From a bacterium (GTDB taxonomy: Bacteria; UBP6; UBA1177; JAGLDR01): a stretch of DNA of 64,000 nucleotides. Each line of letters opens with the position of its first letter. Within the stretch, counting starts at the first letter, position 1. Positions 1 through 64,000 of this stretch are shown piece after piece. A program made the translations under genes and the position numbers. The stretch is from NCBI GenBank assembly GCA_023145475.1, contig JAGLDR010000076.1, forward strand, positions 5,488 through 69,487. The letters are read 5' to 3'. The notes under the pieces were generated by a model. That model ran no database searches. It saw nothing but the letters and a program-made list of their open reading frames with translations, and was not told the DNA's origin.

Positions 1-6
1 GAGGGA

Positions 7-1050
7 ATGCTTTCAGAAGAGACTCAGCTTAACATCACTAAAATGCTCGACTCTTTTATAAAGAAAGGTGATAAGAATTCTATAAAAGCACTCTTATCAA
101 TCGCTCGCTATGTTGCTCTCAATTTCCCTGAAGATATGTACACCCCACTGATGGAAGGAAACAGCAGTGTTGCGTGCCTTGCCGTAAGATTTAGCGCACA
201 AATTCAAGGTGAAATCTTTTTTAACGATGTTGTCCTTCCAAAAATAAAGGATTTTTCACCAGATGGTCAAGTTGCAGCAGCCTACGCAGCCGTAGATGCA
301 GATTCAAAGGCAGCATCTGTTACTCTTGGCAAACTGTTAAATACCGTAGCTGACTATCAACCACCATCGAGTGAGTGCTTTCCTGAAAAGTCTCCTCCAA
401 TGAACAAAGCTGTTTTTGTTACATCTGTCATTGAGATTGATGCACCAAACGCCAAGCAAGTTCTCAAGACACAGCTCTTATCAGGAGATGCAACTTGGCT
501 CTCTATCTTGTTAAATATTATGTCTGCATATGAAGGCGCAGACCTTATTGAACTTGTTTTGCAGGCTAATGCACAAGTTGAATACAGTGCAAAGAAACTG
601 GAATTTAACAACTACTTTGTTCGAATTAAATCACCTGCAACTGCAAAAATACTTATCAAGCTCTTTCCTAAACAAGATGGAATTTCTTGGAAAAAGATTG
701 TTTTAGGAATTATTGGACTCTATGAATATCCAGAAACCACACCATTTCTTATTAAAGTGCTCAACGCTGACCCAAGAGAAGAGGTGAGAACCACTGCAGC
801 GATTGCAATTGGTCAACTGAATCAGAAAGAGGGCATTAAACCTCTGTTTGAGTTTATTATGCGTGAAAAATCACTTCTTGCACAGTCAATTGCTGTTGAC
901 TCTCTTGCAAAGATAAACAACAAAACCGTTCAAGATTATTTGAAAAAAATTATCAAGTTAGCGCCAGATCCTAAAATCAGAGAAAGTGCCGCAAATGCCA
1001 TTGAAGACAACTTATTCATCTTAAGATATGGCCGTAAAAAACAACGCTAA
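7..1050 (+). CDS. HEAT-repeat (PBS-lyase HEAT-like) protein
   Basis: 347-aa ORF with repeated ~30-aa helical units (EVRTTAAIAIGQL, SIAVDSLAKI, PKIRESAANAIE) typical of PBS-lyase HEAT repeats. GAGGGA RBS directly upstream of the ATG at 7, so likely complete. The 3' end overlaps the next gene by 23 nt. Confidence 0.5.
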   Translation: MLSEETQLNITKMLDSFIKKGDKNSIKALLSIARYVALNFPEDMYTPLMEGNSSVACLAVRFSAQIQGEIFFNDVVLPKIKDFSPDGQVAAAYAAVDADSKAASVTLGKLLNTVADYQPPSSECFPEKSPPMNKAVFVTSVIEIDAPNAKQVLKTQLLSGDATWLSILLNIMSAYEGADLIELVLQANAQVEYSAKKLEFNNYFVRIKSPATAKILIKLFPKQDGISWKKIVLGIIGLYEYPETTPFLIKVLNADPREEVRTTAAIAIGQLNQKEGIKPLFEFIMREKSLLAQSIAVDSLAKINNKTVQDYLKKIIKLAPDPKIRESAANAIEDNLFILRYGRKKQR

Positions 1051-1783
1051 AAATCAGGAACAATCTTGGTTTGATTGGATTAATTCCATTGAGCCACTTC
1101 GAGGAGAGGATGTAGTTGCATCAACTTCTCAGCCCCCTACAGAGAAAAAAGAGATAGCAGTAGAGTTACCAGAACTCATCAAACAACCGGAATTACCCGC
1201 AAAAAAAGTGGTGGATATTTCAGCTCTCTCTTTCGAAACGCTGATTGAAACAGTAAGCTCTTGTACCCTCTGTCCTCTTTCAGAAACAAGAATAACAACC
1301 GTTCCTGGTGAAGGTGATAAAAATGCCCAGCTTATGTTTATTGGTGAAGGTCCCGGTGCTGATGAGGACAAATCTGGCAAACCATTTGTTGGAAGAGCAG
1401 GTCAACTGCTTACAAAAATCATTGAAGGTGGATTAGGAATTTCGCGAAGTGAGTGCTATATCGCAAATATCGTAAAATGTCGCCCACCGCACAATAGAAA
1501 CCCTTTTGACAGTGAAGTTACGGCATGTATTCCCTATCTTCATCGGCAAATCGAATTGATTAAACCAAAAATGATAGTCCTGCTTGGACGCGTTGCAATG
1601 AATCATCTTTTGGCTATTTCTCCCCCACTAAAGATAGCGCGAGCACAAAAACACACCTATAAGCATATTCCTGTTGTGGTCACCTATCATCCGGCGGCAC
1701 TTTTGCGAAACCCTGCACTTAAAAAAGATTTGTGGAGTGATTTGCAGGTGGTGATTAAGGAATTAGAGCTACCAGGAGCATAA
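1028..1783 (+). CDS. uracil-DNA glycosylase, family 4, with ~75-aa N-terminal extension
   Basis: Motifs CTLCPL, GEGPGADED, GKPFVGRAGQLL, NIVKCRPPHNRNP and HPAALLRNP match family-4 UDG signatures. Translationally coupled to the upstream HEAT gene. Confidence 0.85.
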   Translation: MAVKNNAKNQEQSWFDWINSIEPLRGEDVVASTSQPPTEKKEIAVELPELIKQPELPAKKVVDISALSFETLIETVSSCTLCPLSETRITTVPGEGDKNAQLMFIGEGPGADEDKSGKPFVGRAGQLLTKIIEGGLGISRSECYIANIVKCRPPHNRNPFDSEVTACIPYLHRQIELIKPKMIVLLGRVAMNHLLAISPPLKIARAQKHTYKHIPVVVTYHPAALLRNPALKKDLWSDLQVVIKELELPGA

Positions 1784-1832
1784 GAGACCCAATATGTTAC
1801 GCATTGTATGACCTCACAAATAATTTCCAGAC

Positions 1833-3497
1833 TTAATCAGAAAAGAGCCAACTATTGACATCATTATAAAATCTCAAAGGCTCTGTAACAGGCACGCTGT
1901 GACAGCTCGCGCCATAGTAAGGAAACGTAACTTCTCTCGTGATTTCGCCAAGAGTTTCGTCACTATATTGCACTTCAAAACGAGCGGCACTAAGAGAGAC
2001 TTTGGAAACTTGTGTATACTCTTTGAGCACCTCAGGAATTGCCGGTGAATAGATAACCGTATCCTCTTCAGCATTGGTAATAAAGCTCTTTACAAAAGCG
2101 AGATTTTCAAGGAACCGATCTCCAAATCGGTTATCATACGGAGACGCTTTCACTTGATAGAAGAGCTGCGTGATTTGACGATTCAAATCAATAAAATAGC
2201 TATCCCACTCCGGCAAAGTGCCTAGTGTTGATTCTAAATCACCTATCACGAGTGGATGGAGCTCTCTATATGCCTCCTTATATTGCAAGACAAATTCAAC
2301 CGATTTGGGAAGAGATTGTAATGAAAGTGGCAATAAAACTCCCTCATTCCCCGCAAAACGAAATGCTACATCTTTCCTCTCTTTTGCTGACAAAAAGGGG
2401 ATATCTGTATGATTCGCCCCAATAAGTGTTGAGAAAAGAGTACCATCAGTTAGTGTCGCTATCCCCACATCTGTATGGTCAAACAGCCAATTTGACTCTC
2501 GTTTATAGCAATAGACATCATACCCATTATCTCCAATGAAGTTCATAACTTGACGATGGTCATAGCAATCTTCAGCTCCATCGCACCCTTGAAAAACCTC
2601 ACCTGTTTCTGCTTCGACCCACGCAACTGCTGAAGTTGGAGAATTCGCCATCATTCTGCCTGAAGTATCCATCTGTGCGTAACCGGTCAAAAGCGGCTGA
2701 ATCAAAATCTGATGTGAAAATTGTCTTGCAGCAACTTTCGCTGAAATCTCACCACTTACTTCAGGAAAAATCTTTTTAAAATGGGTGTCAATCTCACTAA
2801 AAAGCTCACTATCTTTGTAGATATCTCCACCGCTATATTTATCTGAATTGTAGTAAAGCAACAGATTGAGTATTGCGGTTGCGCGTATCCCGCCGTAACT
2901 TTCACCAACGAGAACTATTTGGTTATTTTCGAGCTCTGGCATTGTCTGCAAAAGACGCAAAATCGTGCGAATAAAATCAGCTGCGTCAACATAGGCATTA
3001 AAATTATCAGGCCGATAATAATCTGAACGCTCTTTTTCACTGGTTGGATTTGAGACCATACCATACGAAAACCCCGTCTGACGAGCGTCAATATGAATGG
3101 TTGAACCCATCTCTGTAAAACTCGTTGGATTCTTTGCAATGGCTGCAGGTGCTGCAATGGTTTGATCAGCTGTGTAGGGCGCGGTGTTATAGGTAAACAG
3201 AAGAGCGGTTGCAGCTCCTGGTCCACCATTAAAAAAGACAAAAATCGGTTTACTCTCTGGCTCACTCTCAGCAGGATGAAATGAGTACCAGATGCGTGCT
3301 TTATCTGATTCCATACTGTTTTCATCTAAAATATAGGAGTGAGATGCAATCTCAATAAAGCCAGCTTTAGCAACAATAGAAAGAGATGAATCATTGTCAT
3401 CATCTGAAGTTTCATCACCTAAGTGCGACACTGGCGAAGAACACGAAAGAAGAAAAAAAGCTATAAAAAACCCTAAAACTCGGAAAATCTTTTTCAT
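1833..3497 (-). CDS. peptidase S10 (serine carboxypeptidase)-like lipoprotein
   Basis: FVFFNGGPGAATAL and LVGESYGGIRA resemble the S10 signatures NGGPGCSS and GESYAG. The preferred start is the internal ATG at 3497 (GAGGG RBS, then MKKIFRVLGFFIAFFLLSCSS lipoprotein signal). The six-frame ORF start at 3581 would overlap truB. Confidence 0.6.
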   Translation of the reverse strand: MKKIFRVLGFFIAFFLLSCSSPVSHLGDETSDDDNDSSLSIVAKAGFIEIASHSYILDENSMESDKARIWYSFHPAESEPESKPIFVFFNGGPGAATALLFTYNTAPYTADQTIAAPAAIAKNPTSFTEMGSTIHIDARQTGFSYGMVSNPTSEKERSDYYRPDNFNAYVDAADFIRTILRLLQTMPELENNQIVLVGESYGGIRATAILNLLLYYNSDKYSGGDIYKDSELFSEIDTHFKKIFPEVSGEISAKVAARQFSHQILIQPLLTGYAQMDTSGRMMANSPTSAVAWVEAETGEVFQGCDGAEDCYDHRQVMNFIGDNGYDVYCYKRESNWLFDHTDVGIATLTDGTLFSTLIGANHTDIPFLSAKERKDVAFRFAGNEGVLLPLSLQSLPKSVEFVLQYKEAYRELHPLVIGDLESTLGTLPEWDSYFIDLNRQITQLFYQVKASPYDNRFGDRFLENLAFVKSFITNAEEDTVIYSPAIPEVLKEYTQVSKVSLSAARFEVQYSDETLGEITREVTFPYYGASCHSVPVTEPLRFYNDVNSWLFSD

Positions 3498-3519
3498 ATT
3501 ACCCTCGCTTAAGTCAAAT

Positions 3520-4434
3520 CTAACCCTGCTCTTCTCCATAAAGATATGCTTTATAATACGATACTTCATCTCTTTTCTCAAGTAGAAATGCAGGCCTATT
3601 TTTATAGGAAACCCACGACAATCCAGAATCTAAATCAGGAAAAATCTCTGAAATATCACCACCATTTCTCAGCATTTTGAAAAGAGCATCATCTACATCG
3701 ATGTGAGGCAAAGAGGCTAACACTCTTTCAATAGGTAAGATGTACTCTTCCCATGATGCAGCCTCATCTTGCACCACACTCCACGGCATCGACTCTTCAA
3801 GAGTAAATGCAGCAACAGCAGTGCGTGTCAACGATGTCATCACCGCACCAAAGGAAAGTTGTTGCCCAATATCATGGACTAAAGAGCGAATATAGGTCCC
3901 CTTTGAACAGTGAACTTTAAACGAGGCCTCACTTTGAGTTTCACTCTTCAATGCTATATCAAAAACAGATACCTGCCGTGATGGCATATCAATACTTTTA
4001 CCTTTTCGTGCGAGCGCATACGCCCTTTTTCCATCAATTTTTATTGCCGAATAGATGGGAGGAATTTGTGAAATAACGCCACTAAATTGCGGAATCGTAG
4101 TATCGAGTTGCTCTTGAGAAACAAAAGGGTTTTCAGCAACAATCGTTATCTCTGTCTCACTGTCATAGCTTGCGGAGGTCAATCCAAACTGCATCGTTCC
4201 TTCGTATTTCTTTGTTCCATCCGTTACCAGTGAAATCAGTTTTGTTGCAGCATTTGCGGCAATCACAATCACGCCAGTTGCCATCGGATCAAGTGTGCCA
4301 CAGTAGCCAGCTTTTTTAAGTCCAAAACGCCACTTTATTTTGTTCAACATAAATGCTGACGAAATTCCTTTTGGTTTATTTACAGAGATAAAAAAGGGTG
4401 CGCTATTTGTTCTGCTCACGAAACATTTCCTCAA
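3520..4434 (-). CDS. truB: tRNA pseudouridine(55) synthase TruB
   Basis: KPKGISS and GTLDPMATGVIVIA are TruB catalytic-Asp motifs; length 304 aa; conserved position after nrnA/rbfA/infB. Confidence 0.85.
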   Translation of the reverse strand: MRKCFVSRTNSAPFFISVNKPKGISSAFMLNKIKWRFGLKKAGYCGTLDPMATGVIVIAANAATKLISLVTDGTKKYEGTMQFGLTSASYDSETEITIVAENPFVSQEQLDTTIPQFSGVISQIPPIYSAIKIDGKRAYALARKGKSIDMPSRQVSVFDIALKSETQSEASFKVHCSKGTYIRSLVHDIGQQLSFGAVMTSLTRTAVAAFTLEESMPWSVVQDEAASWEEYILPIERVLASLPHIDVDDALFKMLRNGGDISEIFPDLDSGLSWVSYKNRPAFLLEKRDEVSYYKAYLYGEEQG

Positions 4435-5383
4435 TTATGGCAACGCCTGCATCATAGGAGCCTTCAAAGGTGAATCCAGCGGCATTCTTATGGCCACCAC
4501 CACCAAAGCGTAATGCGATAGCGTTAGCATCAATTCGCCCGATACTACGCAGTGAAACTTTATAAACGCCACTCTTCTCTTCACGAAAACGGGCAGCCAA
4601 TTCAACACCATCAATTGAGCGCACTTCATTGACAATCCCATCAATTAAATCAGGAGAGATGCCATATCGTTCGATTTGCTCAATTTTTATTTCAATAACG
4701 CCAATCTTGCCATCACTTCGCATTTGCAAATCAGTCATCACCTCTGCGGTACATCTTTTTGCATTCAGCGGGATTCGGTTGTGCATAGAAGATGAAACAT
4801 CCCATGGAGAGACGCCTGCATCAACAAGTTCAGCTGCAATTCTAAATGATTCAGCAGTCGTTTTACTATAACGAAAACCACCGGTATCACTGAGCAAAGC
4901 GGCATAGACAGCCACAGAGAAATCAGTCGTTATTTCTACACCCATCTCTTGTGCTAATCTAAAAATAAGCACTGAAGTTGCTGGCGCATTTTCATCAATA
5001 TATCTCAATGTATAAGGAAAATCTTGCGTCTGTTCACTAATCTCATGATGGTCAAACAGAACAATTGGAGAAGATGTTTTTTGCAGATGCTCTAATAACT
5101 CATCACCTACTCGGTGAGGCGCTCCAGCATCAACAACAATATACAAATCGGCATCTTGCTGAGGAAGTTCATGCGAAACTGCATCATATCCCTTAATAAA
5201 ATCAAAGTTGTATGGATAGGAATCACGACTATAAACAGTCACTTCTTTCCCAATACTTTCAAACAGTTGCTTGCAGGCAAGCGCTGTTCCAGTACAATCC
5301 CCATCAGGATTAATATGTCCAGAAATTAAGATAGAATTCACTTGAGAAAGAAGGGTAATAAAATCAGGAAAATTATTCGTCAT
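4403..5383 (-). CDS. nrnA: DHH/DHHA1 phosphoesterase (NrnA-like oligoribonuclease/pAp phosphatase)
   Basis: HINPDGDCTG, DHH and GGGH motifs. The six-frame ORF begins at 5437 but overlaps rbfA by 65 nt. The internal ATG at 5383 (MTNNFPDF) leaves a 10-nt gap and is preferred. Confidence 0.75.
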   Translation of the reverse strand: MTNNFPDFITLLSQVNSILISGHINPDGDCTGTALACKQLFESIGKEVTVYSRDSYPYNFDFIKGYDAVSHELPQQDADLYIVVDAGAPHRVGDELLEHLQKTSSPIVLFDHHEISEQTQDFPYTLRYIDENAPATSVLIFRLAQEMGVEITTDFSVAVYAALLSDTGGFRYSKTTAESFRIAAELVDAGVSPWDVSSSMHNRIPLNAKRCTAEVMTDLQMRSDGKIGVIEIKIEQIERYGISPDLIDGIVNEVRSIDGVELAARFREEKSGVYKVSLRSIGRIDANAIALRFGGGGHKNAAGFTFEGSYDAGVAIIEEMFREQNK

Positions 5384-5762
5384 CACTACTCTTTTCACTC
5401 TCTTGCTTTGCTGCACTTTCTCGTTTTGCGTCATCAAAAATCTTTTCTAAGCGCTGCATCTCATCAGATGCATTATCATAGATAAATCGTAACTCAGGAA
5501 CAATGCGAAGATGTCGCAACTGCTTCCCAATCTGTCCACGAATAAAACGGCCATGTTTGTCAAAAGCCTCAGCCACCTTTTCACGAGATTGATCACCATA
5601 AATGGTATAATAGATGGTCGCAACACTCAAATCAGAAGAAAGTTTTACCCGTTGAAGCGTAACAAAAGCAAGTGCAGAATCACCTAATTCTTGCAATAAC
5701 AAAACACTGATTCCACGAGAAATCGCTTGTGCTACCCGTTGTTGACGAACACTTGGTGCCAC
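5373..5762 (-). CDS. rbfA: ribosome-binding factor A
   Basis: 129 aa; RVAQAISRGISVLL..LSVATIYYTIYGD matches RbfA; conserved position immediately downstream of infB. Confidence 0.8.
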   Translation of the reverse strand: MAPSVRQQRVAQAISRGISVLLLQELGDSALAFVTLQRVKLSSDLSVATIYYTIYGDQSREKVAEAFDKHGRFIRGQIGKQLRHLRIVPELRFIYDNASDEMQRLEKIFDDAKRESAAKQESEKSSDDE

Positions 5763-8347
5763 TATTTCACCTCATCTTTAATTTCTGTTTCACGGAAACA
5801 TTCAACGGTGTCGCCCTCTTTGATGTCGTTATAATTTTCAATCATCAAACCACATTCAAATCCTGCTTTGACCTCATCTGCATCTTGTTGGAACCGTTTC
5901 AGAGAGCTCAATTTACCCTCATACACAACAACATTGTTACGAATCACTTTAACATTTGACGCTTTCACAATCTTGCCTTCCGTCACCATACAGCCAGCTA
6001 TGCTGCCAATCTTTGCAACTTTAAATATCTGTTTAATCTCTGCTGTTCCTGAATACTCCTCTTTAATAATTGGAGCAAGACGACCGGTCAGAGCAGCTTT
6101 AATTGAATCAATCAAATCATAGATAATAGAGAATTGTTTCACTTCAACTTGCTCTTTCACTGCTGTCTGTTTTGCCTTACTATCCATACGAACATTAAAG
6201 CCAACAACAATCGCTTGTGATGCAGCAGCAAGCAAAATATCATTCTCCGTAATACCACCAACTCCCTTGTGAATAATACGCACCTTCATCTTATCATGCT
6301 CAATCTTATTCAACATAGAGACAATCGCATCAACAGAGCCATCAACATCAGCTTTAACGATGATATTGACCTCTTCTACATTACCTTCATTAATTTGCTC
6401 AAACAAGTTATCAAGGGTTACACCACTTCCTGATGAACCTGCTTCAAACTTCTTCTCTTGTTCTTGTTTCTTTCTCCATTCAACAAGACCCTTCGCCTTT
6501 TGATCATCCTTAAATGCATAGATTTTCTCGCCAGCACTAGGGACAGAATCAAGACCAGTAATCTCAACAGCCATTGATGGTGGAGCCTCTTTAACACGAT
6601 GTCCCGTCCAGTCAGTCATTGAACGAACAAATCCCATTGATGTTCCAACAACAATCAAATCACCAACTTTCAATGTTCCATTTCTCACAAGAGTCGTTGC
6701 AACAGGTCCTAGCCCTGTATCCATACGAGACTCAATAACAAGACCATCTGCAAGTTTATCTGGGTTTGCCTGTAGCTCTAATATCTCCACCTGCAACAAG
6801 ATAGTTTCAAGAAGTGTTTGAATGTTGATATTCTCTTTTGCAGAAATCTCTACAAAAAGATGTTCACCACCAAGCTCTTCTGCCACAATCTCATATTGAA
6901 GAAGTTCATTTCTCACCTTTTGAGGATTTGCATCAGGCTTGTCTATCTTATTAATTGCAACAATAATCGGCACGCCAGCAGCTTTTGCATGGTTGATAGC
7001 TTCAACAGTCTGTGGCATAACACCATCATCTGCTGCAACAATCAAAATGACAACATCTGTTGCCTGCGTACCGCGACTTCTCATCGCAGTAAAAGCCTCG
7101 TGACCTGGAGTATCAAGGAAGGTTATCAAATTGCCATCAAGGTCAATTGAATATGCTCCAATATGCTGAGTAATACCACCAGCTTCCTTATCAATTATAT
7201 TGGTATTTCTAATGGTATCGAGAAGCCTTGTTTTACCATGATCGACATGACCCATAACCGTAACAACAGGAGGTCTTGTCTTCATATTATCTTCTGTCAC
7301 TTCAACTGTTTCGACAAAAGTCTCTTCACTAATCGCCACATTTTGCACTTGGAATCCAAACTCTTCCGCAAGGAGAAGTGCCGTCTCATATGGGAGACGA
7401 TCATTCAGTGTTGCCATCTCACCCATCTGCATCAACTTTCCAATCACCTGGCTTGACTTTACTGCCATACGGTGTGCAAGCTCAGAAAGAATGATACTAT
7501 CTTCAACCTTCACAATCATCTTGATTGCCTTAGTTGGATTTGCAGGCACAGCAACTTTCTGCTTTCTATTTTTCTTTTTAAATCTCTTGCGTCCGCGACC
7601 AAAGTCATCAGCAACAATAGTTCCGCCCTTTACCTTAGCATGACGATTTCTATCTTGTGAATCATTTCTTCGTCCACCTTTTTTGCTCTTTTTATGTGCA
7701 TTTGCATGACTTTCTTGAGATTCAGGGTGTAAAACAACTTTTTTCTTATGTCGTTTATGCAAATCCTCTGGCGTTGGCGGAGCTGGTGCAACAACCTCTG
7801 GCTCTGGCTTCTCAGCTGGCAACGGAATATCATCATCTGTAATATTCACAATTACAGGTTTTGCTTTTTTCTCTCCTTTTTTCTCACCATCTTCTGTAGG
7901 CTTCGCATCTTTCGCCGCCTCTTTTTGAGCTTCGAGAGCCTCTTCTTGCTGCAATTCCATCAAAGCAATCTCTTCAGGTGAGAGAGTTTTTGGAGCAGCA
8001 ACAGGAGCAGCCGTTTCAACTGCTGGCTCATCTTGCGACTCGACCTCTACCTCTGGAACACTCTCTGCTGGTGGAGGAGTCGTCTCTTCTACTTCAACTC
8101 GCTCATCACTTGGAATAAAGGAGCGTTTTGCACCCCTCTTTCTAATGAGAGTCTTCTTTGCTGCTTTGGGCTCTTTTGCTGTAAGCACGCCACCCTTAAA
8201 TCGAGAGCGTATTGATGACTCTTCTGAATCATTTAACCCTTTAAAATGGCTTTTGTAATCTCCACCAAACTCTTTGCGAAGAAAATCCATAATTTCCTTG
8301 GATTGCAGTCCAAGCTCTGTTGCTAAATCACTTATCCGCATGCACAT
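5762..8347 (-). CDS. infB: translation initiation factor IF-2
   Basis: 861 aa; GTPase motifs [13 protein letters not shown] and NKID; Lys/Glu/Ala-rich N-terminal domain; C-terminal beta-barrel domains. Confidence 0.95.
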
Positions 8348-8954
8348 CTCCTGAAAAAAAGCGTGTCATTATAGTTGCATAAAAGGAGAGTCTGTCCGAC
8401 AAACTTCCCTGCTCGACGGCAAAAATACCGACTGGTCTTCCTGTTAAAGATGCTCCTAACTCCTCTTTGTCTAGAGGGAGCGCAGTAGCTATCTTTTTTA
8501 TTGTATCTGGAATCTTTTTTACTGTTTTTGCTGAAATATCATTCGTAGTAAAAATTATCGCTGCACGACCTTCGCCTGATCCATACTTCTCAGCAACGCC
8601 CTCTTGCCCAACAGTGAGCACATGGCTTTTTAAACCAAGTGAGCAGAAGTGGCGAAATGAGCCGAGAGAGAGGGTATAAATATGGGTGAAAATATCTGAA
8701 AATGGTGTGATAAATGCCTTCTTTCCTGTGAAAAACCGTGTAGGAAACGAGCGTCTTTTATAAAGGTGCTCAATACATTCCGAGGTTGCGTGAGTGTAGA
8801 CACCTCTTCCGGGGAGTTTTCCTTGCCAATCAAGCATTATTGTGCCGTTGGCATTTATCCAGCGGAACAGTTCAGACTTCTGAGCTGTTTCTCCGCAGGA
8901 GAGACATGTTCTCTCGGTTTTACTCACCTTTTCCTTCATCTTCCTCATCATCAT
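8328..8954 (-). CDS. YlxR (DUF448) fused to ribosomal L7Ae-like (YlxQ) protein
   Basis: The N-terminal part RTCLSCGETAQKSELFRW...GKLPGRGVYTHATSEC matches YlxR. The C-terminal part SLGLKSHVLTVGQEGVAEKYGSG.GRAAIIFTTNDIS...EELGASLTGRPVGIFAV matches the L7Ae/YlxQ fold. It sits between nusA and infB, as ylxR and ylxQ do in Firmicutes. Confidence 0.7.
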   Translation of the reverse strand: MMMRKMKEKVSKTERTCLSCGETAQKSELFRWINANGTIMLDWQGKLPGRGVYTHATSECIEHLYKRRSFPTRFFTGKKAFITPFSDIFTHIYTLSLGSFRHFCSLGLKSHVLTVGQEGVAEKYGSGEGRAAIIFTTNDISAKTVKKIPDTIKKIATALPLDKEELGASLTGRPVGIFAVEQGSLSDRLSFYATIMTRFFSGDVHADK

Positions 8955-10494
8955 TATCTATTTTTGAGAAATCAAAGAAAGAGTCTGCATCAAGACCCTC
9001 TCCACCTTTCTGTCTCTTTCGTCCATACAAATCATCAATAAACAGCTGGAGGCTGTAACGAATCTGTCTAGCACGACGGAGGCTAAGCTCTGAATTTTTT
9101 GCAAAAGTATCTGTATCTGGCTCACTTTCAATATCGGCAAGGTTGAGATATCCTTTTGCTTCAAGATGTGCTGCCTGGTCATCATTGATACAGTTAAGTG
9201 ATGAGGTAACCACTGACAGTTTCTCCTCAAGCTCTTCATCAATCTCAATGGCACTCAACCCCTTTTTAAGCATATCTTTGGCCTGCTCAATAATCTTCTT
9301 TGCATGCTCTGTGGTAATATCAGGCAACTCTGACAATGTTTCTGGAGCAACATCTATCAAATCTTCGAGTGTTGTATAACCAAGCGTAATCAAAGAGTCA
9401 GCAATACTTGAATCAACGCCATCAATAAAGAGCAATCTTCTTTTTGCCTCTTCAAGCATCATATTCATCTGACTTTCACTCTGAATATCAATGCTCCAAC
9501 CGGTAAGCTGTGATGCCAATCTAACATTTTCACCACCACGACCAATCGCAACAGAAAGTTGATCATCAGGAACGATAACATCCATACTATGTTCATCTTC
9601 ATCAATGACAATCTGATTGACCTCTACAGGACTCAGAGTGTTACAGATATATTGTACAGAGTCATCATGCCATGGAACGATATCAATCTTCTCACCGCTC
9701 AACTCGTGAACGATATTTTGGATTCGAGAACCCTTCATACCAACACAGGCACCAACAGGATCAACATCACTGTCAATTGATTTAACCGATATTTTTGAAC
9801 GGTGGCCAGGATCTCTAGCAACACCTTCAATAATAACAACCTCTTCATTAATTTCTGGAACTTCAAGCTCAAAAAGCTTAATAATAAAACGAGTGTTAAT
9901 TCTACTCAAGACAATGCTGCACCCTTGCTGATTTTTGGAAACTTCCAAAATAAGAGCTTTGATGCGGTCGTTGTTACGAAAGCGTTCACCAGGAATCAGC
10001 TGGCTAAAAGGCATGTATGCCTCAGCTTTACCAATATCAACAATAATACCACTCTTTTCATAACGACGAACAGTACCGGTAATAATCTCATATTCACGAC
10101 CTTTAAACTCATCATATACAAGGTCGCCACTCAATGTTTTCAACTTTTGAATAATAGTTTGTTTAGCAACTTGTGCCGCAATTCGTCCAAGCTCAGCTGA
10201 AGGAATTTTAACACCAAGCACTTCACCAATCTCAACTTCGTCATTAAGCGTTAAGGCCTCTTCCATTGTCATTTCAATGGTATTATCCTTCACATCTTCA
10301 ACCACCTCTCTGAAGTAGTAGGCCTCAAGCTCGCCAGTCTCATCATCATACATAATGTCAATATCTGCGTCTGCACTCAGTTTCTTCTGAACGGCTTTAT
10401 AGAGAGCTTCTTTTAACACATCAACAATAAGCTCGCGTTTAATACCTTTCATCTTCACTAGTTGGTCAATTAACTCTTTTAAATTGAACTCCAT
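8920..10494 (-). CDS. nusA: transcription termination/antitermination factor NusA
   Basis: 524 aa; S1 and KH domains (VIVPDDQLSVAIGRGGENVRLASQLTGW); acidic C-terminal repeats. Confidence 0.95.
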   Translation of the reverse strand: MEFNLKELIDQLVKMKGIKRELIVDVLKEALYKAVQKKLSADADIDIMYDDETGELEAYYFREVVEDVKDNTIEMTMEEALTLNDEVEIGEVLGVKIPSAELGRIAAQVAKQTIIQKLKTLSGDLVYDEFKGREYEIITGTVRRYEKSGIIVDIGKAEAYMPFSQLIPGERFRNNDRIKALILEVSKNQQGCSIVLSRINTRFIIKLFELEVPEINEEVVIIEGVARDPGHRSKISVKSIDSDVDPVGACVGMKGSRIQNIVHELSGEKIDIVPWHDDSVQYICNTLSPVEVNQIVIDEDEHSMDVIVPDDQLSVAIGRGGENVRLASQLTGWSIDIQSESQMNMMLEEAKRRLLFIDGVDSSIADSLITLGYTTLEDLIDVAPETLSELPDITTEHAKKIIEQAKDMLKKGLSAIEIDEELEEKLSVVTSSLNCINDDQAAHLEAKGYLNLADIESEPDTDTFAKNSELSLRRARQIRYSLQLFIDDLYGRKRQKGGEGLDADSFFDFSKIDNDDEEDEGKGE

Positions 10495-10970
10495 TAGATT
10501 TTCCCCTCATATATTACATGCATTTTTTTCACATTGTCTCGTCTAATCTCAAACTCATTTTTTTCATCATCTATCAAAACAAAAATTTCTTTCTCTTCGT
10601 CAACACTCTGCAAAATACCAGTAAATCGACGACGACCAGCAAGAGCCGTTCCTGTCGACACCTTTACTCGACTTCCGATAAAACGGGCAATATGATCCCA
10701 GCGACGAATTGATCTATCAAGCCCTGGACTGCTCACCTCAAGTCGATACTTAAACGAGAAAGAGTCAAGAGTATCTAACCAATCAGAAACGACAGGACTT
10801 ATTTTTGAACAGTCATCAAGCGATACCGCCTCGCCATTCATGCGTTCAATAAAAAGACGGAAAACGCCGTTTTCCCTGCCTGGTGTCTCAATATCCACCA
10901 CGGACAGCTCCATACTGTTGGCAATTTTTTCGATGTCATCAAACAAAGCTTTAGCTCTCTGCGCCCACAT
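10494..10970 (-). CDS. rimP: ribosome maturation factor RimP
   Basis: GRENGVFRLFIERMNG..SLDDCSKISP and LEVSSPGLDR motifs. The likely start is Met at 10970 (MWAQRAKALF); the 11048 start would add 26 non-conserved residues. Confidence 0.75.
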   Translation of the reverse strand: MWAQRAKALFDDIEKIANSMELSVVDIETPGRENGVFRLFIERMNGEAVSLDDCSKISPVVSDWLDTLDSFSFKYRLEVSSPGLDRSIRRWDHIARFIGSRVKVSTGTALAGRRRFTGILQSVDEEKEIFVLIDDEKNEFEIRRDNVKKMHVIYEGKI

Positions 10971-11174
10971 AGCCAATACCCCGTGTAAAGAGAAACAAAA
11001 GGACAGATCCGAGTGACAACTCGGTAAGAACTGGCAAACTTCTAACATATTTTAGAGAAAAAGCAAGGATTTTATAGAAAAACTCTACCAAAGAGAGAGT
11101 CACGCCACTACATTTCTTTTTGAGGTGTCTTGAGCTGATACATCCGTTCAACGAAGGAAACGACGAATGTGATA

Positions 11175-12737
11175 TTACAAATGTCTAAAGGTTCTCACTC
11201 CAGTGAATACCATCGCAATGTTATGCTCATTACACGCTGCGATAACTTCATCATCTCGCTTACTTCCACCTGGCTGAATAATGGCGACAATGCCGACTTC
11301 TGCAGCTCTGTCTACGCTGTCTCTAAATGGGAAAAAAGCATCAGACGAAAGGACACATCCCTTAATCTCTGAACGAGATTTTACAATCGCTTTTTCAAGG
11401 GCATCTATACGAGACATCTGTCCAGCACCAATACCGACAGCGCGATGATTTCGTGCAATGATAATCGCATTGCTTTTGACATGTTTTACTGCTTTTTGAG
11501 CAAAAAGGAGTGCATTCATCTCCTCTTCTGTCGGCTTCCTGTCACTGACAACGGTAAAATAGTTCGGAGTTAACACAAATCTATCTTTTGATTCAATCAA
11601 CAATCCGCCACTAATTTTCTTGTATTCGTAATCACTCTTATCGCTGACTTCCATAATCCCCGTTGCAATCAGTCTAAGATTTTTCTTTTTTGCAAAAATC
11701 TCTAGTGCAGCAGGAGAAAATGAGGGAGCTATCACAGCCTCAACAAAGAGAGAGCGCATCATCTCTGCTGTCTCTTGTCCGACCTCTCTATTTGTACCAA
11801 TAACAGAGCCAAAGGCGGAAACAGGATCAGTTTCTAATGCTGAAACATAGGCATCAAGCACATCTCTACCAATTGCAAGACCACACGGATTAGTATGCTT
11901 CATAATGGCAACCGCTGGCTGAGAAAACTCTTGCACGATTCCTTTTGCTGCATCTAAATCAATATAGTTGTTAAAGCTTAACTGCTTGCCTTGCAACGGT
12001 ATTGCTGAGGCCAAATCCCCTTTGCAAGCAACAGGATTAACATAAAGAGTTGCCGCCTGGTGTGGATTTTCTCCATATCGCAACTCTTTACTTTTAATAA
12101 AGTGAAGATGTAGCATATCGGGATGCTCACGCTCGACCTCACCTTGATGGTTAATCGTACTCAAATATGACGCGATATAACCATCGTATGATGCTGTATG
12201 AGAAAACGCCTTTGCCGAAAGAGAAAAACGAGTAGGCAAAGAGAGATGGTTGTCATTCTTCTCCATTTCACTCAGAATATTAAGATAATCTGTTGGATCG
12301 GTAACAATCGCAACATCACGAAAGTTTTTAGCAGCCGAACGAACCATTGTCGGTCCACCAATATCTATCTTTTCGATGATTGCCTCAAAAGAGCCACCTT
12401 GTTCAACAGTCTCACGAAATGGATAGAGATTAACAGCAACCAAATCAAAAGGCACCATTCCATGTTTATTCAGTGCTTCCATATGCTCTGGATTGTCTCT
12501 TTTTGCTAAAATACCACCATGAATTTTTGGGTGGAGCGTCTTAACTCGCCCATTCATCATTTCAGGATAGCCAGTGTAATCCTCTACCTTTTCGACACTG
12601 ATTCCAGCATCGTGAATCGCCTGCCATGTGCCTCCAGTAGAATAAAGAACGACTCCTTTTGCGGCCAGTGATTTTGCAAAATCAACCACACCATCTTTAT
12701 AAAAAACACTCAATAACGCTCGCTTGATTTCTCTCAT
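11175..12737 (-). CDS. purH: bifunctional AICAR transformylase / IMP cyclohydrolase
   Basis: 520 aa; ALLSVFYKDGVVDFA, LYSTGGT, KTLHPKIHGGIL and AVVSDAFFPFRD are canonical PurH motifs. Confidence 0.95.
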   Translation of the reverse strand: MREIKRALLSVFYKDGVVDFAKSLAAKGVVLYSTGGTWQAIHDAGISVEKVEDYTGYPEMMNGRVKTLHPKIHGGILAKRDNPEHMEALNKHGMVPFDLVAVNLYPFRETVEQGGSFEAIIEKIDIGGPTMVRSAAKNFRDVAIVTDPTDYLNILSEMEKNDNHLSLPTRFSLSAKAFSHTASYDGYIASYLSTINHQGEVEREHPDMLHLHFIKSKELRYGENPHQAATLYVNPVACKGDLASAIPLQGKQLSFNNYIDLDAAKGIVQEFSQPAVAIMKHTNPCGLAIGRDVLDAYVSALETDPVSAFGSVIGTNREVGQETAEMMRSLFVEAVIAPSFSPAALEIFAKKKNLRLIATGIMEVSDKSDYEYKKISGGLLIESKDRFVLTPNYFTVVSDRKPTEEEMNALLFAQKAVKHVKSNAIIIARNHRAVGIGAGQMSRIDALEKAIVKSRSEIKGCVLSSDAFFPFRDSVDRAAEVGIVAIIQPGGSKRDDEVIAACNEHNIAMVFTGVRTFRHL

Positions 12738-12768
12738 TTGTACCTCAATAAATATAGGTTAAAGATTA

Positions 12769-15021
12769 CTATTTAATAAGCCAAATTCTCATAAGTTCGA
12801 ATCGGTTATCACCATCGTTAGGAACATCCTTAAAGTTGGTGATATTGGCACGATAATCCTCTTGATAGAGTCCAATGTAGGGAATGTAATAGCTGTTTTT
12901 TGAATTAGCCGGAAGACGGACAGAGAGTGGGTGACGAACCAAGTCACCTTTTTTCCAATAGGTGGTTGGATATGCTCCCATTGCCATATTTTCATCACCT
13001 TTTGTACGCATATCTTTTTTGTCACCTTCATTGTGAAGGAAGACCATATAATCTTTTGGGATATTGCCTTGCAATGCTCTGAAATAAAGATCGATTTCAA
13101 TCGTTTGACCTGCTTTCGCCCACAGTTTCCCATCTCTCTTTTCAACATTTCCTTTGATGATTTTATAACTTTCTAGCTCTGCTATTTTATCAAAAATTGC
13201 ATGTGAGGAGACAGCGTCTGAAGGAATTGATTTTGGGCGATATTTTTTGACTGCATTTTCATCAAGTGCTCGCCCCTTTCCACTCACCCTCATTAAGAGA
13301 TTTTTCTGGCCTTTTTTAACAAGTGTTACCGTCTTACCAAGCCGTTTCATCAAATTGCTAAATCTCTTTTTGTCACTCTTTTTCATAATGACATACTGCG
13401 TTCCCGGCTTATTGAAAAAGCGTAAAACAGACTTCTCTTTATCTTTTTTGAGAAAGGTAATATCATTTTTAAGCCAAAATGATGAGCTTCGGCGAAACCA
13501 CTTGTAGTAATCAGCAATTGGTTCTCGCTTCGGACTTACTTCAAGATATTTATCAATAAGCGGTTTCAGAGAGTACGATCGAGATATAACCGGCATCGCA
13601 AACGCAAAATAGTAGAGCATAAAGAGAGCCGTTACGCTAAACATAATTCTGATAGCATTCTTGCGAAATTTATCATTAATAATAGCAATAAAGAGGGCAA
13701 GTCCAAAGATGGTGAAGGTAATCGCAATAACATAATCAAATGAGGGAACTCGCTCTAAACTTCTATTATTATAAAAGGTAATAAGATGCGCAAATATTCC
13801 ATATTTATTGCCTATATCTCTGCCAATAGCAGCAACAAGCAAGATAGCAACAACCACCTCAATCTTTTTACCTACACTCCACGAAGCACTAAACAGCCGA
13901 TCCAAATAGTAGCCAATCATAATGGCTAAAAATGGCAAGACAGGCGCAACATAGTGATAAAATTTTGTAGAGCTATATGAAAAGAAAAAATAGGGACCAA
14001 CAAACATTGAAAAGAGTAAAATATGCGTCCGAAATGAAGATGTTTTTGTCCTATCTTTGAAAAAATGATAGATGGCAGCAGGAATAAAAGCACTCCACGG
14101 GAACATAGCATATCCGATAATCTGTACATAGAGAGTATAGAGATCATTTGGTTTATGAATAACGCCCATCGCCCGCTTAAAGTGGTGAAACCAGATGAAA
14201 ATACGGATAAATTCAAATCCACCATCATACCACATATAGCCAACCCACGACATCACGACAGCAAGGTAGATTCCCATACCAATAAGGTGGTGTTTAAAGT
14301 TTCGCCATGAGAAAAAGATGGCAAAATCAAAGGTCAAAAGGAGATAAATCAGTAACGCCGCACCAGGGATTGAAACAGAGAGAAGCCCCTTTGCCAAAAA
14401 TGCCCACCCTTCAAGAAAATAGAAGATGTAGAGATAGAGATTTCTCCGAGGAATTTTCCATATTTTATCAGCAACATCGGTTTTTCGCATGACGATAAAT
14501 CGTGCTAAAAAGAGCATTGCCATCGTATTAAGAGCAAGAAAAGGAAGGTCAACCATAATGTGACGACTGAGCATAAAAAATTGCGGAGACATCATCAAAA
14601 TCAGTGTAGAGAAGAGAGCCGTTCTGCGACGAAACAGTGTTGAAAGAACAAGATAAAATGAGAACAAAAAGGTGACAGAAAAGAGCGCAATGGGCAATCT
14701 TCCCATAAATTCACCGATGGAGATGGCAAAAAACGGCATCTGCATCCAGAAAAGAAGAGGTGGTTTTGACCAAAAACGGTTACTGTTACGATACCAAAGT
14801 CGTGCAAAACTGTTGTGAGACATCGTCTCCCATGTTACCTGACTGTAGTGATTTTCCCATGGATCAAACAGGTGAAAGTTGCCAAGCATTGGAATATAGA
14901 GAAATGCCGCAAGAAGGAGGAGAGAGAGGGCAATTGCCCAATCAATCGGCTCTATTTTTTTGCCTCGTGTTTCACTCATCAAAGGAAACTGTTTTACTAT
15001 ATCTGAAATCTGTATCATCAA
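12769..15021 (-). CDS. GT-C fold membrane glycosyltransferase (PMT/ArnT-like, COG1807-type) with ~300-aa C-terminal soluble domain
   Basis: About 12 predicted TM helices in the first ~450 aa. The first periplasmic loop carries an acidic motif (FDPWENHY), reminiscent of the DE motif of PMT/ArnT enzymes. The long hydrophilic C-terminal extension is atypical. Confidence 0.55.
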   Translation of the reverse strand: MMIQISDIVKQFPLMSETRGKKIEPIDWAIALSLLLLAAFLYIPMLGNFHLFDPWENHYSQVTWETMSHNSFARLWYRNSNRFWSKPPLLFWMQMPFFAISIGEFMGRLPIALFSVTFLFSFYLVLSTLFRRRTALFSTLILMMSPQFFMLSRHIMVDLPFLALNTMAMLFLARFIVMRKTDVADKIWKIPRRNLYLYIFYFLEGWAFLAKGLLSVSIPGAALLIYLLLTFDFAIFFSWRNFKHHLIGMGIYLAVVMSWVGYMWYDGGFEFIRIFIWFHHFKRAMGVIHKPNDLYTLYVQIIGYAMFPWSAFIPAAIYHFFKDRTKTSSFRTHILLFSMFVGPYFFFSYSSTKFYHYVAPVLPFLAIMIGYYLDRLFSASWSVGKKIEVVVAILLVAAIGRDIGNKYGIFAHLITFYNNRSLERVPSFDYVIAITFTIFGLALFIAIINDKFRKNAIRIMFSVTALFMLYYFAFAMPVISRSYSLKPLIDKYLEVSPKREPIADYYKWFRRSSSFWLKNDITFLKKDKEKSVLRFFNKPGTQYVIMKKSDKKRFSNLMKRLGKTVTLVKKGQKNLLMRVSGKGRALDENAVKKYRPKSIPSDAVSSHAIFDKIAELESYKIIKGNVEKRDGKLWAKAGQTIEIDLYFRALQGNIPKDYMVFLHNEGDKKDMRTKGDENMAMGAYPTTYWKKGDLVRHPLSVRLPANSKNSYYIPYIGLYQEDYRANITNFKDVPNDGDNRFELMRIWLIK

Positions 15022-15035
15022 ATCCTCACAATAAC

Positions 15036-15341
15036 TTATAAAAAGAGCAACGAGCAGCCATCAGCTTTAATGCGCTCAGTTTTTATAGCATCTCTATCTG
15101 TATTTTCAGTCACATCTGGAAAATTGTAATCGTCATAGTTTGGCTCAACGGTATCACTGTCTGCTATCTCATTATCAGAATCGGCAACATCTTCATCAAC
15201 AGATGAGAGGTCACTATCAACTGCTACAAAATCGGCGTCACTTGTGAGTGTATCAACATCACCCTGCTCTGCGTCATAGTCAGCATAAAGTGTCAAGGTC
15301 AATAGTATCAAAAGCGTGAAAAACATCGTCAATCGTTGCAT
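15036..15341 (-). CDS. small secreted acidic Ser/Thr/Asp-rich protein
   Basis: 101 aa; N-terminal signal peptide (MFFTLLILLTLTLYA), then an acidic low-complexity body, ending ...DGCSLLFL. Its stop lies 14 nt upstream of the GT-C glycosyltransferase start, so the two are probably co-transcribed. Confidence 0.4.
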   Translation of the reverse strand: MQRLTMFFTLLILLTLTLYADYDAEQGDVDTLTSDADFVAVDSDLSSVDEDVADSDNEIADSDTVEPNYDDYNFPDVTENTDRDAIKTERIKADGCSLLFL

Positions 15342-15396
15342 AAAACCCTCCGTTAGTCGCTGTTATAGTAATCAAAATATTCACTTTTGCAAAAAA

Positions 15397-15425
15397 TTGA
15401 TTCTCTGGTAAATAATTTGTACAAT
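15397..15425 (+). promoter_or_regulatory. candidate sigma70 promoter (TTGATT-17-TACAAT) for the 15470 secreted-protein operon
   Basis: -35 TTGATT at 15397-15402, a 17-nt spacer, -10 TACAAT at 15420-15425, about 45 nt upstream of the GGAGG RBS and ATG at 15470. Confidence 0.35.
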
Positions 15426-15469
15426 TACGAAGCAAATTAGTGGGTACAACTTTTTTTGGAGGTCGTGTG

Positions 15470-17299
15470 ATGTTTAGATTCCTACCTGTTTTACTGATTT
15501 TCTCTTTTTTATCCCTTTCGGCGTTGTCGGACGCCAAGCAAATTTCAAGTGACGATACGCAAAAAAGATATGTCCGCAAGGTCGTTCTTGGTTTTGAGGC
15601 ATTAGCTTTTGAGCAAGATATGCTTGATGTGCCGATTAAGTATTGTGATGCCCGTGGCAAACGAACGAATTGCTCATGGTGGAATATTCGAGTGAAGTTT
15701 CCTCTTGATATGTCACAACGCCTCAAGGCTGGAAAAACTTTCTATGAGTGGACGGTAACTAACCGGTTTGACAAAGTTTTGGTGCAAGATGGTAAGATGT
15801 CACTGCATACGCGAAACGCGGTCAATGTTCAAAATATTGGCTCATTCCCCATTTTCAAGCCTGGTGTTTCATCGAACACCACCTTTAGAAATGATCTCGA
15901 ACACTATCTTAACGATGATTTAGCTCCTGTTTTCCAAAAGTTGATGGTAGATTCAGCAAAACAGCGGTATCAAGAGCTTCCTGAAAAAGAGCAGGCAACA
16001 TTTATTACGACCAAGGCGAAAGAGCTTGGAATGTCAGCAGGCGTCATCAGACAGTTGATGAATTCAGCTTTTGTCTTTGCCTCACATGTTGATAAGATAA
16101 ACGCAAGCGGAACGCTGACCTATTACTATGTCAAGACTATGAACGGTGGCAACTTGCCTCGTTGGGATATAAAATTTGATATTCCTATTCGTGTCTCTGT
16201 CTATATCTATCGTTACAGTCCTGAAAAACAAAAGTTTATTTCATACCGAGTGTGGCAGGCATACAGTGGCGGCGGAACAGGTGCATTTGATGTACAGACA
16301 ATGACTTTCTTGCCAAATAGAGCGCAGGTTACGGCCTCATTTAAAAACACCTATCAAACAGCAATTAAGGCTGCGGCAATCAATGCAAACTATCAGCTGA
16401 AAAAAGATGATAACTTCGCTATTTTTATGCCTATTTCTGGTGTTAATGGAAGCAAGTTAAAGGCGCCGTTTGGTGTGATTGAAGATATTAGAGTCGATCA
16501 CCCATTTTCAATTAGACAGAAGATTGATGGAAAGTGGAAGGTGACGGGATACGCTCGCGCTCGTAAAGTTGCTGTCAACTGCAAAGATGAACAGGCAGAA
16601 ACGACACTGCAACGAGTAAAAGGTAGCGCTGAAGAGGCTGACTTGCTGAGAGAATATCCGTGGACAGGACTCTTCTTCCAATTGGGATTGGGCAACAATG
16701 CTTTGTTGTTGTCGGGTAAAAATGGTAACGCTGATTTTGGAGGAATGCTTGGTGCTCCTGGTTTAGATTTGGGAATGGCAATTGATATGGGATACGCGAC
16801 AAACACCTCATGGCTGAGTGAATTTTATATCTCATTCTTTATGGGTGGCTCATATGGCGTTGAAGGAAATACAACATACGGAAATCCATTTAACTACTTT
16901 GGTGGTTTTGGATTTGATAAGCGATTTTATGTTGGCGCTGGCGGATTCTTTATTGGAATTGGAACACGACTTGCCTATATGGGTGGCGTTTCCGTTGGGG
17001 CAAATAACAGCTTAACTTATGGCACAATTGATATTAACCCGCGATTACAGTTTGGATGGAGTTTTACCCCAAAGTTTGAGCTGATTATAAACGCTGGATG
17101 GAACCTTGCATTTTTAATGCACGGAGATGCTGATGTTGGACTTGGCACTACTCCTGTCACAAATCTATATGAAACATTTTCACATGGATTGAATGCGGGC
17201 ATTACATTTAGTTTCCACCTGCCAGTTGTCAGTGCGATGAGCAAGATGTATAGCAAGCCTTCAAAAGAGTGTAAAAAGACAAAAACAGAGTCGAAATAA
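15470..17299 (+). CDS. secreted hypothetical protein (609 aa), Gly-rich beta-rich C-terminal region
   Basis: The GGAGG RBS and the signal peptide MFRFLPVLLIFSFLSLSALSDA favour the start at 15470 over the ORF start at 15440. The C-terminal third is rich in G/F/Y alternations (GGFGFDKRFYVGAGGFFIGIG), suggesting beta structure. No family recognised. Confidence 0.5.
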   Translation: MFRFLPVLLIFSFLSLSALSDAKQISSDDTQKRYVRKVVLGFEALAFEQDMLDVPIKYCDARGKRTNCSWWNIRVKFPLDMSQRLKAGKTFYEWTVTNRFDKVLVQDGKMSLHTRNAVNVQNIGSFPIFKPGVSSNTTFRNDLEHYLNDDLAPVFQKLMVDSAKQRYQELPEKEQATFITTKAKELGMSAGVIRQLMNSAFVFASHVDKINASGTLTYYYVKTMNGGNLPRWDIKFDIPIRVSVYIYRYSPEKQKFISYRVWQAYSGGGTGAFDVQTMTFLPNRAQVTASFKNTYQTAIKAAAINANYQLKKDDNFAIFMPISGVNGSKLKAPFGVIEDIRVDHPFSIRQKIDGKWKVTGYARARKVAVNCKDEQAETTLQRVKGSAEEADLLREYPWTGLFFQLGLGNNALLLSGKNGNADFGGMLGAPGLDLGMAIDMGYATNTSWLSEFYISFFMGGSYGVEGNTTYGNPFNYFGGFGFDKRFYVGAGGFFIGIGTRLAYMGGVSVGANNSLTYGTIDINPRLQFGWSFTPKFELIINAGWNLAFLMHGDADVGLGTTPVTNLYETFSHGLNAGITFSFHLPVVSAMSKMYSKPSKECKKTKTESK

Positions 17300-17319
17300 C
17301 TTTACTGTAGGAGTTGACG

Positions 17320-18240
17320 GTGAAAAAAGGAGTGTTACTATTTTTTACATTTTTATTGTTTTCCTGCAATTGCTCACCATCTCAACCCTCAACCGATTAT
17401 GACAATGATTCCGACACTCAACTCTCAACTGATCGCGACAGTGATCTTTCAACTCATCACGACAGTGATGCTACAACCGACACCGATTACGACTCACCCA
17501 TCACCGATTCCAATAACGACATCGCAACTGATGCTGATATTCATGAACAGTGCCTTGATCTGAGAATACAGCAAAATGTCATCAAATCGGGGTTTCCATT
17601 AAAGGACAAAAATGGAAAGATAACATTCTGCCGTCCAGAATGTGATACACCGACAGAGACAGATCCGCAGTGTGTCAGAAATATATGGGATTGGAACAAT
17701 TGGGGTGTCTATCAAACCTATCTGAATGATGAAGAAAAAAAGACCTCTCCAGAATGTTATCCGTGGCCATGTATCATCACAGAGATGAAGGCATCTCATA
17801 CAAATATGAAAAGTAGCTGTGATCGGTTTCTTGCCGTTAACAATTATGGTTCTTCAATGGGAACAATTTCTGATCTTCGCGTCAGTGAAGGAATCGCCGG
17901 AATTGAGATGGGAGGATATGTATCGGGATATAACTCACTGCGAGCAATGGCATATCACATTGAAAAAGATGCGTTTGAACCGGTTGGGTACAGTGGCGCT
18001 TATACTGGATTCAATTACGGAAGATTTCTTTTGACAACCGCAAACGGAGATTGGAGCAAAGAAACTTTCACACAAACATATATCATTTCAGCAAAAAGAA
18101 TGAGTGAAAACCATTGGAAATATGAAGTTATTTACGATGATGAGCAAAGGAAAAGTTATTGTCCAACAGTTTCCCCATGGACAAACAGCGTTATGTATGA
18201 AATGGGATTCGGCTCTTTTGATGGGCAATATCAGTTATGA
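17320..18240 (+). CDS. lipoprotein with acidic linker, paralogous module family A
   Basis: GTG start after a GGAG RBS gives MKKGVLLFFTFLLFSCNCS (lipobox), then a D/S/T-rich linker. The conserved module KSGFPLKDKNGKITFCRPECDTPTETDPQCVRNIWDWNNW...ECYPWPC is shared with the 22874-24400 protein. Confidence 0.5.
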   Translation: MKKGVLLFFTFLLFSCNCSPSQPSTDYDNDSDTQLSTDRDSDLSTHHDSDATTDTDYDSPITDSNNDIATDADIHEQCLDLRIQQNVIKSGFPLKDKNGKITFCRPECDTPTETDPQCVRNIWDWNNWGVYQTYLNDEEKKTSPECYPWPCIITEMKASHTNMKSSCDRFLAVNNYGSSMGTISDLRVSEGIAGIEMGGYVSGYNSLRAMAYHIEKDAFEPVGYSGAYTGFNYGRFLLTTANGDWSKETFTQTYIISAKRMSENHWKYEVIYDDEQRKSYCPTVSPWTNSVMYEMGFGSFDGQYQL

Positions 18241-18339
18241 AAAACACCTGCCGGAACAGTTCCAGCAATTCGAGATATCAAGTGCTGGTGTGAAGAAAAG
18301 GGATTGGGATGTGAGAGTGTCTTTAAATAACAGAAGGAA

Positions 18340-21300
18340 GTGATGAAAAATGTTCTAAGGTCTTTAAAATTAAAAGGAGTAGTTGCTGTAATATTCCTTA
18401 TTTTTGCAACACTTCATGCAACGGAAAGCTCAAACTATTATTCTGTGAGAGCTTACAACGCTTCGCCTGAAGCTGTTCAATTTCTTCAATCAAATATGGA
18501 AAAGATCTATTACGACCGTTATGGAATGCCGACTTATATAGTTAAGCTGGAAAATTTAAGTGTCCTGTCTCAGTATTCTGGGATAGAAGTTAACTTCGGT
18601 GTAACATCTTCTGAATACAACAGCATTGATCTTAATGAAACTGTTCCTTCTAAGTATAGTTGGGATTTTGGTAATACTGTTGACACTTCCCGTTCGGGAT
18701 GGAAAACTAAAGATTCCACTGGAAATGATTGGCCTGAACATGACTGGCCATCATATCCTGCGATGACAGTTGAATTGTTAAACAATGTTAATGATTATGT
18801 TACACAACAGTTGCCCGTAGAAGATATTGAACGGGTAGTTAGATCCAATATCGCCTCTGCACTTTATTTCATAGAATACAATATTGCCGCAGAATCTGTA
18901 TATAACAGCCGATGGGATCGTGAGGATTTCAACCCATCACTTGTAGACATTGATGCTGATAATGATCATTGTGTCGATTATTTTCCCAATGACTGTCTGT
19001 CTGCCAAGAATAAAGATAGTGATAACGATGGTGTAGTTGACGAACTAGATAACTGCCCCAATACTAAAAATCCGGGACAGACGGATTTTGATAAAGACGG
19101 GACAGGTGATTTGTGTGATCCATGTCCGAGACGATTCGGTTCAGCGACGGGTCTAGATAGTGACGGAGATGGAATAGATGATGGCTGTGATAACTGTCCA
19201 CTTCATTACAACAAACTTGAACCGATAAATCCTTTTAGTGAAATTATTTCTGCACCCATAAGTAAGTTTTTCAAAATAACTGATGAAAATAATGAACCCT
19301 TAAATAAAGGGCTGGAGCTTTATTATGAGGGCGGGGCTTTTTATTCAGGTGGTTATATTTATTATGCTTTTAGTGATATTAAAGAAGAGGATCTTGGTTA
19401 TTTTTTTACAGAAGAAGAGATTGAGTTCTACAATTCGAATCCCAATATTTTTGGTGATAAGTTCCTTTTATCCACTCCAATTTATCCTTTCAATGGAGTT
19501 CCTGTCACTTATTCTACAGAAATTGACCTGTTTAATGGAAGATCAGCTCTCTTCTTTTCGTTTAATTATCTCTGGCAACCTGACCATGATCTTGATGGCA
19601 TAGGTGATGTCTGTGATATGCCGGGCGAAGTTGTGAGAGAGAGGATTCCAACAATAGATGATGCTGGAAAACTCGTTCTTGATTCCGATGATAAAGCTCT
19701 GTTTGTTCCTCAAATAGGAGATGGATTTGCATACAATAAGATAAAAACAGTCAAAAACCTCACAACTCGAAAGGCATATTTGCCATGGATTGGGGGATAC
19801 GACGATACGGCGGTTAAAATAGAACTTCAAATGCCGCTTTACAGCAAGGATCCTCAAAGTTGCGTGACAAGATTCTCCTATCAAATTAATGATAATCTGA
19901 CACTTGATGACAATGTATGTCAGTCGGCAGTACATTTTTGTGCAGTGGATAAACGACTAAAACATCTCTGGGGAGAAGACGGTTACTGTTCGACATCAGA
20001 TAAAACAGAGCGATACAACGACAATTCAAATCTTGCAAAACCGCTTTTTCCGTTTGGCTTTAGCCACGGAAGTGATGATTTTTCAGAATCCTCAGTTTAT
20101 AGCTGGAGAATGCGAATATCATCCGCGAAAACAGGCAATTCTCTGAAAAATATGGGTTTTGAAACTGAATACTTATCAAATCCAAACAGTGATGTATACA
20201 GATCCATCCAACAGACTTCTACAACAGGAGAGAGTGTTTATTGGAATTGGAGACGAGATTGGTGGTATTGGAATGAATGTTACAGACCTGATAAAACAGA
20301 CGATCCCAGATGTCTGGCACTAAAAACTCCTCCAGAGCTGAGGGATAGTGAAAATACCATGTATTATGCGATTTCAACAAATATTGTTCCTGTGACAAAA
20401 GCTCAAGCATCTGCAGGAGATGTTCCCTCCTATAACAACGAAGCTACATCAATCAATAACAACTACTTTTTCAACAGCAAGGAAGACCGATTTTCCGGTT
20501 CTGATTTTTGGAAAAAAGATGCGTCAAAATACGGAAGAGCACACCGCTACAGTATGAATAAGATGGAGCTTAATTATCACGGAAAAGTATACTCAACACC
20601 CGACCCTGAAATAGATCCACCGATTGACCTTTCCAAGTTCCAAATGGAACTCTGCATTGATTGTTGGTGGAGAATACCTCTTACAATATTGGATGATGAG
20701 ATGATGAAATATCAACTTGGACGCTGGTCTCTTGAAAAAAGAATTGATAATGTATTGCACTTTTTTGCTGAACCTCTTTCCATTCCTGAAAACGCCATGC
20801 TTTTTATGAGCGCACCTGATAGTGGAGAACTCTTTTCTGTTGTCCAACATTCGGGACAAAATGAAGCTACAAGCTATACTTTAGAGATGAGTCCAAAAGA
20901 TGGTGGGATTGATTGGCAGATTATGGGAGCACTTGCATCATTTCCTGAATCTCTTAAAATCACTGCTGTTACTCCTCATCGCGGGCGTATTTATATCCTT
21001 GGACACACTCCTGATGCCTCAGAAGAAACTCTTTTTGCCATTACTCCTGAAACAATTCCCCCTGAAGGCATCACTCTTCCCAACTCTCAAGACAGACCTC
21101 AATTTGTTGTTAGCAATGTGAGTGTAACAGGAATAAGTGAGGACTCATTCGACGAAATACAAATAATATCTTCAGGAGAGAAGTTGTTCTTGGTTGGCTC
21201 TGATGCAACAGGAGGTGAAACAAAAACTTTTAAATTAAACACCGAAACGACACTGTTTGAAGAGGTAGCAGGTCAATCTCCTGCCTATCGTAAAATATAT

Positions 21301-22692
21301 AATCTCAAGAAAAGTTCTGGATATATTTTTCTTATTGGAGGGATGAATACTAACAACGATGCACTAAACGACATGTGGCGATTCAACACTGAAACAGAAA
21401 TATGGGAGCAACTGCTTCTTACACTTCAGGGGGATTTCAGAAAGGTAATTATTCAAGAGGTTGAAGGGAAATTGATTGCCGCAAACCCCATTATGGATGG
21501 CAACACAACACATCCTGCATTTACATTTGACCCAACGATTCAGAATATCAACAATATTGTTATTGAGTATGTTGAAATTCCTGTCACAGAAACAAAGTAT
21601 ATGTCGGATGAAAACTACTGTTTCTTGCAGAGAGATAGCTCTCTTTTTGGTGGTTTACTGTTTGGAAACAGCTGTATTCCATTCACTACAAGAAATCACG
21701 CATTTTATCAGATGAATGGTCTGGTCAACGATGTTGCAGGATATAACAACTATCTCTATACCTCACTTGACAACGCTGTAACCGTTCTTGATATTTCAAA
21801 CCCATCAAACATAGCAGAAGTATTGTCAATTCCGACTGATTTTGTGGTGCATGATATTGATATCAAAAACGATACCGCTTTTGTTACCGTAAATAACGGT
21901 ATTGCTTCGTATGATATTTCCGATGTGAACAACATTGTTTTGCAAGACTTCCTTATCACCTATAATACCGCAAACTTTGTCTATAGTTCAACCGGTCCAG
22001 TCACCGACAGCTACGGGAACCCCGTTCTTTCATCTGGAGAGCTTGGAGACACTACCGAATTAGTAATTGAAGGTAATTTGCTCTACGCAGCAGATGGACA
22101 CGGCATCACCGTGGTTAATATCTCAGATCCATCAAACTTGACGGTTGTCAACAATGTTTATACATCGGGAAACACCGAAACACTCGCCCTCACTGATGAT
22201 AAAATCTATGCGTATGATCGCTACAGTCTCAAGATTTATGATAAAGCAACACTCAATCAAGTCTACGCAGACTATCTTGATGAAGATGACTTTGGCTTTA
22301 CCGAAGATGAGCCGTGTGAAAACGCTCACTTCACTTCATACAACGGTGTTGTATACGCAGACTGTTTCCTCTCTTCATCAGTCTACACTATCGAACAAAA
22401 CTCTTATCTGTACGAGTTCCATCCGATGAGTGGTGACAGCGTTGAACTTGGTGACACATACATATCCGGTCAGTATGGCTATTTTGCCGATGGAACAGGA
22501 GTCAGAGTCAGTTATTTTGATCCGACGGCGCCTGTTTGTGGTGATGGCGTTGTTGAAGGCGATGAAGTGTGCGACAATAACATCGTTGCCTGTACAACAC
22601 TCAGCGGTGACTACATCGGCGGTGATGCCCCTTGTAATTCGACCTGCAACGGATACAATGAAAGTGGCTGTGAAGATGATGATGGATGGTAG
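18340..22692 (+). CDS. giant secreted mosaic protein: TSP type-3 Ca-binding repeats + LVIVD beta-propeller repeats + C-terminal Myxococcus-type Cys-rich repeat
   Basis: 1450 aa with a signal peptide. TSP3 repeats at about nt 19000-19200 ([38 protein letters not shown]). LVIVD-like repeats at about nt 21730-22250 ([31 protein letters not shown]). The C-terminal [15 protein letters not shown]...C resembles the myxobacterial cysteine-rich repeat. Confidence 0.7.
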   Translation: [1450 protein letters not shown]

Positions 22693-22719
22693 ATAATTAA
22701 TCTCCCTGCCTATCGGCAT

Positions 22720-22736
22720 CCCCCTTATTAAGGGGG
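22720..22736 (+). terminator. GC-rich hairpin (CCCCCTTA-TT-AAGGGGG region) downstream of the 1450-aa gene; no U-tract
   Basis: A 7-bp stem with a 3-nt loop lies 28 nt after the stop codon. It lacks a trailing T-run, so a canonical intrinsic terminator is uncertain. It could be an attenuating or RNA-stabilising stem-loop. Confidence 0.25.
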
Positions 22737-22761
22737 ACTGAGGAGGATAAAAAGGAGCGGT

Positions 22762-22770
22762 TGATATAAT
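22762..22770 (+). promoter_or_regulatory. candidate extended -10 promoter (TGATATAAT)
   Basis: TGnTATAAT at 22762-22770, directly after the hairpin. The six-frame ORF start at 22769 lies inside this element, which supports the later lipoprotein start at 22874. Confidence 0.3.
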
Positions 22771-22873
22771 GCGTAATATGTTAAATTTATTCAACAAGGG
22801 GTTGCAACCCCTTGTTGCCTTTCGGGCGACCACACGGGGGCGCCCCTACAAGACATCTCGTTTATTGGGGCGT

Positions 22874-24400
22874 ATGTTGATACGCCCTTACGGATTACTG
22901 TTTATCTTATTTCTTGTTATCTCTTGCACCACCACATCCACAAAAACAGATGCAGATGTTGTTGCAGACAGAGATATAGTTGTTGATGCTGATCTTGATT
23001 TCTCTGATTTTGATCGTGATTTACTTGATGAAGACAATGTGTCTGACTTTGATTCGATTGATGAAAAGCCAGATGCCGATTCAATCACTTGTCTTGATTT
23101 GAGATTCAACGAAAACACCATTAAGACAGCATTCCCATTTGAGGATAAGAACGGAAAAATCACTTTTTGTCGCCCTGGGTGTGATACCCCAACAGAGACT
23201 GACCCTCAGTGTGTCCGCAATATCTGGGAGTGGGACAACTGGAGTGAATATCAAGTCTATCTCGAAGCTCAAAAAAAAGATCCCAATCAAAAGTGGGAGA
23301 GAGAATGTTATCCATGGCCGTGTAAGTTGCCAGATATGAAAGCATATACCAATCCGTCCTACTATCACAAATGTGATAGATCGCTTGCCGTGCATGGATT
23401 TGATGCAAATATGGGGATAATATGGAGTCACGGCATGAGTGACGGAGTTGCAGGAATGGGTATGACTCACAGTTTACGAACTATTGAATACGATCCTGAA
23501 AAAGATGAATATATGACTTTGGGGCAAATGGACACTCTCTCTTTTAATGAGAATAGATATGTTTTACGAGTCTATGACAGAGATCCAGAGTTTCCTAGAT
23601 CGTTTATTGTTTCAATTTTAAGAAAAAACGGAAAATATTATTATGAGTTAATTTACGACAATAAAAATCACAATTCATGGTTATCTCGCCCTTCATTTGC
23701 TGGTAGAAAATGGGTTTTAATTCAAGTAAGGGAGGGGAAACAAAGTAGTGTTACTGAATTCAAATACGCCTCTTCAGAAGATTGGGAATGGCACAATCTT
23801 GAGGGAATAAACAACTATACGGGGGAAGGGAACATAGTTGGAGACCATTTGACATTTATCACCAACAACCGAGAAATATACTATTGCGATTTAAGAAAAT
23901 ATCCGAAACATATTAATGAATGTACACTCATTAACAGAAAAATGGAAACAGATGACTATGAATTAGGACACAGTCCTAGAATAGATCTAGAAAACGAAAA
24001 AAGATTGGTTTACAATGTGTATCGACAGAATATCTTTGTGGAAGTTGACTTAACTGACATTGATAATCCAATATACAAGAGATATGAAGTGCCAAAAAAT
24101 AAAGACGGAGATTATGCGTGGGAAATTGAGTCATTGAAAGGAGATAAACTAGTTTACGCCAGTTATTATAGCATCGAAGGAGGAGTAAATACTCTCGGTT
24201 GTTTCTACCGTTTTGACAAAGAAAAAATCTACTGCCCAGAAGAGGAAACAAGTGGAATTGACATGGGTTTCAATGTTTTTTGGGGCAAATGGCATCTTTG
24301 GAAAAACATAGGTACCCCAACTGCTATGATGCGAGACTGGGAGTGTTATTGTGAGGAGACGGGGATTTGTCCGTTGGCAAAACAAAAGGGCTTGAAATGA
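22874..24400 (+). CDS. lipoprotein with acidic linker, paralogous module family A (larger paralog)
   Basis: Start at 22874 gives MLIRPYGLLFILFLVISCTTTS (lipobox) followed by an acidic linker. The module KTAFPFEDKNGKITFCRPGCDTPTETDPQCVRNIWEWDNW...ECYPWPC is near-identical to that in the 17320 gene. Confidence 0.55.
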   Translation: MLIRPYGLLFILFLVISCTTTSTKTDADVVADRDIVVDADLDFSDFDRDLLDEDNVSDFDSIDEKPDADSITCLDLRFNENTIKTAFPFEDKNGKITFCRPGCDTPTETDPQCVRNIWEWDNWSEYQVYLEAQKKDPNQKWERECYPWPCKLPDMKAYTNPSYYHKCDRSLAVHGFDANMGIIWSHGMSDGVAGMGMTHSLRTIEYDPEKDEYMTLGQMDTLSFNENRYVLRVYDRDPEFPRSFIVSILRKNGKYYYELIYDNKNHNSWLSRPSFAGRKWVLIQVREGKQSSVTEFKYASSEDWEWHNLEGINNYTGEGNIVGDHLTFITNNREIYYCDLRKYPKHINECTLINRKMETDDYELGHSPRIDLENEKRLVYNVYRQNIFVEVDLTDIDNPIYKRYEVPKNKDGDYAWEIESLKGDKLVYASYYSIEGGVNTLGCFYRFDKEKIYCPEEETSGIDMGFNVFWGKWHLWKNIGTPTAMMRDWECYCEETGICPLAKQKGLK

Positions 24401-25353
24401 GAGTTTTTGTTTTTATTATATCCTTTTTTCCACTTCCGCGAACACTTCAGTACGATAAATATGTTACCGTTGACACAAAACTGCCACAATACAGTGGTTT
24501 TGAAGCAGACAACTGTGACTCTTTGACTTTTCACTATGGTGGAGATGAATTTCCTGTTGCTTCATGTCAGGCAGCCGTGCATTACTGCGCCAGTAACTAC
24601 AGGTGGGTTAAGGAGAGGGGTAAATGGGGCGAACAAGGTTACTGTACCACTTCAAACAAAGCTGGAGGCACAATGAATGACATCTGGCGATTTGACATTC
24701 AAACAGCAGAAATACAAGAAGATGGAAGTTTGGAGAACGATCACTTTAAATGGATTGGTCACAGAGTGAACAATATTCAAATATCTGGAAGCAGACTTTT
24801 CGCCGCATCAAGCGATAAAATCCGTATCTACACCATAAACGGTGGTGCATTGACTCGCGTTGGTTTAATTAATGCAGATAATCCGAGAAACATCAGAATA
24901 TTCAACGACAAATTGTTTGTTGCAGATGGAAGACAGGTCTCAGTATGGAATATCAGCGGTGATACTCCTGTTTTTGAGCGAGAAATTGAAACCAGTTACA
25001 AGGTGAAAGACCTTGAAATTGTAGATGGAAAACTGTTTGTTTACGAAGAAGAGACATATTGGCAGTGGTTCTGGTTGCGTAAACGGACAAAATTTGAGAT
25101 AATAGAGTTCGGAACGGATGAAGGAGACGAGACAGTGGTCTATACCAACGGTGTGAGTTGTAAAGATAGTGAGATGATGCAAGACGACAATTGTTTCTAT
25201 CTTGGCTGTCAAGATAGAAACAATAGAATAAACCTTGAAGCTCCTTTTGTTGGTGAAGCAGTGGATGGAGAGAAACGATATTTTAGAGATAGTTATTTAT
25301 ATGAAGACAGAATATATCAATCGTTTGATGGAGCTGTTCATGTTAGTAAATAA
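24397..25353 (+). CDS. secreted LVIVD-like beta-propeller repeat protein sharing a Cys module with the giant protein
   Basis: ATGA start/stop overlap with the upstream gene. SCQAAVHYCASNYRWVKERGKWGEQGYCTTSNK parallels [29 protein letters not shown] in the 1450-aa protein. LVIVD-like stretches are present (FVADGRQVSVWNISGDTPV). Confidence 0.5.
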   Translation: MRVFVFIISFFPLPRTLQYDKYVTVDTKLPQYSGFEADNCDSLTFHYGGDEFPVASCQAAVHYCASNYRWVKERGKWGEQGYCTTSNKAGGTMNDIWRFDIQTAEIQEDGSLENDHFKWIGHRVNNIQISGSRLFAASSDKIRIYTINGGALTRVGLINADNPRNIRIFNDKLFVADGRQVSVWNISGDTPVFEREIETSYKVKDLEIVDGKLFVYEEETYWQWFWLRKRTKFEIIEFGTDEGDETVVYTNGVSCKDSEMMQDDNCFYLGCQDRNNRINLEAPFVGEAVDGEKRYFRDSYLYEDRIYQSFDGAVHVSK

Positions 25354-25387
25354 TAATTTTATACACAATTATTCGTAGGAGTAAAAA

Positions 25388-26611
25388 ATGAAGAAAACAA
25401 TGATTATCGCGCTGTTAAGCGTAGCTTTTTTGATGTTATCATGTGGGTCAGGGCCAACCTGTACGCCACATAAAGGTCCAAAACCACTCTCTTATCAAGT
25501 AACTTTTGTTGAGAGCAGTGGAACAGGCGAAATGATGGTTCGTGCAACGGGTATGGGTTGTACTTTAGAGCAGGCATCACTTGATGCAAAACGCGCTGCA
25601 ATTTGGTTTGTACTCGAAGGTGGAGATAAGCCAATTTTGAAAAGTGCTGGTGAAAAGATGAAGGCAGTTGGAATGGAGACACAGATGTTTGAGAATCCAA
25701 ATATCTATATTCGCCATCAAAGTCCAGTTAAATCAAAAACTCGTGAAGCGGGAAAATTGAAGGTTGCCTATGTTATCAAACTTGATGTTGCATTGATTAC
25801 AGAAAAGATGGCATCAATCGGCGTTATTACCAGTGAAGAAGATCTTGGCGAAGAGCTCGGATTGCCAACACTTGCCGTTATGCCAAAAAGCTATGATCAA
25901 TTCTCAAACACAACAGTCGCTGTTATGCAAGAGTATCTGCAAGACAAGTCATTTGAGGTTTTGGTTGTCAGTCAGGCAAACAAAGTGAACAACTTAGTAC
26001 AGAAACTTTCGACACTCGAAGGTGCAGAGCCAGATCCAATGCATGATATGGCACTCTCACTCGGAAGTGACATCTATGTTACAATTTCATCTTCTCTTGC
26101 AATTGGTTCAACAGCTGGAATGGAGACCGCAAAAGCCTCTGTTCAAATTCAAGCGTATGAAACTGCAACAGGTAAATTGGTTGCTTCAACAAGTGCGTAC
26201 AGTCCAGAAAGACAAGTGACCGACAAGAATGCACTGATTCAAGAAGCGACAAATGATGCAGCAGCAAAAGTTGTCTCTCAAATCAAAAAAGAGTGGATGA
26301 AGATGGCTAAAAAAGGCAAGCCATTTAAGTTGACCGTTCTTTCAAATAGCAGCGATGGCCCTGCCGTTGATGCAGCAGTGTATGGTGCTTTAAAAGCACT
26401 CAGCAAGCGACCAATTAAGCGAACAGCTGGTGGAAAATCATCATTCAGTTATATTGCATGGATTAAGAATATTCCAAATGCATACGAACTGCTTGGTGCA
26501 ATTAAACAACACTATAAAGGTCCAGGATCTTTAGAGAAGGTAAGCGATACAGGTTCATTCCTGGTCATAAAAGCTGCTGGAAATGGCGAGATTGAAATCA
26601 CTATTGAATAG
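25388..26611 (+). CDS. lipoprotein, hypothetical (LPP20-like segments)
   Basis: MKKTMIIALLSVAFLMLSCGS lipobox; Ala/Lys-rich segments of the LPP20/FlgP type (ASVQIQAYETATGKLVAS...NDAAAKVVSQI). No confident family assignment. Confidence 0.5.
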   Translation: MKKTMIIALLSVAFLMLSCGSGPTCTPHKGPKPLSYQVTFVESSGTGEMMVRATGMGCTLEQASLDAKRAAIWFVLEGGDKPILKSAGEKMKAVGMETQMFENPNIYIRHQSPVKSKTREAGKLKVAYVIKLDVALITEKMASIGVITSEEDLGEELGLPTLAVMPKSYDQFSNTTVAVMQEYLQDKSFEVLVVSQANKVNNLVQKLSTLEGAEPDPMHDMALSLGSDIYVTISSSLAIGSTAGMETAKASVQIQAYETATGKLVASTSAYSPERQVTDKNALIQEATNDAAAKVVSQIKKEWMKMAKKGKPFKLTVLSNSSDGPAVDAAVYGALKALSKRPIKRTAGGKSSFSYIAWIKNIPNAYELLGAIKQHYKGPGSLEKVSDTGSFLVIKAAGNGEIEITIE

Positions 26612-26619
26612 GTGAAACA

Positions 26620-27876
26620 ATGAAAAAGATAGCATTGATTATCGCACTTCTTTTTATCTGGGGGGGCACTGCGTGTGCCTCCTCCCCTAAGAAGAAAAAT
26701 CATGGATATGATAAGGCAAAAAAAGAGGCGATGAGTGCATTTGATGAGCTAGATGGCGGCACTACTGCTATTCCTGCGAAGTCAGGCAACACAAAATCAA
26801 AAGCAAAACAAGAGTTCACAGAGCTTGACACTGCCTCAGCCTTGCTGAAGGGTGTTGGATATGGCGTAGCGCCTCAAAAGGCAAAGACAGACGCACTTGG
26901 ACAACTTTCAAATGCAATTATTGCCAAAGTGAAGGGAGTTACAACACTTTCACAAGAGGAAAAGAAGGGTGTCTACACCGAAATGCTGGCAAATGATATT
27001 GCTATTGAGTCAAACTCTCTGCTGAAAGGGGTGAAGTTTTCATCTCCAGCAAAAGAGGGAAAGCAGTACAAAGTCGTTGCATGGATGACACAACAATCTG
27101 TTATGCAGACTCTGCACTGGTTGATGTCAACAATGCCGGCAAATCTTGATGGAATGACCAATGTTGAGATGGAAAAGGTGATGACCTCAATTCATTTGAC
27201 GACAGCACTCATTTTTGCCGTTCCACCAAAGGCAATTCCAAAAAGAGACTCACTCCTGAAAACACTTGCAGCTTTGAAAAAAGAGATAGAAAAACGGGTT
27301 AATTTTGGTAGTTTTATCGTCTCTTTACCACAAAAAGTGAAGTATACGCTTTCGTTAAATGGCAAGAAGATTGAAGCAGAGAAACGCTATTTTCTTCCAC
27401 AGGCAAAGTACAATATTCACTTTACTTCAGAGGGATATAAAAAGATTGGTGCATCATTCTTTCTGAAAAGAGGAGACAGAAAAGTTGTTGAAATTCCTCT
27501 TGTTCCCGTGCTTGCACAGAAAGTTGATGTCTTTGTTCGTGTCGTCTCGCCAGTGAAGGTTATAAACGCAGTTGAGCAAGTTTTGCTTGATTACGGAATG
27601 ACTCCTGTCCAAGATTCGTCTGTGCGACACTCTGTCGTTATTCAAATGTCAGGAAACACAATCACTGTCGGTAAATACCGGAAATATCAGCTGATTATGG
27701 ATTTGCATTCGTTCAAAGATGGCAAGAAATATAAAATTGTCCATTATGAGCACAAACCATTCTTTGTTACCCCTGAAACTGAAAAACAGCTTATCCAAAA
27801 AAATGCGAGAAAAGTCGCAGTTGCTGTTACCAAACAATTCTTTGCGAAGATTAATGTGAAGGATTATCTGAAGTAA
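26620..27876 (+). CDS. lipoprotein, hypothetical (LPP20-like N-domain, PEGA-like C-region)
   Basis: MKKIALIIALLFIWGGTACAS lipobox, 9 nt after the previous gene. LKGVGYGVAPQKAKTDALGQLSNAIIAKV is LPP20-like. Confidence 0.5.
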   Translation: MKKIALIIALLFIWGGTACASSPKKKNHGYDKAKKEAMSAFDELDGGTTAIPAKSGNTKSKAKQEFTELDTASALLKGVGYGVAPQKAKTDALGQLSNAIIAKVKGVTTLSQEEKKGVYTEMLANDIAIESNSLLKGVKFSSPAKEGKQYKVVAWMTQQSVMQTLHWLMSTMPANLDGMTNVEMEKVMTSIHLTTALIFAVPPKAIPKRDSLLKTLAALKKEIEKRVNFGSFIVSLPQKVKYTLSLNGKKIEAEKRYFLPQAKYNIHFTSEGYKKIGASFFLKRGDRKVVEIPLVPVLAQKVDVFVRVVSPVKVINAVEQVLLDYGMTPVQDSSVRHSVVIQMSGNTITVGKYRKYQLIMDLHSFKDGKKYKIVHYEHKPFFVTPETEKQLIQKNARKVAVAVTKQFFAKINVKDYLK

Positions 27877-27917
27877 ATTTGTAGAAACGACGAATCACCT
27901 TCCCTCTTTATAAAAAC

Positions 27918-27945
27918 TTGTGTTATTCAACCCACTCTATATAGT
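27918..27945 (+). promoter_or_regulatory. candidate sigma70 promoter (TTGTGT-16-TATAGT) upstream of the aspT-like gene
   Basis: -35 at 27918-27923 and -10 at 27940-27945; the GGAGGAG RBS and ATG at 27984 follow. Confidence 0.25.
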
Positions 27946-27983
27946 GGACAAGGAAGTCCTATTTGTTTTAATGGAGGAGAGAG

Positions 27984-29693
27984 ATGGATTTAATTTATTC
28001 TCAGTTACGAGAGTTTCCCTTAATGAGCCTATTTATCGCACTGGCTCTTGGATATGTTGTTGGAGAGATAAAACTTGGCAAATTTCAAATTGGAGGAATT
28101 GCAGGCACACTTATTGTTGCTGTTTTTATTGGACAGATTGGAGGAATCGCGATAGCAGGCGATGTGAAATCTATCTTTTTCACCCTCTTTATTTTTATGG
28201 TTGGCTACAATGGTGGCCCACAATTCTTTGCCTCATTAAACCCGCGAGCATTAAAAAAACTATTTGCAGCAATAAGCATGACCGTTTTGGGACTGCTGAC
28301 CGTTTTAGGAGTTGCAATTCTAGCTGGACTTGATAAAGGGTTAGCGGCAGGTTTAGCGGCTGGAGGACTCACTCAATCAGCAATTATTGGAACGGCAGGA
28401 AACGCTATTGATAAATTAGGTCTTGCACACGGTGTTGCAGAAACACTCAAAACAAATGTTGCAGTTGGCTATTCTGTAACCTATATATTTGGCTCTATTG
28501 GCCCTATTTTAATGGTAATCATTCTTCCGCTCATCTACAAGTGGAACCTTAAAGACGAGGGTGCAAAGTTGGCTGAAAAACTTGGTGGTGGATCAAGACA
28601 GTTGACTGAAGGCCAATTTATGCCGCTTAATAGATTTAGCACAAGAGATTTTATAGTTTCAGAAAGCTCTCGCTATCTTAATATGAATGTAAAAGAGTTT
28701 GAAGAAAAGATTGAAGGAGACCTCGTTGTTGAGGAGATTATAAGAGATGGCATAAGTCTCGAATTGACTCTATCCACAGTGATTGAGAAAGATGATAGAG
28801 TTGCCGTAAGCGGTCTCGTCAATGATTTTGCAAAACTAGGAGATGCCTTAGGCAAAGAAATTGGTGAATTTGATAAAAGTTCAGCCTTGATAATTGAACA
28901 TAGACGCATAGTCCTTACCAATAAAAACCTTGATGGATTATCGTTGCAAGAGATTCACGACAAGTCAACTAAGAAGGAGCGACATGGTGTTTTTATCGCA
29001 AAGATATCAAGAAATCTTAAACCGTTAGAGACACTTCCTGGCACACTTGTTCATGTTGGAGATGAGATAACTCTTGTTGGAAAACCTGAAGAGATTAACC
29101 GTGTTTCAAAGCTCCTTGGATATAATTCCCCACTTCCAAGCGTTACAACATTCGCCATTTTGGGACTTGGAATGGCACTTGGATTTTTGATTGGTGAGAT
29201 ATCCTTCAAAATTGCAGGAACCTCTGTCTCATTAGGCTCAGGTCTTGGCTGCCTTGTTACGGGATTGACATTCGGATATTTACGAACTAAACATCGAAAA
29301 CTGGGCGGAATAAATAGCGGCGCCGCAAACTTCTTACAATCTTTTGGACTTGCTGTTTTTGTTGGAGTAGTCGGCATAAATGCAGGCGAACCAGCACTTA
29401 ACGCAATAAAAGAACATGGAATAACACTTCTCTTGCTTGGTGTTGTCGTAACGATGATTCCGCAAATTGTACAGTTCTTAATCAACTATTATATTTTGAA
29501 AATCAAAAATCCTGTGCAAGCACTCGCTGTTCTAACTGGCTCAAGAAGTGGAAATCCTGGTTTTGCAGTTCTACTTGAAAAGACAGGCAACAGCTCTGGA
29601 ACACCTGATTTCACGATGACATACGCTGTCGCAAATATATTTTTGACACTATGGGGCCCAATTATTGTAGCACTAATACCGATGGTAAATTAA
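27984..29693 (+). CDS. aspT: aspartate:alanine antiporter-like transporter (AAE family, YidE/YbjL/AspT type)
   Basis: 569 aa with two membrane domains flanking a cytoplasmic pair of TrkA-C-like domains, which is the AAE-family architecture. It sits directly upstream of an aspartate 4-decarboxylase, as in the known aspT-asdA pairs. Confidence 0.7.
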   Translation: MDLIYSQLREFPLMSLFIALALGYVVGEIKLGKFQIGGIAGTLIVAVFIGQIGGIAIAGDVKSIFFTLFIFMVGYNGGPQFFASLNPRALKKLFAAISMTVLGLLTVLGVAILAGLDKGLAAGLAAGGLTQSAIIGTAGNAIDKLGLAHGVAETLKTNVAVGYSVTYIFGSIGPILMVIILPLIYKWNLKDEGAKLAEKLGGGSRQLTEGQFMPLNRFSTRDFIVSESSRYLNMNVKEFEEKIEGDLVVEEIIRDGISLELTLSTVIEKDDRVAVSGLVNDFAKLGDALGKEIGEFDKSSALIIEHRRIVLTNKNLDGLSLQEIHDKSTKKERHGVFIAKISRNLKPLETLPGTLVHVGDEITLVGKPEEINRVSKLLGYNSPLPSVTTFAILGLGMALGFLIGEISFKIAGTSVSLGSGLGCLVTGLTFGYLRTKHRKLGGINSGAANFLQSFGLAVFVGVVGINAGEPALNAIKEHGITLLLLGVVVTMIPQIVQFLINYYILKIKNPVQALAVLTGSRSGNPGFAVLLEKTGNSSGTPDFTMTYAVANIFLTLWGPIIVALIPMVN

Positions 29694-29743
29694 TAATTAA
29701 AGAATCTTAGGAATCTATTCCTGAGTTTCGCACGGAGGAATGT

Positions 29744-31339
29744 ATGAAAAGAAAAGATGAAGACAGATTGAGTAACCTGAGTCCATTTGAGGTGAAAAAC
29801 ATCTTGCTCGAACTTGCAGATTCAAAACATGACAGACACCTTATAAACGCCGGGCGGGGAAATCCAAATTGGGTTGCAACAGTCCCACGGGAAGCGTTTT
29901 TCAAATTAGGTGAGTTTGCACTCCATGAGGCACAACGAGGATTTCAAAAATATGACAATTTTGGTGGTGTTGCCCAAATTAAAGGCATCTCTCAACGATT
30001 TCAGGATTATTTTAAAGATAAAAAAGAGTTTAATGGTGTAAAGCTTCTGCTTGAAGCAGTTGAGTATTGTCAAAAAGAGTTGGGTATTGAGAGCGACAGT
30101 CTGATTGATGAATGGGTGGATGGCATTCTGGGTGATAACTACCCCGTTCCAGATAGAATGCTCAAAGAGAGTGAAAAAATTGTGCGACAATATCTGATGC
30201 AAGAGATGAACACTGAAAAGAGACCACTGAACGACACATTTGACATTTTTGCAGTCGAAGGTGGAACAGCGGCAATGGTCTATATCTTCAACTCTCTCAA
30301 ATCAAACAGACTGCTGAACAGTGGCGACACAATTGCCATTGCAGCACCAATATTTACCCCCTATATCGAAATGCCCGGATTTGAAGATTACAACCTCAAG
30401 ACAGTAGAGATTGTTGCAGACGAGATGACAGGATGGCAAATTCCTGATGCTGAACTTGAAAAATTGAAAGATCCAAAAATCAAGGCATTCTTTTTGGTAA
30501 ATCCAACCAATCCACCATCCGTTAAACTCGATGATAGAACTCTGAATAAAATTGTAGAAATCACCAAAGAGAGACCAGACCTTATTCTTCTAACCGATGA
30601 TGTTTATGGAACTTTTACTGATAACTTCACCTCTCTCGCAATTATGGCTCCTAAAAACACTATTTTAGTCTACTCATTCTCAAAATATTTTGGAGCAACT
30701 GGTTGGAGACTTGGGGCAATTGCAATAGCGAAGGATAATATCTTTGACAGACTGATTAGCAAGCATAATGCAGAGACAAAAAAGCTTCTCAACAAGCGAT
30801 ATGAGGGAATCTCCCTCCACCCCGAAGAGGTAACATTTATTAATAGAATGGTGGCAGACAGCAGAGCCGTTGCACTGAACCACACTGCAGGATTATCAAC
30901 ACCACAGCAGATGCAGATGGTGCTTTTTAGCCTTTTCTCACTCTCTAGTTTTGGGAAACAGTACAAAATTGAAGCAAAAGAGATTGTAAGAGAGCGATAT
31001 GCAGCAGTTATAGAAGACTCTCCTGTTGTGCCACTTGTGCCACTTGACAATCCTCACGGAGCATTTTACTACATTGAAATTGATGTGTTGCGAATTGCCA
31101 TCAAAATGTATGGTGAGAAGTTTGGAAAATGGTTAGTCGACACACACAATCCACTTGATTTTGTCATCCGATATGCTGAAGAGAAGAAGGTGATTGCAAT
31201 GCCAGGAGGCGGATTTGACGCACCAGAATGGTCATTTCGTCTCTCTCTTGCAAACAATTTCAAATCTGAATACCGTGAGATTCACACATACGGAATGGAA
31301 ATCCTCAAAGAATACTACCAAGAATTCAAAGAGCAATAG
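29744..31339 (+). CDS. asdA: aspartate 4-decarboxylase (PLP-dependent, aminotransferase class I fold)
   Basis: 531 aa. LSPFEVKN, NAGRGNPNW, VEGGTAAMVYIF, PIFTPYIEMP, NPTNPPSVKLD, LTDDVYGTF, LVYSFSKYFGATGWRLG and ADSRAVALNHTAGLSTPQQMQM match AsdA-specific conserved blocks. Confidence 0.85.
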   Translation: MKRKDEDRLSNLSPFEVKNILLELADSKHDRHLINAGRGNPNWVATVPREAFFKLGEFALHEAQRGFQKYDNFGGVAQIKGISQRFQDYFKDKKEFNGVKLLLEAVEYCQKELGIESDSLIDEWVDGILGDNYPVPDRMLKESEKIVRQYLMQEMNTEKRPLNDTFDIFAVEGGTAAMVYIFNSLKSNRLLNSGDTIAIAAPIFTPYIEMPGFEDYNLKTVEIVADEMTGWQIPDAELEKLKDPKIKAFFLVNPTNPPSVKLDDRTLNKIVEITKERPDLILLTDDVYGTFTDNFTSLAIMAPKNTILVYSFSKYFGATGWRLGAIAIAKDNIFDRLISKHNAETKKLLNKRYEGISLHPEEVTFINRMVADSRAVALNHTAGLSTPQQMQMVLFSLFSLSSFGKQYKIEAKEIVRERYAAVIEDSPVVPLVPLDNPHGAFYYIEIDVLRIAIKMYGEKFGKWLVDTHNPLDFVIRYAEEKKVIAMPGGGFDAPEWSFRLSLANNFKSEYREIHTYGMEILKEYYQEFKEQ

Positions 31340-31464
31340 TCGCACTAATATTATCATCTAAATTATCTGTGTAACACTCCTCAGTGTGGCTCTCAATCAA
31401 TATTTTTACTTTGTCCTTCTAATTGCTTATACTGAAACGATGAAATGACCCACTGGAGAGCAGA

Positions 31465-32781
31465 ATGGAAAAGAAAAAAAGAAGAAAAATCGGATTGACA
31501 ACGCAAATCTTTATCGCTCTGTTTGTTGGAGCATTTTTTGGTGTTATTCTCAATCTGTTGCCCAAAGAAAGCGCAATCGGAATATGGTCACAAGAGTGGA
31601 TTGTCAACCACTTTCTTACAACGGTTGGAGCAATGTTTATCGCATCAATCAAAATGTTGGTTGTTCCGCTTGTTCTCATCTCCCTTATTCTTGGAACTGC
31701 ATCAATTGGAGATATGCGCTCTGTCGGCAGAGTTGGCGGAAAGACACTCATCTTTTATTTGATGACGACAGCAATTGCGATTGGTACTGCACTTCTATTT
31801 GCGACTCTTTTTCAACCCGGGAGTAACTTGTCAATGCATCTAGCCGCTGGAGCAGCAAAAATTAAGGAAGCACCATCACTTCAAGAGATTATCATTGGTC
31901 TTGTTCCATCAAATCCTTTTAAAGCTCTTGCTGACGGAAATATGCTACAAGTTATTGTATTTTCTATTATTTTTGGGCTTGCTCTTGCCAGTCTTGGAAA
32001 AAAAGTAGAAAAACTTATGACCATTCTTGAGCAGATAAACGATGTGGTCATGCGGATGATTATGCTGATTATGTTGGTTGCTCCGCTGGGTGTTTTTGCA
32101 CTGGTTGCAAAAGTGTTTGCAACTGAAGGGTTCGCTGCCTTTGTACCACTTTTGTCCTATGTTGGCACCGTCTTTTTTGTCCTTATGTTTCACCTTTTTA
32201 TTGTCTACACGGGGGCGTTGCGGTTTATTGCAAATCTCAGCCCTTTTATCTTTTTCAAAAAGTTTTATTCCACAATGCTCTTTGCCTTTTCAACGGCAAG
32301 CAGTAACGCGACAATCCCTGTAACAATGGAAACAGTCGAACATAAAATGGGCGTTGACCGCTCCGTTGCCTCTTTTACCATCCCATTTGGTGCCACCATC
32401 AATATGGATGGAACGGCAATTATGCAAGGAGTCGCAGTTGCATTTATCGCACAGGCGTATGGCATCGACCTCTCGTTTGCTGACTATATGTTGGTGATTT
32501 TAACAGCCACGCTGGCAACCGTTGGAACCGCCGGCGTTCCTGGTGTTGGACTTATTACACTCTCAATGGTTTTGCAGCAGGTTAATCTTCCTGTTGAAGG
32601 AATTGCACTGATTATGGGCGTTGATAGAGTGCTTGATATGACAAGAACAGCGGTTAACATCACTGGCGACACTATCGTTACACTCATTGTTGGAAAATCA
32701 GAAAAGAAATTTGATAAAAGTGTCTTTTTAGACCCAAACGCAGGCATTGCGAACGAAGAGAGTGCCGAGAATATTATCTAA
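31465..32781 (+). CDS. dicarboxylate/amino acid:cation symporter (DAACS family, GltP/GltT-like)
   Basis: 438 aa; SSNATIPV and the hairpin-loop motifs (GATINMDGTA, TAGVPGVGLI) characterise the Glt transporter family. Confidence 0.85.
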   Translation: MEKKKRRKIGLTTQIFIALFVGAFFGVILNLLPKESAIGIWSQEWIVNHFLTTVGAMFIASIKMLVVPLVLISLILGTASIGDMRSVGRVGGKTLIFYLMTTAIAIGTALLFATLFQPGSNLSMHLAAGAAKIKEAPSLQEIIIGLVPSNPFKALADGNMLQVIVFSIIFGLALASLGKKVEKLMTILEQINDVVMRMIMLIMLVAPLGVFALVAKVFATEGFAAFVPLLSYVGTVFFVLMFHLFIVYTGALRFIANLSPFIFFKKFYSTMLFAFSTASSNATIPVTMETVEHKMGVDRSVASFTIPFGATINMDGTAIMQGVAVAFIAQAYGIDLSFADYMLVILTATLATVGTAGVPGVGLITLSMVLQQVNLPVEGIALIMGVDRVLDMTRTAVNITGDTIVTLIVGKSEKKFDKSVFLDPNAGIANEESAENII

Positions 32782-35092
32782 ACTCTACCATCGTCGATCC
32801 ATCTTTTCCCCCACCCGCAAACCGATACCCATAGTGAGAAACAAGCTCACCAAGTCTTGCACGAATCTTCTCTTTCAAGACACCCGTTCCATGACCATGA
32901 ATAATCTCAATAGAATAAACATCACCACTAAAGGCTCTATCAATCTCTATTTCAAGTCTGTGAATTGCCTCTTCTGCACTCATTCCTCGTAAATCGAGAG
33001 TAAATGAAGTAACACCACCCTGAGAAGTGGGTGCAATAAAGTGACTTTTAGCCTCTGGCTTCTTACCGACGACTATCAATCTGGAAATTGGCATTGTCAA
33101 CACCTTGCCATTTGCTCTGATTGTTGCATTCTTTCCTGAGAACGACTCTATAATTCCTTCAATTTTCAGTAACTTATCATAGACCACTGCCTCGCCTTTT
33201 TTAATGCTATCTTTCAAGTCACTCAGCGGTGTCCCACTCTTTTCATCTGTTGATATGGTCTGATTTTCTATCTTTTTTTGCAGAACTTTCTTCTCTTCTC
33301 TCACTTTATGCACTTGATTTGCCAACCGTTTTTCATCGATGGTTGCCAACCGTTTTTGCAACTCTTGCTCTTCAAGTTCCAGCAATTTTTTGAGTGCTCT
33401 GAATCGCTCTGCTTCAAAGGCTTTTTCTCTTTTTGCGTGCCGTTTTTTCAGCTCTTCGGCATCTTGCATCGCCTTCTCTGCCTGCATACGAAGCTGCTCT
33501 AACTCACGCTCTCTTTCTAACAATTCTGTCTCTTTTTTACGCAGTCTATTGATAAGTGGCTCTATTGAGTGTTCACCGCTTGAAAGCAGCGACTCGAGAC
33601 GACTAATAATTCCCTGAGGAAAACCTATCTTTCTTACAAGATTCAGCGCGTTACTCCCCCCAACAAGATTGTATAGAAAGTGGTAGGTTGGAACATTTTG
33701 CTCTTCATCATATCCCATCGCAACAGGGACAAAACTGTCGTGCTCTAGTGCAACACTTTTCACTTCGGCTAAGTGAGATGTTACAACTGTCCAGACACCT
33801 CTCTCTTGTAAAAATTCTAGAAATGCTCGCGCCATCGCACCACCCTGCAGCGGATCGGTTCCACTTCCTATCTCATCAATCAAAACTAACTCACGAGATG
33901 AGGCACTCTCTGCAATTCTCGAAAGTTCTCGCAAGTGGCTCGAAAAACTCGACTCTCCTGCGTGAGCACTTTGTAAATCGCCAAGCACCAGATGCACATT
34001 TTCAAAAAATGGAATTTCAACTCTTTCTGCGGGGACGGGCAAACCTCTGCGTGAAAGTTCGGCAACGGTATGCACTGTCTTGAGTGAAACTGTCTTTCCA
34101 CCCGCATTTGGCCCACTCACCACCATAATTCTCTGATTGTCAGCAAAAAGAAAATCATTTTTCACCAGTTCACTCTTGTTACTCAACATAACAGGAGGAT
34201 ACCACGCCTGAACGATATTTGTCCGAGAATCGCTAAAGTGAGGAACAGCACAGTGATAACTTTCACTCCACTTAAAAACAGTATAGAGCGTCTCAAGCAG
34301 TGTCGCGGCAAAAATCGCTCGCTTTATCTCGCCTCTTGCTCTAAATATGCTTCCTCGTAACTCATTGACAATTCTTGTTATTTCTTCATTTTCATCTGCA
34401 ACAAGCAGTGCAAGTCTATTGTTCGTATCCATCAAGGAAAGAGGTTCAAGAAAGGCGGTCTTTCCAGTGCGAGAATAGTTGTGAACAACGCCTTTTACCA
34501 CTCGTTTAAATGCCGATTTAAAAGGAAGAACATACCGATCGTGCCGTACAGTAAAATACTCTTCTTGCAACAATCCGCCATATTCTGGATCTTTTATCAT
34601 CGATGTTATTGCACTTCCTGCTCGAGTGTGAGTATCTCGCATTCTTGCACGAATCTTTTGCAACTCTTTTGATGCATCTTCAGCTATTTCACCTTTTGGC
34701 GTTACCGTATTAAAAATTTCATTTTCTAACTTTATTGGTGGAGAAATTGGTCCAATCTCAGACAAAATCGCTGTCGGGTATTCAGCATACCGAAGTGCAG
34801 AAAGTGTCTGACGAACCGTTCGCAAAAACTCTCCAATGTGGCGATATGCTCCAATCTCTAATGACTCATTTGCATCAAAAGCACGCATTGTCTCGTTTAC
34901 GCTATCGAGACTAAAACTCACTTGCACTGCCTCAGTTTTATGAAGTGTTTTATACTCTTCAAGCTGAGAAAACTTCTTTTCTGCCTCACTCTGTGAAAGT
35001 GGTGGCAAAGATTCTACTGCGGACTGTGCACCTTTTGAAGGAGCAAAAGATGCTATCCAACGCAGTATGTCAAACCATTCATTGTTGTACAT
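32774..35092 (-). CDS. mutS2: endonuclease MutS2 (MutS domain + C-terminal Smr)
   Basis: 772 aa; Walker A GPNAGGKT; the C-terminal Smr domain runs LDLRGMSAEEA...IIHGHGTGVLK. Its 3' end overlaps the convergent DAACS gene by 8 nt. Confidence 0.9.
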   Translation of the reverse strand: MYNNEWFDILRWIASFAPSKGAQSAVESLPPLSQSEAEKKFSQLEEYKTLHKTEAVQVSFSLDSVNETMRAFDANESLEIGAYRHIGEFLRTVRQTLSALRYAEYPTAILSEIGPISPPIKLENEIFNTVTPKGEIAEDASKELQKIRARMRDTHTRAGSAITSMIKDPEYGGLLQEEYFTVRHDRYVLPFKSAFKRVVKGVVHNYSRTGKTAFLEPLSLMDTNNRLALLVADENEEITRIVNELRGSIFRARGEIKRAIFAATLLETLYTVFKWSESYHCAVPHFSDSRTNIVQAWYPPVMLSNKSELVKNDFLFADNQRIMVVSGPNAGGKTVSLKTVHTVAELSRRGLPVPAERVEIPFFENVHLVLGDLQSAHAGESSFSSHLRELSRIAESASSRELVLIDEIGSGTDPLQGGAMARAFLEFLQERGVWTVVTSHLAEVKSVALEHDSFVPVAMGYDEEQNVPTYHFLYNLVGGSNALNLVRKIGFPQGIISRLESLLSSGEHSIEPLINRLRKKETELLERERELEQLRMQAEKAMQDAEELKKRHAKREKAFEAERFRALKKLLELEEQELQKRLATIDEKRLANQVHKVREEKKVLQKKIENQTISTDEKSGTPLSDLKDSIKKGEAVVYDKLLKIEGIIESFSGKNATIRANGKVLTMPISRLIVVGKKPEAKSHFIAPTSQGGVTSFTLDLRGMSAEEAIHRLEIEIDRAFSGDVYSIEIIHGHGTGVLKEKIRARLGELVSHYGYRFAGGGKDGSTMVEFR

Positions 35093-35101
35093 CTAAAACT
35101 G

Positions 35102-35635
35102 CTATTCGTTGTGATTATAAGAGATAATATCGGGTGCGGGCAGAGTAATCGAAAGAATAATCTCAAGACTGAACTTATTTTGTGTCAGCAGGTGAAAATA
35201 TTCATCTTCTTTTTGATCTCCACCATCTTCAATAAACTTTTTATGGTGCCGTGCAATATCAATTTCACTCATTGCAGCAACACCAGGACACGATTTTGCA
35301 ACTTCAACTTGCCACTCTTTGTCTTCAAAAAACTCAATGACAAAAGGGGTATGTGAACATTGCCACGGCTTTGCAGAGTGGACTGAGCAGACTCCTTCTT
35401 GCAGAAAAAGACAGCTCTTTTTTTCATCTTTTTTAAGAATAAGATAGGGATAGTAGATAAACGATCTCTCATCTTCAAGCACTTCAAGCAAGACAAAAGA
35501 GGTATAGGTATCAACAAAATTCTGCACAGAGAGTTCAAAATGTTTTGCAAGTCGCTTCACATCGTCAGGAAAGAGATAGACACTCCCCTCTCCAGTGCAA
35601 CATGAGCCACACATCTGACACGAGAAATCAGCCAT
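35102..35635 (-). CDS. YkgJ-family CxxCxxCC zinc/iron-chelating domain protein
   Basis: The N-terminal FSCQMCGSCCTGEG matches the UPF0153 / YkgJ Cys-cluster motif. Confidence 0.6.
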   Translation of the reverse strand: MADFSCQMCGSCCTGEGSVYLFPDDVKRLAKHFELSVQNFVDTYTSFVLLEVLEDERSFIYYPYLILKKDEKKSCLFLQEGVCSVHSAKPWQCSHTPFVIEFFEDKEWQVEVAKSCPGVAAMSEIDIARHHKKFIEDGGDQKEDEYFHLLTQNKFSLEIILSITLPAPDIISYNHNE

Positions 35636-36539
35636 CGCTCACCTCTAGTTTTCCATCATTCTCACGAAATATTGTTGTAGAAAAGAGATAAAGCGTTGCA
35701 CTATCTTGCTCTAACTCATCTTTTTTCAGTCCATATTGCCGTGCTTTTTTCTTGATGGAGCGAAAAAGAGTCTTTCCCTTCATCTCCCACGGCATCGCAC
35801 GCAATTTTGCACCACGACTTTTCAAATAAAAGCCATCTTTCCCTCGATTAAATCGCTTTTCAACCCACACCTGCTTTTTTGAACCAAGCTGCGTATAACG
35901 CCCATGAAAATAGACACGAAACTCAAGCAGGTCTGCATCCTTATCTTTTGTTTTCAACATAGCATGTAAAAGAGTATTCGCACGCTTGATTGCATCAGAA
36001 AAGGCAAATTCACTAAAGGTAATCGAGACAACTGGCTTTCGGCTTTTCCCAAAAAAGGTGGCCGTAAAAAGAATCATATCGCGACTCTCTTCAAGTGATG
36101 AGGTATCACACTCATTGCGCCTCACACAGCTGTAAAGTGCCTCAGCATAGGGCCGCAGATTGCGTTGCAAATTTTTCAGCAAAACGACCCTGTCAGAAAG
36201 ATAGATATACCCTCTTTTTGCAACAGGCTTACGATTGAGCAGATGCTGCACATCACCAGTTTGAGCAGATGGCAGTATTACAAGTTGACATTGAGAACTG
36301 TCTGACTCAAGAGCATCAAGCGTAAAGCTATCAATCGCTCGCGTGAGAGTGGCATCAAAATTACCAACGCCAAACTGTGTCAGTGTCTCGCACTGTTCAT
36401 GAATAATTTTTTCAATAGGATCGGTTGGCTTTCGAAGTTCAACAAAGACGGTAATAACAGTAAAGAGAAAAAAGATAAGCCCGACAAGAATTGCAATATA
36501 TTTTAGAAGTTTTTCACCTGTTAAGCGAAAGCCTGACAT
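35628..36539 (-). CDS. membrane-anchored hypothetical protein
   Basis: 303 aa; a single N-terminal TM helix (YIAILVGLIFFLFTVITVFV), then a basic C-terminal region. No family recognised. Confidence 0.4.
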   Translation of the reverse strand: MSGFRLTGEKLLKYIAILVGLIFFLFTVITVFVELRKPTDPIEKIIHEQCETLTQFGVGNFDATLTRAIDSFTLDALESDSSQCQLVILPSAQTGDVQHLLNRKPVAKRGYIYLSDRVVLLKNLQRNLRPYAEALYSCVRRNECDTSSLEESRDMILFTATFFGKSRKPVVSITFSEFAFSDAIKRANTLLHAMLKTKDKDADLLEFRVYFHGRYTQLGSKKQVWVEKRFNRGKDGFYLKSRGAKLRAMPWEMKGKTLFRSIKKKARQYGLKKDELEQDSATLYLFSTTIFRENDGKLEVSDG

Positions 36540-36545
36540 TCCGTT

Positions 36546-37829
36546 TTATTGCTCTTCTGTTGCAGTATAAGTTGAAAGAAATGTGCTACTTATCTCAAGT
36601 GATGCTTTCGTTTTCAGCTCGTCAATATAATTCATTAACAGTGTTCCAGCCTTTCTTGATGACATTCTTTTGTCCATATCAAACTTTGCTGTTTTAAACT
36701 TTTCCATATCAATAGGAGGATGTTCAACAACACGCACAACAACCAGTTGTCCCGCATCTGTTGCAACAACTTCAGGAAGCCATGCAGGAGCAGTTTTCAG
36801 TGCAAACAACTTTTCAACGAGTGGCTTATCCATCCCAATACCGGGAAGATATACAGCACTCTTTTTGATGTTGTCAAGCGGTTTAAGCTCAAGCTTCCAG
36901 TCTGCAAATTCTTTTGTCAACACTTCATTTGTCAGAGGTGCATCAGCTTTTGTCAAAGCAAGAAGACGCTGTGAATCACTCTTCAGAAGTGCGTCAATAG
37001 CGGCATCAACAACCATCTTTTTTGCTATTTCATTCTTAACTGCTGCAAACTCTTTTTTGACTGTTGCGCCACCTGTTGCCTTTGTTGCAAACTCGTCACC
37101 GTGAGTGTCAAAATATGCTTTAACCTTTGGTGCATCCTTTGTAAGAAATGCCGTAACAGCTGCATCAGTTATACTCTTTGCGATACGCTCTTTTGCATCT
37201 GCGGTAAGTGCTGCGCGAGACAAAAGAATAAACTCAGCCTTCAATTGCTCATTATTATTAATATACTCATCTTTAACCTCAGCTGATGAAACACCAGTTG
37301 AAACACCAAGAAAGTTTATCAGTTTCTGTGCTTGAAGCTCTCTTCTTACACGAACTTCATACTGCTTAACAGAGGCATTAATTTGAAACTGCACCGCTCT
37401 GCGATAAAGCTCCATATCAAAAGCACCCTCTTTTTGAAAAGCTGGGTTGTCTCTTATCACCTTTGCAATTTCAACATCACTGACATGAAAACCCATTGAA
37501 TCAGCTTTTTGAGCGAGCAACAACATTCCCACCAGACGATCCATTGTATTTTTCCCTAATCCTTGTTCACGAGCCATTTTCTCGTTAAAATTAGGAAAAA
37601 CACGAGCATAGTAATCGTATTGCCTGTTGTATTCATAGCGAAATTCCGCTTCCGTGATAATGTCGCCATTCACTGTTGCAGCATACTTGTCAGCAGTAGC
37701 AAGGCCACCCTGACTCCCCGGACCAAAGCTGATAACAAAAGTTACAATTATAATGCCAAACATAATAGCGATAACAATTGAACTACTCTTTTTTCTTAAA
37801 TCAGTAAACATTAGAACCTCGCTTCTCAT
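36546..37829 (-). CDS. PpiD/SurA_N-like periplasmic chaperone (no obvious PPIase domain)
   Basis: An N-terminal TM anchor followed by the TVNGDIITEAEF motif typical of the PpiD/SurA N-domain. 427 aa; no parvulin signature seen. Confidence 0.5.
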   Translation of the reverse strand: MRSEVLMFTDLRKKSSSIVIAIMFGIIIVTFVISFGPGSQGGLATADKYAATVNGDIITEAEFRYEYNRQYDYYARVFPNFNEKMAREQGLGKNTMDRLVGMLLLAQKADSMGFHVSDVEIAKVIRDNPAFQKEGAFDMELYRRAVQFQINASVKQYEVRVRRELQAQKLINFLGVSTGVSSAEVKDEYINNNEQLKAEFILLSRAALTADAKERIAKSITDAAVTAFLTKDAPKVKAYFDTHGDEFATKATGGATVKKEFAAVKNEIAKKMVVDAAIDALLKSDSQRLLALTKADAPLTNEVLTKEFADWKLELKPLDNIKKSAVYLPGIGMDKPLVEKLFALKTAPAWLPEVVATDAGQLVVVRVVEHPPIDMEKFKTAKFDMDKRMSSRKAGTLLMNYIDELKTKASLEISSTFLSTYTATEEQ

Positions 37830-37903
37830 CTTAATCCAAAATACACCCGCGATTGTAATAAGATGGTCTCAAAAAGCAACTATTTATCGAAGAGGAATGT
37901 ATT

Positions 37904-39172
37904 TCAAAAGAAAAGATGAGAAAAAACAAGTGCTGCCAAAACGCCAGAGACATCTGCAATCAGAGCAGCGGGCAGTGCATACCGTGTCCTGCGGATGCCA
38001 ACAGCACCAAAATAGACAGCCAAAACATAAAATGTCGTCTCAGTCGAACCCTGCATAACAGAGACAAGATAGGAGAGAAATGAGTTAGGCTCTCGTTGGA
38101 CAATTTCAGACATAACCCCAAACGCGCCCGATCCACTCAATGGACGAATGAGCGCCATCGAAATCGCCTCTGTTGGCATACCAATAAAGGTGGTCAAAGG
38201 AGATATAAGAGAGCTGAGGATATCCATCGCTCCCGACGCACGAAACATTGCCGTTGCTGCAAAGATTGCCACCATAAAGGGAATTATTTTCACTGCAACC
38301 TTAAATCCTTCAGAGGCACCTGCCGTTAATGTCTCATAAATAGGTACTCGCTTTATAAAACCAACAAGCAGAAAAAATGCCATCAAAAGTGGAATTAACG
38401 CCTCCGTGAAGAGCGTTGTCAGCCCCTGCTTTTCAGCGAGAGAGCCTTGCGTGTGAAGCATTCCAGCAACAAGAACAACAAAAAAGAGTATAACGATAGC
38501 TATGCGGCTTTTTGAGGAAGAAGAGTTATCACCTTCCACCTCTTCTGCTGGCACATATTCAGCCAAAACAGGGGCTTTGCCTGGCATCCATTTCCGGAAT
38601 GAAAGTGAGGCAACAATAGCCATCATTGTTGAGACTCCTGTTGCTAAAATCGCAGGGATAAGAATTGCGGCAGGCTCTGTTGCTCCAGCAGCCGCGCGAA
38701 CAGCAATAACACCGAGTGGAAGCACGGTAACACTTGAAGTATTAACCGCCAAAAAGAGGCACATAGCGTCAGTTGCTGTCCCCTTCTCCGCACTCAGGGT
38801 GTCAAGCTCCTGCATCGCTTTAATACCAAGCGGGGTTGCAGCATTTCCAAGACCGAGTGCATTTGCCGCCATATTCATAACCATCGAACTCATCGCAGGG
38901 TGGTCTGGCGGAACATCAGGAAAGAGCCTTCTCATCACTGGTGTAATGAGCCGTGCAATCACCTTCATCGCTCCTGCCTCTTCAAGCACTTTAATAATGC
39001 CAAGCCAGAGAGCCATCGCTCCAATCAGACCGATAGCAAGCGTTACTGCGGCCTTTGCTCCATCAAAACTAGCTTGCGTTACCGCAGCGAACCGTCCAGT
39101 CCATGCGGCAACCAAGATAGAGGTCAATACCAATGCCAACCAAATGGCATCCATTGGTTTAATTTTATTCAT
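37904..39172 (-). CDS. nucleoside-recognition (Gate) domain membrane protein, fused SpmA/SpmB-like
   Basis: 422 aa polytopic protein with duplicated Gate/nucleoside-transporter-like halves. It lies 9 nt downstream of eno. Confidence 0.5.
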   Translation of the reverse strand: MNKIKPMDAIWLALVLTSILVAAWTGRFAAVTQASFDGAKAAVTLAIGLIGAMALWLGIIKVLEEAGAMKVIARLITPVMRRLFPDVPPDHPAMSSMVMNMAANALGLGNAATPLGIKAMQELDTLSAEKGTATDAMCLFLAVNTSSVTVLPLGVIAVRAAAGATEPAAILIPAILATGVSTMMAIVASLSFRKWMPGKAPVLAEYVPAEEVEGDNSSSSKSRIAIVILFFVVLVAGMLHTQGSLAEKQGLTTLFTEALIPLLMAFFLLVGFIKRVPIYETLTAGASEGFKVAVKIIPFMVAIFAATAMFRASGAMDILSSLISPLTTFIGMPTEAISMALIRPLSGSGAFGVMSEIVQREPNSFLSYLVSVMQGSTETTFYVLAVYFGAVGIRRTRYALPAALIADVSGVLAALVFSHLFF

Positions 39173-39180
39173 CGATTTTG

Positions 39181-40488
<1,308 letters not shown>

Positions 40489-40572
40489 TTAATTCTCGTC
40501 CGAGACAGTATAGCGGTGATGAAGATGTGATACAAATAAAAAGAGATATTTTTCTTTCTATAAAATAATACT

Positions 40573-40600
40573 TTGAATTTCCTGAGAATAGATATAAAAT
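40573..40600 (+). promoter_or_regulatory. candidate sigma70 promoter (TTGAAT-16-TAAAAT) for the C25 peptidase gene
   Basis: -35 at 40573-40578 and -10 at 40595-40600. The AAGAGGGAG RBS and ATG at 40636 follow. Confidence 0.3.
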
Positions 40601-40635
40601 GGAATGAAAATATTCTCAACAAGAGGGAGTTCTCT

Positions 40636-42381
40636 ATGTCTACACGATTTCTAACACTTTTGATGGCGCTTTTTTTGGCAAGTGGATGTGGAGAAACAGC
40701 CCACTCAAATGAGCAAGATGATTCTGACACTTTTTTATCTGATGCTGCTGTCGATGACAACGCTTTTGATGACTCTCAGGACGCTGCTCTCTCTGATGAA
40801 GATGCCGCAATTGACGACAGAGATTCAGCCACCGAGCAAGATAACGAAACAAGTGATGAGGATACACCTCCTCTAACATCTTTAGAGCCAGAAGAAATTT
40901 CTGAATACAATGCTCTTATTATTACAACAGAGTTGTTAAAACCATCGTTCACAAAACTTGCAGCACTCCACACAATGGTCGGCATTCCAACGAAGGTCGT
41001 TACCATTTCAGAGATATGCGGTTCATCGTGTGATGACACCGACACAAAAAATGACACTGCAAAAAAGGTTAAAGAGTATCTCATAGCAACACCTGCGCTT
41101 CGCTTTGTTGTTCTTGGTGGTGATATTGATGATGTGCCATCACGCAGAGTGCATGATACCTACAGCAACACTTTTGCGGGCTCATTTACCTCTGATTTTT
41201 ATACTGACTACTACTTTAGCGATTTTTCTGAGTGGGATACAAACGGTGATGGCGTTTACGCAGAAGATGGCTCCGACTCTCCAGATTTCAAGCCAAAAGT
41301 TGGCGTTTCAAGAATCCCTGTCTCAACAGTTGATGAGGCAGACTCCTATATTCAAAAAGTGGAATCTTATATCACACACTATGATCCAGATGCAATGAAT
41401 CGTGTCGGCTTGACAGCAAACATTGCAACAAACTACAACGGCATTGTCATCAATGCAGGATACTATTTTGAATCCCCAGATCGCACTGTTTCACTGATTC
41501 CTCCACACTTCACCAAAGAAAAGCTATACGCTGCAACTGTTCCGCAGGCTGCTGCTGATGCGGAAAAAATCTCTATTGATTCACAAATAGCAATGTTTAC
41601 AAATGGAACAAACATTATTATTCACAATGGGCATGGCTCGCCTGCACTGCTTACCTGTGAGCAAACGGGGGATGACCTCGATTTCACCGGAGATATGGCG
41701 GCAGAACTTACTAACACAGTATTCCCCATCTTTCTTTCATGCGCCTGTCAAGCAGGGCAATTTGAGGCACCATTCACCTATCACTATACCAGTGGAGGTG
41801 TTGAAAAAGAGCGAGTTTATACAGAGGATTCACCAGGAGAACGCCTTGTTACAGCACCTGCCGGCGGTGGTATTGCCTATCTCGGAAATACGACAACGGG
41901 GCTTGGTCTTGCTGGTGGAAGCCAACTTATTGATGAGATGCTTCGCTATATATTTACTGTTCCAAATCCTATCTTAGGTGACGCACTCATTGCTGGACAC
42001 CAATATCTTAAAGAGAATGATACCTTTCAACCACCTTTAATTGCGCTTCCAATCCCTGTTGTTGACCCTGATAGCTACAGGTGGACACAAAAATCTGTTG
42101 TTCTCCTTGGAGATTTGCTCATTCCTGTCTATACAACGCCTCTGTTGCAGCAGTTAGATTCATTTGTTTTTGATGCAAAAGCCAGCGATGGAGGAATAGC
42201 AATCACACTTCCTCAAACTGAGTGCACAATTTCGATTTTTGATACACAGAAGTATTACACTGTTGACAAGTGCTCCGAAACAAGCTGTTCATACCATATT
42301 ACAACGCCTTCAAAAAAACTTTTTTCTGTCAGAAAGTGTGAAGGATATCAACCAAAAACCTTTAGTATTACAGTGGATTAA
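40636..42381 (+). CDS. peptidase C25 (gingipain-like) family cysteine peptidase lipoprotein with acidic linker
   Basis: MSTRFLTLLMALFLASGCGE lipobox, then a D/S-rich linker. YNALIITTELLKPSFTKLAALHTMVGIPTKVVTISEI...FVVLGGDIDDVPS matches the C25 N-terminal domain. The catalytic dyad candidates are HNGHGSP (His) and FLSCACQAGQF (Cys). Confidence 0.65.
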   Translation: MSTRFLTLLMALFLASGCGETAHSNEQDDSDTFLSDAAVDDNAFDDSQDAALSDEDAAIDDRDSATEQDNETSDEDTPPLTSLEPEEISEYNALIITTELLKPSFTKLAALHTMVGIPTKVVTISEICGSSCDDTDTKNDTAKKVKEYLIATPALRFVVLGGDIDDVPSRRVHDTYSNTFAGSFTSDFYTDYYFSDFSEWDTNGDGVYAEDGSDSPDFKPKVGVSRIPVSTVDEADSYIQKVESYITHYDPDAMNRVGLTANIATNYNGIVINAGYYFESPDRTVSLIPPHFTKEKLYAATVPQAAADAEKISIDSQIAMFTNGTNIIIHNGHGSPALLTCEQTGDDLDFTGDMAAELTNTVFPIFLSCACQAGQFEAPFTYHYTSGGVEKERVYTEDSPGERLVTAPAGGGIAYLGNTTTGLGLAGGSQLIDEMLRYIFTVPNPILGDALIAGHQYLKENDTFQPPLIALPIPVVDPDSYRWTQKSVVLLGDLLIPVYTTPLLQQLDSFVFDAKASDGGIAITLPQTECTISIFDTQKYYTVDKCSETSCSYHITTPSKKLFSVRKCEGYQPKTFSITVD

Positions 42382-42520
42382 AACCCATCACTCTTTTTTT
42401 ATTCCTTTTTTCTCTGCATTATTGTTGAAACAATTATTTTTATGAGTACACTATCTTCCGTTACATAGTGTCGTGGTGGAACTATTGTATTTTGACGTCA
42501 ATCGTAAGATGGAGGCATTG

Positions 42521-43303
42521 ATGAAAAAGATTTTATTACTTTTGGTTGTGTTTGGAATGTTTGTTATTGTTGGTTGTGGATCAGACAATCCTATTATGGG
42601 AGCGACAGATCAAACCACATCTGATGCAGATATTGCAGATACTGGTAGCGACACCGATGTAGCAGACACGAGTGATAGTGCTGACACGAGTGACACCGCA
42701 GATACTGGTGACACTGGTGATACTGGCGACACAAGTGATACTGGCGACACCAATGTTGGCAAACACTGTGAAAAAGATCCAGATTGTGGCACAGGACTTA
42801 TTTGTGTTAATCAAAAATGTGCAATGGGTTGTAAAACTGATGATGAGTGTAAAACCTATGGCTCTCTTCGTTGTAACAAAAAACTTGGTCGTTGTTTGAA
42901 CTTAGCTGCTTCTAGCCAAGCTTGTTCTGAAAGCAAATGTCCAAAAGGTTGTTGTTACTCTAACGACGGTTTTACTGAGCTTAAATGTGCTGCAACATTC
43001 AGTGTTGGAACATGTGGCATGTGTCCTCAAGGTCAAGTTTTCCGTGGTGGAAACGAGTGTGTCCCTGCTGTCTGTTCGGCTACCAATGACAAGTGCCCAA
43101 CATACAATGCATCCGAACCTAAGAAAGAGTGTTTCGAATGTAAAGCTGGTGCTCTTATCTGTTACGAGAATCCAACTTGTGGAACAGGATCAGGAAGTGG
43201 TATTGTTGTGAATGCACTGAGCTGTACACCAGCTGGTCAAGTCTGTAATGCAGACAGCGACTGCTGTAGTGGACAACCTTGTATTGAAGGATACTGCTAC
43301 TAA
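42521..43303 (+). CDS. small lipoprotein: DT(G/S) tandem-repeat linker + Cys-rich (about 30 Cys) C-terminal domain
   Basis: GGAGG RBS; MKKILLLLVVFGMFVIVGCGSD lipobox; a (DTG/DTS) repeat linker; then an ~180-aa domain with many paired Cys residues (CEKDPDCGTGLICVNQKCAMGCKTDDECK...). Confidence 0.55.
   Translation: MKKILLLLVVFGMFVIVGCGSDNPIMGATDQTTSDADIADTGSDTDVADTSDSADTSDTADTGDTGDTGDTSDTGDTNVGKHCEKDPDCGTGLICVNQKCAMGCKTDDECKTYGSLRCNKKLGRCLNLAASSQACSESKCPKGCCYSNDGFTELKCAATFSVGTCGMCPQGQVFRGGNECVPAVCSATNDKCPTYNASEPKKECFECKAGALICYENPTCGTGSGSGIVVNALSCTPAGQVCNADSDCCSGQPCIEGYCY
42634..42752 (+). repeat. in-frame 9-nt tandem repeats (GAYACYGGY/GAYAGYGCY) encoding (DTG/DTS/DSA)n
   Basis: The most regular core is 42701-42751: gatactggt gacactggt gatactggc gacacaagt gatactggc gacacc. 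Confidence 0.7.
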
Positions 43304-44397
43304 TCTAGTAGACTCTCTTTTTTCAAAATAATTACGATATCATTTAGATTCAATCCCGTTGCCTCTATTTCTATAGAAAACCCCAGGTTATTAATAAGTG
43401 TACCACTATCAAACCGTCGCAGAAAATCTCCTGTTACATTCAAATCTTTTAAAAGAAGAGCAGAAAAAGGAATAACGCCACCGGCAGCTAACGAGTTACC
43501 ATCAACCCCATCTGTGGCAAACGCCTCAATAGAAATATCATCAGAAATTGTATCTAAAACAGAAAGGAGAAGATGACTCATTCGCCCCCCTTTTCCACCT
43601 TTTCCCTCTATGGCAAGAGTTGACTCTCCTGCAATAATTGCAGCCTCTCCCGATTGTAAAAGGTGCATCTGCTTTTTTACTAATGCCACAAGAGATCTGT
43701 GAGTATCCATAAAGTAGGGCGTTGAAAAACGGATAGTATAACCACAATCCTGCAGCTTTTCCTCGACAGCAGTAACCACCAATTGTGAACTTGCCACCTC
43801 ATAAATCGAAGTTTTTAAATGCAAAGAAGAGTAAAATGGCATAGAGCCCACCATTTTATATCCATCGAGAGCGGGGATATCACTCATAACTGCGACACTA
43901 AATGTTTTTTGTGGAAACATCATCGCTAACTTTCCGCCTTTAATCAAAGAGTGCTCAGCACGAATAGCATTAATCTCAACAATTGATTTGTGCGAAGTAA
44001 TCAAGCTATTCAAAAAGCTGAGATGAGCTCTATCATCTAACAATTCAACAGCTGCACTACTTCCACCACTTACTAATGCAACTACGGTGGTTATCTTTGA
44101 AGAGGCAATTGCCTCAACCAACTTTTGACCTGCATCAAGACTTCTTTCTGATATAAATGGGTGCGTTGTTTCTATCAACTGGACAGATGATGATAGGCTC
44201 TCTGGCAGTGGATATCCCTCCGGAATAATCAGCAAGGCATTTGAAAAAAGATAGTGAGGATATTGCTCACAAAATTGCTGATACATTAATGCTGCTGCCT
44301 TTCCTGTTGCAACAATGAGTGTCTGTTTTGGAGTAGAGTGAGGATTATGAAACAAGAGTTTAAAAGAGTGAAGCAGTGGCGCAACAATGGACTTCAT
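43300..44397 (-). CDS. glycerate kinase (MOFRL/GckA family)-like
   Basis: IVATGKAAALM, LVSGGSSAAVELL, IRAEHSLIKGGKLA, IAGESTLAIEGKGGKGGR and AFATDGVDGNSLAAGG match MOFRL glycerate 2-kinase blocks. At 365 aa it is shorter than typical. Confidence 0.55.
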   Translation of the reverse strand: MKSIVAPLLHSFKLLFHNPHSTPKQTLIVATGKAAALMYQQFCEQYPHYLFSNALLIIPEGYPLPESLSSSVQLIETTHPFISERSLDAGQKLVEAIASSKITTVVALVSGGSSAAVELLDDRAHLSFLNSLITSHKSIVEINAIRAEHSLIKGGKLAMMFPQKTFSVAVMSDIPALDGYKMVGSMPFYSSLHLKTSIYEVASSQLVVTAVEEKLQDCGYTIRFSTPYFMDTHRSLVALVKKQMHLLQSGEAAIIAGESTLAIEGKGGKGGRMSHLLLSVLDTISDDISIEAFATDGVDGNSLAAGGVIPFSALLLKDLNVTGDFLRRFDSGTLINNLGFSIEIEATGLNLNDIVIILKKESLLD

Positions 44398-46403
44398 GCT
44401 TGATTAATCGCATCAATATCAATGGTACAGAGTACACTTCGCGGAATAAATGTTGTATTAAGAGTCGTTTTAATTGCTATTCTCAACTCTTTTGCCTTTG
44501 GAGAGCTCAAAGCAATCACACGGCGAAACTTCCCCATCACGCGATAGAGTGGCGGCTTCACTGGCGGTTGTACACGAAGCGTTTCTGACTGGTAAGCAGA
44601 GAGTGTTTGGTATAACTTTCCTGCTATCTCTTCTACCTTGTCATCATCCGCACCAGAAACTTTCAAAAGCGCCATTCGTGAAAAGGGGGGCAAAAAGAGC
44701 TGCTCACGCCACTCAAGCTCTTCATCCATAAATCCTGCGTAATCACCATTTTTGATATGCTCCCAGATATAGTGAGTCGGCTGCATCGCCTCTGCCCAGA
44801 CCTCTCCATTTCCGCCTGTTCTTCCCACTCGACCTGCAACTTGCATTACAACTTGATAGCACCGCTCTGCGGCACGATAATCTCTAAAATTAAGCATATA
44901 ATCAGCAAATTTGATAATGGAGAGATGCAAATCAGGAAAATTATGTCCCTTGCTAATCATAATCGTCCCTAAAATGATATTTCCCGATCCCGTATGAATT
45001 TTCTCCATCGCTTCGGCTAACATTTTTTCATTAGGAATACTATCTCTATCAACTGAAATAATCTCTTTTTCAGGAAAATAGTGAGAGAGTGCTTCATACA
45101 ATTTCTCAATTCCAATGCCGTCTAAACGAAGATGTGTCGAATTACATTCAGAGCAGTGAGCAAGAGGCAAACTGCGGCCACAGTGGTGGCACAGTAAAAC
45201 ACCTTTTTTGCGATGGTAAATCATCGCCGTCTTGCAGACAGCGCACTCCTGCACCGCCTTACAGTCATCACAAATTGCCAAGGTTGCGTATCCTCGACGG
45301 TTGAGAAAAAAGAGAATATTATTATCCTGCTCAAGCTCTTCTGCAGCCTTTACAACGATATTACTTGGAAGATAGATATCTCCTTTATAGGGAAATGTCT
45401 TTATTGTGGGCAACGCTCCCTTTCCATATCTTTTCAGAAGTTGTTCAAGATGATATTTACCGGCCTGCGTGGCATTATACCAACTTTCAGATGAAGGTGT
45501 CGCACTTCCTAAAAGAAGAGGGATTTTCAGCAGGTGGGCAAGCATAATGGCACTATCTCTGCCATGATAATAGGGTGGCTCCATATTTTTATAGCTACTG
45601 TCATGCTCTTCATCAACAATAATCAACCGAAGATTCTTCTGAGGATAGAGAAGTGCAGAGCGAGTACCAACAACAAGTGCAAAATTGCCTTGCATCACTC
45701 CAGCTGCCGACAAAAAGCGTGCTTTTGGCTTCAGAAAACTGTGAAGCCGAGCAACAGAGATGCCAAGCCTCTTCTCAATCGATTGCGCAGTTGGCTCAAT
45801 CAGACCAATCTCAGGCACAAGATAGAGAACTTGTCCACCATCTTCTATAATACTCTTTGCAAGTTGCAGATATACCTCTGTCTTTCCACTGCCCGTAATT
45901 CCATAGAGCAGTGTCGGCGTATACTCTTTTTTCTTCCAGCGTGCCGCAATAGCAGCAATCACCCTCGCCTGCTCTTCTGTCGGTTGAACCGCTCTATCTT
46001 GGTGAGGAAGAGCAAAAGAAACTGCAGCTGGCATCACTCCTCTCAGCGTTCGATTTGGCTTGAGATAAGGTGTAATAACCTGCTTAATTAACTTAGGAAT
46101 TGAATAGATATAATATTCTGACAGCCACTGCAAAAATGTAAAAAAAGGGGTGTTTGGAATCAGTGGGGTAGAAAATATTGGCCCACGAATTGGCTTGAGC
46201 GTAAAAGACGCAGAATCAGGCAATTCATCAAGAAGCTCTATAACAAGAGCCCAAATCAAAGAGTTTCGCACCTCAACCTCGACAACCGTTCCAATCGAAA
46301 TAGATATGGCATCTGGAACTGCATAGTAAAAAGGGGGCAAATCAGCCCGAGGAACGACTACTTTTGCTATCTTACTCAAGTTGGTCTCGAAGATTTCGCA
46401 CAA
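44394..46403 (-). CDS. priA: primosomal protein N' (replication restart helicase PriA)
   Basis: 669 aa; helicase motifs GITGSGKT and DEEHD; tandem CxxC zinc-binding motifs (CDDCKAVQECAVCK...CHHCG...CSEC). Confidence 0.9.
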   Translation of the reverse strand: MCEIFETNLSKIAKVVVPRADLPPFYYAVPDAISISIGTVVEVEVRNSLIWALVIELLDELPDSASFTLKPIRGPIFSTPLIPNTPFFTFLQWLSEYYIYSIPKLIKQVITPYLKPNRTLRGVMPAAVSFALPHQDRAVQPTEEQARVIAAIAARWKKKEYTPTLLYGITGSGKTEVYLQLAKSIIEDGGQVLYLVPEIGLIEPTAQSIEKRLGISVARLHSFLKPKARFLSAAGVMQGNFALVVGTRSALLYPQKNLRLIIVDEEHDSSYKNMEPPYYHGRDSAIMLAHLLKIPLLLGSATPSSESWYNATQAGKYHLEQLLKRYGKGALPTIKTFPYKGDIYLPSNIVVKAAEELEQDNNILFFLNRRGYATLAICDDCKAVQECAVCKTAMIYHRKKGVLLCHHCGRSLPLAHCSECNSTHLRLDGIGIEKLYEALSHYFPEKEIISVDRDSIPNEKMLAEAMEKIHTGSGNIILGTIMISKGHNFPDLHLSIIKFADYMLNFRDYRAAERCYQVVMQVAGRVGRTGGNGEVWAEAMQPTHYIWEHIKNGDYAGFMDEELEWREQLFLPPFSRMALLKVSGADDDKVEEIAGKLYQTLSAYQSETLRVQPPVKPPLYRVMGKFRRVIALSSPKAKELRIAIKTTLNTTFIPRSVLCTIDIDAINQA

Positions 46404-46872
46404 TCTCTTTTATAAAGCTCGAAAGAACATTCTCTCTTAAAAATGTTGGCATATCAATGCACATCGTTCCTGAAATCGTGACCAGTGTTCCCGTCTGAAA
46501 TTTCACTGTTTTGATGACAAGAGTCTTCACCTTATCTGAGCCAGTAAAAACCAGAGTGAACTCTTTAGACGATACAGAGACTGACTCCTCTATATCACTG
46601 TAAGGCCACGGCAAATCAACAAGAATCTTTTTATCAACAATAGATATATAGCCAAAATCAAACTTTGCGTTAGAGAGTGCTTCAAACACTTGTTTCGGAG
46701 AGGCATCCTCAATCATACCTCGACCGGTCAAATCCGTACACCCAGCAGCATCAAGAACAAAAGAGTAGAGAACCTCTTTGCTTTCTAGTCGGGTTGAATC
46801 ATCTCGCGTTATGCATCCTGAAAACAAGATAGCGATAACAAGCAGCAATAGTAGCACTTTTTTATTAGACAT
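46372..46872 (-). CDS. small lipoprotein, hypothetical
   Basis: MSNKKVLLLLLVIAILFSGC lipobox; 166 aa. It overlaps the priA start by 32 nt and the upstream gene by 1 nt. Confidence 0.4.
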   Translation of the reverse strand: MSNKKVLLLLLVIAILFSGCITRDDSTRLESKEVLYSFVLDAAGCTDLTGRGMIEDASPKQVFEALSNAKFDFGYISIVDKKILVDLPWPYSDIEESVSVSSKEFTLVFTGSDKVKTLVIKTVKFQTGTLVTISGTMCIDMPTFLRENVLSSFIKEIVRNLRDQLE

Positions 46873-47429
46873 TATTGTTTGTACTCCTTTCGAATAAAAA
46901 GACAGAAATTGTGAGAAGATTGAGCATCAATAAGATCTATTCTTCCAGGAAATGCAAGAGGAAAAACACTTTTATGATAGTCGGTAAAACGCAATGTTAC
47001 ACCATCTGAGAAGAGCTCAGCAGGCAACTTTGTATCTCGGTAAATTGCTAAATAGGGAAGACTTTCTGCGTGAGATGACTTGCCATACACAACGACAATT
47101 GGACCACCTTTCCACGCAACATCAACGATTTTTTTTGTGCCGTCAATGCCAAACTCCTTTAAAAGAGCCTGAAATGCAGCAACGCTTTTCGCCTCTTCTT
47201 TTTGTGGTGGTGTAAAGAATATTTTTGTCCACTTTGTCTGTAACTCACTCTCCTCAACACTCAGTGTCAAGCCATCTTTTCCTTTTGATATGGTGGCCTT
47301 TTTTCCGTTACACTCTCCAGATTGAGCTTCAATATGAGCAACAGCGCCAACCGTTGTAGAGAGAACTTGATGTTCAAATGTATGAGCCTGTGGAACAGCA
47401 AGCAATAAAAATAGAAAGGCTTTTATCAT
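46872..47429 (-). CDS. small secreted protein, hypothetical (possible LolA/LolB-like fold, weak)
   Basis: 185 aa with a signal peptide MIKAFLFLLLAVPQAHT. ATGA overlap with galU. The fold assignment is speculative. Confidence 0.35.
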   Translation of the reverse strand: MIKAFLFLLLAVPQAHTFEHQVLSTTVGAVAHIEAQSGECNGKKATISKGKDGLTLSVEESELQTKWTKIFFTPPQKEEAKSVAAFQALLKEFGIDGTKKIVDVAWKGGPIVVVYGKSSHAESLPYLAIYRDTKLPAELFSDGVTLRFTDYHKSVFPLAFPGRIDLIDAQSSHNFCLFIRKEYKQ

Positions 47430-48286
47430 CTTCTAATATCCTCCAACAGCTTCTGTAGCTGAGTCATAAAATCAGGATGGTGCTGCGCAGCCATAAAAGC
47501 TGATGCCAAAGCGTACCCTTTTAAATCTCCAGTATCAAATACAAAGTCATCTTTATCCATAATAAGCCCATAAAGTTTTTCTCGCTTGATAAGCTCTGTC
47601 ATCGCATCTGTCAACTCCATTTCACCACTGCCATCGCGATAATCATGGCGTAAAATAGAGTGTAGTGTTGGAGTGAAAATATAGCGACCCATTATTGCAT
47701 ATCGTGATGGAGTCGCTCCTGGCAATGGCTTTTCAATCAGAGAAGATATTGAGAAAAGCCCCGAATCATCGATACTCCCTTCAACAATACCATATTTGGA
47801 AACCTCCTCTTCTGGCACTTCCATCAACGCGATAACTGATGCTCCACTCTGTTGAAAAGCATCAAACATCTTAGAAAACACCGCTTTTCCTTTTGAAAGA
47901 AAAATCATATCAGGCAGCATAACCGCAAACGGCTCATCGCCAACAGCCGCTAAGCCACTGAAAACAGCGTGGCCCAAACCTTTTGCCTCTTTTTGACGCA
48001 CTGAAATCACATCAATCAGTGAGCTCGTATAGTCCACCTGCTTTTGCAGTGCCGGTGCCATACTCTTTTTCATAGCCAGTCGTGGAGAAAAATCAAAGTG
48101 ATCTAATACACTCTCTTTCCCTGCAGCGGTAACAAAAACAGCGCCATCAAGCCCCGCATCAACAATCTCTTCAACAACATATTGAATAGCAGGCCTGTCA
48201 AAAACAGGGAAAAGCTCTTTTGGGACAGCTTTAGAGGCAGGAAGACAGCGTGTTGCCAATCCAGCGGCTGGAATAAGTGCTTTCAT
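47426..48286 (-). CDS. galU: UTP--glucose-1-phosphate uridylyltransferase
   Basis: MKALIPAAGLATRCLPASKAVPKELFPV is the canonical GalU N-terminus; 286 aa. Confidence 0.85.
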   Translation of the reverse strand: MKALIPAAGLATRCLPASKAVPKELFPVFDRPAIQYVVEEIVDAGLDGAVFVTAAGKESVLDHFDFSPRLAMKKSMAPALQKQVDYTSSLIDVISVRQKEAKGLGHAVFSGLAAVGDEPFAVMLPDMIFLSKGKAVFSKMFDAFQQSGASVIALMEVPEEEVSKYGIVEGSIDDSGLFSISSLIEKPLPGATPSRYAIMGRYIFTPTLHSILRHDYRDGSGEMELTDAMTELIKREKLYGLIMDKDDFVFDTGDLKGYALASAFMAAQHHPDFMTQLQKLLEDIRR

Positions 48287-48289
48287 CTA

Positions 48290-48676
48290 TTATCTCCTTC
48301 TTATCGATTTATCTCGCTCTTCTCGCTGCTCTTGCTCAAGCTTACACTCGATGCAAAGAGATGCCACAGGGCGTGTTTTCAGACGGTCGTGGGAAATTTC
48401 TAATCCACATGAATCACAAATTCCATAGCTTCCATCCTCAAACTTCCGAAGAGACGCTTGCAGTTTATTTATCATCTTTCTATCTCTATCACGCAACCTC
48501 AGAGCATAATTTCGCTGTTCAATCAATGCAGATTGATCCGCCTCATCACCTTCTAACCGTTGATTTGACATCACATCTTCCATTTCGTGAACACTCTTGC
48601 GATTGCGCTCTTCAATGTCACTTAACTCTTTCACCAAAACCTCTCGAAGTGTCTCTTTTTGCTTTTTGGTTACCAT
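48290..48676 (-). CDS. DksA/TraR-family C4 zinc-finger protein
   Basis: 128 aa; coiled-coil N-terminus and the CDSCGLEI...CIECK C4 finger. Confidence 0.7.
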   Translation of the reverse strand: MVTKKQKETLREVLVKELSDIEERNRKSVHEMEDVMSNQRLEGDEADQSALIEQRNYALRLRDRDRKMINKLQASLRKFEDGSYGICDSCGLEISHDRLKTRPVASLCIECKLEQEQREERDKSIRRR

Positions 48677-48878
48677 ACGAAACCTCCCACTTTATAATAA
48701 AAAGACTCATCTTCAGAAAACCCACATCATAAACTCTGTGAATATCCGCCTGCATTATAGTGAAATTCTTCTAACTTCTCAAGAAGAAAATACACTTTTC
48801 ACTCCTTTCCCTATTGATTTTTACAATTTGAGTGTTATCTTGTCCTGTCTGTCGTTCTTATTTTTTGGAGAGAGTACT

Positions 48879-50303
48879 ATGTGTGGAATCGCCGGAGTTT
48901 TTAATGTAGCTAATGCGCAAAATTTAGTAGCAAATATCCTTTTTTCTATCCAACATCGTGGACAGGAAAGCTGTGGTATTTCTGTTCGCACCGAAAGTGG
49001 GAATGTACTAACCTATAAAGGAATGGGACTTGTTAAGCATGTCCTTCTCCCTCAAATCCTTGAAAAATATAGCGGAAAGATTGCAATTGGCCATGTTCGC
49101 TACCCTACAGCTGGCAAAAGTAATGTTGTCAACAGTCAGCCTCACTCTATTGAGCTTGCAGAAGGTGCCCACATGTCCGTCTGTAGTAATGGCGACATTA
49201 TCAACTATTCAGAGTTACGAAATGAACTTGAAACAGAGCATGGATTTACCTTTAAAAGTGATAACGACGGTGAGCTGATTGGCCGACTTATCGCCTTTCA
49301 CCATGTTGTTCATAAAAAACCGATTGCAGAGGCAATTTTTGAGACACAGCAACAGTTGAAAGGTGCGTTTTCTACTGTTTTAATCTATCGTGACACAATG
49401 TATGGATTTCGCGACCCTCACGCATTTCGCCCCTTTTCTATTGGTCATATTTCGTGGGATGGTGAAGGAGAAATGCCTTCAGAAGGAACTGTATTTGCCT
49501 CTGAAAGCTGTGCTTTTGGTATTGTTGGTGCACGCCATGTCAGAGATCTTGAACCAGGAGAGATTGTTAAACTTGAAAAAAGCAAACCGATGTCGGTTGT
49601 AAAAATATCTCCAAAGAAACGGCAACACTGCGTTTTTGAACTTATCTATTTTTCTCGACCAGACAGTGAACTGTTTGATGAATATGTATATGATGTTCGC
49701 AATAAAATAGGGGCAACTCTTGCTAGAATGGATAACGATATTCCTGCAGGAGATGATCTTGTTGTCATCTCAGTGCCTGATTCATCTAACTTTGTAGCAC
49801 TCGGATACGCAGAAGAGAAGAAGGTACGATTTGATATGGGATTGCTCAGAAATCACTATGTTGGAAGAACTTTTACCCGCCCAGATCAAGCACAGAGAGA
49901 TGAAGGTGTGCGTCAGAAATTCAATCCACTTCCTGGTTTTTTCAAAGGAAAACGGGTCATTTTGGTGGATGATAGTATCGTCAGAGGAACCACTCTCAAA
50001 AAAATTGTCAGTATGGTTCGTGGAGCAGGCGCAAAAGAAATTCATGTTCGGATTGGCTCACCTCGTGTCATTGGCTCGTGCTATTACGGCATTGATACAC
50101 CAACAAGCAACGAGCTTATTGCCGCTCAAAAATCACTTGAAGAGATTACCGCTTACCTTAAAGCAGACTCTCTCAAATATACTCCTGTTGATGCTTTTCA
50201 ATCTATTCTCAAACACTTTAATCGCTACTGTTTTGCCTGTTTTAATCTGGATTACATCTATCAACCGGCTGATTTTTCAATTCCAACAAAAAGAGTAAAC
50301 TAA
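48879..50303 (+). CDS. purF: amidophosphoribosyltransferase
   Basis: The start MCGIAGVF (catalytic Cys1 after Met removal) is the hallmark PurF N-terminus. The PRPP-binding motif VILVDDSIVRGTT is present. The six-frame ORF start at 48597 is upstream read-through. Confidence 0.9.
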   Translation: MCGIAGVFNVANAQNLVANILFSIQHRGQESCGISVRTESGNVLTYKGMGLVKHVLLPQILEKYSGKIAIGHVRYPTAGKSNVVNSQPHSIELAEGAHMSVCSNGDIINYSELRNELETEHGFTFKSDNDGELIGRLIAFHHVVHKKPIAEAIFETQQQLKGAFSTVLIYRDTMYGFRDPHAFRPFSIGHISWDGEGEMPSEGTVFASESCAFGIVGARHVRDLEPGEIVKLEKSKPMSVVKISPKKRQHCVFELIYFSRPDSELFDEYVYDVRNKIGATLARMDNDIPAGDDLVVISVPDSSNFVALGYAEEKKVRFDMGLLRNHYVGRTFTRPDQAQRDEGVRQKFNPLPGFFKGKRVILVDDSIVRGTTLKKIVSMVRGAGAKEIHVRIGSPRVIGSCYYGIDTPTSNELIAAQKSLEEITAYLKADSLKYTPVDAFQSILKHFNRYCFACFNLDYIYQPADFSIPTKRVN

Positions 50304-50305
50304 CA

Positions 50306-51106
50306 ATGAAATCTTATCCAAATATTGACCGACTCATCACCATTATGCACCAATTAAGAGAGCCAGATGGTTGTCCATGGGATAAAAAACAGACAATAAC
50401 CTCCCTGCGCCCTTATATTATTGAAGAGGCATTTGAAACAGTCGAGGCATTAGACAACTTTGATGCAGAGAGTGCCGATTCTGTTCAGGAGTTAGTAAAA
50501 GAGTTGGGCGATTTGTTGTTGCAGGTCGTTTTTGTCTCTCAAATCGCATCAGAATCCAAACTTTTCACCCTTGATGATGTTGCAGCAGCTATCTCTAATA
50601 AGTTAGTTGAACGACATCCGCATGTATTTGGAGACGAAACAGCAAAAGATGCAGACGAAGTCCTTCTCAATTGGAATAAAATTAAAAAGACAAAAGAGAG
50701 CAAAAGATATCTGCTTGATGGCATTCCAACGGCTATGCCTGCAGTTAATCTCGCACAGAGATACTCATCTCGCGCTGCCTCTATCGGATTTGATTGGAAA
50801 ACATGGGAAGATTGCCTGCCAAAAGTGTATGAAGAGATTGATGAACTAAAAGAGGCAGTAGCAACAGGCGACAAAGAGCGGATAGAGTCAGAGGCAGGAG
50901 ATGCCATTTTTGCAGTGGTCAACCTTGCAAGAAAACTTGATGTTGATTCTGAAAAGGCGCTTAAAAAGGCTGCACTCCGCTTTCGACAACGATTTGAAGT
51001 TATGGAACAGCTCAATTCTGCACTTATTGATGGTGATATATCACTTGAGGAGATGGAAGAGTTGTGGCAGAAAGCGAAAAAGATATTGAGAAAAGAGGAT
51101 TCATGA
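50306..51106 (+). CDS. mazG: nucleoside triphosphate pyrophosphohydrolase MazG
   Basis: Tandem MazG EExxE motifs (IIEEAFETVEA...ELGDLLLQV; EEIDELKEAV...EAGDAIF); 266 aa. Confidence 0.85.
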   Translation: MKSYPNIDRLITIMHQLREPDGCPWDKKQTITSLRPYIIEEAFETVEALDNFDAESADSVQELVKELGDLLLQVVFVSQIASESKLFTLDDVAAAISNKLVERHPHVFGDETAKDADEVLLNWNKIKKTKESKRYLLDGIPTAMPAVNLAQRYSSRAASIGFDWKTWEDCLPKVYEEIDELKEAVATGDKERIESEAGDAIFAVVNLARKLDVDSEKALKKAALRFRQRFEVMEQLNSALIDGDISLEEMEELWQKAKKILRKEDS

Positions 51107-51867
51107 ACTCCCTCTTTGCTGGAATAGATATCGGGAGTCGCACTGGCAAAATCGTCATTATTGATAGAGAAAAAAAGATTATTCACTCTGCCCTGCTCCC
51201 TTCAACTGGTGGCACAGCACGAACATATGCGGCACTTTTAAGCGGCGTCAATTCAGCACTACAAGATAGAATAGTCTCAACCGTTGCCACAGGATATGGC
51301 CGCGTTGCACTAGAAGATATCGTTGATAAAACAGCCACAGAAATTACCTGCCATTTTGTGGGAGTTTCTCATTTCTATCCTGAAACTAAAACGATAGTTG
51401 ATGTCGGTGGGCAGGATAGCAAAGTTATCACCGTTGATGGTTCTGGCAGGATAAAAGATTTTTTGATGAATGATCGATGCGCAGCAGGAACCGGCCGTTT
51501 TTTAGAAGTAATGGCAGACAGATTAGGCTGGAGTTTAGACGAATTATCAGAACTTCAGGCAGACAGATTGGCTCCCGTTCGTATCAACGCGACCTGCACC
51601 GTTTTTGCCGAATCAGAGGTAGTCTCACTGCTTGCGCACAATACCGATGTCTCAATTATTGCGTCATCTGTGGCGCAGATGGTGGCGCAAAATGTCTTTT
51701 TCATGACACAAAAGCTGCATGGAAGTGGACCATTTTTCATGTCAGGCGGCGTAGCATCAATCAAACCAGTTGTCTACCACCTTTCACAGCTGTTATCCAC
51801 GCCAATTGCTGTTGATGACCGCTCCGCGCTGATGGGCGCAATGGGCGCTGCGCTTCTCAATTTATAA
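51103..51867 (+). CDS. CoA-substrate-specific enzyme activase (HgdC/BadF/BcrAD-type [4Fe-4S] ATPase), orphan
   Basis: GIDIGSRTGKIVII (ASKHA N-terminal phosphate loop), NDRCAAGTGRFLEVMADRLG and ATCTVFAESEVVSL carry both cluster-ligating Cys of acyl-CoA dehydratase activases. ATGA overlap with mazG. No dehydratase subunits nearby. Confidence 0.8.
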   Translation: MNSLFAGIDIGSRTGKIVIIDREKKIIHSALLPSTGGTARTYAALLSGVNSALQDRIVSTVATGYGRVALEDIVDKTATEITCHFVGVSHFYPETKTIVDVGGQDSKVITVDGSGRIKDFLMNDRCAAGTGRFLEVMADRLGWSLDELSELQADRLAPVRINATCTVFAESEVVSLLAHNTDVSIIASSVAQMVAQNVFFMTQKLHGSGPFFMSGGVASIKPVVYHLSQLLSTPIAVDDRSALMGAMGAALLNL

Positions 51868-51935
51868 ATTGTTTGCATTGATAGCATTCTTGCATATACT
51901 CCCTTTGGTTTTTTGACGAATGAGAGGAGTGTTTC

Positions 51936-52196
51936 ATGGCCAGAGTTACCGTAGAAGATTGTCTCGAGAACATCTCAAACAGAATGGAGCTTATTGTTTT
52001 GGCATCAAAACGAGCTCGACAACTGCTTGATGGGAGTGATCCCCTTATATCTAATGTCAAAGGCAACAAAGAAGTTGTCCTTGCACTTCGTGAAATTGCC
52101 GCTGGCAAAATTGGACTGAAGAAAGTTGATGAAAAAGCAAAAAGACCGCGCTTTAAAAGACGCCGTATCAACCGTTATATCCGCTCTCAGGACTAG
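51936..52196 (+). CDS. rpoZ: DNA-directed RNA polymerase subunit omega
   Basis: [30 protein letters not shown] is the canonical RpoZ N-terminus; 86 aa. Confidence 0.85.
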
Positions 52197-52198
52197 TT

Positions 52199-52624
52199 AT
52201 GCCTGTATTTCCAGGTTTTAATTCAAACATTCGCCACAGAGGCAAAGTATATCACCTTCAAACAGAAGTAAATACTGTTAAAGGTCATCACAATATTTCG
52301 ACGCTTGTCTATCTCGGCGGAGAGATTTATCACTCAACAAAGACAGAGTTAACAGAGGAGCAGTCAGTCAATGAAGAGGCCGCTGCACCTTATATTAGAT
52401 CTCAACATCAAGAGATAGCGCGTCTTCTGCTCTCTGGTGAACTGGTAACAAAAACAGTCACGAAAGAAGATCTTGAAGATATTATTATCGACGATGCTCC
52501 GCCTCCTTTAGATTTTATGGACCTCTATAAAAATGAAGTCTATCTTAATAACAAACCGTTGCAAATGGACTCATTGGCAATGGCAATTCGCTCGCTTGTA
52601 AAGCAGACTGTAGAAAACGCTTAA
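52199..52624 (+). CDS. hypothetical protein (141 aa) tightly coupled to rpoZ
   Basis: Starts 3 nt after the rpoZ stop. No recognisable motif and no signal peptide. Confidence 0.4.
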   Translation: MPVFPGFNSNIRHRGKVYHLQTEVNTVKGHHNISTLVYLGGEIYHSTKTELTEEQSVNEEAAAPYIRSQHQEIARLLLSGELVTKTVTKEDLEDIIIDDAPPPLDFMDLYKNEVYLNNKPLQMDSLAMAIRSLVKQTVENA

Positions 52625-52653
52625 AACCCTCTTATTTTTCATCATAAAAAATG

Positions 52654-52682
52654 TTGACGAATTTTTCCAAGTGTGGTATGTA
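52654..52682 (+). promoter_or_regulatory. candidate sigma70 promoter (TTGACG-17-TATGTA)
   Basis: -35 at 52654-52659 and -10 at 52677-52682, upstream of the AGGTGG RBS and ATG at 52736. The six-frame ORF start at 52651 overlaps this element and is rejected. Confidence 0.35.
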
Positions 52683-52735
52683 TCCGGTGCGTTTATTTTT
52701 GGTGGATTGTCGAACGAACATACAGGTGGCAAGAA

Positions 52736-53058
52736 TGAAAGGATTTACGGTATTTCTAGTTTTTTCTCTGCTCGTTGTTTTTGCACTTCCGGTGCAAGCA
52801 CAACAGCAAACAGGTATCAACCTAAAGGTAGGGGAAAGTTTTTATTTTGAAGGTGCAGACAAGGCAAAAAAAGGCGATGGACAAGAAGAGTCTATGGCTG
52901 AAATTAAAAGGAAACCATTTTACAAGTCTACATGGTTTATCACCACAGTATCTGTGGTTGTCTTAGCCGGACTTGGTACAGGTCTCTATTTTCTCACGAA
53001 AAAAGACGCTCCTGAAGGAAATGTTATTAAATTTGGAAACCCTCAAGCTGGCAAATAA
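52736..53058 (+). CDS. small exported/membrane protein with N- and C-terminal hydrophobic segments
   Basis: MKGFTVFLVFSLLVVFALPVQA signal peptide, then a C-terminal TM segment (WFITTVSVVVLAGLGTGLYFL); 107 aa. Confidence 0.4.
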
Positions 53059-53077
53059 ACCAAGAAGGAGAATGTTA

Positions 53078-54820
53078 ATGAAACTCTTGAAGATATCAAT
53101 GGTATTTATCTTGCTGTTAGCTGCAATGCTTTTTTCAGCATGCAGTGACGGGAATACTGGTGACCTGAAAATCAACTTAAAACTCCCTATGTCTCTTGGT
53201 CGAGGATGTGATACCTTGACTGAAGGTGGCGATGTTTTAGAAGATTATACTTATGACCAATGTTTTGTCCCTGAAGATAAAATAACTATCTCTGTCTACA
53301 GAAAGGCTTTTCCTTCTGATGACTATCTTTATGTACAGCAAGAAGTTATTACAGTGACTGACAAAAGTATGTGGGGCGGAAAATTTCCCTATATTCGTAC
53401 ATTGACAACGGGTAGCTACTATAAGTTTTTTGTAGTTGTTACTAACAAAAACCAGAAAATCAAGATGGCTGGTGGCGTAGAAGGCGTTGTATATGATTCG
53501 GCGAAAAACAAAAGCATCTCTATCTTCCTCAGTAATGTTGCAGATTTTGCACGAGTTACAACAGATGGAAAAGATGAAGGCTCAATTTCAACATATGTTG
53601 AAAGTCTTGGCTCAAAAGGCGTTGGCGCTGCTGCTCTTCAAGATGGTCGTGTTTTTATGACTGGTGGATACAGTGTTGATACTGATACTGTTCTTCAGAA
53701 CACAATACTCTTCAACCCATCATCTCTCTCTAAGAATGGCTCTAAGTCTCTTCCTACTCCGCTGTGGGATCACTCAATGGCAACACTGCGTGATGGCTCA
53801 GAGAGTGGAAAAGTTATAATTGCATTTGGTAAGACATCTGCGGCCAACTACTCTAGCAGTGTCTACTCTTACGATCCTGAAGCTGATAAATACATCTCCA
53901 TTAATAATATCGCAGGACGCACAGGAACAAGATCTTTGCAGAGTGCCGATGGCTCTGTCTATATCTTTGGTGGCTGTGATGCAGCAAAAGCATTTGGCGA
54001 TGTTTTAAAAGTTGATGCAAAAACAGGCAAGGTTGGTGTATTCACAAAAATGAACACTGCTCGTTGTTACCACTCTGTTGCAGATTTGAGTTATGAAGAT
54101 GACAATGGTTTTCACCCTCGTTTTCTCATAGTAGGTGGTCTAACCAAAGATGCATCGATTGCTATTGGTGACTATGTTACTGGCGAAGCATTTGCAGAAC
54201 TGCTGACAGACGCGGGCTCGACTCCAATCAAGCTTGTCCCTGCCTCAGAGTTTGATGTACCAAAAAGATTGGCATATCAAGCATCAGCTGGCATTACATG
54301 GGTAACTGCAGCAACAGAGACAACAGCTGAGACAAGAGCATTTGCAGCATCTGTCGTTGGTGGTGTTCTCTTTGCAGAAGATAAAAACTCGACGACAACA
54401 TCTCAGAGTCTCTACTCAATTTATAAAGTTGGTAAAGATTGGATGATTAACAGAAATACATCTCCTCTCTCATGTGCATTCCCAACAATGGCGCAGATTC
54501 CATCTATTTATGAGACAAAATTGGCAGCTGTCAATTGTGGACCTGCTCTTGATTCAGGACAAGCTGCAACTGAGTTGCCAAACAGAAACTCATCTGGACT
54601 TCCTCAAATGTTTGTACTTCAACTTAACAGAACAAATTATAATGGAAAAGTTGTTGTTTCAGCGGCGGCTCGTATCTCTATCAATGGTGCTGATTTCGTT
54701 GATCAACCAAACTCTCTATACACCTATATTGATGGACCAACTGTTGTTAACAGCACTGGCCAAGCTTACCTTCTTGGAAGTCACTATATTTACAAAGCAA
54801 GTGGTTACACTGCTAACTAA
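53078..54820 (+). CDS. Kelch-repeat lipoprotein
   Basis: AAGGAG RBS; MKLLKISMVFILLLAAMLFSACSDG lipobox; Kelch-like repeats (DGRVFMTGGYS; DGSVYIFGG; RFLIVGGL). Confidence 0.55.
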   Translation: MKLLKISMVFILLLAAMLFSACSDGNTGDLKINLKLPMSLGRGCDTLTEGGDVLEDYTYDQCFVPEDKITISVYRKAFPSDDYLYVQQEVITVTDKSMWGGKFPYIRTLTTGSYYKFFVVVTNKNQKIKMAGGVEGVVYDSAKNKSISIFLSNVADFARVTTDGKDEGSISTYVESLGSKGVGAAALQDGRVFMTGGYSVDTDTVLQNTILFNPSSLSKNGSKSLPTPLWDHSMATLRDGSESGKVIIAFGKTSAANYSSSVYSYDPEADKYISINNIAGRTGTRSLQSADGSVYIFGGCDAAKAFGDVLKVDAKTGKVGVFTKMNTARCYHSVADLSYEDDNGFHPRFLIVGGLTKDASIAIGDYVTGEAFAELLTDAGSTPIKLVPASEFDVPKRLAYQASAGITWVTAATETTAETRAFAASVVGGVLFAEDKNSTTTSQSLYSIYKVGKDWMINRNTSPLSCAFPTMAQIPSIYETKLAAVNCGPALDSGQAATELPNRNSSGLPQMFVLQLNRTNYNGKVVVSAAARISINGADFVDQPNSLYTYIDGPTVVNSTGQAYLLGSHYIYKASGYTAN

Positions 54821-54887
54821 TTGTTCATATTACCTCTCATAGTTATCACAAACTCTCTCATTTTATCCTAAAACAGTTTTTATTGCC

Positions 54888-54915
54888 TTGACATATAGCA
54901 ACTTGTTATTACAAT
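54888..54915 (+). promoter_or_regulatory. near-consensus sigma70 promoter (TTGACA-16-TACAAT) for the metalloprotease gene
   Basis: -35 TTGACA at 54888-54893 and -10 TACAAT at 54910-54915. The GGAGATAAA RBS and ATG at 54949 follow. Confidence 0.45.
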
Positions 54916-54948
54916 ATTTTGACTGACAAACTCTTTATAGGAGATAAA

Positions 54949-57441
54949 ATGAAGAAATTAACTGCTCTTTTGTTCCTGCTTCTGTTTATACAGTTAAGCG
55001 CCAGCACCTCACTCTTTTCACACACCAATATTGTGAAAGAAAGTGAAAATGTCCGCTCTATTACCCACCTACACATTACTGTTGCAAACAGTGGCGCTGT
55101 AACTCAATTTATAGAGCGACACTTTTTGAAAACCTTCTTTGATTCACCCTTTATCAAAGCAAATCTCACCAAAGATATCGTAATTGGCGACACAAATATC
55201 ATTCGCTATGACTATAAATACAAGGGAATCCCCATCAATGGCATCTGGACAACAGTTACCGTGCAGAAGGGCCATATTGTCCGCATTGACAATGGACTTG
55301 AAAATATGCAATTTGATGTTTCGCATATTATCTCATCATCGCAAGCGGTTCAAACGGCAATGAAACAGCGACATCTGACAACGCTCCCAACACGGCATAT
55401 ATCATCGTTAATGATTATGAAAGTCGCTGGCGAGTGGACTCCTGTCTATCGAGTCTCATTCACACCTATCGCTCCATTTGATCGACGATTCCATATCATT
55501 CACGCACAAAGTGGACGACATCTCTATCGTGGAAATCTCATCTTTTTTGCTGATGAGGATACCACTACCATAGATGACGAGGTAACTGATTCGGATATAA
55601 CTGAGGTGCCTGATGAGATTGATGCACCAACAGATATGGCATTGATGTACCAATTTAATCCTGAACGGACGGCTGATAGAATTTCCGTTGCATTACCATG
55701 GGTCTCTCTGATTGATGATGCTGCGCTCGACTCGAGTGAACAAGGATTTTTAACCGCCGTCATAGATGATAATGATATTAGAAAAATAAAGGCCTACAAC
55801 TGTCCAGATAATGGTGAAAAGGTGGATATCGGCCCATTAGTGGGCATTTCAATGGCCGTAATGTTACCCATTTGCTCTCCAAAACAGTTGGCTAACAAGG
55901 TTGATAACAACTCATTTGTTTACAACGATTGTCATGATGGCATGACCTACAACCGAGAGAAGATGAATGAAAAAGATATTGATAGATGCGCAGAAGTTTC
56001 AATGTACTATCATACAGCAAAAGTCTATGATTTCTTGCGAAACATAAGCAGTGAATTTGAATATCTCAACAACAATACTGAAGATAAGCCACTGAATTTG
56101 ATTGCTAACTTCCAAATGCCAGAGATGGATCAAGCAAAAATAATGAATGGGACTGCACAATTAACTCCAATGGATAACGCTTTTTATTCTCCTGAGGATC
56201 CAACGCTTAGCGCACTTCTTTCAACTTCAGGTATTTCTGGCAATCTTCTTGTTTTCGGGCAAGGCACAAAGGCTGATTTTGGTTTAGATGGAGATGTGGT
56301 ATATCACGAATTTGGACACGCAATTATCCATACAACAGGGCTAGACTCAAACGGATTTGTTGATAAATATGGATTTAATAACGAGCCTGGCTCACTTCAT
56401 GAAGGTCTTGCAGATTCATTTTCTATGATGCTTACCAATGACCCCTGTACTGGCGAATACGCATCAAAAGGTATTGTAGATATGGTTGTTTCGGGTGGCG
56501 GAACAATTGAGATGGATCGGGATGGTGATTTTTATTGTATGCGTCACGCAAAAAACAGTTACACCGTATTTGAAGACCTTAACGGTGAAGTTCACTGGGA
56601 CGGACAACCAATGTTAGCCGTAAATTGGACAATATTTCAGTGGATAAAAGATAAAAAAATTGGGGGCGAAAATCTCGCCGAGCACCAAAAAACATTCGCA
56701 GAACTACTGTTGAAAGTGCTCTATTCACTCGGAACAGCAGAGGGAACCTACAAACAGTGGGGCACAACACTGCAAACAGTTATTGAAGATGACACACTCT
56801 ATAAAGATATTGCAAAAGATGTGGTAACTTTGATAACGGAGAGAGGATTTTTTACTGATATTCGTTCACGAAAACTTACGGCAGAAAAGCCAATCAAAGC
56901 TTTTTATGTTGCTCAAGGAGCATCATCAGGAGGCATTGGCGATGTAACGGGTGGCTCGGGTGGACTCACAATCGAAGAAGATGAAAAAGAGATTGAAATT
57001 GGAACATCATATCTGCAACTCCTTGTTACTCTGCCTGAAGGAAGCAACAGTATAAAACTTTCCGGAGTCGCTGCGGCTGGCGGTGGTGGACTCGTTGGTG
57101 GTGGAAGTGATCCCGTGTTAAAACTCTATTACCGAGCAGAGAAACCAGTTGAGTACCATCTGACAAAAGATAAAGCAGCAACTGTTGATAAAGATGGGAT
57201 TTCATCTGATGGAAAAGGTGTGTGGAATATAGAAAACATCGCACCCGGCACCTACTATCTGCAATTTATCAATAGTGCTGGTGCAGGAGTTGTTCAGAAT
57301 CTTTCTGTCGCATTTTATACCGCTGAGATAGAAACTCCAGATGAAGATAGTGATACTGCAACAAGTATGGAAGATGATCCTATTCCCGATGAGACAAATC
57401 ATACCGCACCAAGCAGTGGTTGCAGCTCTCTAATAATCTAA
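54949..57441 (+). CDS. secreted gluzincin zinc metalloprotease (HExxH + downstream E..D; M4/M36-like)
   Basis: Signal peptide MKKLTALLFLLLFIQLSAS; VVYHEFGHAIIH (HExxH) followed ~35 aa later by NEPGSLHEGLADSFS (Glu zinc ligand, gluzincin pattern); a Gly-rich segment; ends ...SSGCSSLII. Confidence 0.65.
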   Translation: MKKLTALLFLLLFIQLSASTSLFSHTNIVKESENVRSITHLHITVANSGAVTQFIERHFLKTFFDSPFIKANLTKDIVIGDTNIIRYDYKYKGIPINGIWTTVTVQKGHIVRIDNGLENMQFDVSHIISSSQAVQTAMKQRHLTTLPTRHISSLMIMKVAGEWTPVYRVSFTPIAPFDRRFHIIHAQSGRHLYRGNLIFFADEDTTTIDDEVTDSDITEVPDEIDAPTDMALMYQFNPERTADRISVALPWVSLIDDAALDSSEQGFLTAVIDDNDIRKIKAYNCPDNGEKVDIGPLVGISMAVMLPICSPKQLANKVDNNSFVYNDCHDGMTYNREKMNEKDIDRCAEVSMYYHTAKVYDFLRNISSEFEYLNNNTEDKPLNLIANFQMPEMDQAKIMNGTAQLTPMDNAFYSPEDPTLSALLSTSGISGNLLVFGQGTKADFGLDGDVVYHEFGHAIIHTTGLDSNGFVDKYGFNNEPGSLHEGLADSFSMMLTNDPCTGEYASKGIVDMVVSGGGTIEMDRDGDFYCMRHAKNSYTVFEDLNGEVHWDGQPMLAVNWTIFQWIKDKKIGGENLAEHQKTFAELLLKVLYSLGTAEGTYKQWGTTLQTVIEDDTLYKDIAKDVVTLITERGFFTDIRSRKLTAEKPIKAFYVAQGASSGGIGDVTGGSGGLTIEEDEKEIEIGTSYLQLLVTLPEGSNSIKLSGVAAAGGGGLVGGGSDPVLKLYYRAEKPVEYHLTKDKAATVDKDGISSDGKGVWNIENIAPGTYYLQFINSAGAGVVQNLSVAFYTAEIETPDEDSDTATSMEDDPIPDETNHTAPSSGCSSLII

Positions 57442-57535
57442 AATAACACAGGTTTCCCCTATAAAAACAAAACTACTATTTTTTATCGACACTTGTCTAC
57501 AGACTTGAATATTTCTTTTTGCTACCGTCTTGTCA

Positions 57536-57777
57536 TGGATATTCGAGATGCTGTAGGAAGGCGCGTGCTCCATTACCGCCACCTGCGTGATATGACACAG
57601 AATAAGCTTGGCGAGGTCGCTGGAATAGACCGGGGATATGTGTCTGATATTGAGAATGGAAAACGAAAGATAACTATTGATATTATTGATAAAATAGCTC
57701 GCGCATTAAACATCCCAGCAAGTGCACTTCTAGAAGCAGAATTGCATGAGAACCCACCAGAATACAACAGCTTATAA
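57536..57777 (+). CDS. XRE-family helix-turn-helix transcriptional regulator
   Basis: TQNKLGEVAGIDRGYVSDIENGKRKITIDIIDKIARALNI is a textbook HTH_3 (Cro/C1) motif. The start could be 57493 or 57536. Confidence 0.7.
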
Positions 57778-57940
57778 CAACACAAGAATAAACAACACAC
57801 ATAGTTCAGAAAATAAGAGTAGAGAACTATTTCATTAAATGTCATTTTTTTGTCGTTTTTTAAAAATTTCCTTCACAACATAACTTTTATCGCTATTATT
57901 GTTGTGTGGAATGTTTTGTAAATAAAAAAGGAGCGAGAAG

Positions 57941-58654
57941 ATGGACGAAGAAAAAAGAATTCTAATCTGCAATGACTCTCCTAAAGAGAGCCGTATTTTG
58001 AAGGGAATCCTGAAACAATCAGGATTTACGGTTGATTGCATTTCTGAGGCGAGCAGTATTATTGCAACATTAATGTGGAAGCGACACCACGCGTGCATCA
58101 TCAGTTTTTCAAATCTTTCACACTTTAATGCTCTTCATGTCGCCTCTTCAATTTATGAAAAAAACCTTCCTTCTGAGGTTGGCATTATTTTAACAGGTGG
58201 AAGAGAGGACAACGCTTTGCTCTGCAATGCACTTGAAGAGTACGCTGATGCTGTTGTTTCTATACCCTATGACCTCCCTCTTCTTTCAGGTGTTGTAACA
58301 TCGGTAATCAGAAGAGAACGCAGTAGAAATGTAGATTTTTATTCAACCACTTCAGAACAAATTTATGTTGGAAGCTCTATCATCGATACAGGAAAACGCT
58401 CGCTCTCCTATGGAAATGAGAAATTTACATTTACAAAATCTCAATTCCAAGTTTTCATGCTTTTGATTATGAATAAGACAAAAACGCTTACTCGCGAGAA
58501 TATTCTTAAAAATATAAAAGGGGAGAAAATCTTTTTAGATTCACGCACGGTAGACAACACCATATACCAACTGAGAAAAAAACTTAAAGAGACCTGTTTT
58601 CATATTGATACCGTCAGTGGTCTTGGATATTCACTCTCTCTTGTTGATTGCTAA
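57941..58654 (+). CDS. OmpR/PhoB-type winged-helix regulator with degenerate (pseudo-)receiver domain
   Basis: The C-terminal region FTFTKSQFQVFMLLIMNKTKTLTRENIL...RTVDNTIYQLRKKL...GLGYSL is the trans_reg_C winged helix. The N-terminal ~115 aa has a receiver-like beta-alpha pattern. The phospho-acceptor Asp position reads IISFSN and the conserved Lys is absent. Confidence 0.6.
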   Translation: MDEEKRILICNDSPKESRILKGILKQSGFTVDCISEASSIIATLMWKRHHACIISFSNLSHFNALHVASSIYEKNLPSEVGIILTGGREDNALLCNALEEYADAVVSIPYDLPLLSGVVTSVIRRERSRNVDFYSTTSEQIYVGSSIIDTGKRSLSYGNEKFTFTKSQFQVFMLLIMNKTKTLTRENILKNIKGEKIFLDSRTVDNTIYQLRKKLKETCFHIDTVSGLGYSLSLVDC

Positions 58655-58659
58655 AGACC

Positions 58660-60168
58660 TTATCGTCCTGTTCCCGGTGTTTGAGTCGCTGCGTACCAGG
58701 TGAAGTTGTCAAGTAGGACCATAGAGTCAAGAACATGATCACCACTGTCCCAGGTAACTAATCTCAATTCAAATTCTTCGCCACCAACAACATTTCCTCT
58801 TGTAACAAGCCATCCGGTTGCGCCGTGTCCTTCAAATCCTGTTCCTTGCAATTCTGCACCACCAAGACAGGCTGCGGTGATATCAGGCTTGAGCCAAGAT
58901 TTTTCACAAACGGTAAAAAGACCGTTTTTTGCAAGATTCACGCCAACAGGATTCTTCATTGCATCCATTGCGAGGTTTTTATCTGCTGGGTTTTGGAGGA
59001 GTGGATCTGCACTCGTAAAAGATGAATCAATAAGGGAGAGAAAGAAATCATTGTATGTAGAACAGACATAATCAGGAAACTCAATGGAGAGAAAATAGAT
59101 TTGGAAACTAAATGATTCCGCATTTAGAGGCGCTCGTATTTTCAGTTTTAACATAACAGAATCATTCGCTGGATCATTACTTTCTGTACCAAATCCACAT
59201 GATGGAGATGTTGGATATTTGTTTCCATTTGCGCTGTACCAATCAGCAGGTGAAGCGGAGGCTGTATCATTTCCAAGTTCAGCCTCGGTGTCTTTAAATG
59301 GATTAACGGTAACACCACTTGAAATGGCTGCCATACTGGCACCATTATGAGGCCTGATAAGTGTGCCAAGTCCGGTGAATGTTGAGTATGAAACAGGTGC
59401 GAGTGATTTGCCGTCATTATCGATTGCGGTGCCGTTTGCAAAAAGTAGTTCAGCACTCACGATGCCAAACCCATTTTCGCCTGCGGGACACAAATCCATT
59501 GATTGTCCAAGATTCATTGCGGCATCTAGATGCGGTGTTCCATTGTCACATGTTGCTGCGACTTCATCTATTTCACCGTTACAGTTATCATCAACATTGT
59601 TTCCCTCAATTTCAAATGAGCGAGGATTAACCAGTTCCGGATGGATACATTGACTTCCAAGCTCACAGCAGTCTCCCTCACAATAGGTAAAACCATCACC
59701 ATCAAAATCAATGGCATTTCCAGGGGTTTGATCAATTCCATCGCAATCTTGATCCTCTCCATCAGAACAGATTTCAGCTTGTGGGAGAACTTCATTTTTA
59801 CAGGCTCCCCATCCACTGCCATCATCAATGCAGGTCATTGTTCCTGCTTGACACGCCCCGACACCCTGTGTGTTACTTGGACCGGAGTAGCACTCTAATG
59901 TATTACCAGGAGTACACTCCATACCAATCGTTGCGTCTTTATCCGGAGCTGAATCACCAGCAGATTGATCTGACACAGTATTGCCACTATCATCGCTACT
60001 ATCGCTCGTGTCACCGTTATCATCTGCTTGAGAGCCACTATCACCATTGTCGCTTGTTATATAATAATCACTGTCTCCGACATTGTCTGCTTCAAGGGAC
60101 TCTTCTCCACACGAAAACAGCAAAAACAGCATACTAATTAAGATAACTATAAGAAAGAACCTTCTCAT
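58660..60168 (-). CDS. Cys-rich acidic lipoprotein (502 aa), hypothetical
   Basis: MRRFFLIVILISMLFLLFSCGEE lipobox, then a D/S/G-rich linker, then a Cys-rich region (CDGIDQTPGNAIDFDGDGFTYCEGDCC) and a large globular domain. Confidence 0.5.
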   Translation of the reverse strand: MRRFFLIVILISMLFLLFSCGEESLEADNVGDSDYYITSDNGDSGSQADDNGDTSDSSDDSGNTVSDQSAGDSAPDKDATIGMECTPGNTLECYSGPSNTQGVGACQAGTMTCIDDGSGWGACKNEVLPQAEICSDGEDQDCDGIDQTPGNAIDFDGDGFTYCEGDCCELGSQCIHPELVNPRSFEIEGNNVDDNCNGEIDEVAATCDNGTPHLDAAMNLGQSMDLCPAGENGFGIVSAELLFANGTAIDNDGKSLAPVSYSTFTGLGTLIRPHNGASMAAISSGVTVNPFKDTEAELGNDTASASPADWYSANGNKYPTSPSCGFGTESNDPANDSVMLKLKIRAPLNAESFSFQIYFLSIEFPDYVCSTYNDFFLSLIDSSFTSADPLLQNPADKNLAMDAMKNPVGVNLAKNGLFTVCEKSWLKPDITAACLGGAELQGTGFEGHGATGWLVTRGNVVGGEEFELRLVTWDSGDHVLDSMVLLDNFTWYAATQTPGTGR

Positions 60169-60232
60169 ATCTCTCCTCCTTGATAAAGATTATGATAGCA
60201 TAGAGTAACAACTCAATTGTGTCAAAGAAAAT

Positions 60233-62329
60233 TTAACTTCCGCCAGTCCCAACTTTTTTACCAGGAACGATAATCAACACTTCGCGCGTACTGAGAACAG
60301 TACCTTGACCACGAACATTTATCTGAGCTCTAAAAAGTGTTGCCTCTGTCGTTTCAGGCTCATAGATGTTGTTTTGGAATGTAACATCAAAAAGAACCGT
60401 TGTGCCAGGTGTAACACCGTAAAATGTTGTAGTGTCTTTTGAGGTGTAGGCCTCAATAGGCTCAGTCGAATTTGGAATAACCGCATTGATAAATTGAGTG
60501 GTATCAACTCCGTGAAGATTGTCAATTGACTCTGTAACAGTATTTACATCCATCAAAATATTGTGAACTAAATCACTAACTGCATCAACAACCTGTGTAG
60601 AAAGTCCCGTTCCATTTGCGGCGATAGTATAATAGTAATAGGAGCCATCAGCTCTTTTGGAGTCTGTTCCTTCAGAGACAGCATTGTAATCGGCTGTTGG
60701 ATCAGTCTGGTCTGAGATTGACTTGATTCCGATGAATTTAGCATTAATAGCATTCATTGCTGCAATCGCCTGTGCTCTTGTATGACCGGGAGTTGACCCT
60801 GATGCCCATCGAACACCACTTTCGCCTTGAAAGCCGTATCCAGCAAATGCCTCATCAGTAATCATAATATATATTGGGAGTGAGTCTTGTCTAAAACATG
60901 CTCCACCAATTGTGTCTCCTGAACAAGTAGCTGCCGGAATAGAAGGACTTACCAATGTTTTCCAATCACAACTTCCCCACTCATCACAATCTTCGTACTC
61001 AATTCTTGAGTTAAATCCTTCACCTGTTGCTGATTGATAGAGTGCCTCTTCGTGAGGTTCATATCGGCCACCCTTCAAAGAGAGTGCATTAACTGCAGCG
61101 GTTACAACGGCAGCATCTGTTGTTATTGGCGTCAAAGCATAAGGAGCGTCTTGCCATGTTCCAAATCCAACAAGGCCAAAGGCTGCACTTGGAATTTCAC
61201 TGTTAATTCCTGAAATAATAGTGTTGTTTATACCACTTTTAAGATTTCCAAGCTCTCCATCCATTGTGCCAGAAAGATCGACAAGAATAAGAATATCTGC
61301 AAATTGAATATCGGTGGTAAAATCAAGCGGCTTATCGGTCTCTGGCTCTTCGTATGGCAAGACAACATAAAAAACATCTGCCGGAATACCAAGAGCTGGA
61401 TCAAGCACATATTCAGCACCAGTATGATCTGGATCGATCTGCTCACCGTATGCATTCTCAACATTATCATCAAAACCATCACCATCAGTATCAGACTCTT
61501 TTGCATTACTGCCAATCGATGCTTCGTAAGAGTCCGTCAAACCATCATTATCAGAGTCAAAATCGAGAAAATCAGGAATTTTATCATCATCACTGTCAAT
61601 AGGAGGCTCTGATCCACCACTCTCCTCACTATCAAGCATTGTATCGCCATCAGAATCGGTATCTAAAAAATTCGGCAGACCATCTTTATCAGTATCTTTC
61701 AATCCTTCATATAAATCAGAGATTCCATCGCCATCAGAGTCACTATCCATATAATCAGCAACGCCATCGCCATCAGAATCAACAGGTGATTCAGGATCAC
61801 TCCCCGCCTCTATACCATCAGAGATGTTGTCATTATCTGAATCGGTATCTCGGTAGTTGACTGCACCATCGCCATCGGTATCTTCAACACCTTCAACAGA
61901 ATCGGGAATACCATCACCGTCACTATCACTGTCTTGATAGTCAGGAGTTCCATCTTCATCAGTGTCAACAGGGACACCATTGGGTGCTTCAACACCATTT
62001 TTTATCCCATCGCCATCTTCATCAGCTTCGGGATCAATCTCAGAAACGGTATCACTCGTATCAGCAGAATCAGCAGAATCAGCAGAATCGGCACTATTGC
62101 CGCTATCGGATGTATCAGCTGTGTCCGAGCTATCTGCGGTATCGGTTGTGTCTCCGATATCCAGAGTATCGCCTGAATCACCACTATCTGAACTGTCAGC
62201 ACTATCGCCTGTATTTGCAGTGTCAGCGGTGTTGCCACTATCAGCGGTATTACCAACTGCCTTTCCCTCTTCGCCACACGAAACAAAAAGAAGCATCGTG
62301 GCCACAATAGTAAATAAAATAGTTCTCAT
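60233..62329 (-). CDS. lipoprotein with acidic low-complexity linker + TSP type-3 Ca-binding repeats + von Willebrand factor A domain
   Basis: MRTILFTIVATMLLFVSCGEEG lipobox; an (ADS/ADT)n linker; repeated DxDxDGxxDxxD motifs (DTDEDGTPDYQDSDSDGDGIPD...); a vWA domain with MIDAS ILVDLSGTMD; ends VPGKKVGTGGS. Confidence 0.65.
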   Translation of the reverse strand: MRTILFTIVATMLLFVSCGEEGKAVGNTADSGNTADTANTGDSADSSDSGDSGDTLDIGDTTDTADSSDTADTSDSGNSADSADSADSADTSDTVSEIDPEADEDGDGIKNGVEAPNGVPVDTDEDGTPDYQDSDSDGDGIPDSVEGVEDTDGDGAVNYRDTDSDNDNISDGIEAGSDPESPVDSDGDGVADYMDSDSDGDGISDLYEGLKDTDKDGLPNFLDTDSDGDTMLDSEESGGSEPPIDSDDDKIPDFLDFDSDNDGLTDSYEASIGSNAKESDTDGDGFDDNVENAYGEQIDPDHTGAEYVLDPALGIPADVFYVVLPYEEPETDKPLDFTTDIQFADILILVDLSGTMDGELGNLKSGINNTIISGINSEIPSAAFGLVGFGTWQDAPYALTPITTDAAVVTAAVNALSLKGGRYEPHEEALYQSATGEGFNSRIEYEDCDEWGSCDWKTLVSPSIPAATCSGDTIGGACFRQDSLPIYIMITDEAFAGYGFQGESGVRWASGSTPGHTRAQAIAAMNAINAKFIGIKSISDQTDPTADYNAVSEGTDSKRADGSYYYYTIAANGTGLSTQVVDAVSDLVHNILMDVNTVTESIDNLHGVDTTQFINAVIPNSTEPIEAYTSKDTTTFYGVTPGTTVLFDVTFQNNIYEPETTEATLFRAQINVRGQGTVLSTREVLIIVPGKKVGTGGS
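62061..62096. repeat. (TCAGCAGAA)x3 + degenerate 4th unit within a ~230-bp simple-sequence tract (62037-62270)
   Basis: tcagcagaa tcagcagaa tcagcagaa tcggcacta. On the minus strand it encodes the (ADS)n acidic linker of the vWA lipoprotein. Confidence 0.7.
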
Positions 62330-62476
62330 AAGTATCCTCCCTTAACAAACACTCTCTACAGTTTAGTTACCGGAAGGTCTGTTTTTTCCGATTTCTACAC
62401 TATTAATATGTAATTATAAGGAATATTTGGAAAAACATCAACCATTATAAAGAAAAAAGAGGGGATTGTGTAGCAA

Positions 62477-64000
62477 TCAGCTTCCGCCGCCGCCTACATC
62501 TTTTCCAGGAACGAGAATATAAACATCGCGGGTATCAAGAACGGTTCCCGCACCAACAACATCAATTTTTGCTTGAAAAAGCTGAGATTCAGTTGTGGTA
62601 TTTTCATAGAAATCATTTTTGAAGGTTACATCAAATATGAGTGTAAGTCCTGGTTTCACATGTTCGAATGTGTTCCCAACAACAATTGTTGGCGCTACAG
62701 CACTACTTGCATCAGGAATAATTGACTCAAGGAATGTTGTTGTATCAGCGACACCAAAGAGGTTGTCTATATGTTTTGTTGCGGTAGCAAGTACATCAAT
62801 TTGCAAATCACCAGCAAGGTCAACAACAGCATCAACAATAGCAGAGGACATACCGGAACCATCACCAGGAATTTGGAAGTTAAATGGATTTCCAACTGAA
62901 TCTAATGATTTTGTCTGTGTTGAAACCGTTGCATAGTTATCCATTGCAACACCAGCACTATCAACACCGATAAACTTTGCGTTAATTGCATTCATAGCGG
63001 CAATTGCTTCAGTCAAAGTTTTTCCACCAGAAGGAATAGTACCAAAACCACCATCTTCATCAGTTATCATAATAAAAATAGGTAACGACCCTGCTCTCCA
63101 TCCTGCAGGCTGAGCGGGAATTGTATAGTCACTTGTACCACCACAACCACCGCCACCACCAGAGAGTGTGCCACCAGCACCAGTTGATGCTTGATAGAGC
63201 GCTTCTGCATGATATTCATCAGATCCACCAGCACCTAAACTGTTAAAGGCTGCTGTCAGTGCAGTATTATCTTTTGTAATTTGTTGATCAACAATATAGG
63301 CATCACTTTCTAGACCAAAAGTAGCAAGACCCATCGCAACATCATCCACTTTTGCGTTAATTCCTGGAAGAATAGTGTTGATAATTCCCGCCTTAAGATT
63401 TGCCAATTCATCACTCATTGAACCAGACATATCCATTATAAAGAAGACATCAACTTGGCTAATAGCAAGCTTAAACTCAAGTGATTTAACAACTGTATCG
63501 GTGAGGTGGTAAGGAAGTACAACATAAAATGTATCTTCAGGGATTCCACTTCCTGCATCAGTTGGATCACTACCAAAAGCTATTTCTGTATTATCGTCAA
63601 TACCGTCGCCGTCAGTATCTGCCAATTTTGGATTTGTACCTAAAGTTGCCTCTTTTGCATCGCTCAGACCATCGTTATCTGAATCTGCATCAAGGAAATC
63701 GGGAACCTTATCGTCATCGCTATCAAGTGGTGGCTCAGCATCACCATTTTCATCGTGATCTGAAATCGTATCACCATCGGCATCAGTATCAATATACGCT
63801 TCAAATCCATCTTTATCGGGATCGGTAATGCCATCATACAAATCTCTAATACCATCATTATCAGAATCGTCATCTAGATAGTTTGGTGTACCATCGTCGT
63901 CAAAGTCAGCTGGCTCTGCTGGAGTTTCGCCAGCTTCAGTTTCATCAGGAATGTTGTCATTATCTGAATCGGTATCACGATAATTCGGTGTTCCATCACC
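62477..64000 (-). CDS. vWA + TSP3-repeat protein, tandem paralog (5' end beyond window)
   Basis: vWA MIDAS FIMDMSGSMSDEL; TSP3 repeats continue in-frame to the window edge (revcomp of 63842-64000 reads GDGTPNYRDTDSDNDNIPDE... with no stop); ends VPGKDVGGGGS like its neighbour. The annotated start at 63841 is a TTG inside the repeat region and is not the true start. Confidence 0.6.
   Translation of the reverse strand, partial: GDGTPNYRDTDSDNDNIPDETEAGETPAEPADFDDDGTPNYLDDDSDNDGIRDLYDGITDPDKDGFEAYIDTDADGDTISDHDENGDAEPPLDSDDDKVPDFLDADSDNDGLSDAKEATLGTNPKLADTDGDGIDDNTEIAFGSDPTDAGSGIPEDTFYVVLPYHLTDTVVKSLEFKLAISQVDVFFIMDMSGSMSDELANLKAGIINTILPGINAKVDDVAMGLATFGLESDAYIVDQQITKDNTALTAAFNSLGAGGSDEYHAEALYQASTGAGGTLSGGGGGCGGTSDYTIPAQPAGWRAGSLPIFIMITDEDGGFGTIPSGGKTLTEAIAAMNAINAKFIGVDSAGVAMDNYATVSTQTKSLDSVGNPFNFQIPGDGSGMSSAIVDAVVDLAGDLQIDVLATATKHIDNLFGVADTTTFLESIIPDASSAVAPTIVVGNTFEHVKPGLTLIFDVTFKNDFYENTTTESQLFQAKIDVVGAGTVLDTRDVYILVPGKDVGGGGS

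What the first reader, a model, noticed from the sequence alone, without database searches (positions are those of the whole stretch)
12769..15341. Operon of a small acidic Ser/Thr/Asp-rich secreted protein and a GT-C (PMT/ArnT-like) glycosyltransferase; acidic lipoprotein linkers across the window as candidate substrates
A 101-aa secreted protein made almost entirely of D/S/T/E/V low complexity ends 14 nt upstream of a 750-aa polytopic GT-C enzyme of the protein-O-mannosyltransferase/ArnT type. That enzyme carries an unusual ~300-aa C-terminal soluble domain.

Six lipoproteins elsewhere in the window (17320, 22874, 40636, 42521, 58660, 60233) have lipobox-Cys followed by 40-80 aa of D/S/T-rich disordered linker. 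These linkers repeatedly contain D-(S/T)-(A/V/T/L) triplets. That triplet is the sequon used by the general O-glycosylation system of Bacteroidota.

PMT-family enzymes glycosylate Ser/Thr in disordered regions of exported proteins. The co-transcribed acidic protein could be a substrate, a carrier or a chaperone. A dedicated surface-protein O-glycosylation system in this lineage would be new.
Basis: inference. Interest (0 to 1): 0.6.

Follow-up and report, generated by a model that had tools for sequence, protein, structure and literature searches.

The report
ArnT-like glycosyltransferase beside tagged acidic protein
The two genes are real, but they are an ordinary uncharacterised ArnT-like membrane glycosyltransferase and an unrelated small exported acidic protein, which lie side by side only in very close relatives. 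There is no evidence for a dedicated protein O-glycosylation system; the more interesting feature is the small protein's conserved C-terminal Cys tail.

Summary
Both ORFs exist as described.

**The 750-aa protein.**
- It is a GT-C enzyme (Pfam PMT_2).
- It is not an ArnT equivalog, and no arn, GT2 or flippase genes lie nearby.
- It appears as one copy per assembly in about 30 species-level MAGs of candidate phylum UBP6, in changing gene contexts. Distant homologues occur in Myxococcota.
- The "unusual" C-terminal domain has two parts: an ArnT-type periplasmic domain and a beta-sandwich module. The module is found in over 1,300 representative proteins; 8 of 10 sampled are GT-C enzymes.

**The 101-aa protein.**
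- It has only three homologues, and it lies next to the GT only in near-identical relatives.
- Its conserved part is not the acidic stretch. It is a 36-aa C-terminal module ending in ...ADGCSLLFL.
- The same tail (polybasic, SSGCS, then 3-4 hydrophobic residues) ends 103 of 110 homologues of an unrelated protease in the window.
- Myxococcota homologues of that protease carry MYXO-CTERM at the same position.

**The linkers.** Acidic lipoprotein linkers are real. The D-(S/T)-x "sequon" is no more frequent than composition predicts in all but one of them.

**Verdict.** The enzyme class is right. The O-glycosylation system is unsupported, though not excluded.

The parts
12769..15021 (-). 750-aa GT-C glycosyltransferase, ArnT-like (Pfam PMT_2; COG1807-type). 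It is a core gene of candidate phylum UBP6.
13573..15021 (-). Membrane/catalytic domain (residues 1-483), aligned to the ArnT transmembrane core. Residues matching ArnT K85, D158, R270 and Y345 are invariant here as K86, D158, R283 and Y357.
14845..14865 (-). Invariant first-periplasmic-loop motif DPWENHY (residues 53-59). It is the family's variant of the ArnT 'DExRY' and PMT 'DExHF' motif; Myxococcota homologues have DPWE[SA]HY.
13237..13572 (-). Periplasmic alpha/beta subdomain (residues about 484-595) carrying the invariant PIADYYKW motif. It is the counterpart of the ArnT periplasmic domain.
12772..13236 (-). C-terminal beta-sandwich accessory module (residues about 596-750). It is a widespread module absent from Pfam, found at the C-termini of GT-C enzymes.
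   Evidence: (weak ML/NPC2, RhoGDI and Wzt-CBD similarity).
15036..15341 (-). 101-aa exported acidic protein: signal peptide, then a variable acidic region, then a conserved C-terminal module with a Cys tail.
15282..15341 (-). Predicted type I signal peptide (MQRLTMFFTLLILLTLTLYA).
   Evidence: Read directly from the sequence; no predictor was run.
15147..15281 (-). Variable acidic D/S/T/E/V region (residues 21-65). It is poorly conserved and differs in length among homologues.
15039..15146 (-). Conserved 36-aa C-terminal module EPNYDDYNFPDVTENTDRDAIKTERIKADGCSLLFL. Its last 7 residues (15039-15059) are the 'GCS + hydrophobic' tail.
11175..12737 (-). purH (AICAR transformylase/IMP cyclohydrolase), 31 nt downstream of the GT on the same strand and followed by rimP-nusA-ylxR-infB. 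This neighbourhood is not conserved.
54919..57441 (+). 840-aa secreted protein, a putative metalloprotease (about a dozen of its listed homologues carry Pfam FTP; some sources name homologues Zn metalloprotease). It ends ...SSGCSSLII, the same C-terminal tail as the 101-aa protein.
17314..18240 (+). Lipoprotein with an acidic D/S/T linker after the lipobox Cys. It stands for the set at 17314, 22769, 40573, 42473, 58660(-), 60233(-) and 1833(-).

Best explanation
The finding covers two neighbouring genes that are probably not one functional system.

**Gene 1, the 750-aa protein.**
- It is a conserved ArnT-like GT-C glycosyltransferase, found as one copy per assembly across the UBP6 MAGs recovered here.
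- By homology, its N-terminus is cytoplasmic. Its first loop (DPWENHY) and its C-terminal domains face the periplasm.
- It binds a polyprenyl-phosphate-monosaccharide donor through the conserved Lys86/Arg283/Tyr357 triad and Asp158. It then transfers the sugar to an envelope acceptor.
- The donor is probably not L-Ara4N, because ArnT Glu84 is an invariant Ser here.
- The acceptor is not shown. My estimate (inference only) is:
  - about 0.55 for a non-protein envelope glycoconjugate (LPS/lipid A or another lipid-linked or polymeric glycan), with the beta-sandwich serving as a glycan- or lipid-binding accessory;
  - about 0.25 for protein Ser/Thr;
  - about 0.2 for something else.

**Gene 2, the 101-aa protein.**
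- It is a small Sec-exported acidic protein.
- Its functional core is a conserved C-terminal module ending in a lineage-wide tail: basic residues, then (S/D)GCS, then 3-4 hydrophobic residues at the C-terminus.
- This tail sits where Myxococcota homologues of another UBP6 protein family carry MYXO-CTERM. It is therefore most likely a Cys-dependent sorting or anchoring tag (inferred, not shown).

**The acidic stretches.** The D/S/T-rich stretches next to N-terminal lipobox cysteines and next to the C-terminal GCS tail are best read as flexible tethers beside membrane anchors.
For: **Class and fold of the GT**
- Pfam PMT_2 above its cut-off.
- The family profile hits only ArnT 5EZM in PDB sequences (2.8e-34, residues 31-385).
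- AF2 model with pLDDT 82.9.
- Foldseek top hits are ArnT 5F15/5EZM (E 9e-17, TM 0.74-0.75); the next hit is at 4e-5.
- The counterparts of ArnT K85, D158, R270 and Y345 are invariant, while E84 is Ser.

**Housekeeping distribution**
- About 30 full-length orthologues (48-76% identity), one per assembly in UBP6 MAGs.
- Their neighbours are unrelated: a dnaK-like gene, groEL, galE, feoAB and a block that looks like recF-dnaN-dnaA.

**C-terminal domains**
- The alpha/beta part matches the ArnT periplasmic domain.
- The beta-sandwich is widespread, and 8 of 10 sampled hits are GT-C enzymes.

**No conserved link to the small ORF**.

**Small protein and its tail**
- Conserved module in the four homologues.
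- The tail ends 103 of 110 homologues of the unrelated 840-aa protease. MYXO-CTERM sits at the same place in its Myxococcota homologues.
- A third unrelated family also carries the tail.

**Linkers**
- No sequon excess.
- Disordered N-terminal linkers are common in lipoproteins generally (10.1101/2021.01.05.425367).
Against: - No acceptor or donor was identified. Closeness to ArnT in fold does not fix the acceptor, because PMTs score only moderately lower.
- The loop motif carries His, as in PMT 'DExHF' (recalled from memory), where ArnT has Arg.
- In this genome and its closest relatives the small ORF and the GT are only 14-75 nt apart with no terminator, so co-transcription is likely here.
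- In three contigs from two lineages (L083, L086, L088) the GT lies next to a Cys-rich lipoprotein gene.
- Both the GT subfamily and GC-type C-terminal tags appear restricted to UBP6 plus Myxococcota, so a link cannot be excluded.
- The function of the GCS tail is inferred only from its position and conservation.
Confidence: 0.55

Rival explanations
1. The GT-C is a PMT-like protein O-glycosyltransferase that decorates Ser/Thr in the acidic disordered linkers of surface lipoproteins. The co-transcribed 101-aa acidic protein is a substrate, carrier or chaperone.
For: - GT-C of the PMT/ArnT clan; weak Pfam PMT hits in many orthologues; Pmt4 and Pmt2 are the second-best fold class.
- The GT and acidic-linker lipoproteins are both present across UBP6 loci.
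- The two genes are tightly spaced with no terminator.
- The GT lies next to Cys-rich lipoprotein genes in L083, L086 and L088.
- Actinobacterial Pmt O-mannosylates lipoprotein linkers (established knowledge; see also PMC8698208).
Against: - ArnT is clearly the closest relative by profile and fold. No PMT chain is matched at E<=1 by sequence.
- Adjacency with the small ORF is lost in every relative beyond near-identical ones.
- The conserved part of the small protein is its C-terminal module, which contains only three Ser/Thr; the acidic stretch varies.
- The sequon is not enriched over composition.
- Surface and lipoprotein genes make up roughly a quarter of this window, so chance adjacency is expected.
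Confidence: 0.22
2. The 750-aa protein is a genuine ArnT, transferring L-Ara4N (or a related amino sugar) from undecaprenyl phosphate to lipid A phosphates.
For: - Best sequence and structure match is ArnT.
- The best NCBIfam hit is the ArnT model.
- The phosphate-binding triad and D158 are conserved.
- The organism looks diderm: SurA-like chaperone, lipoproteins and proteins that look like outer-membrane beta-barrels by eye.
Against: - The NCBIfam ArnT equivalog scores 42.7 bits against a cut-off of 567.
- Identity to ArnT is 17%.
- ArnT Glu84 is replaced by an invariant Ser, and the position of Asp55 is shifted.
- No arnB/C/A/D/E/F-like neighbours in 33 UBP6 loci or in the Myxococcota loci.
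- ArnT lacks the extra beta-sandwich.
Confidence: 0.05
3. The 101-aa ORF is not a functional gene in its own right. It would be a decayed fragment (linker plus tail) of a larger surface protein, or a chance ORF in an AT-rich intergenic region.
For: It has no globular domain and no Pfam or NCBIfam hit. Its composition resembles the linker-plus-tail ends of large tagged proteins.
Against: - It has its own ribosome-binding site and signal peptide.
- It was called as a gene in public records.
- It has three homologues of similar length (89-105 aa), each with its own signal peptide, and a strongly conserved 36-aa module.
Confidence: 0.04

Closest known systems
ArnT (PmrK), GT83 lipid A 4-amino-4-deoxy-L-arabinose transferase (Cupriavidus metallidurans, PDB 5EZM/5F15)
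   Same: - Same order of transmembrane core followed by a periplasmic alpha/beta domain.
- Counterparts of K85, D158, R270 and Y345 are conserved.
- A loop-1 acidic motif followed by an aromatic residue.
   Different: - Only 17% identity, and far below the NCBIfam equivalog cut-off.
- Glu84 is Ser; the loop motif is DPWENHY rather than DExRY.
- There is an additional beta-sandwich of about 155 aa.
- No arn operon is present. The donor and acceptor are unknown.
Protein O-mannosyltransferases, GT39 (yeast Pmt1/2/4; actinobacterial Pmt)
   Different: - Pfam PMT is below its gathering score for this protein.
- No PMT chain is matched by the family profile at E<=1.
- There is no MIR domain.
- No evidence exists for a protein acceptor.
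Three-component extracytoplasmic glycan-modification systems: a polyprenyl-P-sugar synthase (GT2), a flippase and a GT-C (Gtr-type, CsbB/YfhO-type; PMC11127046, PMC8035078)
   Same: A periplasmic GT-C using a polyprenyl-P-monosaccharide is the expected third component. An accessory soluble domain fits glycan recognition.
   Different: The partner GT2 and flippase are not encoded next to the GT in any of the roughly 40 loci examined, so membership of such a system is only inferred.
MYXO-CTERM and other Cys-containing C-terminal sorting tags cut by CPBP/Rce1-like myxosortases (10.1101/2023.06.07.544157; PMC11980579)
   Same: There is an invariant Gly-Cys near the C-terminus of Sec-exported surface proteins, preceded by a disordered acidic region. 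Myxococcota homologues of the UBP6 protease family carry MYXO-CTERM at exactly the place of the UBP6 tail.
   Different: The UBP6 tail has no transmembrane helix and no Arg cluster. Only 3-4 hydrophobic residues follow GCS, a length like the eukaryotic CaaX box, and the basic residues lie before the Cys. No processing enzyme has been identified.
Bacteroidota general O-glycosylation at D-(S/T)-(A/I/L/V/M/T) (PMC12871550)
   Same: The triplet occurs in the acidic linkers.
   Different: The lineage is UBP6, not Bacteroidota. The triplet is at chance frequency given composition. The Bacteroidota O-OTase is itself still unidentified, so no enzyme comparison is possible.

Membership tests
Pfam PMT_2 (PF13231) / GT-C fold | Score above the gathering threshold, and a GT-C membrane fold. 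| tested here: met
   [not shown]
ArnT (lipid A L-Ara4N transferase, NCBIfam PRK13279 equivalog) | Score above the curated equivalog cut-off. | tested here: not met
   42.7 bits against a cut-off of 567.
ArnT | Undecaprenyl-phosphate-binding residues K85, R270 and Y345, plus D158. | tested here: met
   They align to invariant K86, R283, Y357 and D158. The residue roles come from the ArnT structure paper as I remember it.
ArnT | Acidic residues D55 and E84 of the sugar pocket. | tested here: not met
   E84 aligns to an invariant Ser85. D55 aligns to Trp55, with Asp53 and Glu56 flanking it.
ArnT | arn (pmrHFIJKLM) operon context, or Ara4N synthesis genes. | tested here: not met
   No such neighbours in 33 UBP6 loci or the Myxococcota loci. 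Whole genomes could not be searched.
GT39 protein O-mannosyltransferase | Pfam PMT (PF02366) above the gathering score. | tested here: not met
   18.3 bits against 22.7. Hits in orthologues are weak.
GT39 protein O-mannosyltransferase | Loop-1 Asp-Glu catalytic motif. | tested here: inconclusive
   The motif is DPWENHY: Asp and Glu are separated by two residues and followed by His-Tyr. The comparison with the PMT motif is from memory.
GT39 protein O-mannosyltransferase | Protein Ser/Thr acceptor. | not testable with these tools
   This needs glycoproteomics or an in vitro assay.
Conserved operon / dedicated two-gene system (small acidic protein + GT) | Gene adjacency conserved beyond close relatives. 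| tested here: not met
   Adjacent only in the window and L083-L085. Absent in L079 (GT 76% identical), L081 (small protein 44% identical) and 31 other UBP6 loci.
Bacteroidota general O-glycosylation | D-(S/T)-(A/I/L/V/M/T) sequon used above chance, in a Bacteroidota lineage. | tested here: not met
   Shuffle test on 9 lipoprotein linkers: only 60233 (a tandem repeat) exceeds the shuffles. The lineage is UBP6.
MYXO-CTERM (TIGR03901) sorting tag | Invariant Cys in a short signature motif near the C-terminus of exported proteins. | tested here: met
   GCS is invariant in 103 of 110 homologues and in all 4 small-protein homologues.
MYXO-CTERM (TIGR03901) sorting tag | Transmembrane helix and Arg-rich cluster after the motif. 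| tested here: not met
   Only 2-5 (mostly 3-4) residues follow GCS. There is no NCBIfam hit.
MYXO-CTERM (TIGR03901) sorting tag | Cognate CPBP-family myxosortase in the genome. | tested here: inconclusive
   A motif scan of about 0.6 Mb of held UBP6 DNA found none. The test is weak, and whole genomes were not available.

The most novel reading that the evidence does not exclude
The tail is [quoted passage not shown]. It ends the 101-aa protein, the 840-aa protease family and at least one further family.

In the most novel reading, it is a previously undescribed C-terminal sorting or lipid-anchoring signal of candidate phylum UBP6. It would be a version of the Myxococcota MYXO-CTERM without the transmembrane helix or the Arg cluster. 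Its length and polybasic flank resemble a eukaryotic CaaX box, but it would act on Sec-exported proteins in the periplasm.

If so, the 101-aa ORF is a minimal client: signal peptide, acidic tether, tag. UBP6 would then offer a natural test of how Cys-tagged proteins are modified without a membrane-spanning segment.

A second, weaker novel reading is that the ArnT-like GT acts on these tagged or tethered surface proteins.
Probability: 0.4. Interest if true: 0.65.

Novelty: new member of a known kind. Interest (0 to 1): 0.35.

Why it matters
**The finding as posed.** It does not reveal a new glycosylation system.
- It adds one more uncharacterised ArnT-like GT-C subfamily. The subfamily has a DPWE(N/S/A)HY motif and is restricted to UBP6 and Myxococcota in the genome scan.
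- It shows that a beta-sandwich module at the C-termini of many bacterial GT-C enzymes is still missing from Pfam.

**The C-terminal Cys tail.** This would matter more.
- All described Cys-containing prokaryotic sorting tags are tripartite, with a transmembrane helix and an Arg cluster.
- A conserved tail of CaaX length on exported proteins, homologous in position to MYXO-CTERM, would link the bacterial myxosortase/CPBP pathway to CaaX processing.
- It would also constrain the still unknown step that modifies the Cys.

**Relationship between phyla.** The shared surface-protein repertoire suggests that the envelopes of UBP6 and Myxococcota are related.

Tried and rejected
- **Conserved operon.** I searched upstream ORFs in 28 orthologous loci, the closest relative L079 and all loci by tblastn. 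Rejected beyond near-identical relatives.
- **Recurrent partner genes (GT2, flippase, arn, lpx).** I clustered all ORFs of 33 UBP6 loci and used the precomputed Pfam of Myxococcota-type contexts. Only clade-specific synteny was found.
- **Sequon enrichment.** Shuffle test. Rejected.
- **"Unusual" C-terminal domain.** phmmer against 1.84 billion representatives showed it is common.
- **Beta-sandwich as a lipid-binding ML/RhoGDI-like domain that recognises the Cys tail.**
  - Only weak Foldseek hits (E 5e-3 to 0.1).
  - The module occurs in many GT-C proteins from lineages where this tail has not been seen.
  - Not pursued.
- **Large Cys-rich lipoproteins downstream of the GT in L086/L088 as tagged clients.** They lack any GC tail.
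- **CPBP/myxosortase search by motif in the held UBP6 DNA**. Nothing found; this is a weak test.
- **Hydropathy-based topology**. It was too crude for this protein, so the topology rests on homology with ArnT and on the K/R-rich loops 127-131 and 178-194.
Full report

- The minus strand carries a 101-aa ORF (15036-15341). It has a GGAGGG ribosome-binding site and a hydrophobic N-terminal signal sequence.
- The stop codon of the small ORF lies 14 nt before a TTG, or 17 nt before the adjacent ATG, that opens a 750/749-aa ORF (12769-15021).
- Public records call both genes.
- No terminator-like site on the minus strand separates the small ORF, the large ORF and the next gene, purH. Co-transcription in this genome is therefore plausible.
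- The large protein matches Pfam PMT_2 above threshold. It matches Pfam PMT below threshold, and the NCBIfam ArnT model far below its equivalog cut-off.
- Lipoproteins with D/S/T-rich linkers after the lipobox Cys exist at the six places cited, plus one more at 1833-3581(-).

**2. Which organism?**

- A scan of one genome per species found full-length orthologues of the large protein (48-61% identity), one locus per assembly, in about 30 MAGs.
- Those MAGs are labelled "bacterium", "UBP6_UBA1196/UBA1209", or mislabelled Spirochaetales or Sumerlaeota. They come from rumen, digesters and sediments.
- Homologues at 25-35% identity occur in Myxococcota.
- UBP6 (proposed name Candidatus Asafiota) is an uncultured phylum.
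- The window's other surface proteins also point to a Myxococcota-like envelope: CglD-like and MtsC-like TSP3 repeats, Cys-rich repeats and a "choice-of-anchor" domain.

**3. What is the 750-aa protein?**

*Closest relatives*
- A profile of 26 orthologues (A1) hits only one solved protein by sequence: ArnT of Cupriavidus metallidurans (2.8e-34 over residues 31-385). No PMT chain is matched at E<=1.
- The AF2 model is good (pLDDT 82.9, pTM 0.81).
- Foldseek puts ArnT first (E 9e-17, TM 0.74-0.75 on the target). Every other GT-C is at 4e-5 or worse.

*Key residues*
- In the HMM alignment, ArnT K85, D158, R270 and Y345 align with invariant K86, D158, R283 and Y357. In my memory of the ArnT structure paper, K85, R270 and Y345 hold the undecaprenyl phosphate.
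- ArnT E84 is an invariant Ser here.
- The loop-1 motif is DPWENHY instead of DExRY.
- Myxococcota homologues share DPWE(S/A)HY.

*Topology*
- Topology follows from the ArnT superposition and from the K/R-rich short loops 127-131 and 178-194. The DPWENHY loop and everything after residue about 484 are periplasmic (inference).

*Conclusion*

**4. The C-terminal "unusual" domain**

- Residues about 596-750 form a beta-sandwich. It has only weak similarity to ML/NPC2, RhoGDI and the Wzt glycan-binding domain.
- A phmmer search of 1.84 billion representatives with the C-terminal 266 residues gave 1,357 hits at E<=1e-3.
- Most hits match only the beta-sandwich core. They lie at the C-terminal end of 500-1,100-aa proteins and often occur in two or three copies.
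- Of ten sampled hits, eight are GT-C enzymes of several Pfam families: PMT_2, TMEM260-like, PTPS_related and DUF2142.
- The module is therefore a common accessory of bacterial GT-C enzymes that Pfam lacks. It is not a peculiarity of this protein.

**5. Is there an operon or system?** No.

- None of 28 orthologous loci has a comparable ORF upstream of the GT.
- The closest orthologue (76% identity, L079) has a divergent feoAB upstream, and no small ORF in the 475-nt spacer.
- The small protein has only three homologues in 5.8 billion clusters.
- In L084/L085 the GT starts about 75 nt downstream of the small ORF. These contigs come from a near relative, whose neighbouring gene is 87% identical to the window's.
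- In L083 a 115-aa Cys-rich lipoprotein gene sits between the two.
- In L081, the most divergent homologue (44%), the small gene is followed by a 296-aa protein that looks like an outer-membrane protein, then a CapC-like phosphatase and rlmN, not the GT.
- tblastn finds no further copies in any held locus.
- Clustering all ORFs of 33 UBP6 loci shows only clade-specific synteny. There is no GT2, flippase, arn or lpx neighbour. The same holds for Myxococcota-type contexts.

**6. What is the 101-aa protein?**

- Alignment of the four homologues shows that the acidic region varies in sequence and length.
- The last 36 residues are nearly invariant: EPNYDDYNFPD(V/I)xExTDxxxxKTERIxADGCSxLF(L/VQ).
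- The final GCS plus four hydrophobic residues is not unique to this family.
- The 840-aa secreted putative metalloprotease at 54919-57441 ends ...SSGCSSLII, and an unrelated 835-aa protein in L009 ends ...SGSGCSVLIF.
- Among 110 UBP6-type homologues of the 840-aa protein (30-74% identity), 103 end with GC(S/T) followed by 2-5 residues: 61 have three and 40 have four, almost all hydrophobic.
- In those homologues an acidic stretch comes first. In 88 of the 103, at least two Lys/Arg lie within the twelve preceding residues, for example ...EEGKKKKSSGCSLVL.
- The ten most distant homologues are of Myxococcota type, and sources name some of them "MYXO-CTERM domain-containing". At the same position they carry the canonical MYXO-CTERM: SGCGC, a transmembrane helix, then RRRR.
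- All four described Cys-containing tags (MYXO-, JDVT-, Synerg- and CGP-CTERM) are tripartite, with a transmembrane segment and an Arg cluster. They are cut by CPBP/Rce1-type myxosortases after a presumed lipidation of the Cys (10.1101/2023.06.07.544157; PMC11980579).
- The UBP6 tail lacks both the helix and the Arg cluster and has roughly the length of a CaaX box. I found no description of such a tail, and no Pfam or NCBIfam model matches it.
- Its function (sorting or Cys-dependent anchoring) is inferred from position and conservation only.
- The resemblance to the polybasic-CaaX end of K-Ras4B comes from memory. It is a lead, not a test.

**7. The acidic linkers and the sequon**

- In a shuffle test on the 80 residues after each lipobox Cys, D-(S/T)-(A/I/L/V/M/T) was at chance frequency in eight of nine lipoproteins. 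These include four of the five cited linkers tested (the scan missed 22769).
- The triplet was also at chance frequency in the mature 101-aa protein.
- The exception is 60233, whose linker is a tandem DSA/DTS repeat.
- The sequon is specific to Bacteroidota, and the Bacteroidota transferase is still unidentified (PMC12871550).
- Acidic linkers are also present in other UBP6 loci. They occur next to the C-terminal tail as well.
- Disordered N-terminal linkers are a general property of Gram-negative lipoproteins (10.1101/2021.01.05.425367).
- The simplest reading is that these are tethers beside membrane anchors. This does not exclude glycosylation.

**8. Mechanism and likelihoods**

- *Shown:* GT-C fold, ArnT as nearest relative, conserved donor-phosphate residues, and a conserved gene found in varying contexts across UBP6.
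- *Inferred:* a polyprenyl-P-monosaccharide donor, transfer on the periplasmic side, and a donor other than Ara4N.
- *Not shown:* the acceptor. I put about 0.55 on a non-protein envelope glycoconjugate, about 0.25 on protein Ser/Thr, and the rest on other acceptors. A true ArnT function gets about 0.05.
- The small ORF is a real gene (about 0.95).
- That its tail is a functional sorting or anchoring signal of a new variant type gets about 0.4-0.5.

**9. Novelty and verdict**

- As posed, the finding is an ordinary uncharacterised GT-C lying by accident next to a small exported protein. The proposed O-glycosylation system has no positive evidence, and the score is low to moderate.
- The C-terminal GCS tail, which lies partly inside the finding's coordinates, is the item worth following up.

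**10. Limits**

- No whole UBP6 genome could be searched, so the presence of LPS genes, GT2 donor synthases or CPBP proteases is unknown.
- The lineage assignment rests on homologue labels.
- The signal peptide, the resemblance of some neighbours to outer-membrane proteins, and the recF-dnaN-dnaA identification were read by eye.

Noticed in passing
window 54919-57441 (+); homologues P0260-P0379: An 840-aa secreted putative metalloprotease ends in ...SSGCSSLII. Of its 110 UBP6-type homologues, 103 end with an invariant GC(S/T) plus 2-5 (mostly 3-4) hydrophobic residues, usually after a Lys cluster and an acidic linker. Its Myxococcota homologues carry a full MYXO-CTERM (GC motif, transmembrane helix, RRRR) at the same place. 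This looks like an undescribed variant of the tag without the transmembrane helix.
   Followed up: partly
L009, minus-strand ORF of about 785-835 aa (start codon not fixed; read on the reverse strand at 11388-13895): A third, unrelated UBP6 protein (no BLAST hit to any window protein) ends ...KSSGSGCSVLIF. The tail is therefore not tied to a single protein family.
   Followed up: partly
window 12772-13236 (-) and hits P0113-P0259: The beta-sandwich at the end of the GT is a widespread module: 1,357 representatives at E<=1e-3, often in 2-3 tandem copies. Sampled hits place it at the C-termini of GT-C enzymes of several Pfam families. No Pfam model covers it.
   Followed up: partly
L083 625-1000 (+); L086 11098-14568; L088 6790-9852: In L083 a 115-aa Cys-rich lipoprotein gene lies between the small ORF and the GT. 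In two Myxococcota-type contigs the homologous GT is followed by a lipoprotein of over 1,000 aa built from DxDCxxGxxC repeats; the two are 37% identical to each other. This may be chance, given how common such genes are there.
   Followed up: partly
window 15440-17299 (+): A 619-aa exported protein with no Pfam or NCBIfam hit is transcribed divergently from the small ORF. The same arrangement, at 87% identity, is kept in L084. Its C-terminal half looks like an outer-membrane beta-barrel, judged by eye only.
   Followed up: no
window 17314-18240 and 22769-24400 (+); 18340-22692 and 24367-25353 (+): Paralogous surface-protein genes. The two lipoproteins share a ...CLDLR..N.IK..FP..DKNGKITFCRP.CDT... 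core after their acidic linkers. The 1,450-aa protein combines TSP3, Kelch and LVIVD repeats with a C-terminal Cys-rich repeat.
   Followed up: no
window 40573-42381 (+): An acidic-linker lipoprotein with a Peptidase_C25 (gingipain/PorU-like) domain (E 1e-42) in a lineage that is not Bacteroidota.
   Followed up: no
window 58660-63841 (-): Three consecutive surface-protein genes: one with a choice-of-anchor L domain, one CglD-like with TSP3 repeats, and one with TSP3 plus vWA. They have weak matches to Myxococcus gliding and cohesion proteins (CglD, MtsC/D). This supports a Myxococcota-like envelope in UBP6.
   Followed up: no
L007, L012, L014 and other loci of the rumen clade, about 10190-13890: In the rumen UBP6 clade the GT lies next to what looks like recF-dnaN-dnaA (judged from the N-terminal sequences only). 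Elsewhere it lies next to a dnaK-like gene, groEL, galE or feoAB. The context is not conserved.
   Followed up: partly
L081 1900-2535 (-) and 140-1750 (-), 3017-3907 (+): The most divergent homologue of the small protein is flanked by a 211-aa polytopic membrane protein with no Pfam hit and by two proteins that look like outer-membrane proteins. The membrane protein was not tested as a possible processing enzyme for the tail.
   Followed up: no

Follow-up and report, generated by a model that had tools for sequence, protein, structure and literature searches.

The aspT and asdA genes found in the window (the whole 64,000-nucleotide stretch of DNA that was analysed) probably form a two-gene operon for the classical aspartate-decarboxylation proton-motive cycle, a reading to which we give a probability of about 85%, with the DAACS transporter gene that follows them being separate from it. 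The preliminary description had reported three open reading frames at this locus, and their positions, strands and lengths were recovered exactly; the gaps between them are 50 and 125 nt (Table 1). The genes present, their families, residues and synteny are what was observed, and from them the substrate specificity and electrogenicity of the system, the co-transcription of its genes and its physiological role are predicted. By homology to Tetragenococcus halophilus, AspT would act as a homodimeric elevator-type exchanger that brings L-aspartate(1-) in and takes L-alanine(0) out, moving net negative charge inward. On the same homology the PLP-dependent AsdA would carry out the cytoplasmic step, the removal of the beta-carboxyl group of aspartate, which uses up one proton and gives alanine and CO2. 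The two proteins would between them generate both a membrane potential and a pH gradient, needing no respiratory chain for this, and would also buffer the cytoplasmic pH.

Table 1. Genes and intergenic regions of the aspT–asdA–DAACS locus, in window positions
Feature	Position	Strand	Length	Remarks
Region 5' of aspT	27877..27983	+	107 nt	Presumed promoter and 5' UTR; GGAGG-like ribosome-binding site (GGAGGAGAGAG) directly before the ATG
aspT	27984..29693	+	569 aa	
aspT–asdA spacer	29694..29743	+	50 nt	GGAGG ribosome-binding site, 6 nt upstream of the asdA start codon (ATG); small hairpin at about 29702-29729
asdA (aspD)	29744..31339	+	531 aa	
asdA–DAACS spacer	31340..31464	+	125 nt	Two weak promoter-like matches; GGAG before the DAACS ATG
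DAACS / glutamate-transporter-family gene	31465..32781	+	438 aa	

AsdA passed both curated NCBI equivalog cut-offs over its full length (NF006755, 737.8 vs 321; TIGR03801, 696.3 vs 435.1), the best model for a non-AsdA aminotransferase reached only 92 bits, and the structural matches were to PDB 2zy2 (E = 2.7e-162) and 3fdd (E = 5.3e-159). These belong to the crystallised L-aspartate beta-decarboxylases of Pseudomonas sp. ATCC 19121 / P. dacunhae and Alcaligenes faecalis (PDB 2zy2-2zy5, 3fdd), to which the window protein is about 60% identical over 526 residues. The PLP lysine is K314, within an exact SFSKYFGATGWRLG motif (S-x-S-K type) that is identical in the Pseudomonas and Alcaligenes enzymes. 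D285, Y288, N256, R322, R374 and R499 are invariant across 197 homologues and in 2zy2 and 3fdd, R38 and Y133 are likewise present and invariant in the 197, and K18 is present and conserved in 194 of them, the other three having gaps at this position. Thus the equivalents of K17, R37, Y134, N256, D286, Y289, K315, R323, R375 and R497 of the Pseudomonas/Alcaligenes enzymes are all kept. The roles of the PLP lysine and of the fold-type-I cofactor- and carboxylate-binding residues we take from general knowledge of enzymes with the aspartate-aminotransferase fold, and those of the K17, R37 and Y134 equivalents reportedly come from the AsdA structure papers of 2009. The preliminary description had held that an AsdA lacking the PLP lysine or substrate-specific residues would speak against the system; K314 is present, as is every position that is invariant in the 197 homologues. 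R487, the residue changed to Ala in PDB 2zy5, was considered as a specificity residue and rejected. Its position, which lies in PGRGFGSDRP in the Pseudomonas/Alcaligenes enzymes, is occupied by G489 in the window protein (PGGGFDAPEW), and Gly is the majority type across the 197 homologues (G 120, R 31, A 16, S 15, K 11). Loci of the Burkholderiales (Burkholderia, Paraburkholderia, Cupriavidus, Pandoraea) account for most of the Arg, which is also found in single Acinetobacter, Paracoccus and Rhodobacterales loci, and the Lactobacillus acidophilus structure 3f6t has Val. The position is so variable that it does not define the family, although it is still a caveat for kinetic behaviour. These results support the prediction that AsdA is a PLP-dependent bifunctional aspartate transaminase / L-aspartate 4-(beta-)decarboxylase (EC 4.1.1.12) converting aspartate to alanine and CO2. 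NCBI already has a named protein identical to this AsdA (P0001), and the aspT–asdA locus is an ordinary, automatically annotated copy of a known two-gene system.

AspT scored 585.9 bits against TIGR03802 (cut-off 546.95), a model on which the characterised AspT of T. halophilus scores 612.9. It has the AAEx architecture of that protein, with two Asp-Al_Ex (PF06826) membrane halves flanking two TrkA_C (PF02080) soluble domains, and it aligns end to end with PDB 8xw5 (E = 4e-65), although the two proteins are only about 29% identical over trimmed columns. When the binding and gating residues listed in work on the L-Asp-bound T. halophilus structure (PMC12462496) were compared, 10 of the 13 proved to be identical: T130, Q131, S132, Y163, Y167, L431 (L456 in the window protein), F434 (F459), Y524 (Y547), F66 and F69. 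The gating residues F66, F69, F459 and Y547 are invariant in 101 AAE homologues from asdA loci (73 adjacent to asdA and 28 second upstream copies). Among the six residues that contact the substrate (T130, S132, Y167, L431, T496 and S498) four are identical, T496 is conservatively replaced by S522, and S498 is replaced by N524; next to these contacts D495 corresponds to R521, and elsewhere M70 is replaced by I and R76 by N. The HP2 motif of the window protein, R521-S522-x-N524, is the majority type among the 73 asdA-adjacent homologues (R in 58, S in 51, N in 51). Most asdA-linked transporters thus differ in HP2 (R-S-x-N) from the only solved and characterised AspT (D-T-x-S), so that specificity statements based on that structure may not transfer directly.

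The preliminary description had also named grouping of the transporter with YidE or YbjL as an outcome that would undermine it. These Escherichia coli proteins share the Pfam architecture of AspT (Asp-Al_Ex / TrkA_C) and the YidE_YbjL duplication domain, but they are only 27% (YbjL) and 23% (YidE) identical to it and neither is linked to asdA in E. coli. The window protein failed both of their models (YbjL, 242 vs a cut-off of 645; YidE, 156 vs 449), and in a neighbour-joining tree built without bootstrapping it fell inside an asdA-linked AAE clade of 103 proteins whose sister is T. halophilus AspT, and the two E. coli proteins lay outside both. To our knowledge no member of this clade has been characterised biochemically. 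The evidence supports a prediction that the window protein is an AAEx-family (TC 2.A.81) aspartate:alanine antiporter carrying out electrogenic Asp(1-)/Ala(0) exchange. It is conceivable, though we consider it very unlikely, that the AAE protein instead moves another anion, as succinate or glutamate carriers do, and that AsdA mainly serves to assimilate or transaminate aspartate taken up by the DAACS protein. The AAEx family does include succinate and glutamate carriers (PMC12462496), the HP2 residues differ from those of the characterised AspT, and AsdA is annotated as bifunctional. Moreover, TIGR03802 is incompletely substrate-specific: a second type of AAE paralogue, whose site is altered (E131, C/A496), clears its cut-off as well, with 738 bits. 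Against such an arrangement, the identity at 10 of 13 binding and gating residues points to AspT, the HP2 variant is the consensus of the asdA-linked proteins themselves, the window protein failed the YidE and YbjL models, and unless the two proteins share substrates it is hard to see why the transporter gene should lie so close to asdA, in the same orientation, in 73 of 80 species from many phyla.

Of 80 asdA loci from other species, 73 carry a same-strand AAE gene at most 250 nt away (gaps of 6-247 nt), upstream of asdA in 58 and downstream in 15. The preliminary description had likened the adjacent, co-oriented pair to known systems, and this comparison was supported; the T. halophilus D10 asp operon (aspD-aspT; AspT PDB 8xw5, 8y1x, 9veb, 9oqy) has the same two components, adjacent and co-oriented. 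The closest relative (87% identity in AspT and 89% in AsdA) keeps exactly the aspT–asdA block (window 27984-31302) in another neighbourhood. AsdA is also found without AspT, in the Vibrio loci L005-L007, and in the L. casei alf-2 system AsdA works without AspT (PMC6960285). The conserved unit is strictly aspT–asdA, a self-contained module that occurs in many phyla and whose two genes move together among very different phyla and changing neighbourhoods. Neither the restriction of the unit to this pair nor the difference in HP2 alters the current understanding of the system, to whose wide but patchy distribution the locus adds one more lineage, an uncultured one. An organism that also encodes secreted peptidases would be a fitting host for such an aspT–asdA system, and the peptide-degrading lifestyle proposed in the preliminary description finds modest support within the window in a Peptidase_C25 gene and a Peptidase_S10-like gene.

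The chances seem to us about even that the adjacency of the three genes is functionally meaningless, aspT–asdA having been acquired horizontally and having landed, or been rearranged, beside a resident transporter gene. The closest relatives from outside the lineage of both AspT (58-61%) and AsdA (61-63%) are from Campylobacterota, Bacteroidota and Proteobacteria MAGs. For IF-2 the first taxon-named matches include Desulfobotulus, Geoalkalibacter and Thermodesulfobacteriota. The flanks of aspT–asdA also differ in every relative examined, and in one locus (L001) a DDE transposase gene follows asdA. In opposition to a chance landing, the block is native in composition (GC 0.40-0.405 vs 0.411 for the window; tetranucleotide distance rank 28 of 61 chunks) and no tRNA, transposase or repeat was found at its boundaries, so that any transfer of aspT–asdA must be old. 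Such a history overlaps with the two-gene operon that we favour and does not contradict it. Abe et al. reportedly found in 2002 that the asp operon of T. halophilus is plasmid-borne, whereas the locus described here cannot be told from the remainder of the window by its composition.

The preliminary description had suggested that each of the three genes may have its own promoter, and this found no support. Its candidate at 27918 (TTGTGT-16 nt-TATAGT) matches at 8 of 12 positions and falls under the threshold of the scanner, which gave no sigma-70-like match either upstream of aspT or within the aspT–asdA gap. The spacer between asdA and the DAACS gene has two 9/12 promoter-like matches (31325-31354 and 31405-31433), of a kind that is common in the window and in shuffles of it (20 observed vs 13 +/- 3 in shuffles). 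A separate asdA promoter is unlikely because the gap is only 50 nt and carries a GGAGG ribosome-binding site, and because same-strand gaps of 6-247 nt are the rule in the 73 loci; we infer that aspT and asdA are co-transcribed. The region 5' of aspT showed no significant RNA fold (z = 0.13) and no Rfam match; transcription of the pair may begin in it or may read through from the lipoprotein genes that lie further upstream. The hairpin in the aspT–asdA spacer (-11.5 kcal/mol, z = -1.6) is unconvincing as a terminator since it has no U-tract and 15 of 200 shuffles fold equally well. In the asdA–DAACS spacer neither a terminator-like site nor a fold beating shuffles (z = 0.52) was detected.

The third gene encodes a genuine member of the glutamate-transporter family (TC 2.A.23; PF00375 SDF, 434.7 bits). 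Its product passed none of the named equivalogs (GltP, 303 vs 638; DctA, 244 vs 513; SstT, 143 vs 308), and its best structural match was Anc^Int (PDB 9bgz, E = 5e-109), a reconstructed uncoupled ancestor (PDB 9bgy, 9bgz, 9bh0; PMC12668577). Alignment through Anc^Int, with numbering anchors verified, showed that S280, T317, D391, R394, T395 and N398 correspond to S278, T314, D394, R397, T398 and N401, the aspartate-binding residues of GltPh. T101, T102, N313, M314, D315 and D402 likewise occupy the Na+-site positions 92, 93, 310-312 and 405. The published Na+ signature is [S/T]92-93, N310, [M/S]311, [D/E]312 and [D/E]405, and the H+ signature is a hydrophobic residue at 92, L311 and N405 (PMC12668577); none of the three H+ signature residues is present in the window protein. 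It is thus not of the H+-coupled GltP type, whose equivalog it also failed, and it shares its aspartate-binding residues and full set of Na+-site residues with the Na+:aspartate symporters GltPh and GltTk. It differs from the GltPh/Anc^Int set in that R276 is Ala and position 295 is Asp, being neither Ser (coupled) nor Pro (uncoupled). It is predicted from its residues to be an aspartate (or glutamate) uptake transporter with Na+-type sites, and it lies beside aspT–asdA in this genome only.

The preliminary description was correct that a Glt-family symporter gene is adjacent, 125 nt downstream, but the gene does not belong to the conserved system: no DAACS homologue (E <= 1e-10) was found within 10 kb of asdA in any of the 80 loci. 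It is possible, but in our judgement rather unlikely, that the three genes form one co-regulated functional unit, in which the DAACS protein would prime the exchange with the first aspartate or give net uptake when alanine is retained to feed biosynthesis or catabolism. The gene is on the same strand, no terminator-like site or stable hairpin follows asdA, and the protein keeps every side chain that, by mapping from GltPh and Anc^Int, coordinates aspartate. Its orthologues in a related lineage (about 60% identical) adjoin a Peptidase_M18 (aspartyl aminopeptidase family) gene, which ties the transporter to acidic-amino-acid metabolism in that lineage. These points have to be set against the complete lack of co-occurrence in the 80 asdA loci and against the nearest relatives, in which the parts are split. 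Two loci with 89% identity in AsdA (L083 and L084) have no DAACS gene, aspT–asdA being followed in L083 by an FGE-sulfatase gene, and L082 has a DAACS protein that is 98% identical in a locus without asdA or mutS2. At the nucleotide level homology to the closest aspT–asdA relative ends at 31302 and that to the closest DAACS relative begins at 31474, indicating that the spacer is the junction of two independently inherited segments; the promoter-like matches in it are a further, weak argument for separation. In the two-gene operon that we prefer, the DAACS protein may still aid the exchange cycle, as a primer or as a source of net aspartate uptake, while standing outside the conserved system.

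Uncoupled glutamate-transporter homologues are preferentially encoded beside amino-acid-metabolising enzymes (PMC12668577). It can be imagined, though we think it highly doubtful, that the DAACS protein works as an aspartate facilitator without ion coupling, in the manner proposed for the Anc^Int / Ext^Int clade, and not as a Na+ symporter, and that it was recruited beside AsdA, where decarboxylation would draw aspartate into the cell by mass action. In that case the locus would have two metabolism-driven aspartate entry routes independent of ion gradients, exchange by AspT and facilitated diffusion by the DAACS protein. The Na+-site residues are no argument against an uncoupled protein because Anc^Int retains them too. 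Asp rather than Pro at position 295 and the lack of conserved adjacency give such a protein no positive support. Compatible with it are the best structural match, to Anc^Int, a place one gene away from an aspartate-consuming enzyme, and the Gln at position 327 that the window protein has in common with Anc^Int. Gln327 also occurs in Na+-coupled EAATs.

All three open reading frames lie where the preliminary description had placed them, with coordinates, strand, lengths and gaps (50 nt between aspT and asdA, 125 nt between asdA and the DAACS gene) exact in the ORF list (see table). Immediately 5′ of aspT on the same strand are lipoprotein-like genes that are poor in Pfam matches, with DUF6175 recognized in one, and a convergent MutS2/Smr gene follows the DAACS gene, so that the three genes form an island among unrelated genes. 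The 3′ ends of the DAACS (+) and MutS2/Smr (−) genes overlap by 8 nt (32774–32781), which leaves no space for a terminator between them.

Table. Features of the aspT–asdA region and other genes of the window mentioned in the text
Feature	Position	Strand	Source or remark
Peptidase_S10-like serine carboxypeptidase	1833–3581
Seven same-strand genes before aspT	15440–27876	+	nearly no Pfam matches
1450-aa protein with LVIVD, Kelch and TSP3 repeats	18340–22692	+	within the 15440–27876 run
Lipoprotein-like gene with DUF6175	25388–26611	same as aspT	Pfam
aspT, 569 aa	27984–29693	+	ORF list
asdA, 531 aa	29744–31339	+	ORF list
DAACS gene, 438 aa	31465–32781	+	ORF list
MutS2/Smr gene	32774–35092	−	convergent, downstream of DAACS gene
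Peptidase_C25 (gingipain-family) protein	40573–42381		147 bits, weak PorU-like match
Paralogues of the TSP3-type gene	61454–63997

The product of asdA scored above both NCBIfam equivalog cut-offs for aspartate 4-decarboxylase (737.8 against 321 for NF006755 and 696.3 against 435.1 for TIGR03801), while the top ordinary aminotransferase model in NCBIfam gave only 92 bits. It aligned with the crystallized enzymes over 526 residues at roughly 60% identity (2zy2, E = 2.7e-162; 3fdd, E = 5.3e-159), and its PLP-lysine motif, SFSKYFGATGWRLG, matches theirs exactly. An alignment of 197 homologues was assembled from a protein search and 80 genomic asdA loci, and residue roles were assigned from this alignment and general knowledge of aminotransferases. 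All of the invariant catalytic or structural positions checked in it are kept in the window protein: K18, R38, Y133, N256, D285, Y288, S311, S313, K314, R322, R374 and R499 (K17, R37, Y134, N256, D286, Y289, S312, S314, K315, R323, R375 and R497 respectively in the Alcaligenes faecalis enzyme), the K18 column having gaps in 3 of the 197 sequences. With two equivalogs exceeded and both the lysine motif and these positions kept, the earlier assignment as AsdA is supported. The identical protein in NCBI (P0001) already carries a name there.

One position deserves separate mention. PDB entry 2zy5 differs from 2zy3 by Arg487→Ala, which indicates that its depositors thought R487 important; a literature search for AsdA R487A found no paper. 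The equivalent in the window is Gly489 (nt about 31208–31210), and among the 197 homologues the position is occupied by G in 120, R in 31, A in 16, S in 15 and K in 11, Arg being found mainly in Burkholderiales loci. Two sequence types surround it: PGGGFDAPEW, the majority type, which the window has in common with the aspT-linked asdA genes of loci L001, L003 and L009, and PGRGFGSDRP. As R487 is not conserved family-wide, any mechanistic role proposed for it cannot be general.

Pfam resolves AspT into a pair of Asp-Al_Ex halves and a pair of TrkA_C domains. The protein scored 585.9 on TIGR03802 (cut-off 546.95) and fell below the cut-offs of the YbjL (242 against 645) and YidE (156 against 449) models. 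The sequence of the experimentally characterized Tetragenococcus halophilus AspT, rebuilt from its PDB alignment and checked for native numbering, scored 612.9 on TIGR03802, so this model spans both proteins. In the AspT structure aspartate is contacted by T130, S132, Y167, L431, T496 and S498, with Q131, Y163, F66, F69, M70, F434 and Y524 as neighbours and gates (PMC12462496, 2025). Ten of these 13 residues are identical in the window protein (F66, F69, T130, Q131, S132, Y163, Y167, L456, F459 and Y547 in its own numbering); M70 is replaced by Ile, and the HP2 motif of the binding site reads R521-S522-x-N524, whereas that of T. halophilus is D-T-x-S. R-S-x-N is the HP2 consensus of 73 asdA-adjacent homologues from the AAE family to which AspT belongs (R in 58, S in 51, N in 51). 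A neighbour-joining tree placed the window AspT within a 103-member clade of asdA-linked proteins, with T. halophilus AspT as sister to that clade and Escherichia coli YbjL, then YidE, outside. The tree is supportive rather than decisive because it was not bootstrapped and the pairwise identities are close (29% to T. halophilus AspT, 27% to YbjL). Clustering with YidE or YbjL, named in the preliminary description as what would speak against AspT, was thus seen neither in the family models nor in the tree. The T. halophilus asp plasmid is absent from PLSDB, where the best plasmid AspT matches are ~40% identical.

When each GTDB species was represented by a single genome and scanned, at least 596 asdA relatives were confirmed, of which the best 80 loci were analysed. 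In 73 of these a co-oriented AAE homologue lies 6–247 nt from asdA (upstream in 58, downstream in 15). The loci closest to the window among the 80 (L001–L004, from Sulfurimonas, Lentimicrobiaceae, Bacteroidetes and Proteobacteria MAGs) have the same gene order, with 58–61% identity in AspT and 61–63% in AsdA. Two further relatives, L083 and L084, are closer (AspT 87%, AsdA 89%); their nucleotide homology with the window is confined to 27984–31302, and the neighbours of their aspT–asdA pair are genes for an RND-MFP protein and an FGE-sulfatase protein. The flanks of the pair differ in every relative examined. Overall the locus is a standard aspT–asdA module in a lineage that is new for it.

Variants of this arrangement were also seen among the 80 loci. 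In three Vibrio loci (L005–L007; V. mediterranei, V. inusitatus and V. maritimus) asdA is 59–61% identical to that of the window and no AAE homologue lies within 10 kb of it; AsdA evidently relies there on a different transporter, or on none at all. In 28 loci, many from Burkholderiales and some alphaproteobacterial (including L013, L016, L021, L022, L025, L028, L032–L034 and L036), two tandem AAE paralogues precede asdA. The outer copy, about 1.7–1.9 kb upstream, has a distinct binding site (Q131→E, T/S496→C/A, T at 498, Q/H at 495) and may handle a different substrate pair. It still exceeds the TIGR03802 cut-off (738 bits), which does not separate the two AAE types.

Recent horizontal acquisition of aspT–asdA was considered and rejected: the block does not stand out in GC, GC3 or tetranucleotide distance, its composition being native to the window, neither the locus nor its surroundings contain a tRNA, and there is no transposase mark. 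In the Sulfurimonas MAG (L001) asdA is followed after about 500 nt by a DDE transposase gene (4402–5460), consistent with a mobile aspT–asdA pair. The source lineage is uncultured and poorly sampled; its genome did not turn up in the asdA scan of GTDB species representatives, and IF-2 relatives, all from MAGs, are 77% and 65% identical, then about 55%. The Peptidase_C25 and Peptidase_S10-like proteins, together with many secreted repeat proteins also encoded in the window, suggest extracellular proteolysis and lend some support to the proteolytic lifestyle proposed previously.

The aspT–asdA gap contains a GGAGG ribosome-binding site and a weak hairpin without a U-tract, and a promoter scan of it gave no promoter-like match to a consensus that may not be the host's. 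From these features co-transcription of the two genes is a reasonable inference. The asdA–DAACS spacer holds two promoter-like matches (9/12 each), of a kind that numbers 20 in the region as a whole against 13 ± 3 in shuffles, a modest excess. The candidate promoter put forward at 27918 is an 8/12 match, with the same reservation about the consensus. The possibility of a riboswitch or leader RNA, either 5′ of the genes or in the gaps, was dismissed: 27000–33500 has no Rfam match at E ≤ 1, no match anywhere in the window reaches the gathering score, and the sequences fold no better than shuffles.

No DAACS homologue was found within 10 kb of asdA in any of the 80 best loci. The closest relative of the window gene, in L082 (98% amino acid and 90% nucleotide identity), has neither asdA nor mutS2 around it; nucleotide homology with the window is confined to 31474–32782, and of the two flanking genes one encodes TSP3 repeats and the other DUF2344. 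As L083 and L084 share only aspT–asdA with the window and L082 only the DAACS gene, the conserved module is aspT–asdA. The adjacency of the DAACS gene is particular to this genome, and its product, a predicted aspartate transporter, is a neighbour either by chance or in loose cooperation with the pair. Paralogues of TSP3-type genes recur within the window and beside the DAACS gene of L082.

The DAACS protein matches PF00375 over its full length (434.7 bits) and reaches no NCBIfam equivalog cut-off. Its closest solved relative is Anc^Int (9bgz, E = 5e-109), the reconstruction of an ancestral bacterial glutamate transporter for which coupling to neither Na+ nor H+ has been demonstrated experimentally to exist (PMC12668577). 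Residues were mapped by the paired numbering of that study, checked on P273/295, Q305/327, R369/397, N373/401 and T78/92. The Na+-site set is complete (T101, T102, N313, M314, D315 and D402), the aspartate-coordinating set is present (S280, T317, D391, R394, T395 and N398) and the H+ signature residues are all absent. H+-coupled GltP, the best NCBIfam name, was ruled out by the signature residues and the failed cut-off. Na+-coupled uptake of aspartate or glutamate is the most likely predicted function, with the proviso that Anc^Int keeps the same Na+-site residues, so the coupling is not decidable from sequence.

DAACS orthologues of about 60% identity (60–61%) from a related lineage (L081, 10001–12649; L089, 5001–7629) lie in a conserved block in the order lipoate-protein ligase, ~640-aa protein, DAACS, Peptidase_M18, pantothenate kinase; the ~640-aa protein has a weak TSP3 repeat match in L089 and no Pfam match in L081. 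Having Peptidase_M18, of the aspartyl aminopeptidase family, as neighbour ties the transporter to acidic-amino-acid supply there. In the closest named homologue (64% identity; L087, 5001–7767, a Candidatus Delongbacteria MAG) a second SDF-family paralogue follows after 20 nt, forming a tandem pair.

Follow-up and report, generated by a model that had tools for sequence, protein, structure and literature searches.

The region from 40573 to 43303 of the window, by which we mean the whole stretch of 64,000 nucleotides that was analysed, is in our judgement best explained as two separately promoted genes for envelope lipoproteins, a C25 peptidase and a lineage-restricted disulfide-rich protein, whose adjacency reflects synteny within one subclade. 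We hold this reading as a whole with moderate confidence. The host is probably an uncultured bacterium of the candidate phylum UBP6, a phylum for which we know of no cultured member. The open reading frame listing of the window indicates that both genes are real, as two reading frames on the same strand (+), to which all feature coordinates given here refer. The first gene, recognised as an open reading frame with the Pfam domain PF01364, encodes 581 aa (40636..42381), and the second, recognised as an open reading frame with a family alignment, encodes 260 aa (42521..43303). ATG 40636 and ATG 42521 are the likely start codons, and a Shine-Dalgarno-like AGAGGGAG (40622..40629) can be read 6 nt 5' of the former. 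An earlier note on this DNA had let the feature begin at 40573, which is the start of the -35 hexamer and an upstream TTG, the start codon lying elsewhere; its gap of 139 nt between the two genes and the divergent enolase gene upstream of the C25 gene are as it described them. The C25 protein of the window is identical to the public protein P0026, and a public assembly identical to the window here also carries the 260-aa gene call at 42521..43303.

The assignment of the first product to family C25, made in the earlier note, is borne out by Pfam. Peptidase_C25 matches residues 94-493 (40915..42114) with an E-value of 8.7e-43; the score is 147.4 bits (cut-off 23), and the match spans positions 2-369 of the 374 in the profile. 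The proposed His/Cys dyad is also correctly aligned. When the family profile was compared with PDB sequences, GHG fell on RgpB residues 210-212 and AC on residues 243-244, which places H333 of the HNGHG motif (codon at 41632..41634) opposite RgpB His211 and C371 of the SCACQAGQF motif (codon at 41746..41748) opposite RgpB Cys244; in the same search, the region of Cys371 was aligned with the active-site region of PorU as well. Neither H333 nor C371 varies among 24 homologues. The protein belongs to a large family of ~580-aa proteins from metagenome genomes; of more than 130 homologues, nearly all have a length of ~540-600 aa. Judged by its sequence, gene 1 codes for an active-looking cysteine peptidase of clan CD, family C25.

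The AlphaFold2 model of the C25 protein (pLDDT 85) has a caspase-like alpha/beta catalytic fold and an Ig-like domain, and its best Foldseek matches are mature RgpB (4ief, 1cvr) and Kgp (4rbm, 6i9a), with E-values of 5e-19 to 2e-18. These gingipains of Porphyromonas gingivalis (MEROPS C25, clan CD) have the same two-subdomain catalytic fold followed by an Ig-like domain, and the dyad His-Gly … Ala-Cys is common to RgpB and the window protein. The target TM-scores in Foldseek are 0.61-0.68, but sequence identity to RgpB and Kgp is only 13-15%. The C-terminal all-beta, Ig-like domain of the window protein (~residues 500-581, 42133..42378) has seven strands in the model, and the Foldseek alignments to those RgpB and Kgp chains that include the IgSF domain extend over it. 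In other respects the protein differs from gingipains. The inhibitory N-terminal prodomain, ~200 aa in gingipains, is absent, with no folded domain before the catalytic domain in the AlphaFold2 model. The haemagglutinin/adhesin domains of gingipains are without counterpart, and Asp163, the S1 specificity residue of RgpB, cannot be aligned. A type IX secretion C-terminal domain was not found in the Pfam search, which gave no Por_Secre_tail match, and the T9SS C-terminal domain 8gl6_D was a weak, generic beta-sandwich match to the model (Foldseek E 0.045). With PorU, the type IX sortase and also a member of family C25, the protein has the C25 catalytic core in common, but the Foldseek E-value is only 1e-4 and the window protein is half as long. 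An identity as PorU was considered and rejected, as the NCBIfam model T9SS_sortase scored 50.9 bits where its cut-off is 420; nor was there any sign of a T9SS context.

Anchoring is a further difference, as the window protein, unlike gingipains, appears to be a lipoprotein on a disordered acidic tether. Both products had been described as lipoproteins, and we come to the same conclusion, based on the sequence pattern and on conservation of the cysteine. The signal peptide of the C25 protein (40636..40689) ends in a lipobox-like LASGC (…FLASG-C18), with Cys18 present in at least 90% of 24 homologues, and that of the Cys-rich protein (42521..42577) ends in IVGC (…FVIVG-C19), with Cys19 invariant in 21 sequences. 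Genes for lgt and lspA were found in a related genome. The segment that follows Cys18 of the C25 protein (~residues 19-90, 40690..40905) is acidic and of low complexity; D and E make up 38% of the first 60 mature residues, and residues 16-76 have a pLDDT below 50 in the model and are predicted to be disordered. From its N-terminus, the product of gene 1 would comprise a lipid anchor, ~70 residues of disordered acidic tether, the gingipain-like catalytic domain and an Ig-like domain, a prodomain-less and lipid-anchored architecture that is new for the gingipain family. UBP6 genomes have been described as amino-acid degraders (PMC7382037), and the most likely role of the enzyme would be extracytoplasmic proteolysis, either for peptide acquisition by an amino-acid-fermenting anaerobe or for the processing of envelope proteins. 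As the enzyme has no prodomain, something else must control its activity.

Separate promoters can be proposed for the two genes. The earlier note had given the C25 gene a promoter of its own, and the sigma-70-like TTGAAT-16-TAAAAT (40573..40600), also picked up in our pattern scan, supports this, since it recurs with the same hexamers and the same 16-nt spacing in two relatives, L069 and L071, whose upstream genes differ. The match alone is at chance density, with 7 sites found and 6.4 expected in the scan, and the promoter therefore gains support from its conservation in relatives only. The same scan gave a sigma-70-like promoter for the Cys-rich gene, TTGAAA-16-TACACT (42425..42452), which is conserved in L069, L071 and a third relative, L009, the version in L009 reading TTGCAA and TACAAT. 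A similar -35/-10 pattern stands upstream of 29 of the 60 Cys-rich family members, compared with 4.0 ± 1.9 in shuffles. Between this promoter and the start codon lies a leader or 5'-UTR (42453..42520) with GGAGG at 42510-42514, recognised by its identity with L069 and L071. Over 42425-42520 the identity to these two relatives is 87-88%, compared with 68% for the C25 coding sequence and 44-48% for the 5' half of the spacer. The leader gave no Rfam match and no folding signal (z-score 0.1).

In the second product, also a lipoprotein, a degenerate DT(G/S) linker leads to a 181-aa domain with 28 cysteines. Its size had been estimated well in the earlier note (~180 aa), which was less precise on the cysteines (about 30). 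The CxxC/CxC spacing described there does not hold: most cysteines are spaced as Cx4-7C, CxxC and CC occur only twice each, and CxC is absent. The family is unannotated, without a model in Pfam or NCBIfam, and very small, with 36 matches among 1.84 billion (1.84e9) representative proteins. In species-representative genomes we counted 57 loci, and three of the genomes are named UBP6; often there are 2-3 copies per genome, and tandem triplets occur. The positional orthologue of the gene sits in a housekeeping block by glycerate kinase and priA, and S8 and S10 peptidases were seen near Cys-rich genes elsewhere. A model of the domain (183 aa) has a pLDDT of 89. Its central cysteine-rich region (residues 126-234, 42896..43222) is without detectable relatives outside the family; a profile search with this region found nothing relevant among PDB sequences, and its pLDDT is above 90 except at residues 146-150 of the domain model. 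Small and apparently well-folding, the protein could serve as a target for structural work and as a protein-engineering scaffold.

We predict that the domain holds 14 disulfides. Across the family alignment 24 cysteines are invariant, and the number of cysteines in the mature protein is even in 19 of the 21 aligned sequences, one of the exceptions beginning just before the lipobox. An extra cysteine in the linker and another in module 1 come and go as a pair, in 13 of 13 sequences with exactly one of each, while 7 sequences lack both. This rule is broken by P0018 and P0019, which have extra cysteine-rich inserts. The protein might instead be a periplasmic metal-binding protein of a metallothionein-, zinc-ribbon- or Fe-S-like kind, in which the cysteines ligate metal. 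This would suit the 28 cysteines with their two CxxC (C165xxC168, C204xxC207), a probably anaerobic host, in which disulfides would form less readily, and a neighbouring lipoprotein of the window (58660-60168) that bears a MopE-type metal-binding motif. We nevertheless consider metal binding very unlikely, given the even cysteine counts and the paired gain and loss, the lack of one cysteine of each CxxC in some family member, the inhibitor-cystine-knot (ICK) framework described below, the compact beta-hairpin model of high confidence, and a gene for a thioredoxin-fold oxidoreductase that adjoins orthologues. At 8 distinct loci, the positional orthologue is directly followed by a gene whose product joins CPHC thioredoxin-fold domains to a multi-pass membrane domain; this gene is absent from the 64-kb window. 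Folding of the Cys-rich domain would probably rely on a periplasmic thiol-disulfide oxidoreductase.

In the arrangement that we propose for the product of gene 2, a flexible acidic DT(G/S) tether would hold a rigid module of ~180 residues with its 14 predicted disulfides, in the order of two Dickkopf/DUF7107-like hairpin units, a family-specific core and a C-terminal ICK unit. The two CxxDxDC…C hairpin modules at the N-terminus of the domain (residues 83-125, 42767..42895) match squash inhibitors, Dumpy and Dickkopf weakly. With Dickkopf_N the score is 22.3 bits, below the cut-off of 25, and this match is seen in 8 of 19 family members. The distant matches of the family are multi-repeat proteins bearing Pfam DUF7107, which in the family itself reaches an E-value of 0.1 at best, below the gathering score. 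Like the Dickkopf N-terminal, DUF7107 and Dumpy DPY-type repeats, the domain has two CxxDx[DE]C…C…C units in its first ~45 residues, but in the window protein there are only these two units, they are fused to the family-specific core, and all scores lie below the gathering thresholds.

The description of the protein as cysteine-knot-like holds for the C-terminal module, that is, the last 26 residues (43223..43300). Its six cysteines, C235-x6-C242-x5-C248-C249-x4-C254-x4-C259-Y, fit the ICK framework CX3-7CX3-6CX0-5CX1-4CX4-13C and are all invariant in the family, and the ending ...CCSGxPCxxGYCY is near-invariant. A profile of the tail (32 positions) found 56 matches, almost all of them knottins or other small disulfide-rich peptides, and the domain model has local Foldseek matches to knottins. 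The best E-values of the tail profile were 2.7e-7 for Xt3a and 1.9e-6 for DkTx, with single-knot chains at 2.6e-4 to 4e-3 (2naj, a single knot, 2.6e-4; ADO1, 2.1e-3; psalmotoxin, 3e-3), scores that are inflated by the cysteine-rich composition. No Pfam ICK family reaches its threshold in the window protein; the distant member P0163 scores 21.6 bits with Toxin_12 against a cut-off of 21, and one family member gives Toxin_35 at E 0.0035. The framework C-x6-C-x5-CC-x4-C-x4-C is common to the window tail and ICK peptides such as the spider toxins DkTx, psalmotoxin-1 and hanatoxin and the plant knottins, and the glycine positions of the window knot align with spider-toxin glycines. In contrast to these free, secreted peptides of 30-40 aa, the knot is here the last module of a membrane-tethered bacterial lipoprotein of 240 aa, its loops are strongly conserved, and any knotted connectivity is putative. 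According to the KNOTTIN database paper, bacterial knottins were without experimental structure as of 2017 (PMC5753296). The Cys-rich lipoprotein defines an unannotated family and indicates that an ICK-type knot can form the end of a larger protein of the bacterial envelope.

The likeness of the tail to spider, cone-snail and plant knottins in framework and profile, the P0163 match at the Toxin_12 cut-off and the occurrence of the family in multiple copies with tandem arrays, as in effector families, raise the possibility of a released toxin or antimicrobial effector, an option already named in the earlier note. The acidic linker would then be a pro-region, and cleavage, perhaps by the C25 peptidase, would release the domain or its ICK tail to act on competitors or host cells. 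We regard this as improbable, since the domain is near neutral and not cationic (17 K/R and 18 D/E, counted from the sequence), the loops between the cysteines are conserved and not diversified, the positional orthologue lies among housekeeping genes, the lipid anchor speaks for retention in the envelope, and no immunity-like or secretion genes are found nearby. The strongly conserved knot loops, together with the 2-3 paralogues per genome, suggest to us that the module is protease-resistant and binds a conserved endogenous partner, and they fit an arms-race toxin less well.

The earlier note had suggested that the two neighbours might be a functional pair of protease and inhibitor or protease and cargo, which the genomic distribution does not support. 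The C25 and Cys-rich genes stand side by side in four closely related lineages only (the window, L069/L070, L071 and L009), which form the window's subclade. In none of the 57 loci from species-representative genomes is a C25 gene adjacent to the Cys-rich gene, and in 2 of them one lies within 10 kb, at 6 and 9 kb and on the opposite strand. More than 200 kb separates the two genes in GCA_050949545.1. The Cys-rich gene moreover has its own conserved promoter and leader. In the four lineages the order C25 gene to Cys-rich gene is kept, with C25 proteins down to 63% identical, a spacer of 139-164 nt and differing genes upstream of the C25 gene; the two genes may therefore be functionally linked in this subclade. 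One such link would be that the knottin-tailed lipoprotein acts as a tethered inhibitor or latency factor of the C25 peptidase and replaces its missing prodomain. The conserved knot loops would be expected for a conserved partner, and protease inhibitors exist among knottins. Squash trypsin inhibitors are among the weak matches in fold and sequence, EETI-II and MCTI-A superposing locally at 0.7-0.8 Å over 20-23 residues, with the sequence match CKxDSDC…C(I/V)C…C. These matches are not significant, however (E 0.05 to 2.6), and are limited to a four-cysteine hairpin; no reactive-site loop can be identified. We know of no knottin that inhibits clan CD cysteine peptidases. With the genes unlinked outside the subclade, their promoters separate and the Cys-rich paralogues in other contexts, we consider such an inhibitor unlikely. 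In a broader and quite improbable version, the family would comprise UBP6-specific membrane-tethered knottins whose C-terminal ICK knot, with its invariant aromatic end, plugs or regulates an envelope enzyme, the C25 peptidase in the window's subclade and another protease elsewhere, for example a nearby S8 or S10 peptidase. If true, such a knottin would be a latency factor that acts in trans from a lipid anchor, with a fold otherwise familiar mainly from animal venoms and plant inhibitors. The two genes probably lie side by side through local synteny limited to the subclade, their pairing being incidental, and recognising this avoids a misleading protease/inhibitor annotation.

The linker of the Cys-rich protein is encoded by degenerate repeats with a 9-nt period (42626..42755), which specify D-T-(G/S/A/D). 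They had been described as perfect, with a copy number that might vary by slipped-strand mispairing and so tune the length of the tether. The periodicity does span ~130 nt, and the linker differs widely in length and sequence over the whole family, as would suit such a contingency locus. The repeats are not perfect, however: Tandem Repeats Finder puts the share of matches at 66% for a period of 9 and at 83% for a period of 18, and comparison of the copies gives a mutual identity of 60-81%, with exact repeats of ~10 nt or shorter. Protein length is steady across four lineages (257-260 aa), between which the Cys-rich proteins have an identity of 63-86%. The two further assemblies from this sample show no difference from the window where they cover it, the shorter one ending before the repeats. 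We therefore consider tuning by slippage extremely unlikely. Acidic linkers in the same style recur in other lipoproteins of the window.

The locus is best explained as two independently expressed envelope lipoproteins. The first gene, which codes for a 581-aa peptidase of the gingipain family (C25), is located at 40636-42381 on the forward strand, with a likely ATG start at 40636 preceded by AGAGGGAG, and is divergent from the enolase gene upstream (39181-40470, reverse strand). It is followed, after a spacer of 139 nt, by the gene for a 260-aa cysteine-rich lipoprotein (42521-43303, forward strand), with GGAGG ahead of the likely ATG start at 42521. The presence of both open reading frames on this strand was confirmed. 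The locus sequence is identical in a public assembly from the same sample, in which both genes are also called; the public entry for the C25 protein (P0026) is titled 'hypothetical protein [bacterium]'. A tRNA scan and an Rfam scan at gathering thresholds of the whole window returned nothing relevant, nor did scanning the spacer against Rfam with permissive settings; its RNA folding z-score of 0.1 indicates neither a structured element nor a clear intrinsic terminator. No anomaly in base composition points to recent transfer.

Based on its Pfam match, an aligned His/Cys dyad and a Foldseek search with the predicted model, the first protein is a bona fide C25 peptidase. Residues 94-493 match Pfam Peptidase_C25 (E 8.7e-43), and H330, G332, H333, G334, S368, A370 and C371 are invariant in an alignment of 24 homologues. 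When PDB sequences were searched with the C25 family profile, 'GHG' and 'AC' aligned with RgpB residues 210-212 and 243-244, so that H333 corresponds to the catalytic His211 and C371 to Cys244, and the family membership and dyad proposed in the earlier note are therefore upheld. The active-site region of PorU gave the same alignment, and the profile alignments leave uncovered the region around RgpB Asp163, the S1 specificity residue. PDB searches with the single sequence of either lipoprotein yielded nothing useful and profiles were required. In the AlphaFold2 model (pLDDT 85), residues 16-76 are disordered, and the model further contains an alpha/beta catalytic domain and, at the C-terminus, a beta domain. 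Foldseek matched this model best to the mature forms of RgpB and Kgp, including their catalytic and IgSF domains (E 5e-19 to 2e-18), whereas PorU reached 1e-4 at most. While this mature fold is common to RgpB, Kgp and the window protein, the latter possesses neither a prodomain nor a T9SS tail and instead carries a conserved lipobox (LASG-C18) followed by an acidic tether. Similarly, although its active-site region aligns with that of PorU, it falls far below the cut-off of the NCBIfam PorU model (51 versus 420 bits). The homologues, of which there are more than 130, are with few exceptions about 540-600 aa long and stem mostly from metagenome genomes with the source 'bacterium'. NCBI annotation already assigns homologues to C25; in its architecture, the gene represents a new variant within this known family. 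Membrane-tethered via its flexible acidic linker, such a gingipain-type peptidase would probably serve extracytoplasmic proteolysis. In GCA_050949545.1, the C25 orthologue (locus L007, 6252-8758) begins 8 nt past a triose-phosphate isomerase gene of the same orientation; with the divergent enolase of the window, glycolytic neighbours recur at C25 genes, which may be a coincidence.

The second protein is predicted to be a lipoprotein with 14 disulfides and a knottin-type tail. Its invariant lipobox, IVG-C19, is followed by a D-T-(G/S/A/D) linker and a Cys-rich domain (residues 80-260) with 28 cysteines, 24 of which are invariant family-wide. Of the 21 aligned sequences, 19 have an even number of cysteines in the mature protein, and one of the two exceptions begins just ahead of the lipobox. 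Furthermore, an extra cysteine at the linker end and another in module 1 are found together in 13 sequences and are both missing in 7; two proteins with extra cysteine-rich inserts, P0018 and P0019, fall outside this rule. The even counts and the paired gain and loss argue for disulfides rather than metal ligation, and a role of the protein in metal binding is therefore less likely. With an alignment of only 19 sequences, AlphaFold2 modelled the domain confidently (pLDDT 89). The family has very few members: when 1.84 billion representative proteins were searched exhaustively with an HMM, 36 matched, 26 of them under 1e-10. Remote matches were multi-repeat proteins with Pfam DUF7107 or Dickkopf_N, in which the likeness is confined to the first ~45 residues of the Cys-rich domain. 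No Pfam or NCBIfam model matched the protein at threshold, NCBIfam giving signal-peptide-level matches only, and a profile of the central region had no match among PDB sequences. A profile of the last 32 residues found 56 PDB matches, which were almost exclusively knottins and further small peptides rich in disulfides, such as Xt3a (2.7e-7), DkTx (1.9e-6), a single DkTx knot (2.6e-4), ADO1, psalmotoxin, omega-atracotoxin and plant and sponge knottins. The knot-like character suggested previously is thus supported for the C-terminal module, whereas the 'about 30' cysteines in CxxC/CxC spacing are in fact 28, spaced mostly as Cx4-7C. Bacterial knottin sequences are already contained in the KNOTTIN database (PMC5753296). 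Taken together, the family is unannotated and lineage-restricted, yet built from known types of small disulfide module.

We propose that the protein acts as a rigid, disulfide-locked, protease-resistant binding module with a conserved knot at its end. A function as a toxin is less likely, as the knot loops (PAGQ, CCSG, P, GYCY) are strongly conserved, which points to a conserved endogenous partner instead of a rapidly evolving target. In a scan of one genome per species, the Cys-rich gene was found at 57 loci, with 2-3 loci in several genomes; three source genomes are named 'bacterium UBP6_UBA…' and others derive from rumen, anaerobic-digester and sediment metagenomes. UBP6 genomes have been described as amino-acid degraders in digesters (PMC7382037). 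Paralogues form tandem triplets at four loci (L015 10001-12039, L018 87-1991, L019 10001-12369 and L030 6675-8711), and the middle copy, at least in L015, L018 and L030, ends directly past the central region without a C-terminal knot, indicating that the knot is a separable module. Locus L066 (558-990) holds an apparently degraded copy, in which an 89-aa ORF ending in an ICK tail (…CIPSGRRCSEGTGECCSGMPCIDGYCY) is preceded by a signal-peptide ORF in a different reading frame.

The linker DNA has a 9-nt period, but the repeats, previously described as perfect, are degenerate (66-83% matches in Tandem Repeats Finder, 60-81% identity between copies). The Cys-rich proteins of four close relatives are 257-260 aa long, and the sole other assemblies available for a strain comparison, which share their sample of origin with the window, do not differ from it; one ends ahead of the repeats. 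With degenerate repeats, near-constant length and no sign of copy-number instability, the proposed tuning of the linker by slipped-strand mispairing is not borne out and a contingency locus is less likely. Acidic D/S/T/G-rich tethers after the lipobox are also present in the C25 protein itself and in at least three other window lipoproteins (22874-24400, forward; 58660-60168 and 60233-62329, reverse; example GNTADSGNTADTANTGDSADSSDSGDSGDT), and appear to be a lineage-wide lipoprotein style. The lipoprotein encoded at 58660-60168 contains 18 cysteines and a MopE-type metal-binding motif.

In the subclade formed by the window and loci L069/L070, L071 and L009, both genes are preceded by conserved promoter-like elements of their own. 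TTGAAT-16-TAAAAT ahead of the C25 gene is identical in three lineages with different upstream genes, in support of the promoter assigned to it earlier. The 96 nt ahead of the Cys-rich start codon contain TTGAAA-16-TACACT and a leader and are 87-88% identical to those of L069 and L071, compared to 68% for the C25 coding sequence and 44-48% for the 5' half of the spacer. A -35/-10 pattern precedes 29 of 60 Cys-rich family members (4.0 ± 1.9 in shuffles). This conservation supports separate transcription units and speaks against an obligate operon. No other DNA of the locus is as well conserved as the leader (42453-42520; 87-88% identity to relatives, versus 68-82% for their coding DNA), for which neither an Rfam match nor a folding signal was found. 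In 11 of 60 family members, many of them related, a motif defined post hoc, TGG-N8-TTG(A/T), lies 41-67 nt ahead of the start codon (1.6 expected); it may be an atypical -24/-12 element or the site of a regulator. The strict sigma-54 consensus, TGGCA-N6-TTGC, was found in 0 of 60, and a sigma-54-like reading of the leader is not claimed.

The window Cys-rich gene is the positional orthologue adjoining a glycerate kinase (MOFRL)-priA-DksA block, which is kept in about a dozen species-level genomes, where the upstream neighbour varies between an aminotransferase, a lamin-tail-domain protein and flagellins. Adjacency to a C25 gene is confined to the subclade, whose C25 proteins are 63-69% identical to that of the window. 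Among the 57 loci of species-representative genomes, none has a directly adjoining C25 gene and only two have one within 10 kb (6 and 9 kb away, opposite strand); in GCA_050949545.1, the two genes share a 2.07-Mb contig but are more than 200 kb apart. This distribution and the separate promoter-like elements argue against a functional protease/inhibitor pair. The two genes are kept together in the subclade, the C25 enzyme lacks a prodomain and protease inhibitors exist among knottin folds, and we therefore assign a small probability to the Cys-rich protein restraining the peptidase. If the knot were indeed a tethered regulator of an envelope protease, its significance would be considerably greater. 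A Peptidase_S10 (serine carboxypeptidase) domain, of a family known chiefly from eukaryotes, is present in a further lipoprotein of the window (1833-3497, reverse strand), which is another candidate partner for a protein with an invariant C-terminal aromatic residue.

Directly 3' of the positional orthologue, eight distinct loci carry a conserved gene on the same strand, a more regular neighbour than the C25 gene (L003 8916-10067, L005 8973-10400, and L010, L012, L016, L017, L041 and L043), whose products are 63-68% identical where complete. The 380-475-aa protein combines a signal peptide with one or two CPHC thioredoxin/glutaredoxin-fold domains and a multi-pass membrane domain, which contains conserved cysteines and is DsbD/CcdA-like by eye. 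These predicted features would fit a thiol-disulfide oxidoreductase aiding the folding of a multi-disulfide protein, possibly a dedicated disulfide oxidoreductase or isomerase; no CPHC thioredoxin-fold membrane gene is present in the 64-kb window. One Cys-rich paralogue of a rumen-associated clade is located ~4.5 kb 3' of the gene for an 890-aa protein, subtilisin-like by eye, with its own C-terminal cysteine-rich repeats (L054 2903-5575; same position in L031, L035, L036, L050, L053, L056, L057, L062 and L063), and the same block encodes a lipoprotein of 571 aa with an acidic linker and a repetitive, collagen-like protein of 419 aa. In a UBP6-like genome (L005 1-7597), three tandem, unusually large flagellin genes (886-904 aa) are located 5' of the Cys-rich orthologue. 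Further envelope or surface proteins of the window are a large protein of 1450 aa that contains Kelch, LVIVD and TSP3 repeats (18340-22692, forward) and a 582-aa lipoprotein with a Kelch beta-propeller (53072-54820, forward).

Follow-up and report, generated by a model that had tools for sequence, protein, structure and literature searches.

Among described bacterial lipoproteins, CglD (MXAN_0962) of Myxococcus xanthus combines a Ca-binding COMP/TSP3 (thrombospondin-type-3) module with a β-integrin-like von Willebrand A (vWA) domain bearing a MIDAS. It is an outer-membrane gliding adhesin of 1,130 aa with 46 Cys and EGF-like Cys-rich repeats (bioRxiv 10.1101/2023.10.19.562135). The first-pass annotation of the locus analyzed here regarded vWA + TSP3 lipoproteins as not being a characterised bacterial system, which is not supported, since CglD has the same architecture and is characterised (bioRxiv 10.1101/2023.10.19.562135). 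OmpR-type regulators with an aspartate-less receiver (ALR), or pseudo-receiver, are a known class as well, including RitR, HP1043 and ChxR (PMC4395418, PMC12632262).

The window, a stretch of 64,000 nucleotides from an uncultured bacterium, was extended along its contig as locus L001, which was identical to the window across the 7-kb overlap. Four lipoprotein genes were found clustered on one strand, encoding three paralogs (639, 667 and 698 aa) and then a 502-aa choice-of-anchor-L lipoprotein (Table 1). The minus-strand lipoproteins annotated earlier as 502, 698 and more than 500 aa were all recovered at their places, and the extension completed the third gene (667 aa, L001:7850-9853) and revealed the additional 639-aa paralog beyond it. 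The 698-aa protein and the truncated third-gene product were 49% identical in a pairwise alignment (E 4e-134), which supports the tandem paralogy proposed before, but the number of vWA paralogs is three instead of two, with the 639-aa copy outside the window. The three are 49-52% identical pairwise. An XRE gene and an OmpR-type gene are located on the plus strand and, as annotated, are convergent with the lipoprotein genes. On balance, we consider that the region holds two independent things, a lipoprotein cluster and a regulator pair, with nothing that ties them.

Table 1 Features of the locus (positions in the window)
Feature	Position	Strand	Basis or remark
Secreted HEFGH (zinc-metalloprotease-like) protein	54949..57441	+	Its gene is found ahead of the XRE and regulator genes in each of the three genomes with the pair
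Putative operator-like palindrome TCGACACTTGTCTA	57486..57499	+	In front of the XRE gene; overlaps a -35-like hexamer
XRE/Cro-C1-type HTH regulator	57536..57777	+	80 aa from ATG at 57536; mechanical ORF 57493-57777 starts at TTG 57493
Pho-box-like direct repeat TGTCATTTTTT/TGTCGTTTTTT	57840..57861	+	Upstream of the OmpR-type gene; TRF: period 11 bp, 2 copies
OmpR/PhoB-family regulator, 237 aa	57941..58654	+	Aspartate-less pseudo-receiver; Trans_reg_C 58.5 bits
502-aa lipoprotein, last gene of the cluster	58660..60168	-	Acidic linker, Cys-rich MopE-type motif, choice-of-anchor L domain
698-aa paralog, ORF	60233-62329	-	
698-aa paralog, 390-aa C-terminal head	60236..61405	-	MIDAS-bearing vWA (βI-like) domain with β-sandwich strands on either side; resembles integrin β headpiece
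698-aa paralog, TSP3/COMP-type Ca-binding repeat region	61406..62029	-	11 DxDxDG motifs
698-aa paralog, acidic D/S/T/G/A/N low-complexity linker	62030..62275	-	Translation, TRF, exact pattern match
9-bp tandem array inside this linker	62060-62093	-	TRF
698-aa paralog, signal peptide and lipobox (FVSC)	62276..62329	-	Cys18 invariant in 28/28 aligned relatives, hydrophobic stretch before each
667-aa paralog, 3' 1.5 kb	62477..64000	-	Translation; head at 62480-63562, TSP3 repeats upstream; gene runs past the window

In each paralog, a lipobox Cys is followed by an acidic low-complexity linker, then by 10-12 DxDxDG TSP3 motifs and finally by a C-terminal module of 390 aa. The earlier statement that every lipoprotein starts with lipobox-CGEE needs correction for the third gene (667 aa), whose mature N-terminus is CDGDE; Asp is found at +2 in one paralog. 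Lipoproteins of this genome commonly show the same order of lipobox, C-G and acidic linker; it is no signature of the cluster. The linkers had been described as encoded by simple-sequence DNA. An exact pattern match placed (TCAGCAGAA)x3 at precisely 62061-62087, in agreement with this description, but little of the linker DNA proved to be true tandem repeat. When the 698-aa paralog was aligned with its ortholog from the related locus L005, six of the eight gap columns fell within the signal peptide and linker part. The paralogs contain about 21% acidic residues and 2-6 Cys, and as many as 12 putative Ca sites were counted in a single chain. TSP3_bac was present in 44 of the 48 relatives that were scored for it and for the MIDAS, and the repeats would bind Ca2+.

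By sequence, the head displayed no significant relative in the PDB (best E 0.025), and its Pfam matches to the Integrin_beta, vWA_SIBA-E and VWA families were all below the gathering score. The vWA assignment of the window proteins was therefore based on the structure model (pLDDT 92). The top 50 Foldseek matches of this model were all integrin β headpieces (E 5e-15 to 3e-12), with alignments spanning essentially all 390 residues, whereas isolated vWA domains aligned across only about 170-186. Judged from the model, the relation to integrin β is at the level of the fold only, and the order of secondary-structure elements together with the alignment lengths suggests that the sandwich at the C-terminus also takes in the N-terminal strands. 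The motifs DLSGTMD and DMSGSMSDE were present in the window paralogs, and the MIDAS residues were near-invariant in the relatives (D 48/48, S 47/48, S 46/48, T 47/48, D 47/48), as were the Met after the motif and the Glu at +8 (each 47/48). TSP3 repeats plus a vWA domain with intact MIDAS, as proposed earlier, were thus supported.

The head identity was 78-91% between orthologs of this locus and L005 and 40-44% between paralogs, indicating that the paralogs are old and each maintained separately. Most of their divergence fell within loops of the head (residues 132-171, 192-211, 232-251 and 312-331 of the model), therefore they probably bind different ligands. The 390-aa module belongs to a large unnamed family with 463 cluster representatives at E<=1e-30, in which it is always C-terminal. 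Members often occur in tandem arrays, with two to five copies in several MAGs, and no conserved partner gene was found for the family. The 502-aa lipoprotein is, by its sequence, unrelated to the paralogs and found only in close relatives. It matched NF038133 (47.3 bits, cutoff 27) and PF11617 (32.6 bits), contains 19 Cys and was not significantly similar to any paralog in a BLASTP comparison with low-complexity regions filtered; its gene was present only in L001 and L005 among the 35 loci.

The two plus-strand genes were identified as those of a small, repressor-like XRE protein and an OmpR/PhoB winged-helix regulator, in accordance with the annotation (HTH_3 at 53 bits for the XRE ORF). Orthologs of the XRE gene were called at 59-61 aa, and translation probably begins at ATG 57536, given that conservation across three species sets in there. 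In the 237-aa regulator, Response_reg scored 24.6 bits, under the gathering score of 30.2. Alignments to PhoB and to the structures of DrrD and PrrA placed Ser55 at the position of the phospho-Asp and Ile108 at that of the Lys; Asn11 and Asp12 form the acidic pair, and Thr85 is retained. No Asp reappeared at the acceptor site on realignment, and Ser occupied it in 4/4 close relatives, the only four among 5.8 billion proteins. The annotated loss of both residues was therefore upheld, as was the lack of a cognate kinase nearby, with no histidine kinase gene called within about 10 kb on each side. Kinase-independent action of the regulator is presumed, whether constitutive or driven by another input. 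The HEFGH metalloprotease-like protein displayed no significant Pfam match; by tblastn, L005 contained the entire gene, and in the more distant locus L007 its C-terminus lay directly upstream of the pair.

Both regulator genes are preceded by motifs of their own. The palindrome, part of a promoter-like site at 57486-57513, was conserved across three species in front of the XRE gene, being identical in L005 (TCGACACTTGTCTA, 5667-5680) and replaced in L007 by the perfect palindrome GTAGACTATAGTCTAC (core at 350-363). The direct repeat upstream of the OmpR-type gene was the only match in the window with <=1 mismatch. It is kept in L005 as TGTCATTTTTTTGTCAT but is degenerate in L007, and an invariant CTTCACAA comes after it. 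The regulator may bind this Pho-box-like repeat. Because each regulator gene has its own conserved promoter motif, these footprints in three genomes, two of them close relatives, suggest autoregulation of each.

The most likely function of the paralogs is Ca2+- or divalent-cation-dependent surface adhesion, and the Ca-dependent adhesin proposed by the first-pass annotation is the most reasonable reading of the TSP3, vWA and MIDAS architecture. The lipid would anchor each paralog in the outer membrane, exposed at the surface, and the lipid-anchored Cys would be followed by a flexible acidic linker and a stalk of 10-12 COMP-type Ca2+-binding repeats. Ca2+ may stiffen this stalk and so keep the head away from the cell surface, and an acidic side chain of the ligand would complete the metal coordination of the MIDAS. 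vWA domains also have non-adhesive roles. The paralogs could instead be Ca2+-buffering or matrix-organising components of the envelope, or hetero-oligomers formed via their MIDAS heads, without binding an external ligand. Their acidic composition and Ca sites, the co-maintenance of three paralogs with arrays of up to five copies elsewhere, and the action of COMP and thrombospondins as matrix organisers are consistent with such a role. However, bulk Ca binding accounts less well than ligand recognition for a near-invariant MIDAS and for divergence focused on loops, and the paralogs contain no domain for oligomerisation comparable to the coiled coil of COMP, which makes this explanation unlikely. 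That the three are CglD orthologs and take part as accessory adhesins in gliding by a Glt/CglB-type focal-adhesion machine appears very unlikely. The domain logic is shared, and the NusA of this organism is nearest to those of Myxococcota and Deltaproteobacteria among named taxa (about 50% identity). The NCBIfam CglD model also matched, but weakly, at 23.8 bits against an equivalog cutoff of 400, and only in the N-terminal part (signal peptide, linker and TSP3); seven longer family members failed too (best 35.6 bits). The paralogs (639-698 aa) are about 60% of the length of CglD and lack its EGF-like Cys-rich repeats (2-6 Cys vs 46), no motility-related Pfam match was obtained among the window ORFs scanned, and cglD of Myxococcus is a single gene without a tandem array. 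Membership of an ordinary BatA/BatB-type or T1SS (RTX) adhesin family was tested and rejected as most improbable: the matches were restricted to the generic vWA fold (166-173 residues), while the paralogs have an SPII lipobox instead of transmembrane anchors or a C-terminal T1SS signal and TSP3 instead of RTX repeats, and no MoxR, DUF58, Bat or T1SS genes were called in the 22-kb locus.

Apart from adhesion, the Gly-rich C-terminal tail had been proposed as a sorting or processing tag. The tails of the two window paralogs are near-identical (VPGKKVGTGGS and VPGKDVGGGGS), as the annotated VPGK(K/D)VG(T/G)GGS describes, and those of the L005 orthologs are similar (VGSGGS and VGTGES). However, the 639-aa paralog ends in VPGKDSSSGNE, and only VPG was conserved across the 28 relatives aligned for the lipobox Cys and tail, in which the 5-10 residues beyond varied freely. 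Too short for a sorting signal, the tail has neither a hydrophobic helix nor a basic cluster and leaves no space for a transmembrane helix, and no MYXO-CTERM, PEP-CTERM, GlyGly-CTERM or T9SS model matched the paralogs; it can hardly be such a tag. A functional unit of regulators and lipoproteins, with the XRE and aspartate-less OmpR pair dedicated to the adjacent cluster, was also considered. The two groups are neighbours, with 5 bp between the stop codons of the OmpR-type and 502-aa genes, and the entire arrangement is kept in L005. Since L005 is a close relative (69% identity for the regulator, and the head identities given above), the shared order may reflect simple descent. In L007, the pair remains beside the metalloprotease-like gene while unrelated genes replace the lipoproteins, and no copy of these regulators was found in the roughly 30 other loci in which the vWA family occurs. 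The two groups are moreover convergent, and the conserved motifs of the regulators were absent upstream of every lipoprotein gene in the window and L001. Dedicated control is therefore rather doubtful, and independence of the pair and the cluster is preferred.

Compared with known systems, the regulator resembles the ALR proteins RitR, HP1043 and ChxR in having a REC-like domain without phospho-Asp (Ser) and Lys but with the Thr retained, fused to a winged-helix output domain and without a partner kinase. It differs in belonging to a very small clade and in always being paired with a small XRE gene. Unlike BatA/BatB, the paralogs have no TPR operon partners either, and a C-terminal sandwich accompanies their repeats and lipobox. 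With the type-3 "wire" of thrombospondin/COMP they share arrays of DxDxDGxxDxxD Ca-binding motifs, and the family profile (A2) of the TSP3 region matched COMP (3fby, E 2e-5) and thrombospondins; the coiled coil, EGF domain and C-terminal L-lectin domain are lacking, and it is a vWA head to which the repeats are joined.

In ITGB3, DLSYSMKDD forms the MIDAS plus ADMIDAS, and the DLSxSM..(D/G)E motif of the paralogs resembles it. A Cys-bearing variable loop of the head sits at the position of the integrin specificity-determining loop, and the vWA domain is predicted to be embedded in a β-sandwich as βI is inserted in the hybrid domain. The paralogs differ from integrin β in their predicted N-terminal lipid anchor, in sequence similarity under Pfam thresholds, and in lacking a PSI domain, I-EGF repeats, β-tail, transmembrane helix and cytoplasmic tail; no α-subunit-like partner was conserved near their genes. 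CglD and the paralogs are both lipoproteins with an N-terminal DxDxDG TSP3/COMP-like module and a C-terminal vWA domain with a DxSxS...T...D MIDAS and β-sandwich, are both best matched by integrin β structures and are both predicted to be Ca-dependent surface adhesins. In addition to the differences in length, Cys content and model score, the window family occurs in tandem arrays and in a deep unclassified lineage, and is not known to be connected with gliding machinery. The paralogs represent the CglD architecture in a shorter, sequence-distinct family.

All of the open reading frames claimed in the first-pass annotation were present: genes for an XRE-type and a 237-aa OmpR/PhoB-type protein, and on the minus strand genes for lipoproteins of 502 and 698 aa and a third one leaving the window end. 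The threefold tandem array of TCAGCAGAA was found precisely where it had been placed. By an exact-protein look-up, the locus was also found on a metagenome scaffold of 54 kb (L001), which was identical to the window across a 7-kb overlap. With this extension the gene cut by the window end encodes 667 aa in full, and the CGEE start attributed to its product had to be corrected, as the mature N-terminus reads CDGDE. A gene for a further paralog of 639 aa, ending in VPGKDSSSGNE, lies upstream of it with a 4-bp overlap. Therefore, the unit comprises four same-strand lipoprotein genes, i.e., paralogs A (639 aa), B (667 aa) and C (698 aa), followed by the 502-aa gene. Pairwise alignment bore out the proposed tandem paralogy of the two window proteins (49% identity, E 4e-134; C-terminal ends VPGKKVGTGGS and VPGKDVGGGGS), and all three paralogs are mutually 49-52% identical with 10-12 DxDxDG motifs apiece.

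Features of the lipoprotein cluster and of the surrounding region (window positions unless a locus is named)
Feature	Positions	Strand	Remarks
XRE-type HTH ORF	57493-57777	+	HTH_3, 53 bits
OmpR/PhoB-type protein, 237 aa	57941-58654	+	Trans_reg_C PF00486, 58.5 bits (cutoff 26.2); Response_reg, 24.6 bits (gathering score 30.2, not reached)
502-aa ORF	58660-60168	-	
698-aa ORF (paralog C)	60233-62329	-	
(TCAGCAGAA)x3 array	62061-62087		exact position
Head of paralog B	62480-63562	-	
Antisense ORF	61962-62345	+	opposite linker/TSP3 repeat DNA
Lipoprotein with acidic D/S/T linker	17314-18240	+	
1,450-aa protein	18340-22692	+	TSP_3, LVIVD and Kelch matches
Peptidase_C25 (gingipain-like) lipoprotein	40573-42381	+	
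HEFGH metalloprotease-like protein	54949-57441		C-terminus about 57400-57441; L005:3117-5612; L007:3-245
Palindrome near-copy	52298-52311		inside a 141-aa gene
Palindrome near-copy	55435-55448		inside the metalloprotease-like gene

The 502-aa protein displayed no significant BLASTP similarity to the paralogs. A MopE-type Cys motif was recognised in it, and its residues 281-487 match the choice-of-anchor L domain model NF038133 at 47.3 bits (cutoff 27); PF26766 was precomputed for this product. A PDB sequence search with this protein gave no match and its single-sequence AlphaFold2 model reached a pLDDT of 35. Among the loci compared, L005, a close relative, was the only one besides L001 to have it. 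Many lipoproteins of this genome show a lipobox, then C-G and an acidic linker, so that this combination does not mark out the cluster. Lipoproteins with such low-complexity acidic linkers appear to be plentiful in the genome; the window encodes a further one, as well as a gingipain-like lipoprotein and a 1,450-aa protein that is another TSP3 bearer. Opposite linker/TSP3 repeat DNA, long antisense ORFs recur in 12 loci; these are not genes but shadows of the repeats. The remainder of the window is ordinary chromosome encoding IF-2, NusA, PurH, enolase, PriA, MutS2 and SurA. For NusA, about 25 relatives with 61-88% identity were found, every one unclassified, and those from Myxococcota, Deltaproteobacteria and Acidobacteriota reached at most 52%. 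A terminator scan of the region returned counts at the level of shuffled sequence, with none at the convergent junction.

In the paralogs, Pfam and NCBIfam recognised TSP3 repeats alone, and vWA matches were weak and below threshold. When the C-terminal 384 aa were used as the query, 219 metagenomic relatives with identities of 37-53% were recovered. Across 28 aligned relatives, the lipobox Cys and the TSP3 Asp positions were invariant, together with a stretch "FYVxLPY...LxFxTxI" and the motif "VDLSGSMxGE", and the TSP3 region joined the head directly with nothing between. With 48 sequences as input, AlphaFold2 modelled the C-terminal 390 aa with high confidence (pLDDT 92, pTM 0.88). In the predicted head, two N-terminal strands are followed by a vWA alpha/beta domain and a C-terminal beta-sandwich. 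When this model was compared with the PDB by Foldseek, the top 50 matches were all integrin beta-subunit headpieces (E 5e-15 to 3e-12), and the alignments covered essentially the entire query. Isolated vWA domains (BatB, Pactolus, collagen VI and others) matched at similar Z over only about 170-186 residues, indicating that the vWA fold by itself is generic. The specific feature of the model appears to be the two-domain arrangement, which would correspond to a betaI domain embedded in a hybrid domain; we infer this insertion topology from the order of secondary-structure elements and the alignment lengths. Searched by sequence against the PDB with the profiles A2 and A4, the head had no significant relative (best E 0.025), and the TSP3 part alone was significant, matching COMP (3fby, E 2e-5).

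The MIDAS residues were almost invariant in 48 relatives (D 48/48, S 47/48, S 46/48, T 47/48, D 47/48), and the Met after the motif and the Glu at +8 were each retained in 47 of the 48. The vWA fold with an intact MIDAS, as claimed from the sequence, agrees with both the confident integrin-beta-like model and these residue counts. At the third MIDAS position, the window 698-aa protein alone among the members carries Thr. The DLSxSM..(D/G)E of the heads presumably resembles the DLSYSMKDD of integrin beta-3 (MIDAS plus ADMIDAS), a likeness that we take as a lead only. From the variable loop in the head of paralog B, the otherwise nearly invariant cysteines C161 and C170 (model numbering) have been lost, with a Gly-rich stretch (GGGGGCGG) in their place.

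Each paralog had its own ortholog in L005, with heads 78-91% identical between orthologs versus 40-44% between paralogs. The first two vWA genes were swapped (L001:5931-9853 versus L005:10513-14360), so that A pairs with B5 (86%) and B with A5 (78%), indicating a rearrangement inside the tandem array. The TSP3 stalk displayed zero gap columns against L005, and in C and the 502-aa protein nearly all gap columns relative to their true L005 orthologs were located in the signal-and-linker part at the N-terminus. Between paralogs, the stalk was the most conserved part (50-87% identity), and divergence was highest in four head loops including the Cys-bearing insert (model residues 132-171), at the place where integrins have the specificity-determining loop. 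This pattern of sequence conservation would fit three maintained, functionally distinct copies.

The Gly-rich tail had been proposed as a sorting or processing tag. Across relatives, its conservation was limited to "...(I/V)(I/V)VPG", which is the end of the last strand, and the 5-10 residues after VPG were unrelated in sequence (KDAEFDPPVQ, SDSRD, DYTGPEN, ESLNK and others). The sorting-domain models MYXO-CTERM, PEP-CTERM, GlyGly-CTERM and T9SS CTD (NCBIfam, E<=0.01) had no match in the tail, which has neither a hydrophobic helix nor a basic cluster, and the tail likeness is restricted to recent orthologs. A role as a sorting tag was therefore rejected.

With a threshold of E<=1e-30, a head-only profile search against 1.84 billion cluster representatives (clusters at 50% identity) detected 463 proteins, and with E<=1e-10 it detected 1,429. 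The head was always located at the extreme C-terminus, and in some members the N-terminal part carried Cys-rich acidic repeats of the myxobacterial kind. The genome matches were MAGs labelled "bacterium", uncultured Spirochaetales, Myxococcales, Kofleriaceae and Ca. Sumerlaeota, several of them from ruminant guts; one Kofleriaceae locus has a gene for a lipoprotein of this design with 676 aa. Family members are also present in MAGs labelled Polyangia and in a deep lineage that is unclassified. Tandem arrays were frequent, with five copies in L023 (MAG RA.bin111, 6142-14569), three in L016, L017 and L019 and two in several other loci, and array size differed widely among genomes. A model for the head family would name hundreds of "hypothetical" proteins and hence bears on annotation.

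The OmpR-type regulator aligned full-length to the PhoB and OmpR models, and its receiver residues were assigned by alignment to the structures of DrrD (1kgs) and PrrA (1ys6) and to PhoB. The loss of the phosphoacceptor suggested by the first-pass annotation was confirmed: Ser55 occupies the phospho-Asp position and Ile108 that of the conserved Lys, while Asn11-Asp12 stand at the acidic pair and Thr85 is retained. Only four close relatives (47-100% identity) were found among 5.8 billion proteins, all of them with Ser at the acceptor site; beyond these, the matches were canonical regulators at <=28% identity. By its sequence, the protein is an aspartate-less receiver, a known class (definitions in PMC12632262). 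The Asp is missing from about 4% of REC domains, with Ser as the third commonest replacement, and among REC-OmpR proteins the aspartate-less fraction is about 2% (PMC4395418). No histidine kinase was called within the 22-kb locus, as had been claimed, and the loss of Asp and Lys together with this absence suggests that the regulator may act independently of Asp phosphorylation.

The regulators and lipoproteins had been described side by side. The entire arrangement is retained in L005. In the more distant genome L007, the metalloprotease-like gene, the XRE gene and the regulator gene are retained in this order, followed by unrelated genes for HAD hydrolase, Exo_endo_phos and H+-PPase proteins, with no lipoprotein genes downstream of the pair. 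Cross-species footprinting identified a palindrome TCGACACTTGTCTA upstream of the XRE gene, where it overlaps a -35-like hexamer; its L007 counterpart is the perfect palindrome GTAGACTATAGTCTAC. A pho box-like direct repeat TGTCATTTTTTTGTCGT with an 11-bp period was located upstream of the OmpR-type regulator gene. Neither element was found upstream of the lipoprotein genes; in a motif search of the window, good matches occurred at the regulators' own promoters only, and further direct-repeat matches were at chance level. Two near-copies of the palindrome lie inside coding regions; these extra copies are kept only in the close relative L005 and are therefore uninformative. Both the persistence of the pair in L007 without lipoproteins and the absence of the motifs from lipoprotein promoters speak against a single system, and adjacency to the cluster is no evidence of control. 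Judged from these footprints and gene orders, the pair is probably autoregulated and, if it belongs with anything, probably belongs with the upstream metalloprotease-like gene. It would represent one more small conserved clade in the known class of kinase-independent OmpR-type regulators, with candidate operator sequences. The HEFGH metalloprotease-like protein, which is secreted, has a Cys-containing C-terminal tail conserved in three species (...SSGCSSLII*, ...SSGCTSIIL* and ...GSGCSGILVP*), preceded by an acidic DDP(I/V)PD stretch. This tail looks CaaX-like or truncated-MYXO-CTERM-like, yet has no transmembrane helix.

Overall, the observations of the first-pass annotation largely stood and its interpretation stood in part. 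We are highly confident in the architectural description of the lipoproteins, and consider an adhesin mechanism for the paralogs somewhat more probable than not. In such a mechanism, the paralogs would be located in the outer membrane or at the surface, the stalk would be loaded with Ca2+, and the MIDAS would bind an acidic residue of a ligand, with the three paralogs possibly binding different ligands. The regulators would act without a kinase and regulate their own expression. If the fold assignment holds, beta-integrin-like heads on thrombospondin-type Ca-binding stalks are not peculiar to CglD of Myxococcus, and the module is widespread and often tandem-amplified while having no Pfam or NCBIfam family model, some of its carrier MAGs being ruminant-gut bacteria. 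It would then bear on the prokaryotic history of integrin-type adhesion domains and on the attachment of uncultured diderm bacteria to surfaces, prey or hosts. A bolder proposal, which we regard as rather unlikely, is that the 390-aa module, which defines a large unnamed prokaryotic family, is truly homologous to the complete integrin beta headpiece (betaI in hybrid, MIDAS and ADMIDAS-like Glu), independent of CglD and diversified by tandem arrays into a Ca-dependent adhesin repertoire. If true, bacterial integrin-beta-like heads would be common instead of exceptional and would offer a compact, tractable model of headpiece origin.

Several known systems were considered for the paralogs. Ordinary BatA/BatB or T1SS-adhesin membership, named in the first-pass annotation as a refutation, did not hold, since anchors, repeats and operon partners disagree. 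BatA/BatB was rejected because no MoxR ATPase, DUF58 or TPR Pfam families were detected among the L001 genes and the proteins have a lipobox instead of transmembrane helices. A T1SS RTX adhesin was rejected because there were no HemolysinCabind/RTX matches, the repeats are of TSP3 type and no T1SS genes are near. As to integrin beta, Pfam Integrin_beta (PF00362) gave 16.9 bits for the 667-aa paralog against a gathering score of 24.8, and E<=0.01 in only 1 of 48 relatives. Integrin beta has PSI and I-EGF domains, a beta-tail, a C-terminal transmembrane helix and a cytoplasmic tail, whereas the window proteins end 6-10 residues past the sandwich and are anchored by the N-terminal lipobox. Integrin beta also forms a heterodimer with a beta-propeller alpha subunit; here, when the ORFs of 33 loci were clustered all-vs-all, no neighbour family recurred besides the head family and antisense shadow ORFs of the repeats. 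A beta-propeller "alpha-subunit-like" partner was accordingly dropped, although Kelch, RCC1 and Beta_propel proteins occur nearby in some loci.

The architecture had been called uncharacterised; however, a characterised precedent exists in Myxococcus xanthus CglD, a cell-surface lipoprotein of 1,130 aa that is required for Ca-dependent gliding traction (bioRxiv 10.1101/2023.10.19.562135). CglD contains a COMP-like DxDxDG Ca-binding module (residues 40-430), EGF-like disulphide-rich repeats and a beta-integrin-like vWA domain with MIDAS (residues 644-1111) (bioRxiv 10.1101/2023.10.19.562135). A lipoprotein signal, a TSP3/COMP Ca-binding module and, in the predicted model, a beta-integrin-like MIDAS vWA are common to CglD and the window paralogs. 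Membership in the CglD equivalog itself was rejected: NF033765 reached 23.8 bits against a curated cutoff of 400, matching only the N-terminal part (model positions 9-301), and longer family members all failed as well (maximum 35.6 bits). The EGF-like repeats that lie between the modules of CglD are absent from the paralogs, which contain 2-6 Cys in 639-698 aa. As regards an association with the Glt/CglB gliding machinery, no motility-related Pfam families were detected among the scanned ORFs of the 64-kb window. We class the paralogs as a compact new form of putative lipoprotein adhesin of the CglD-like or beta-integrin-like kind.
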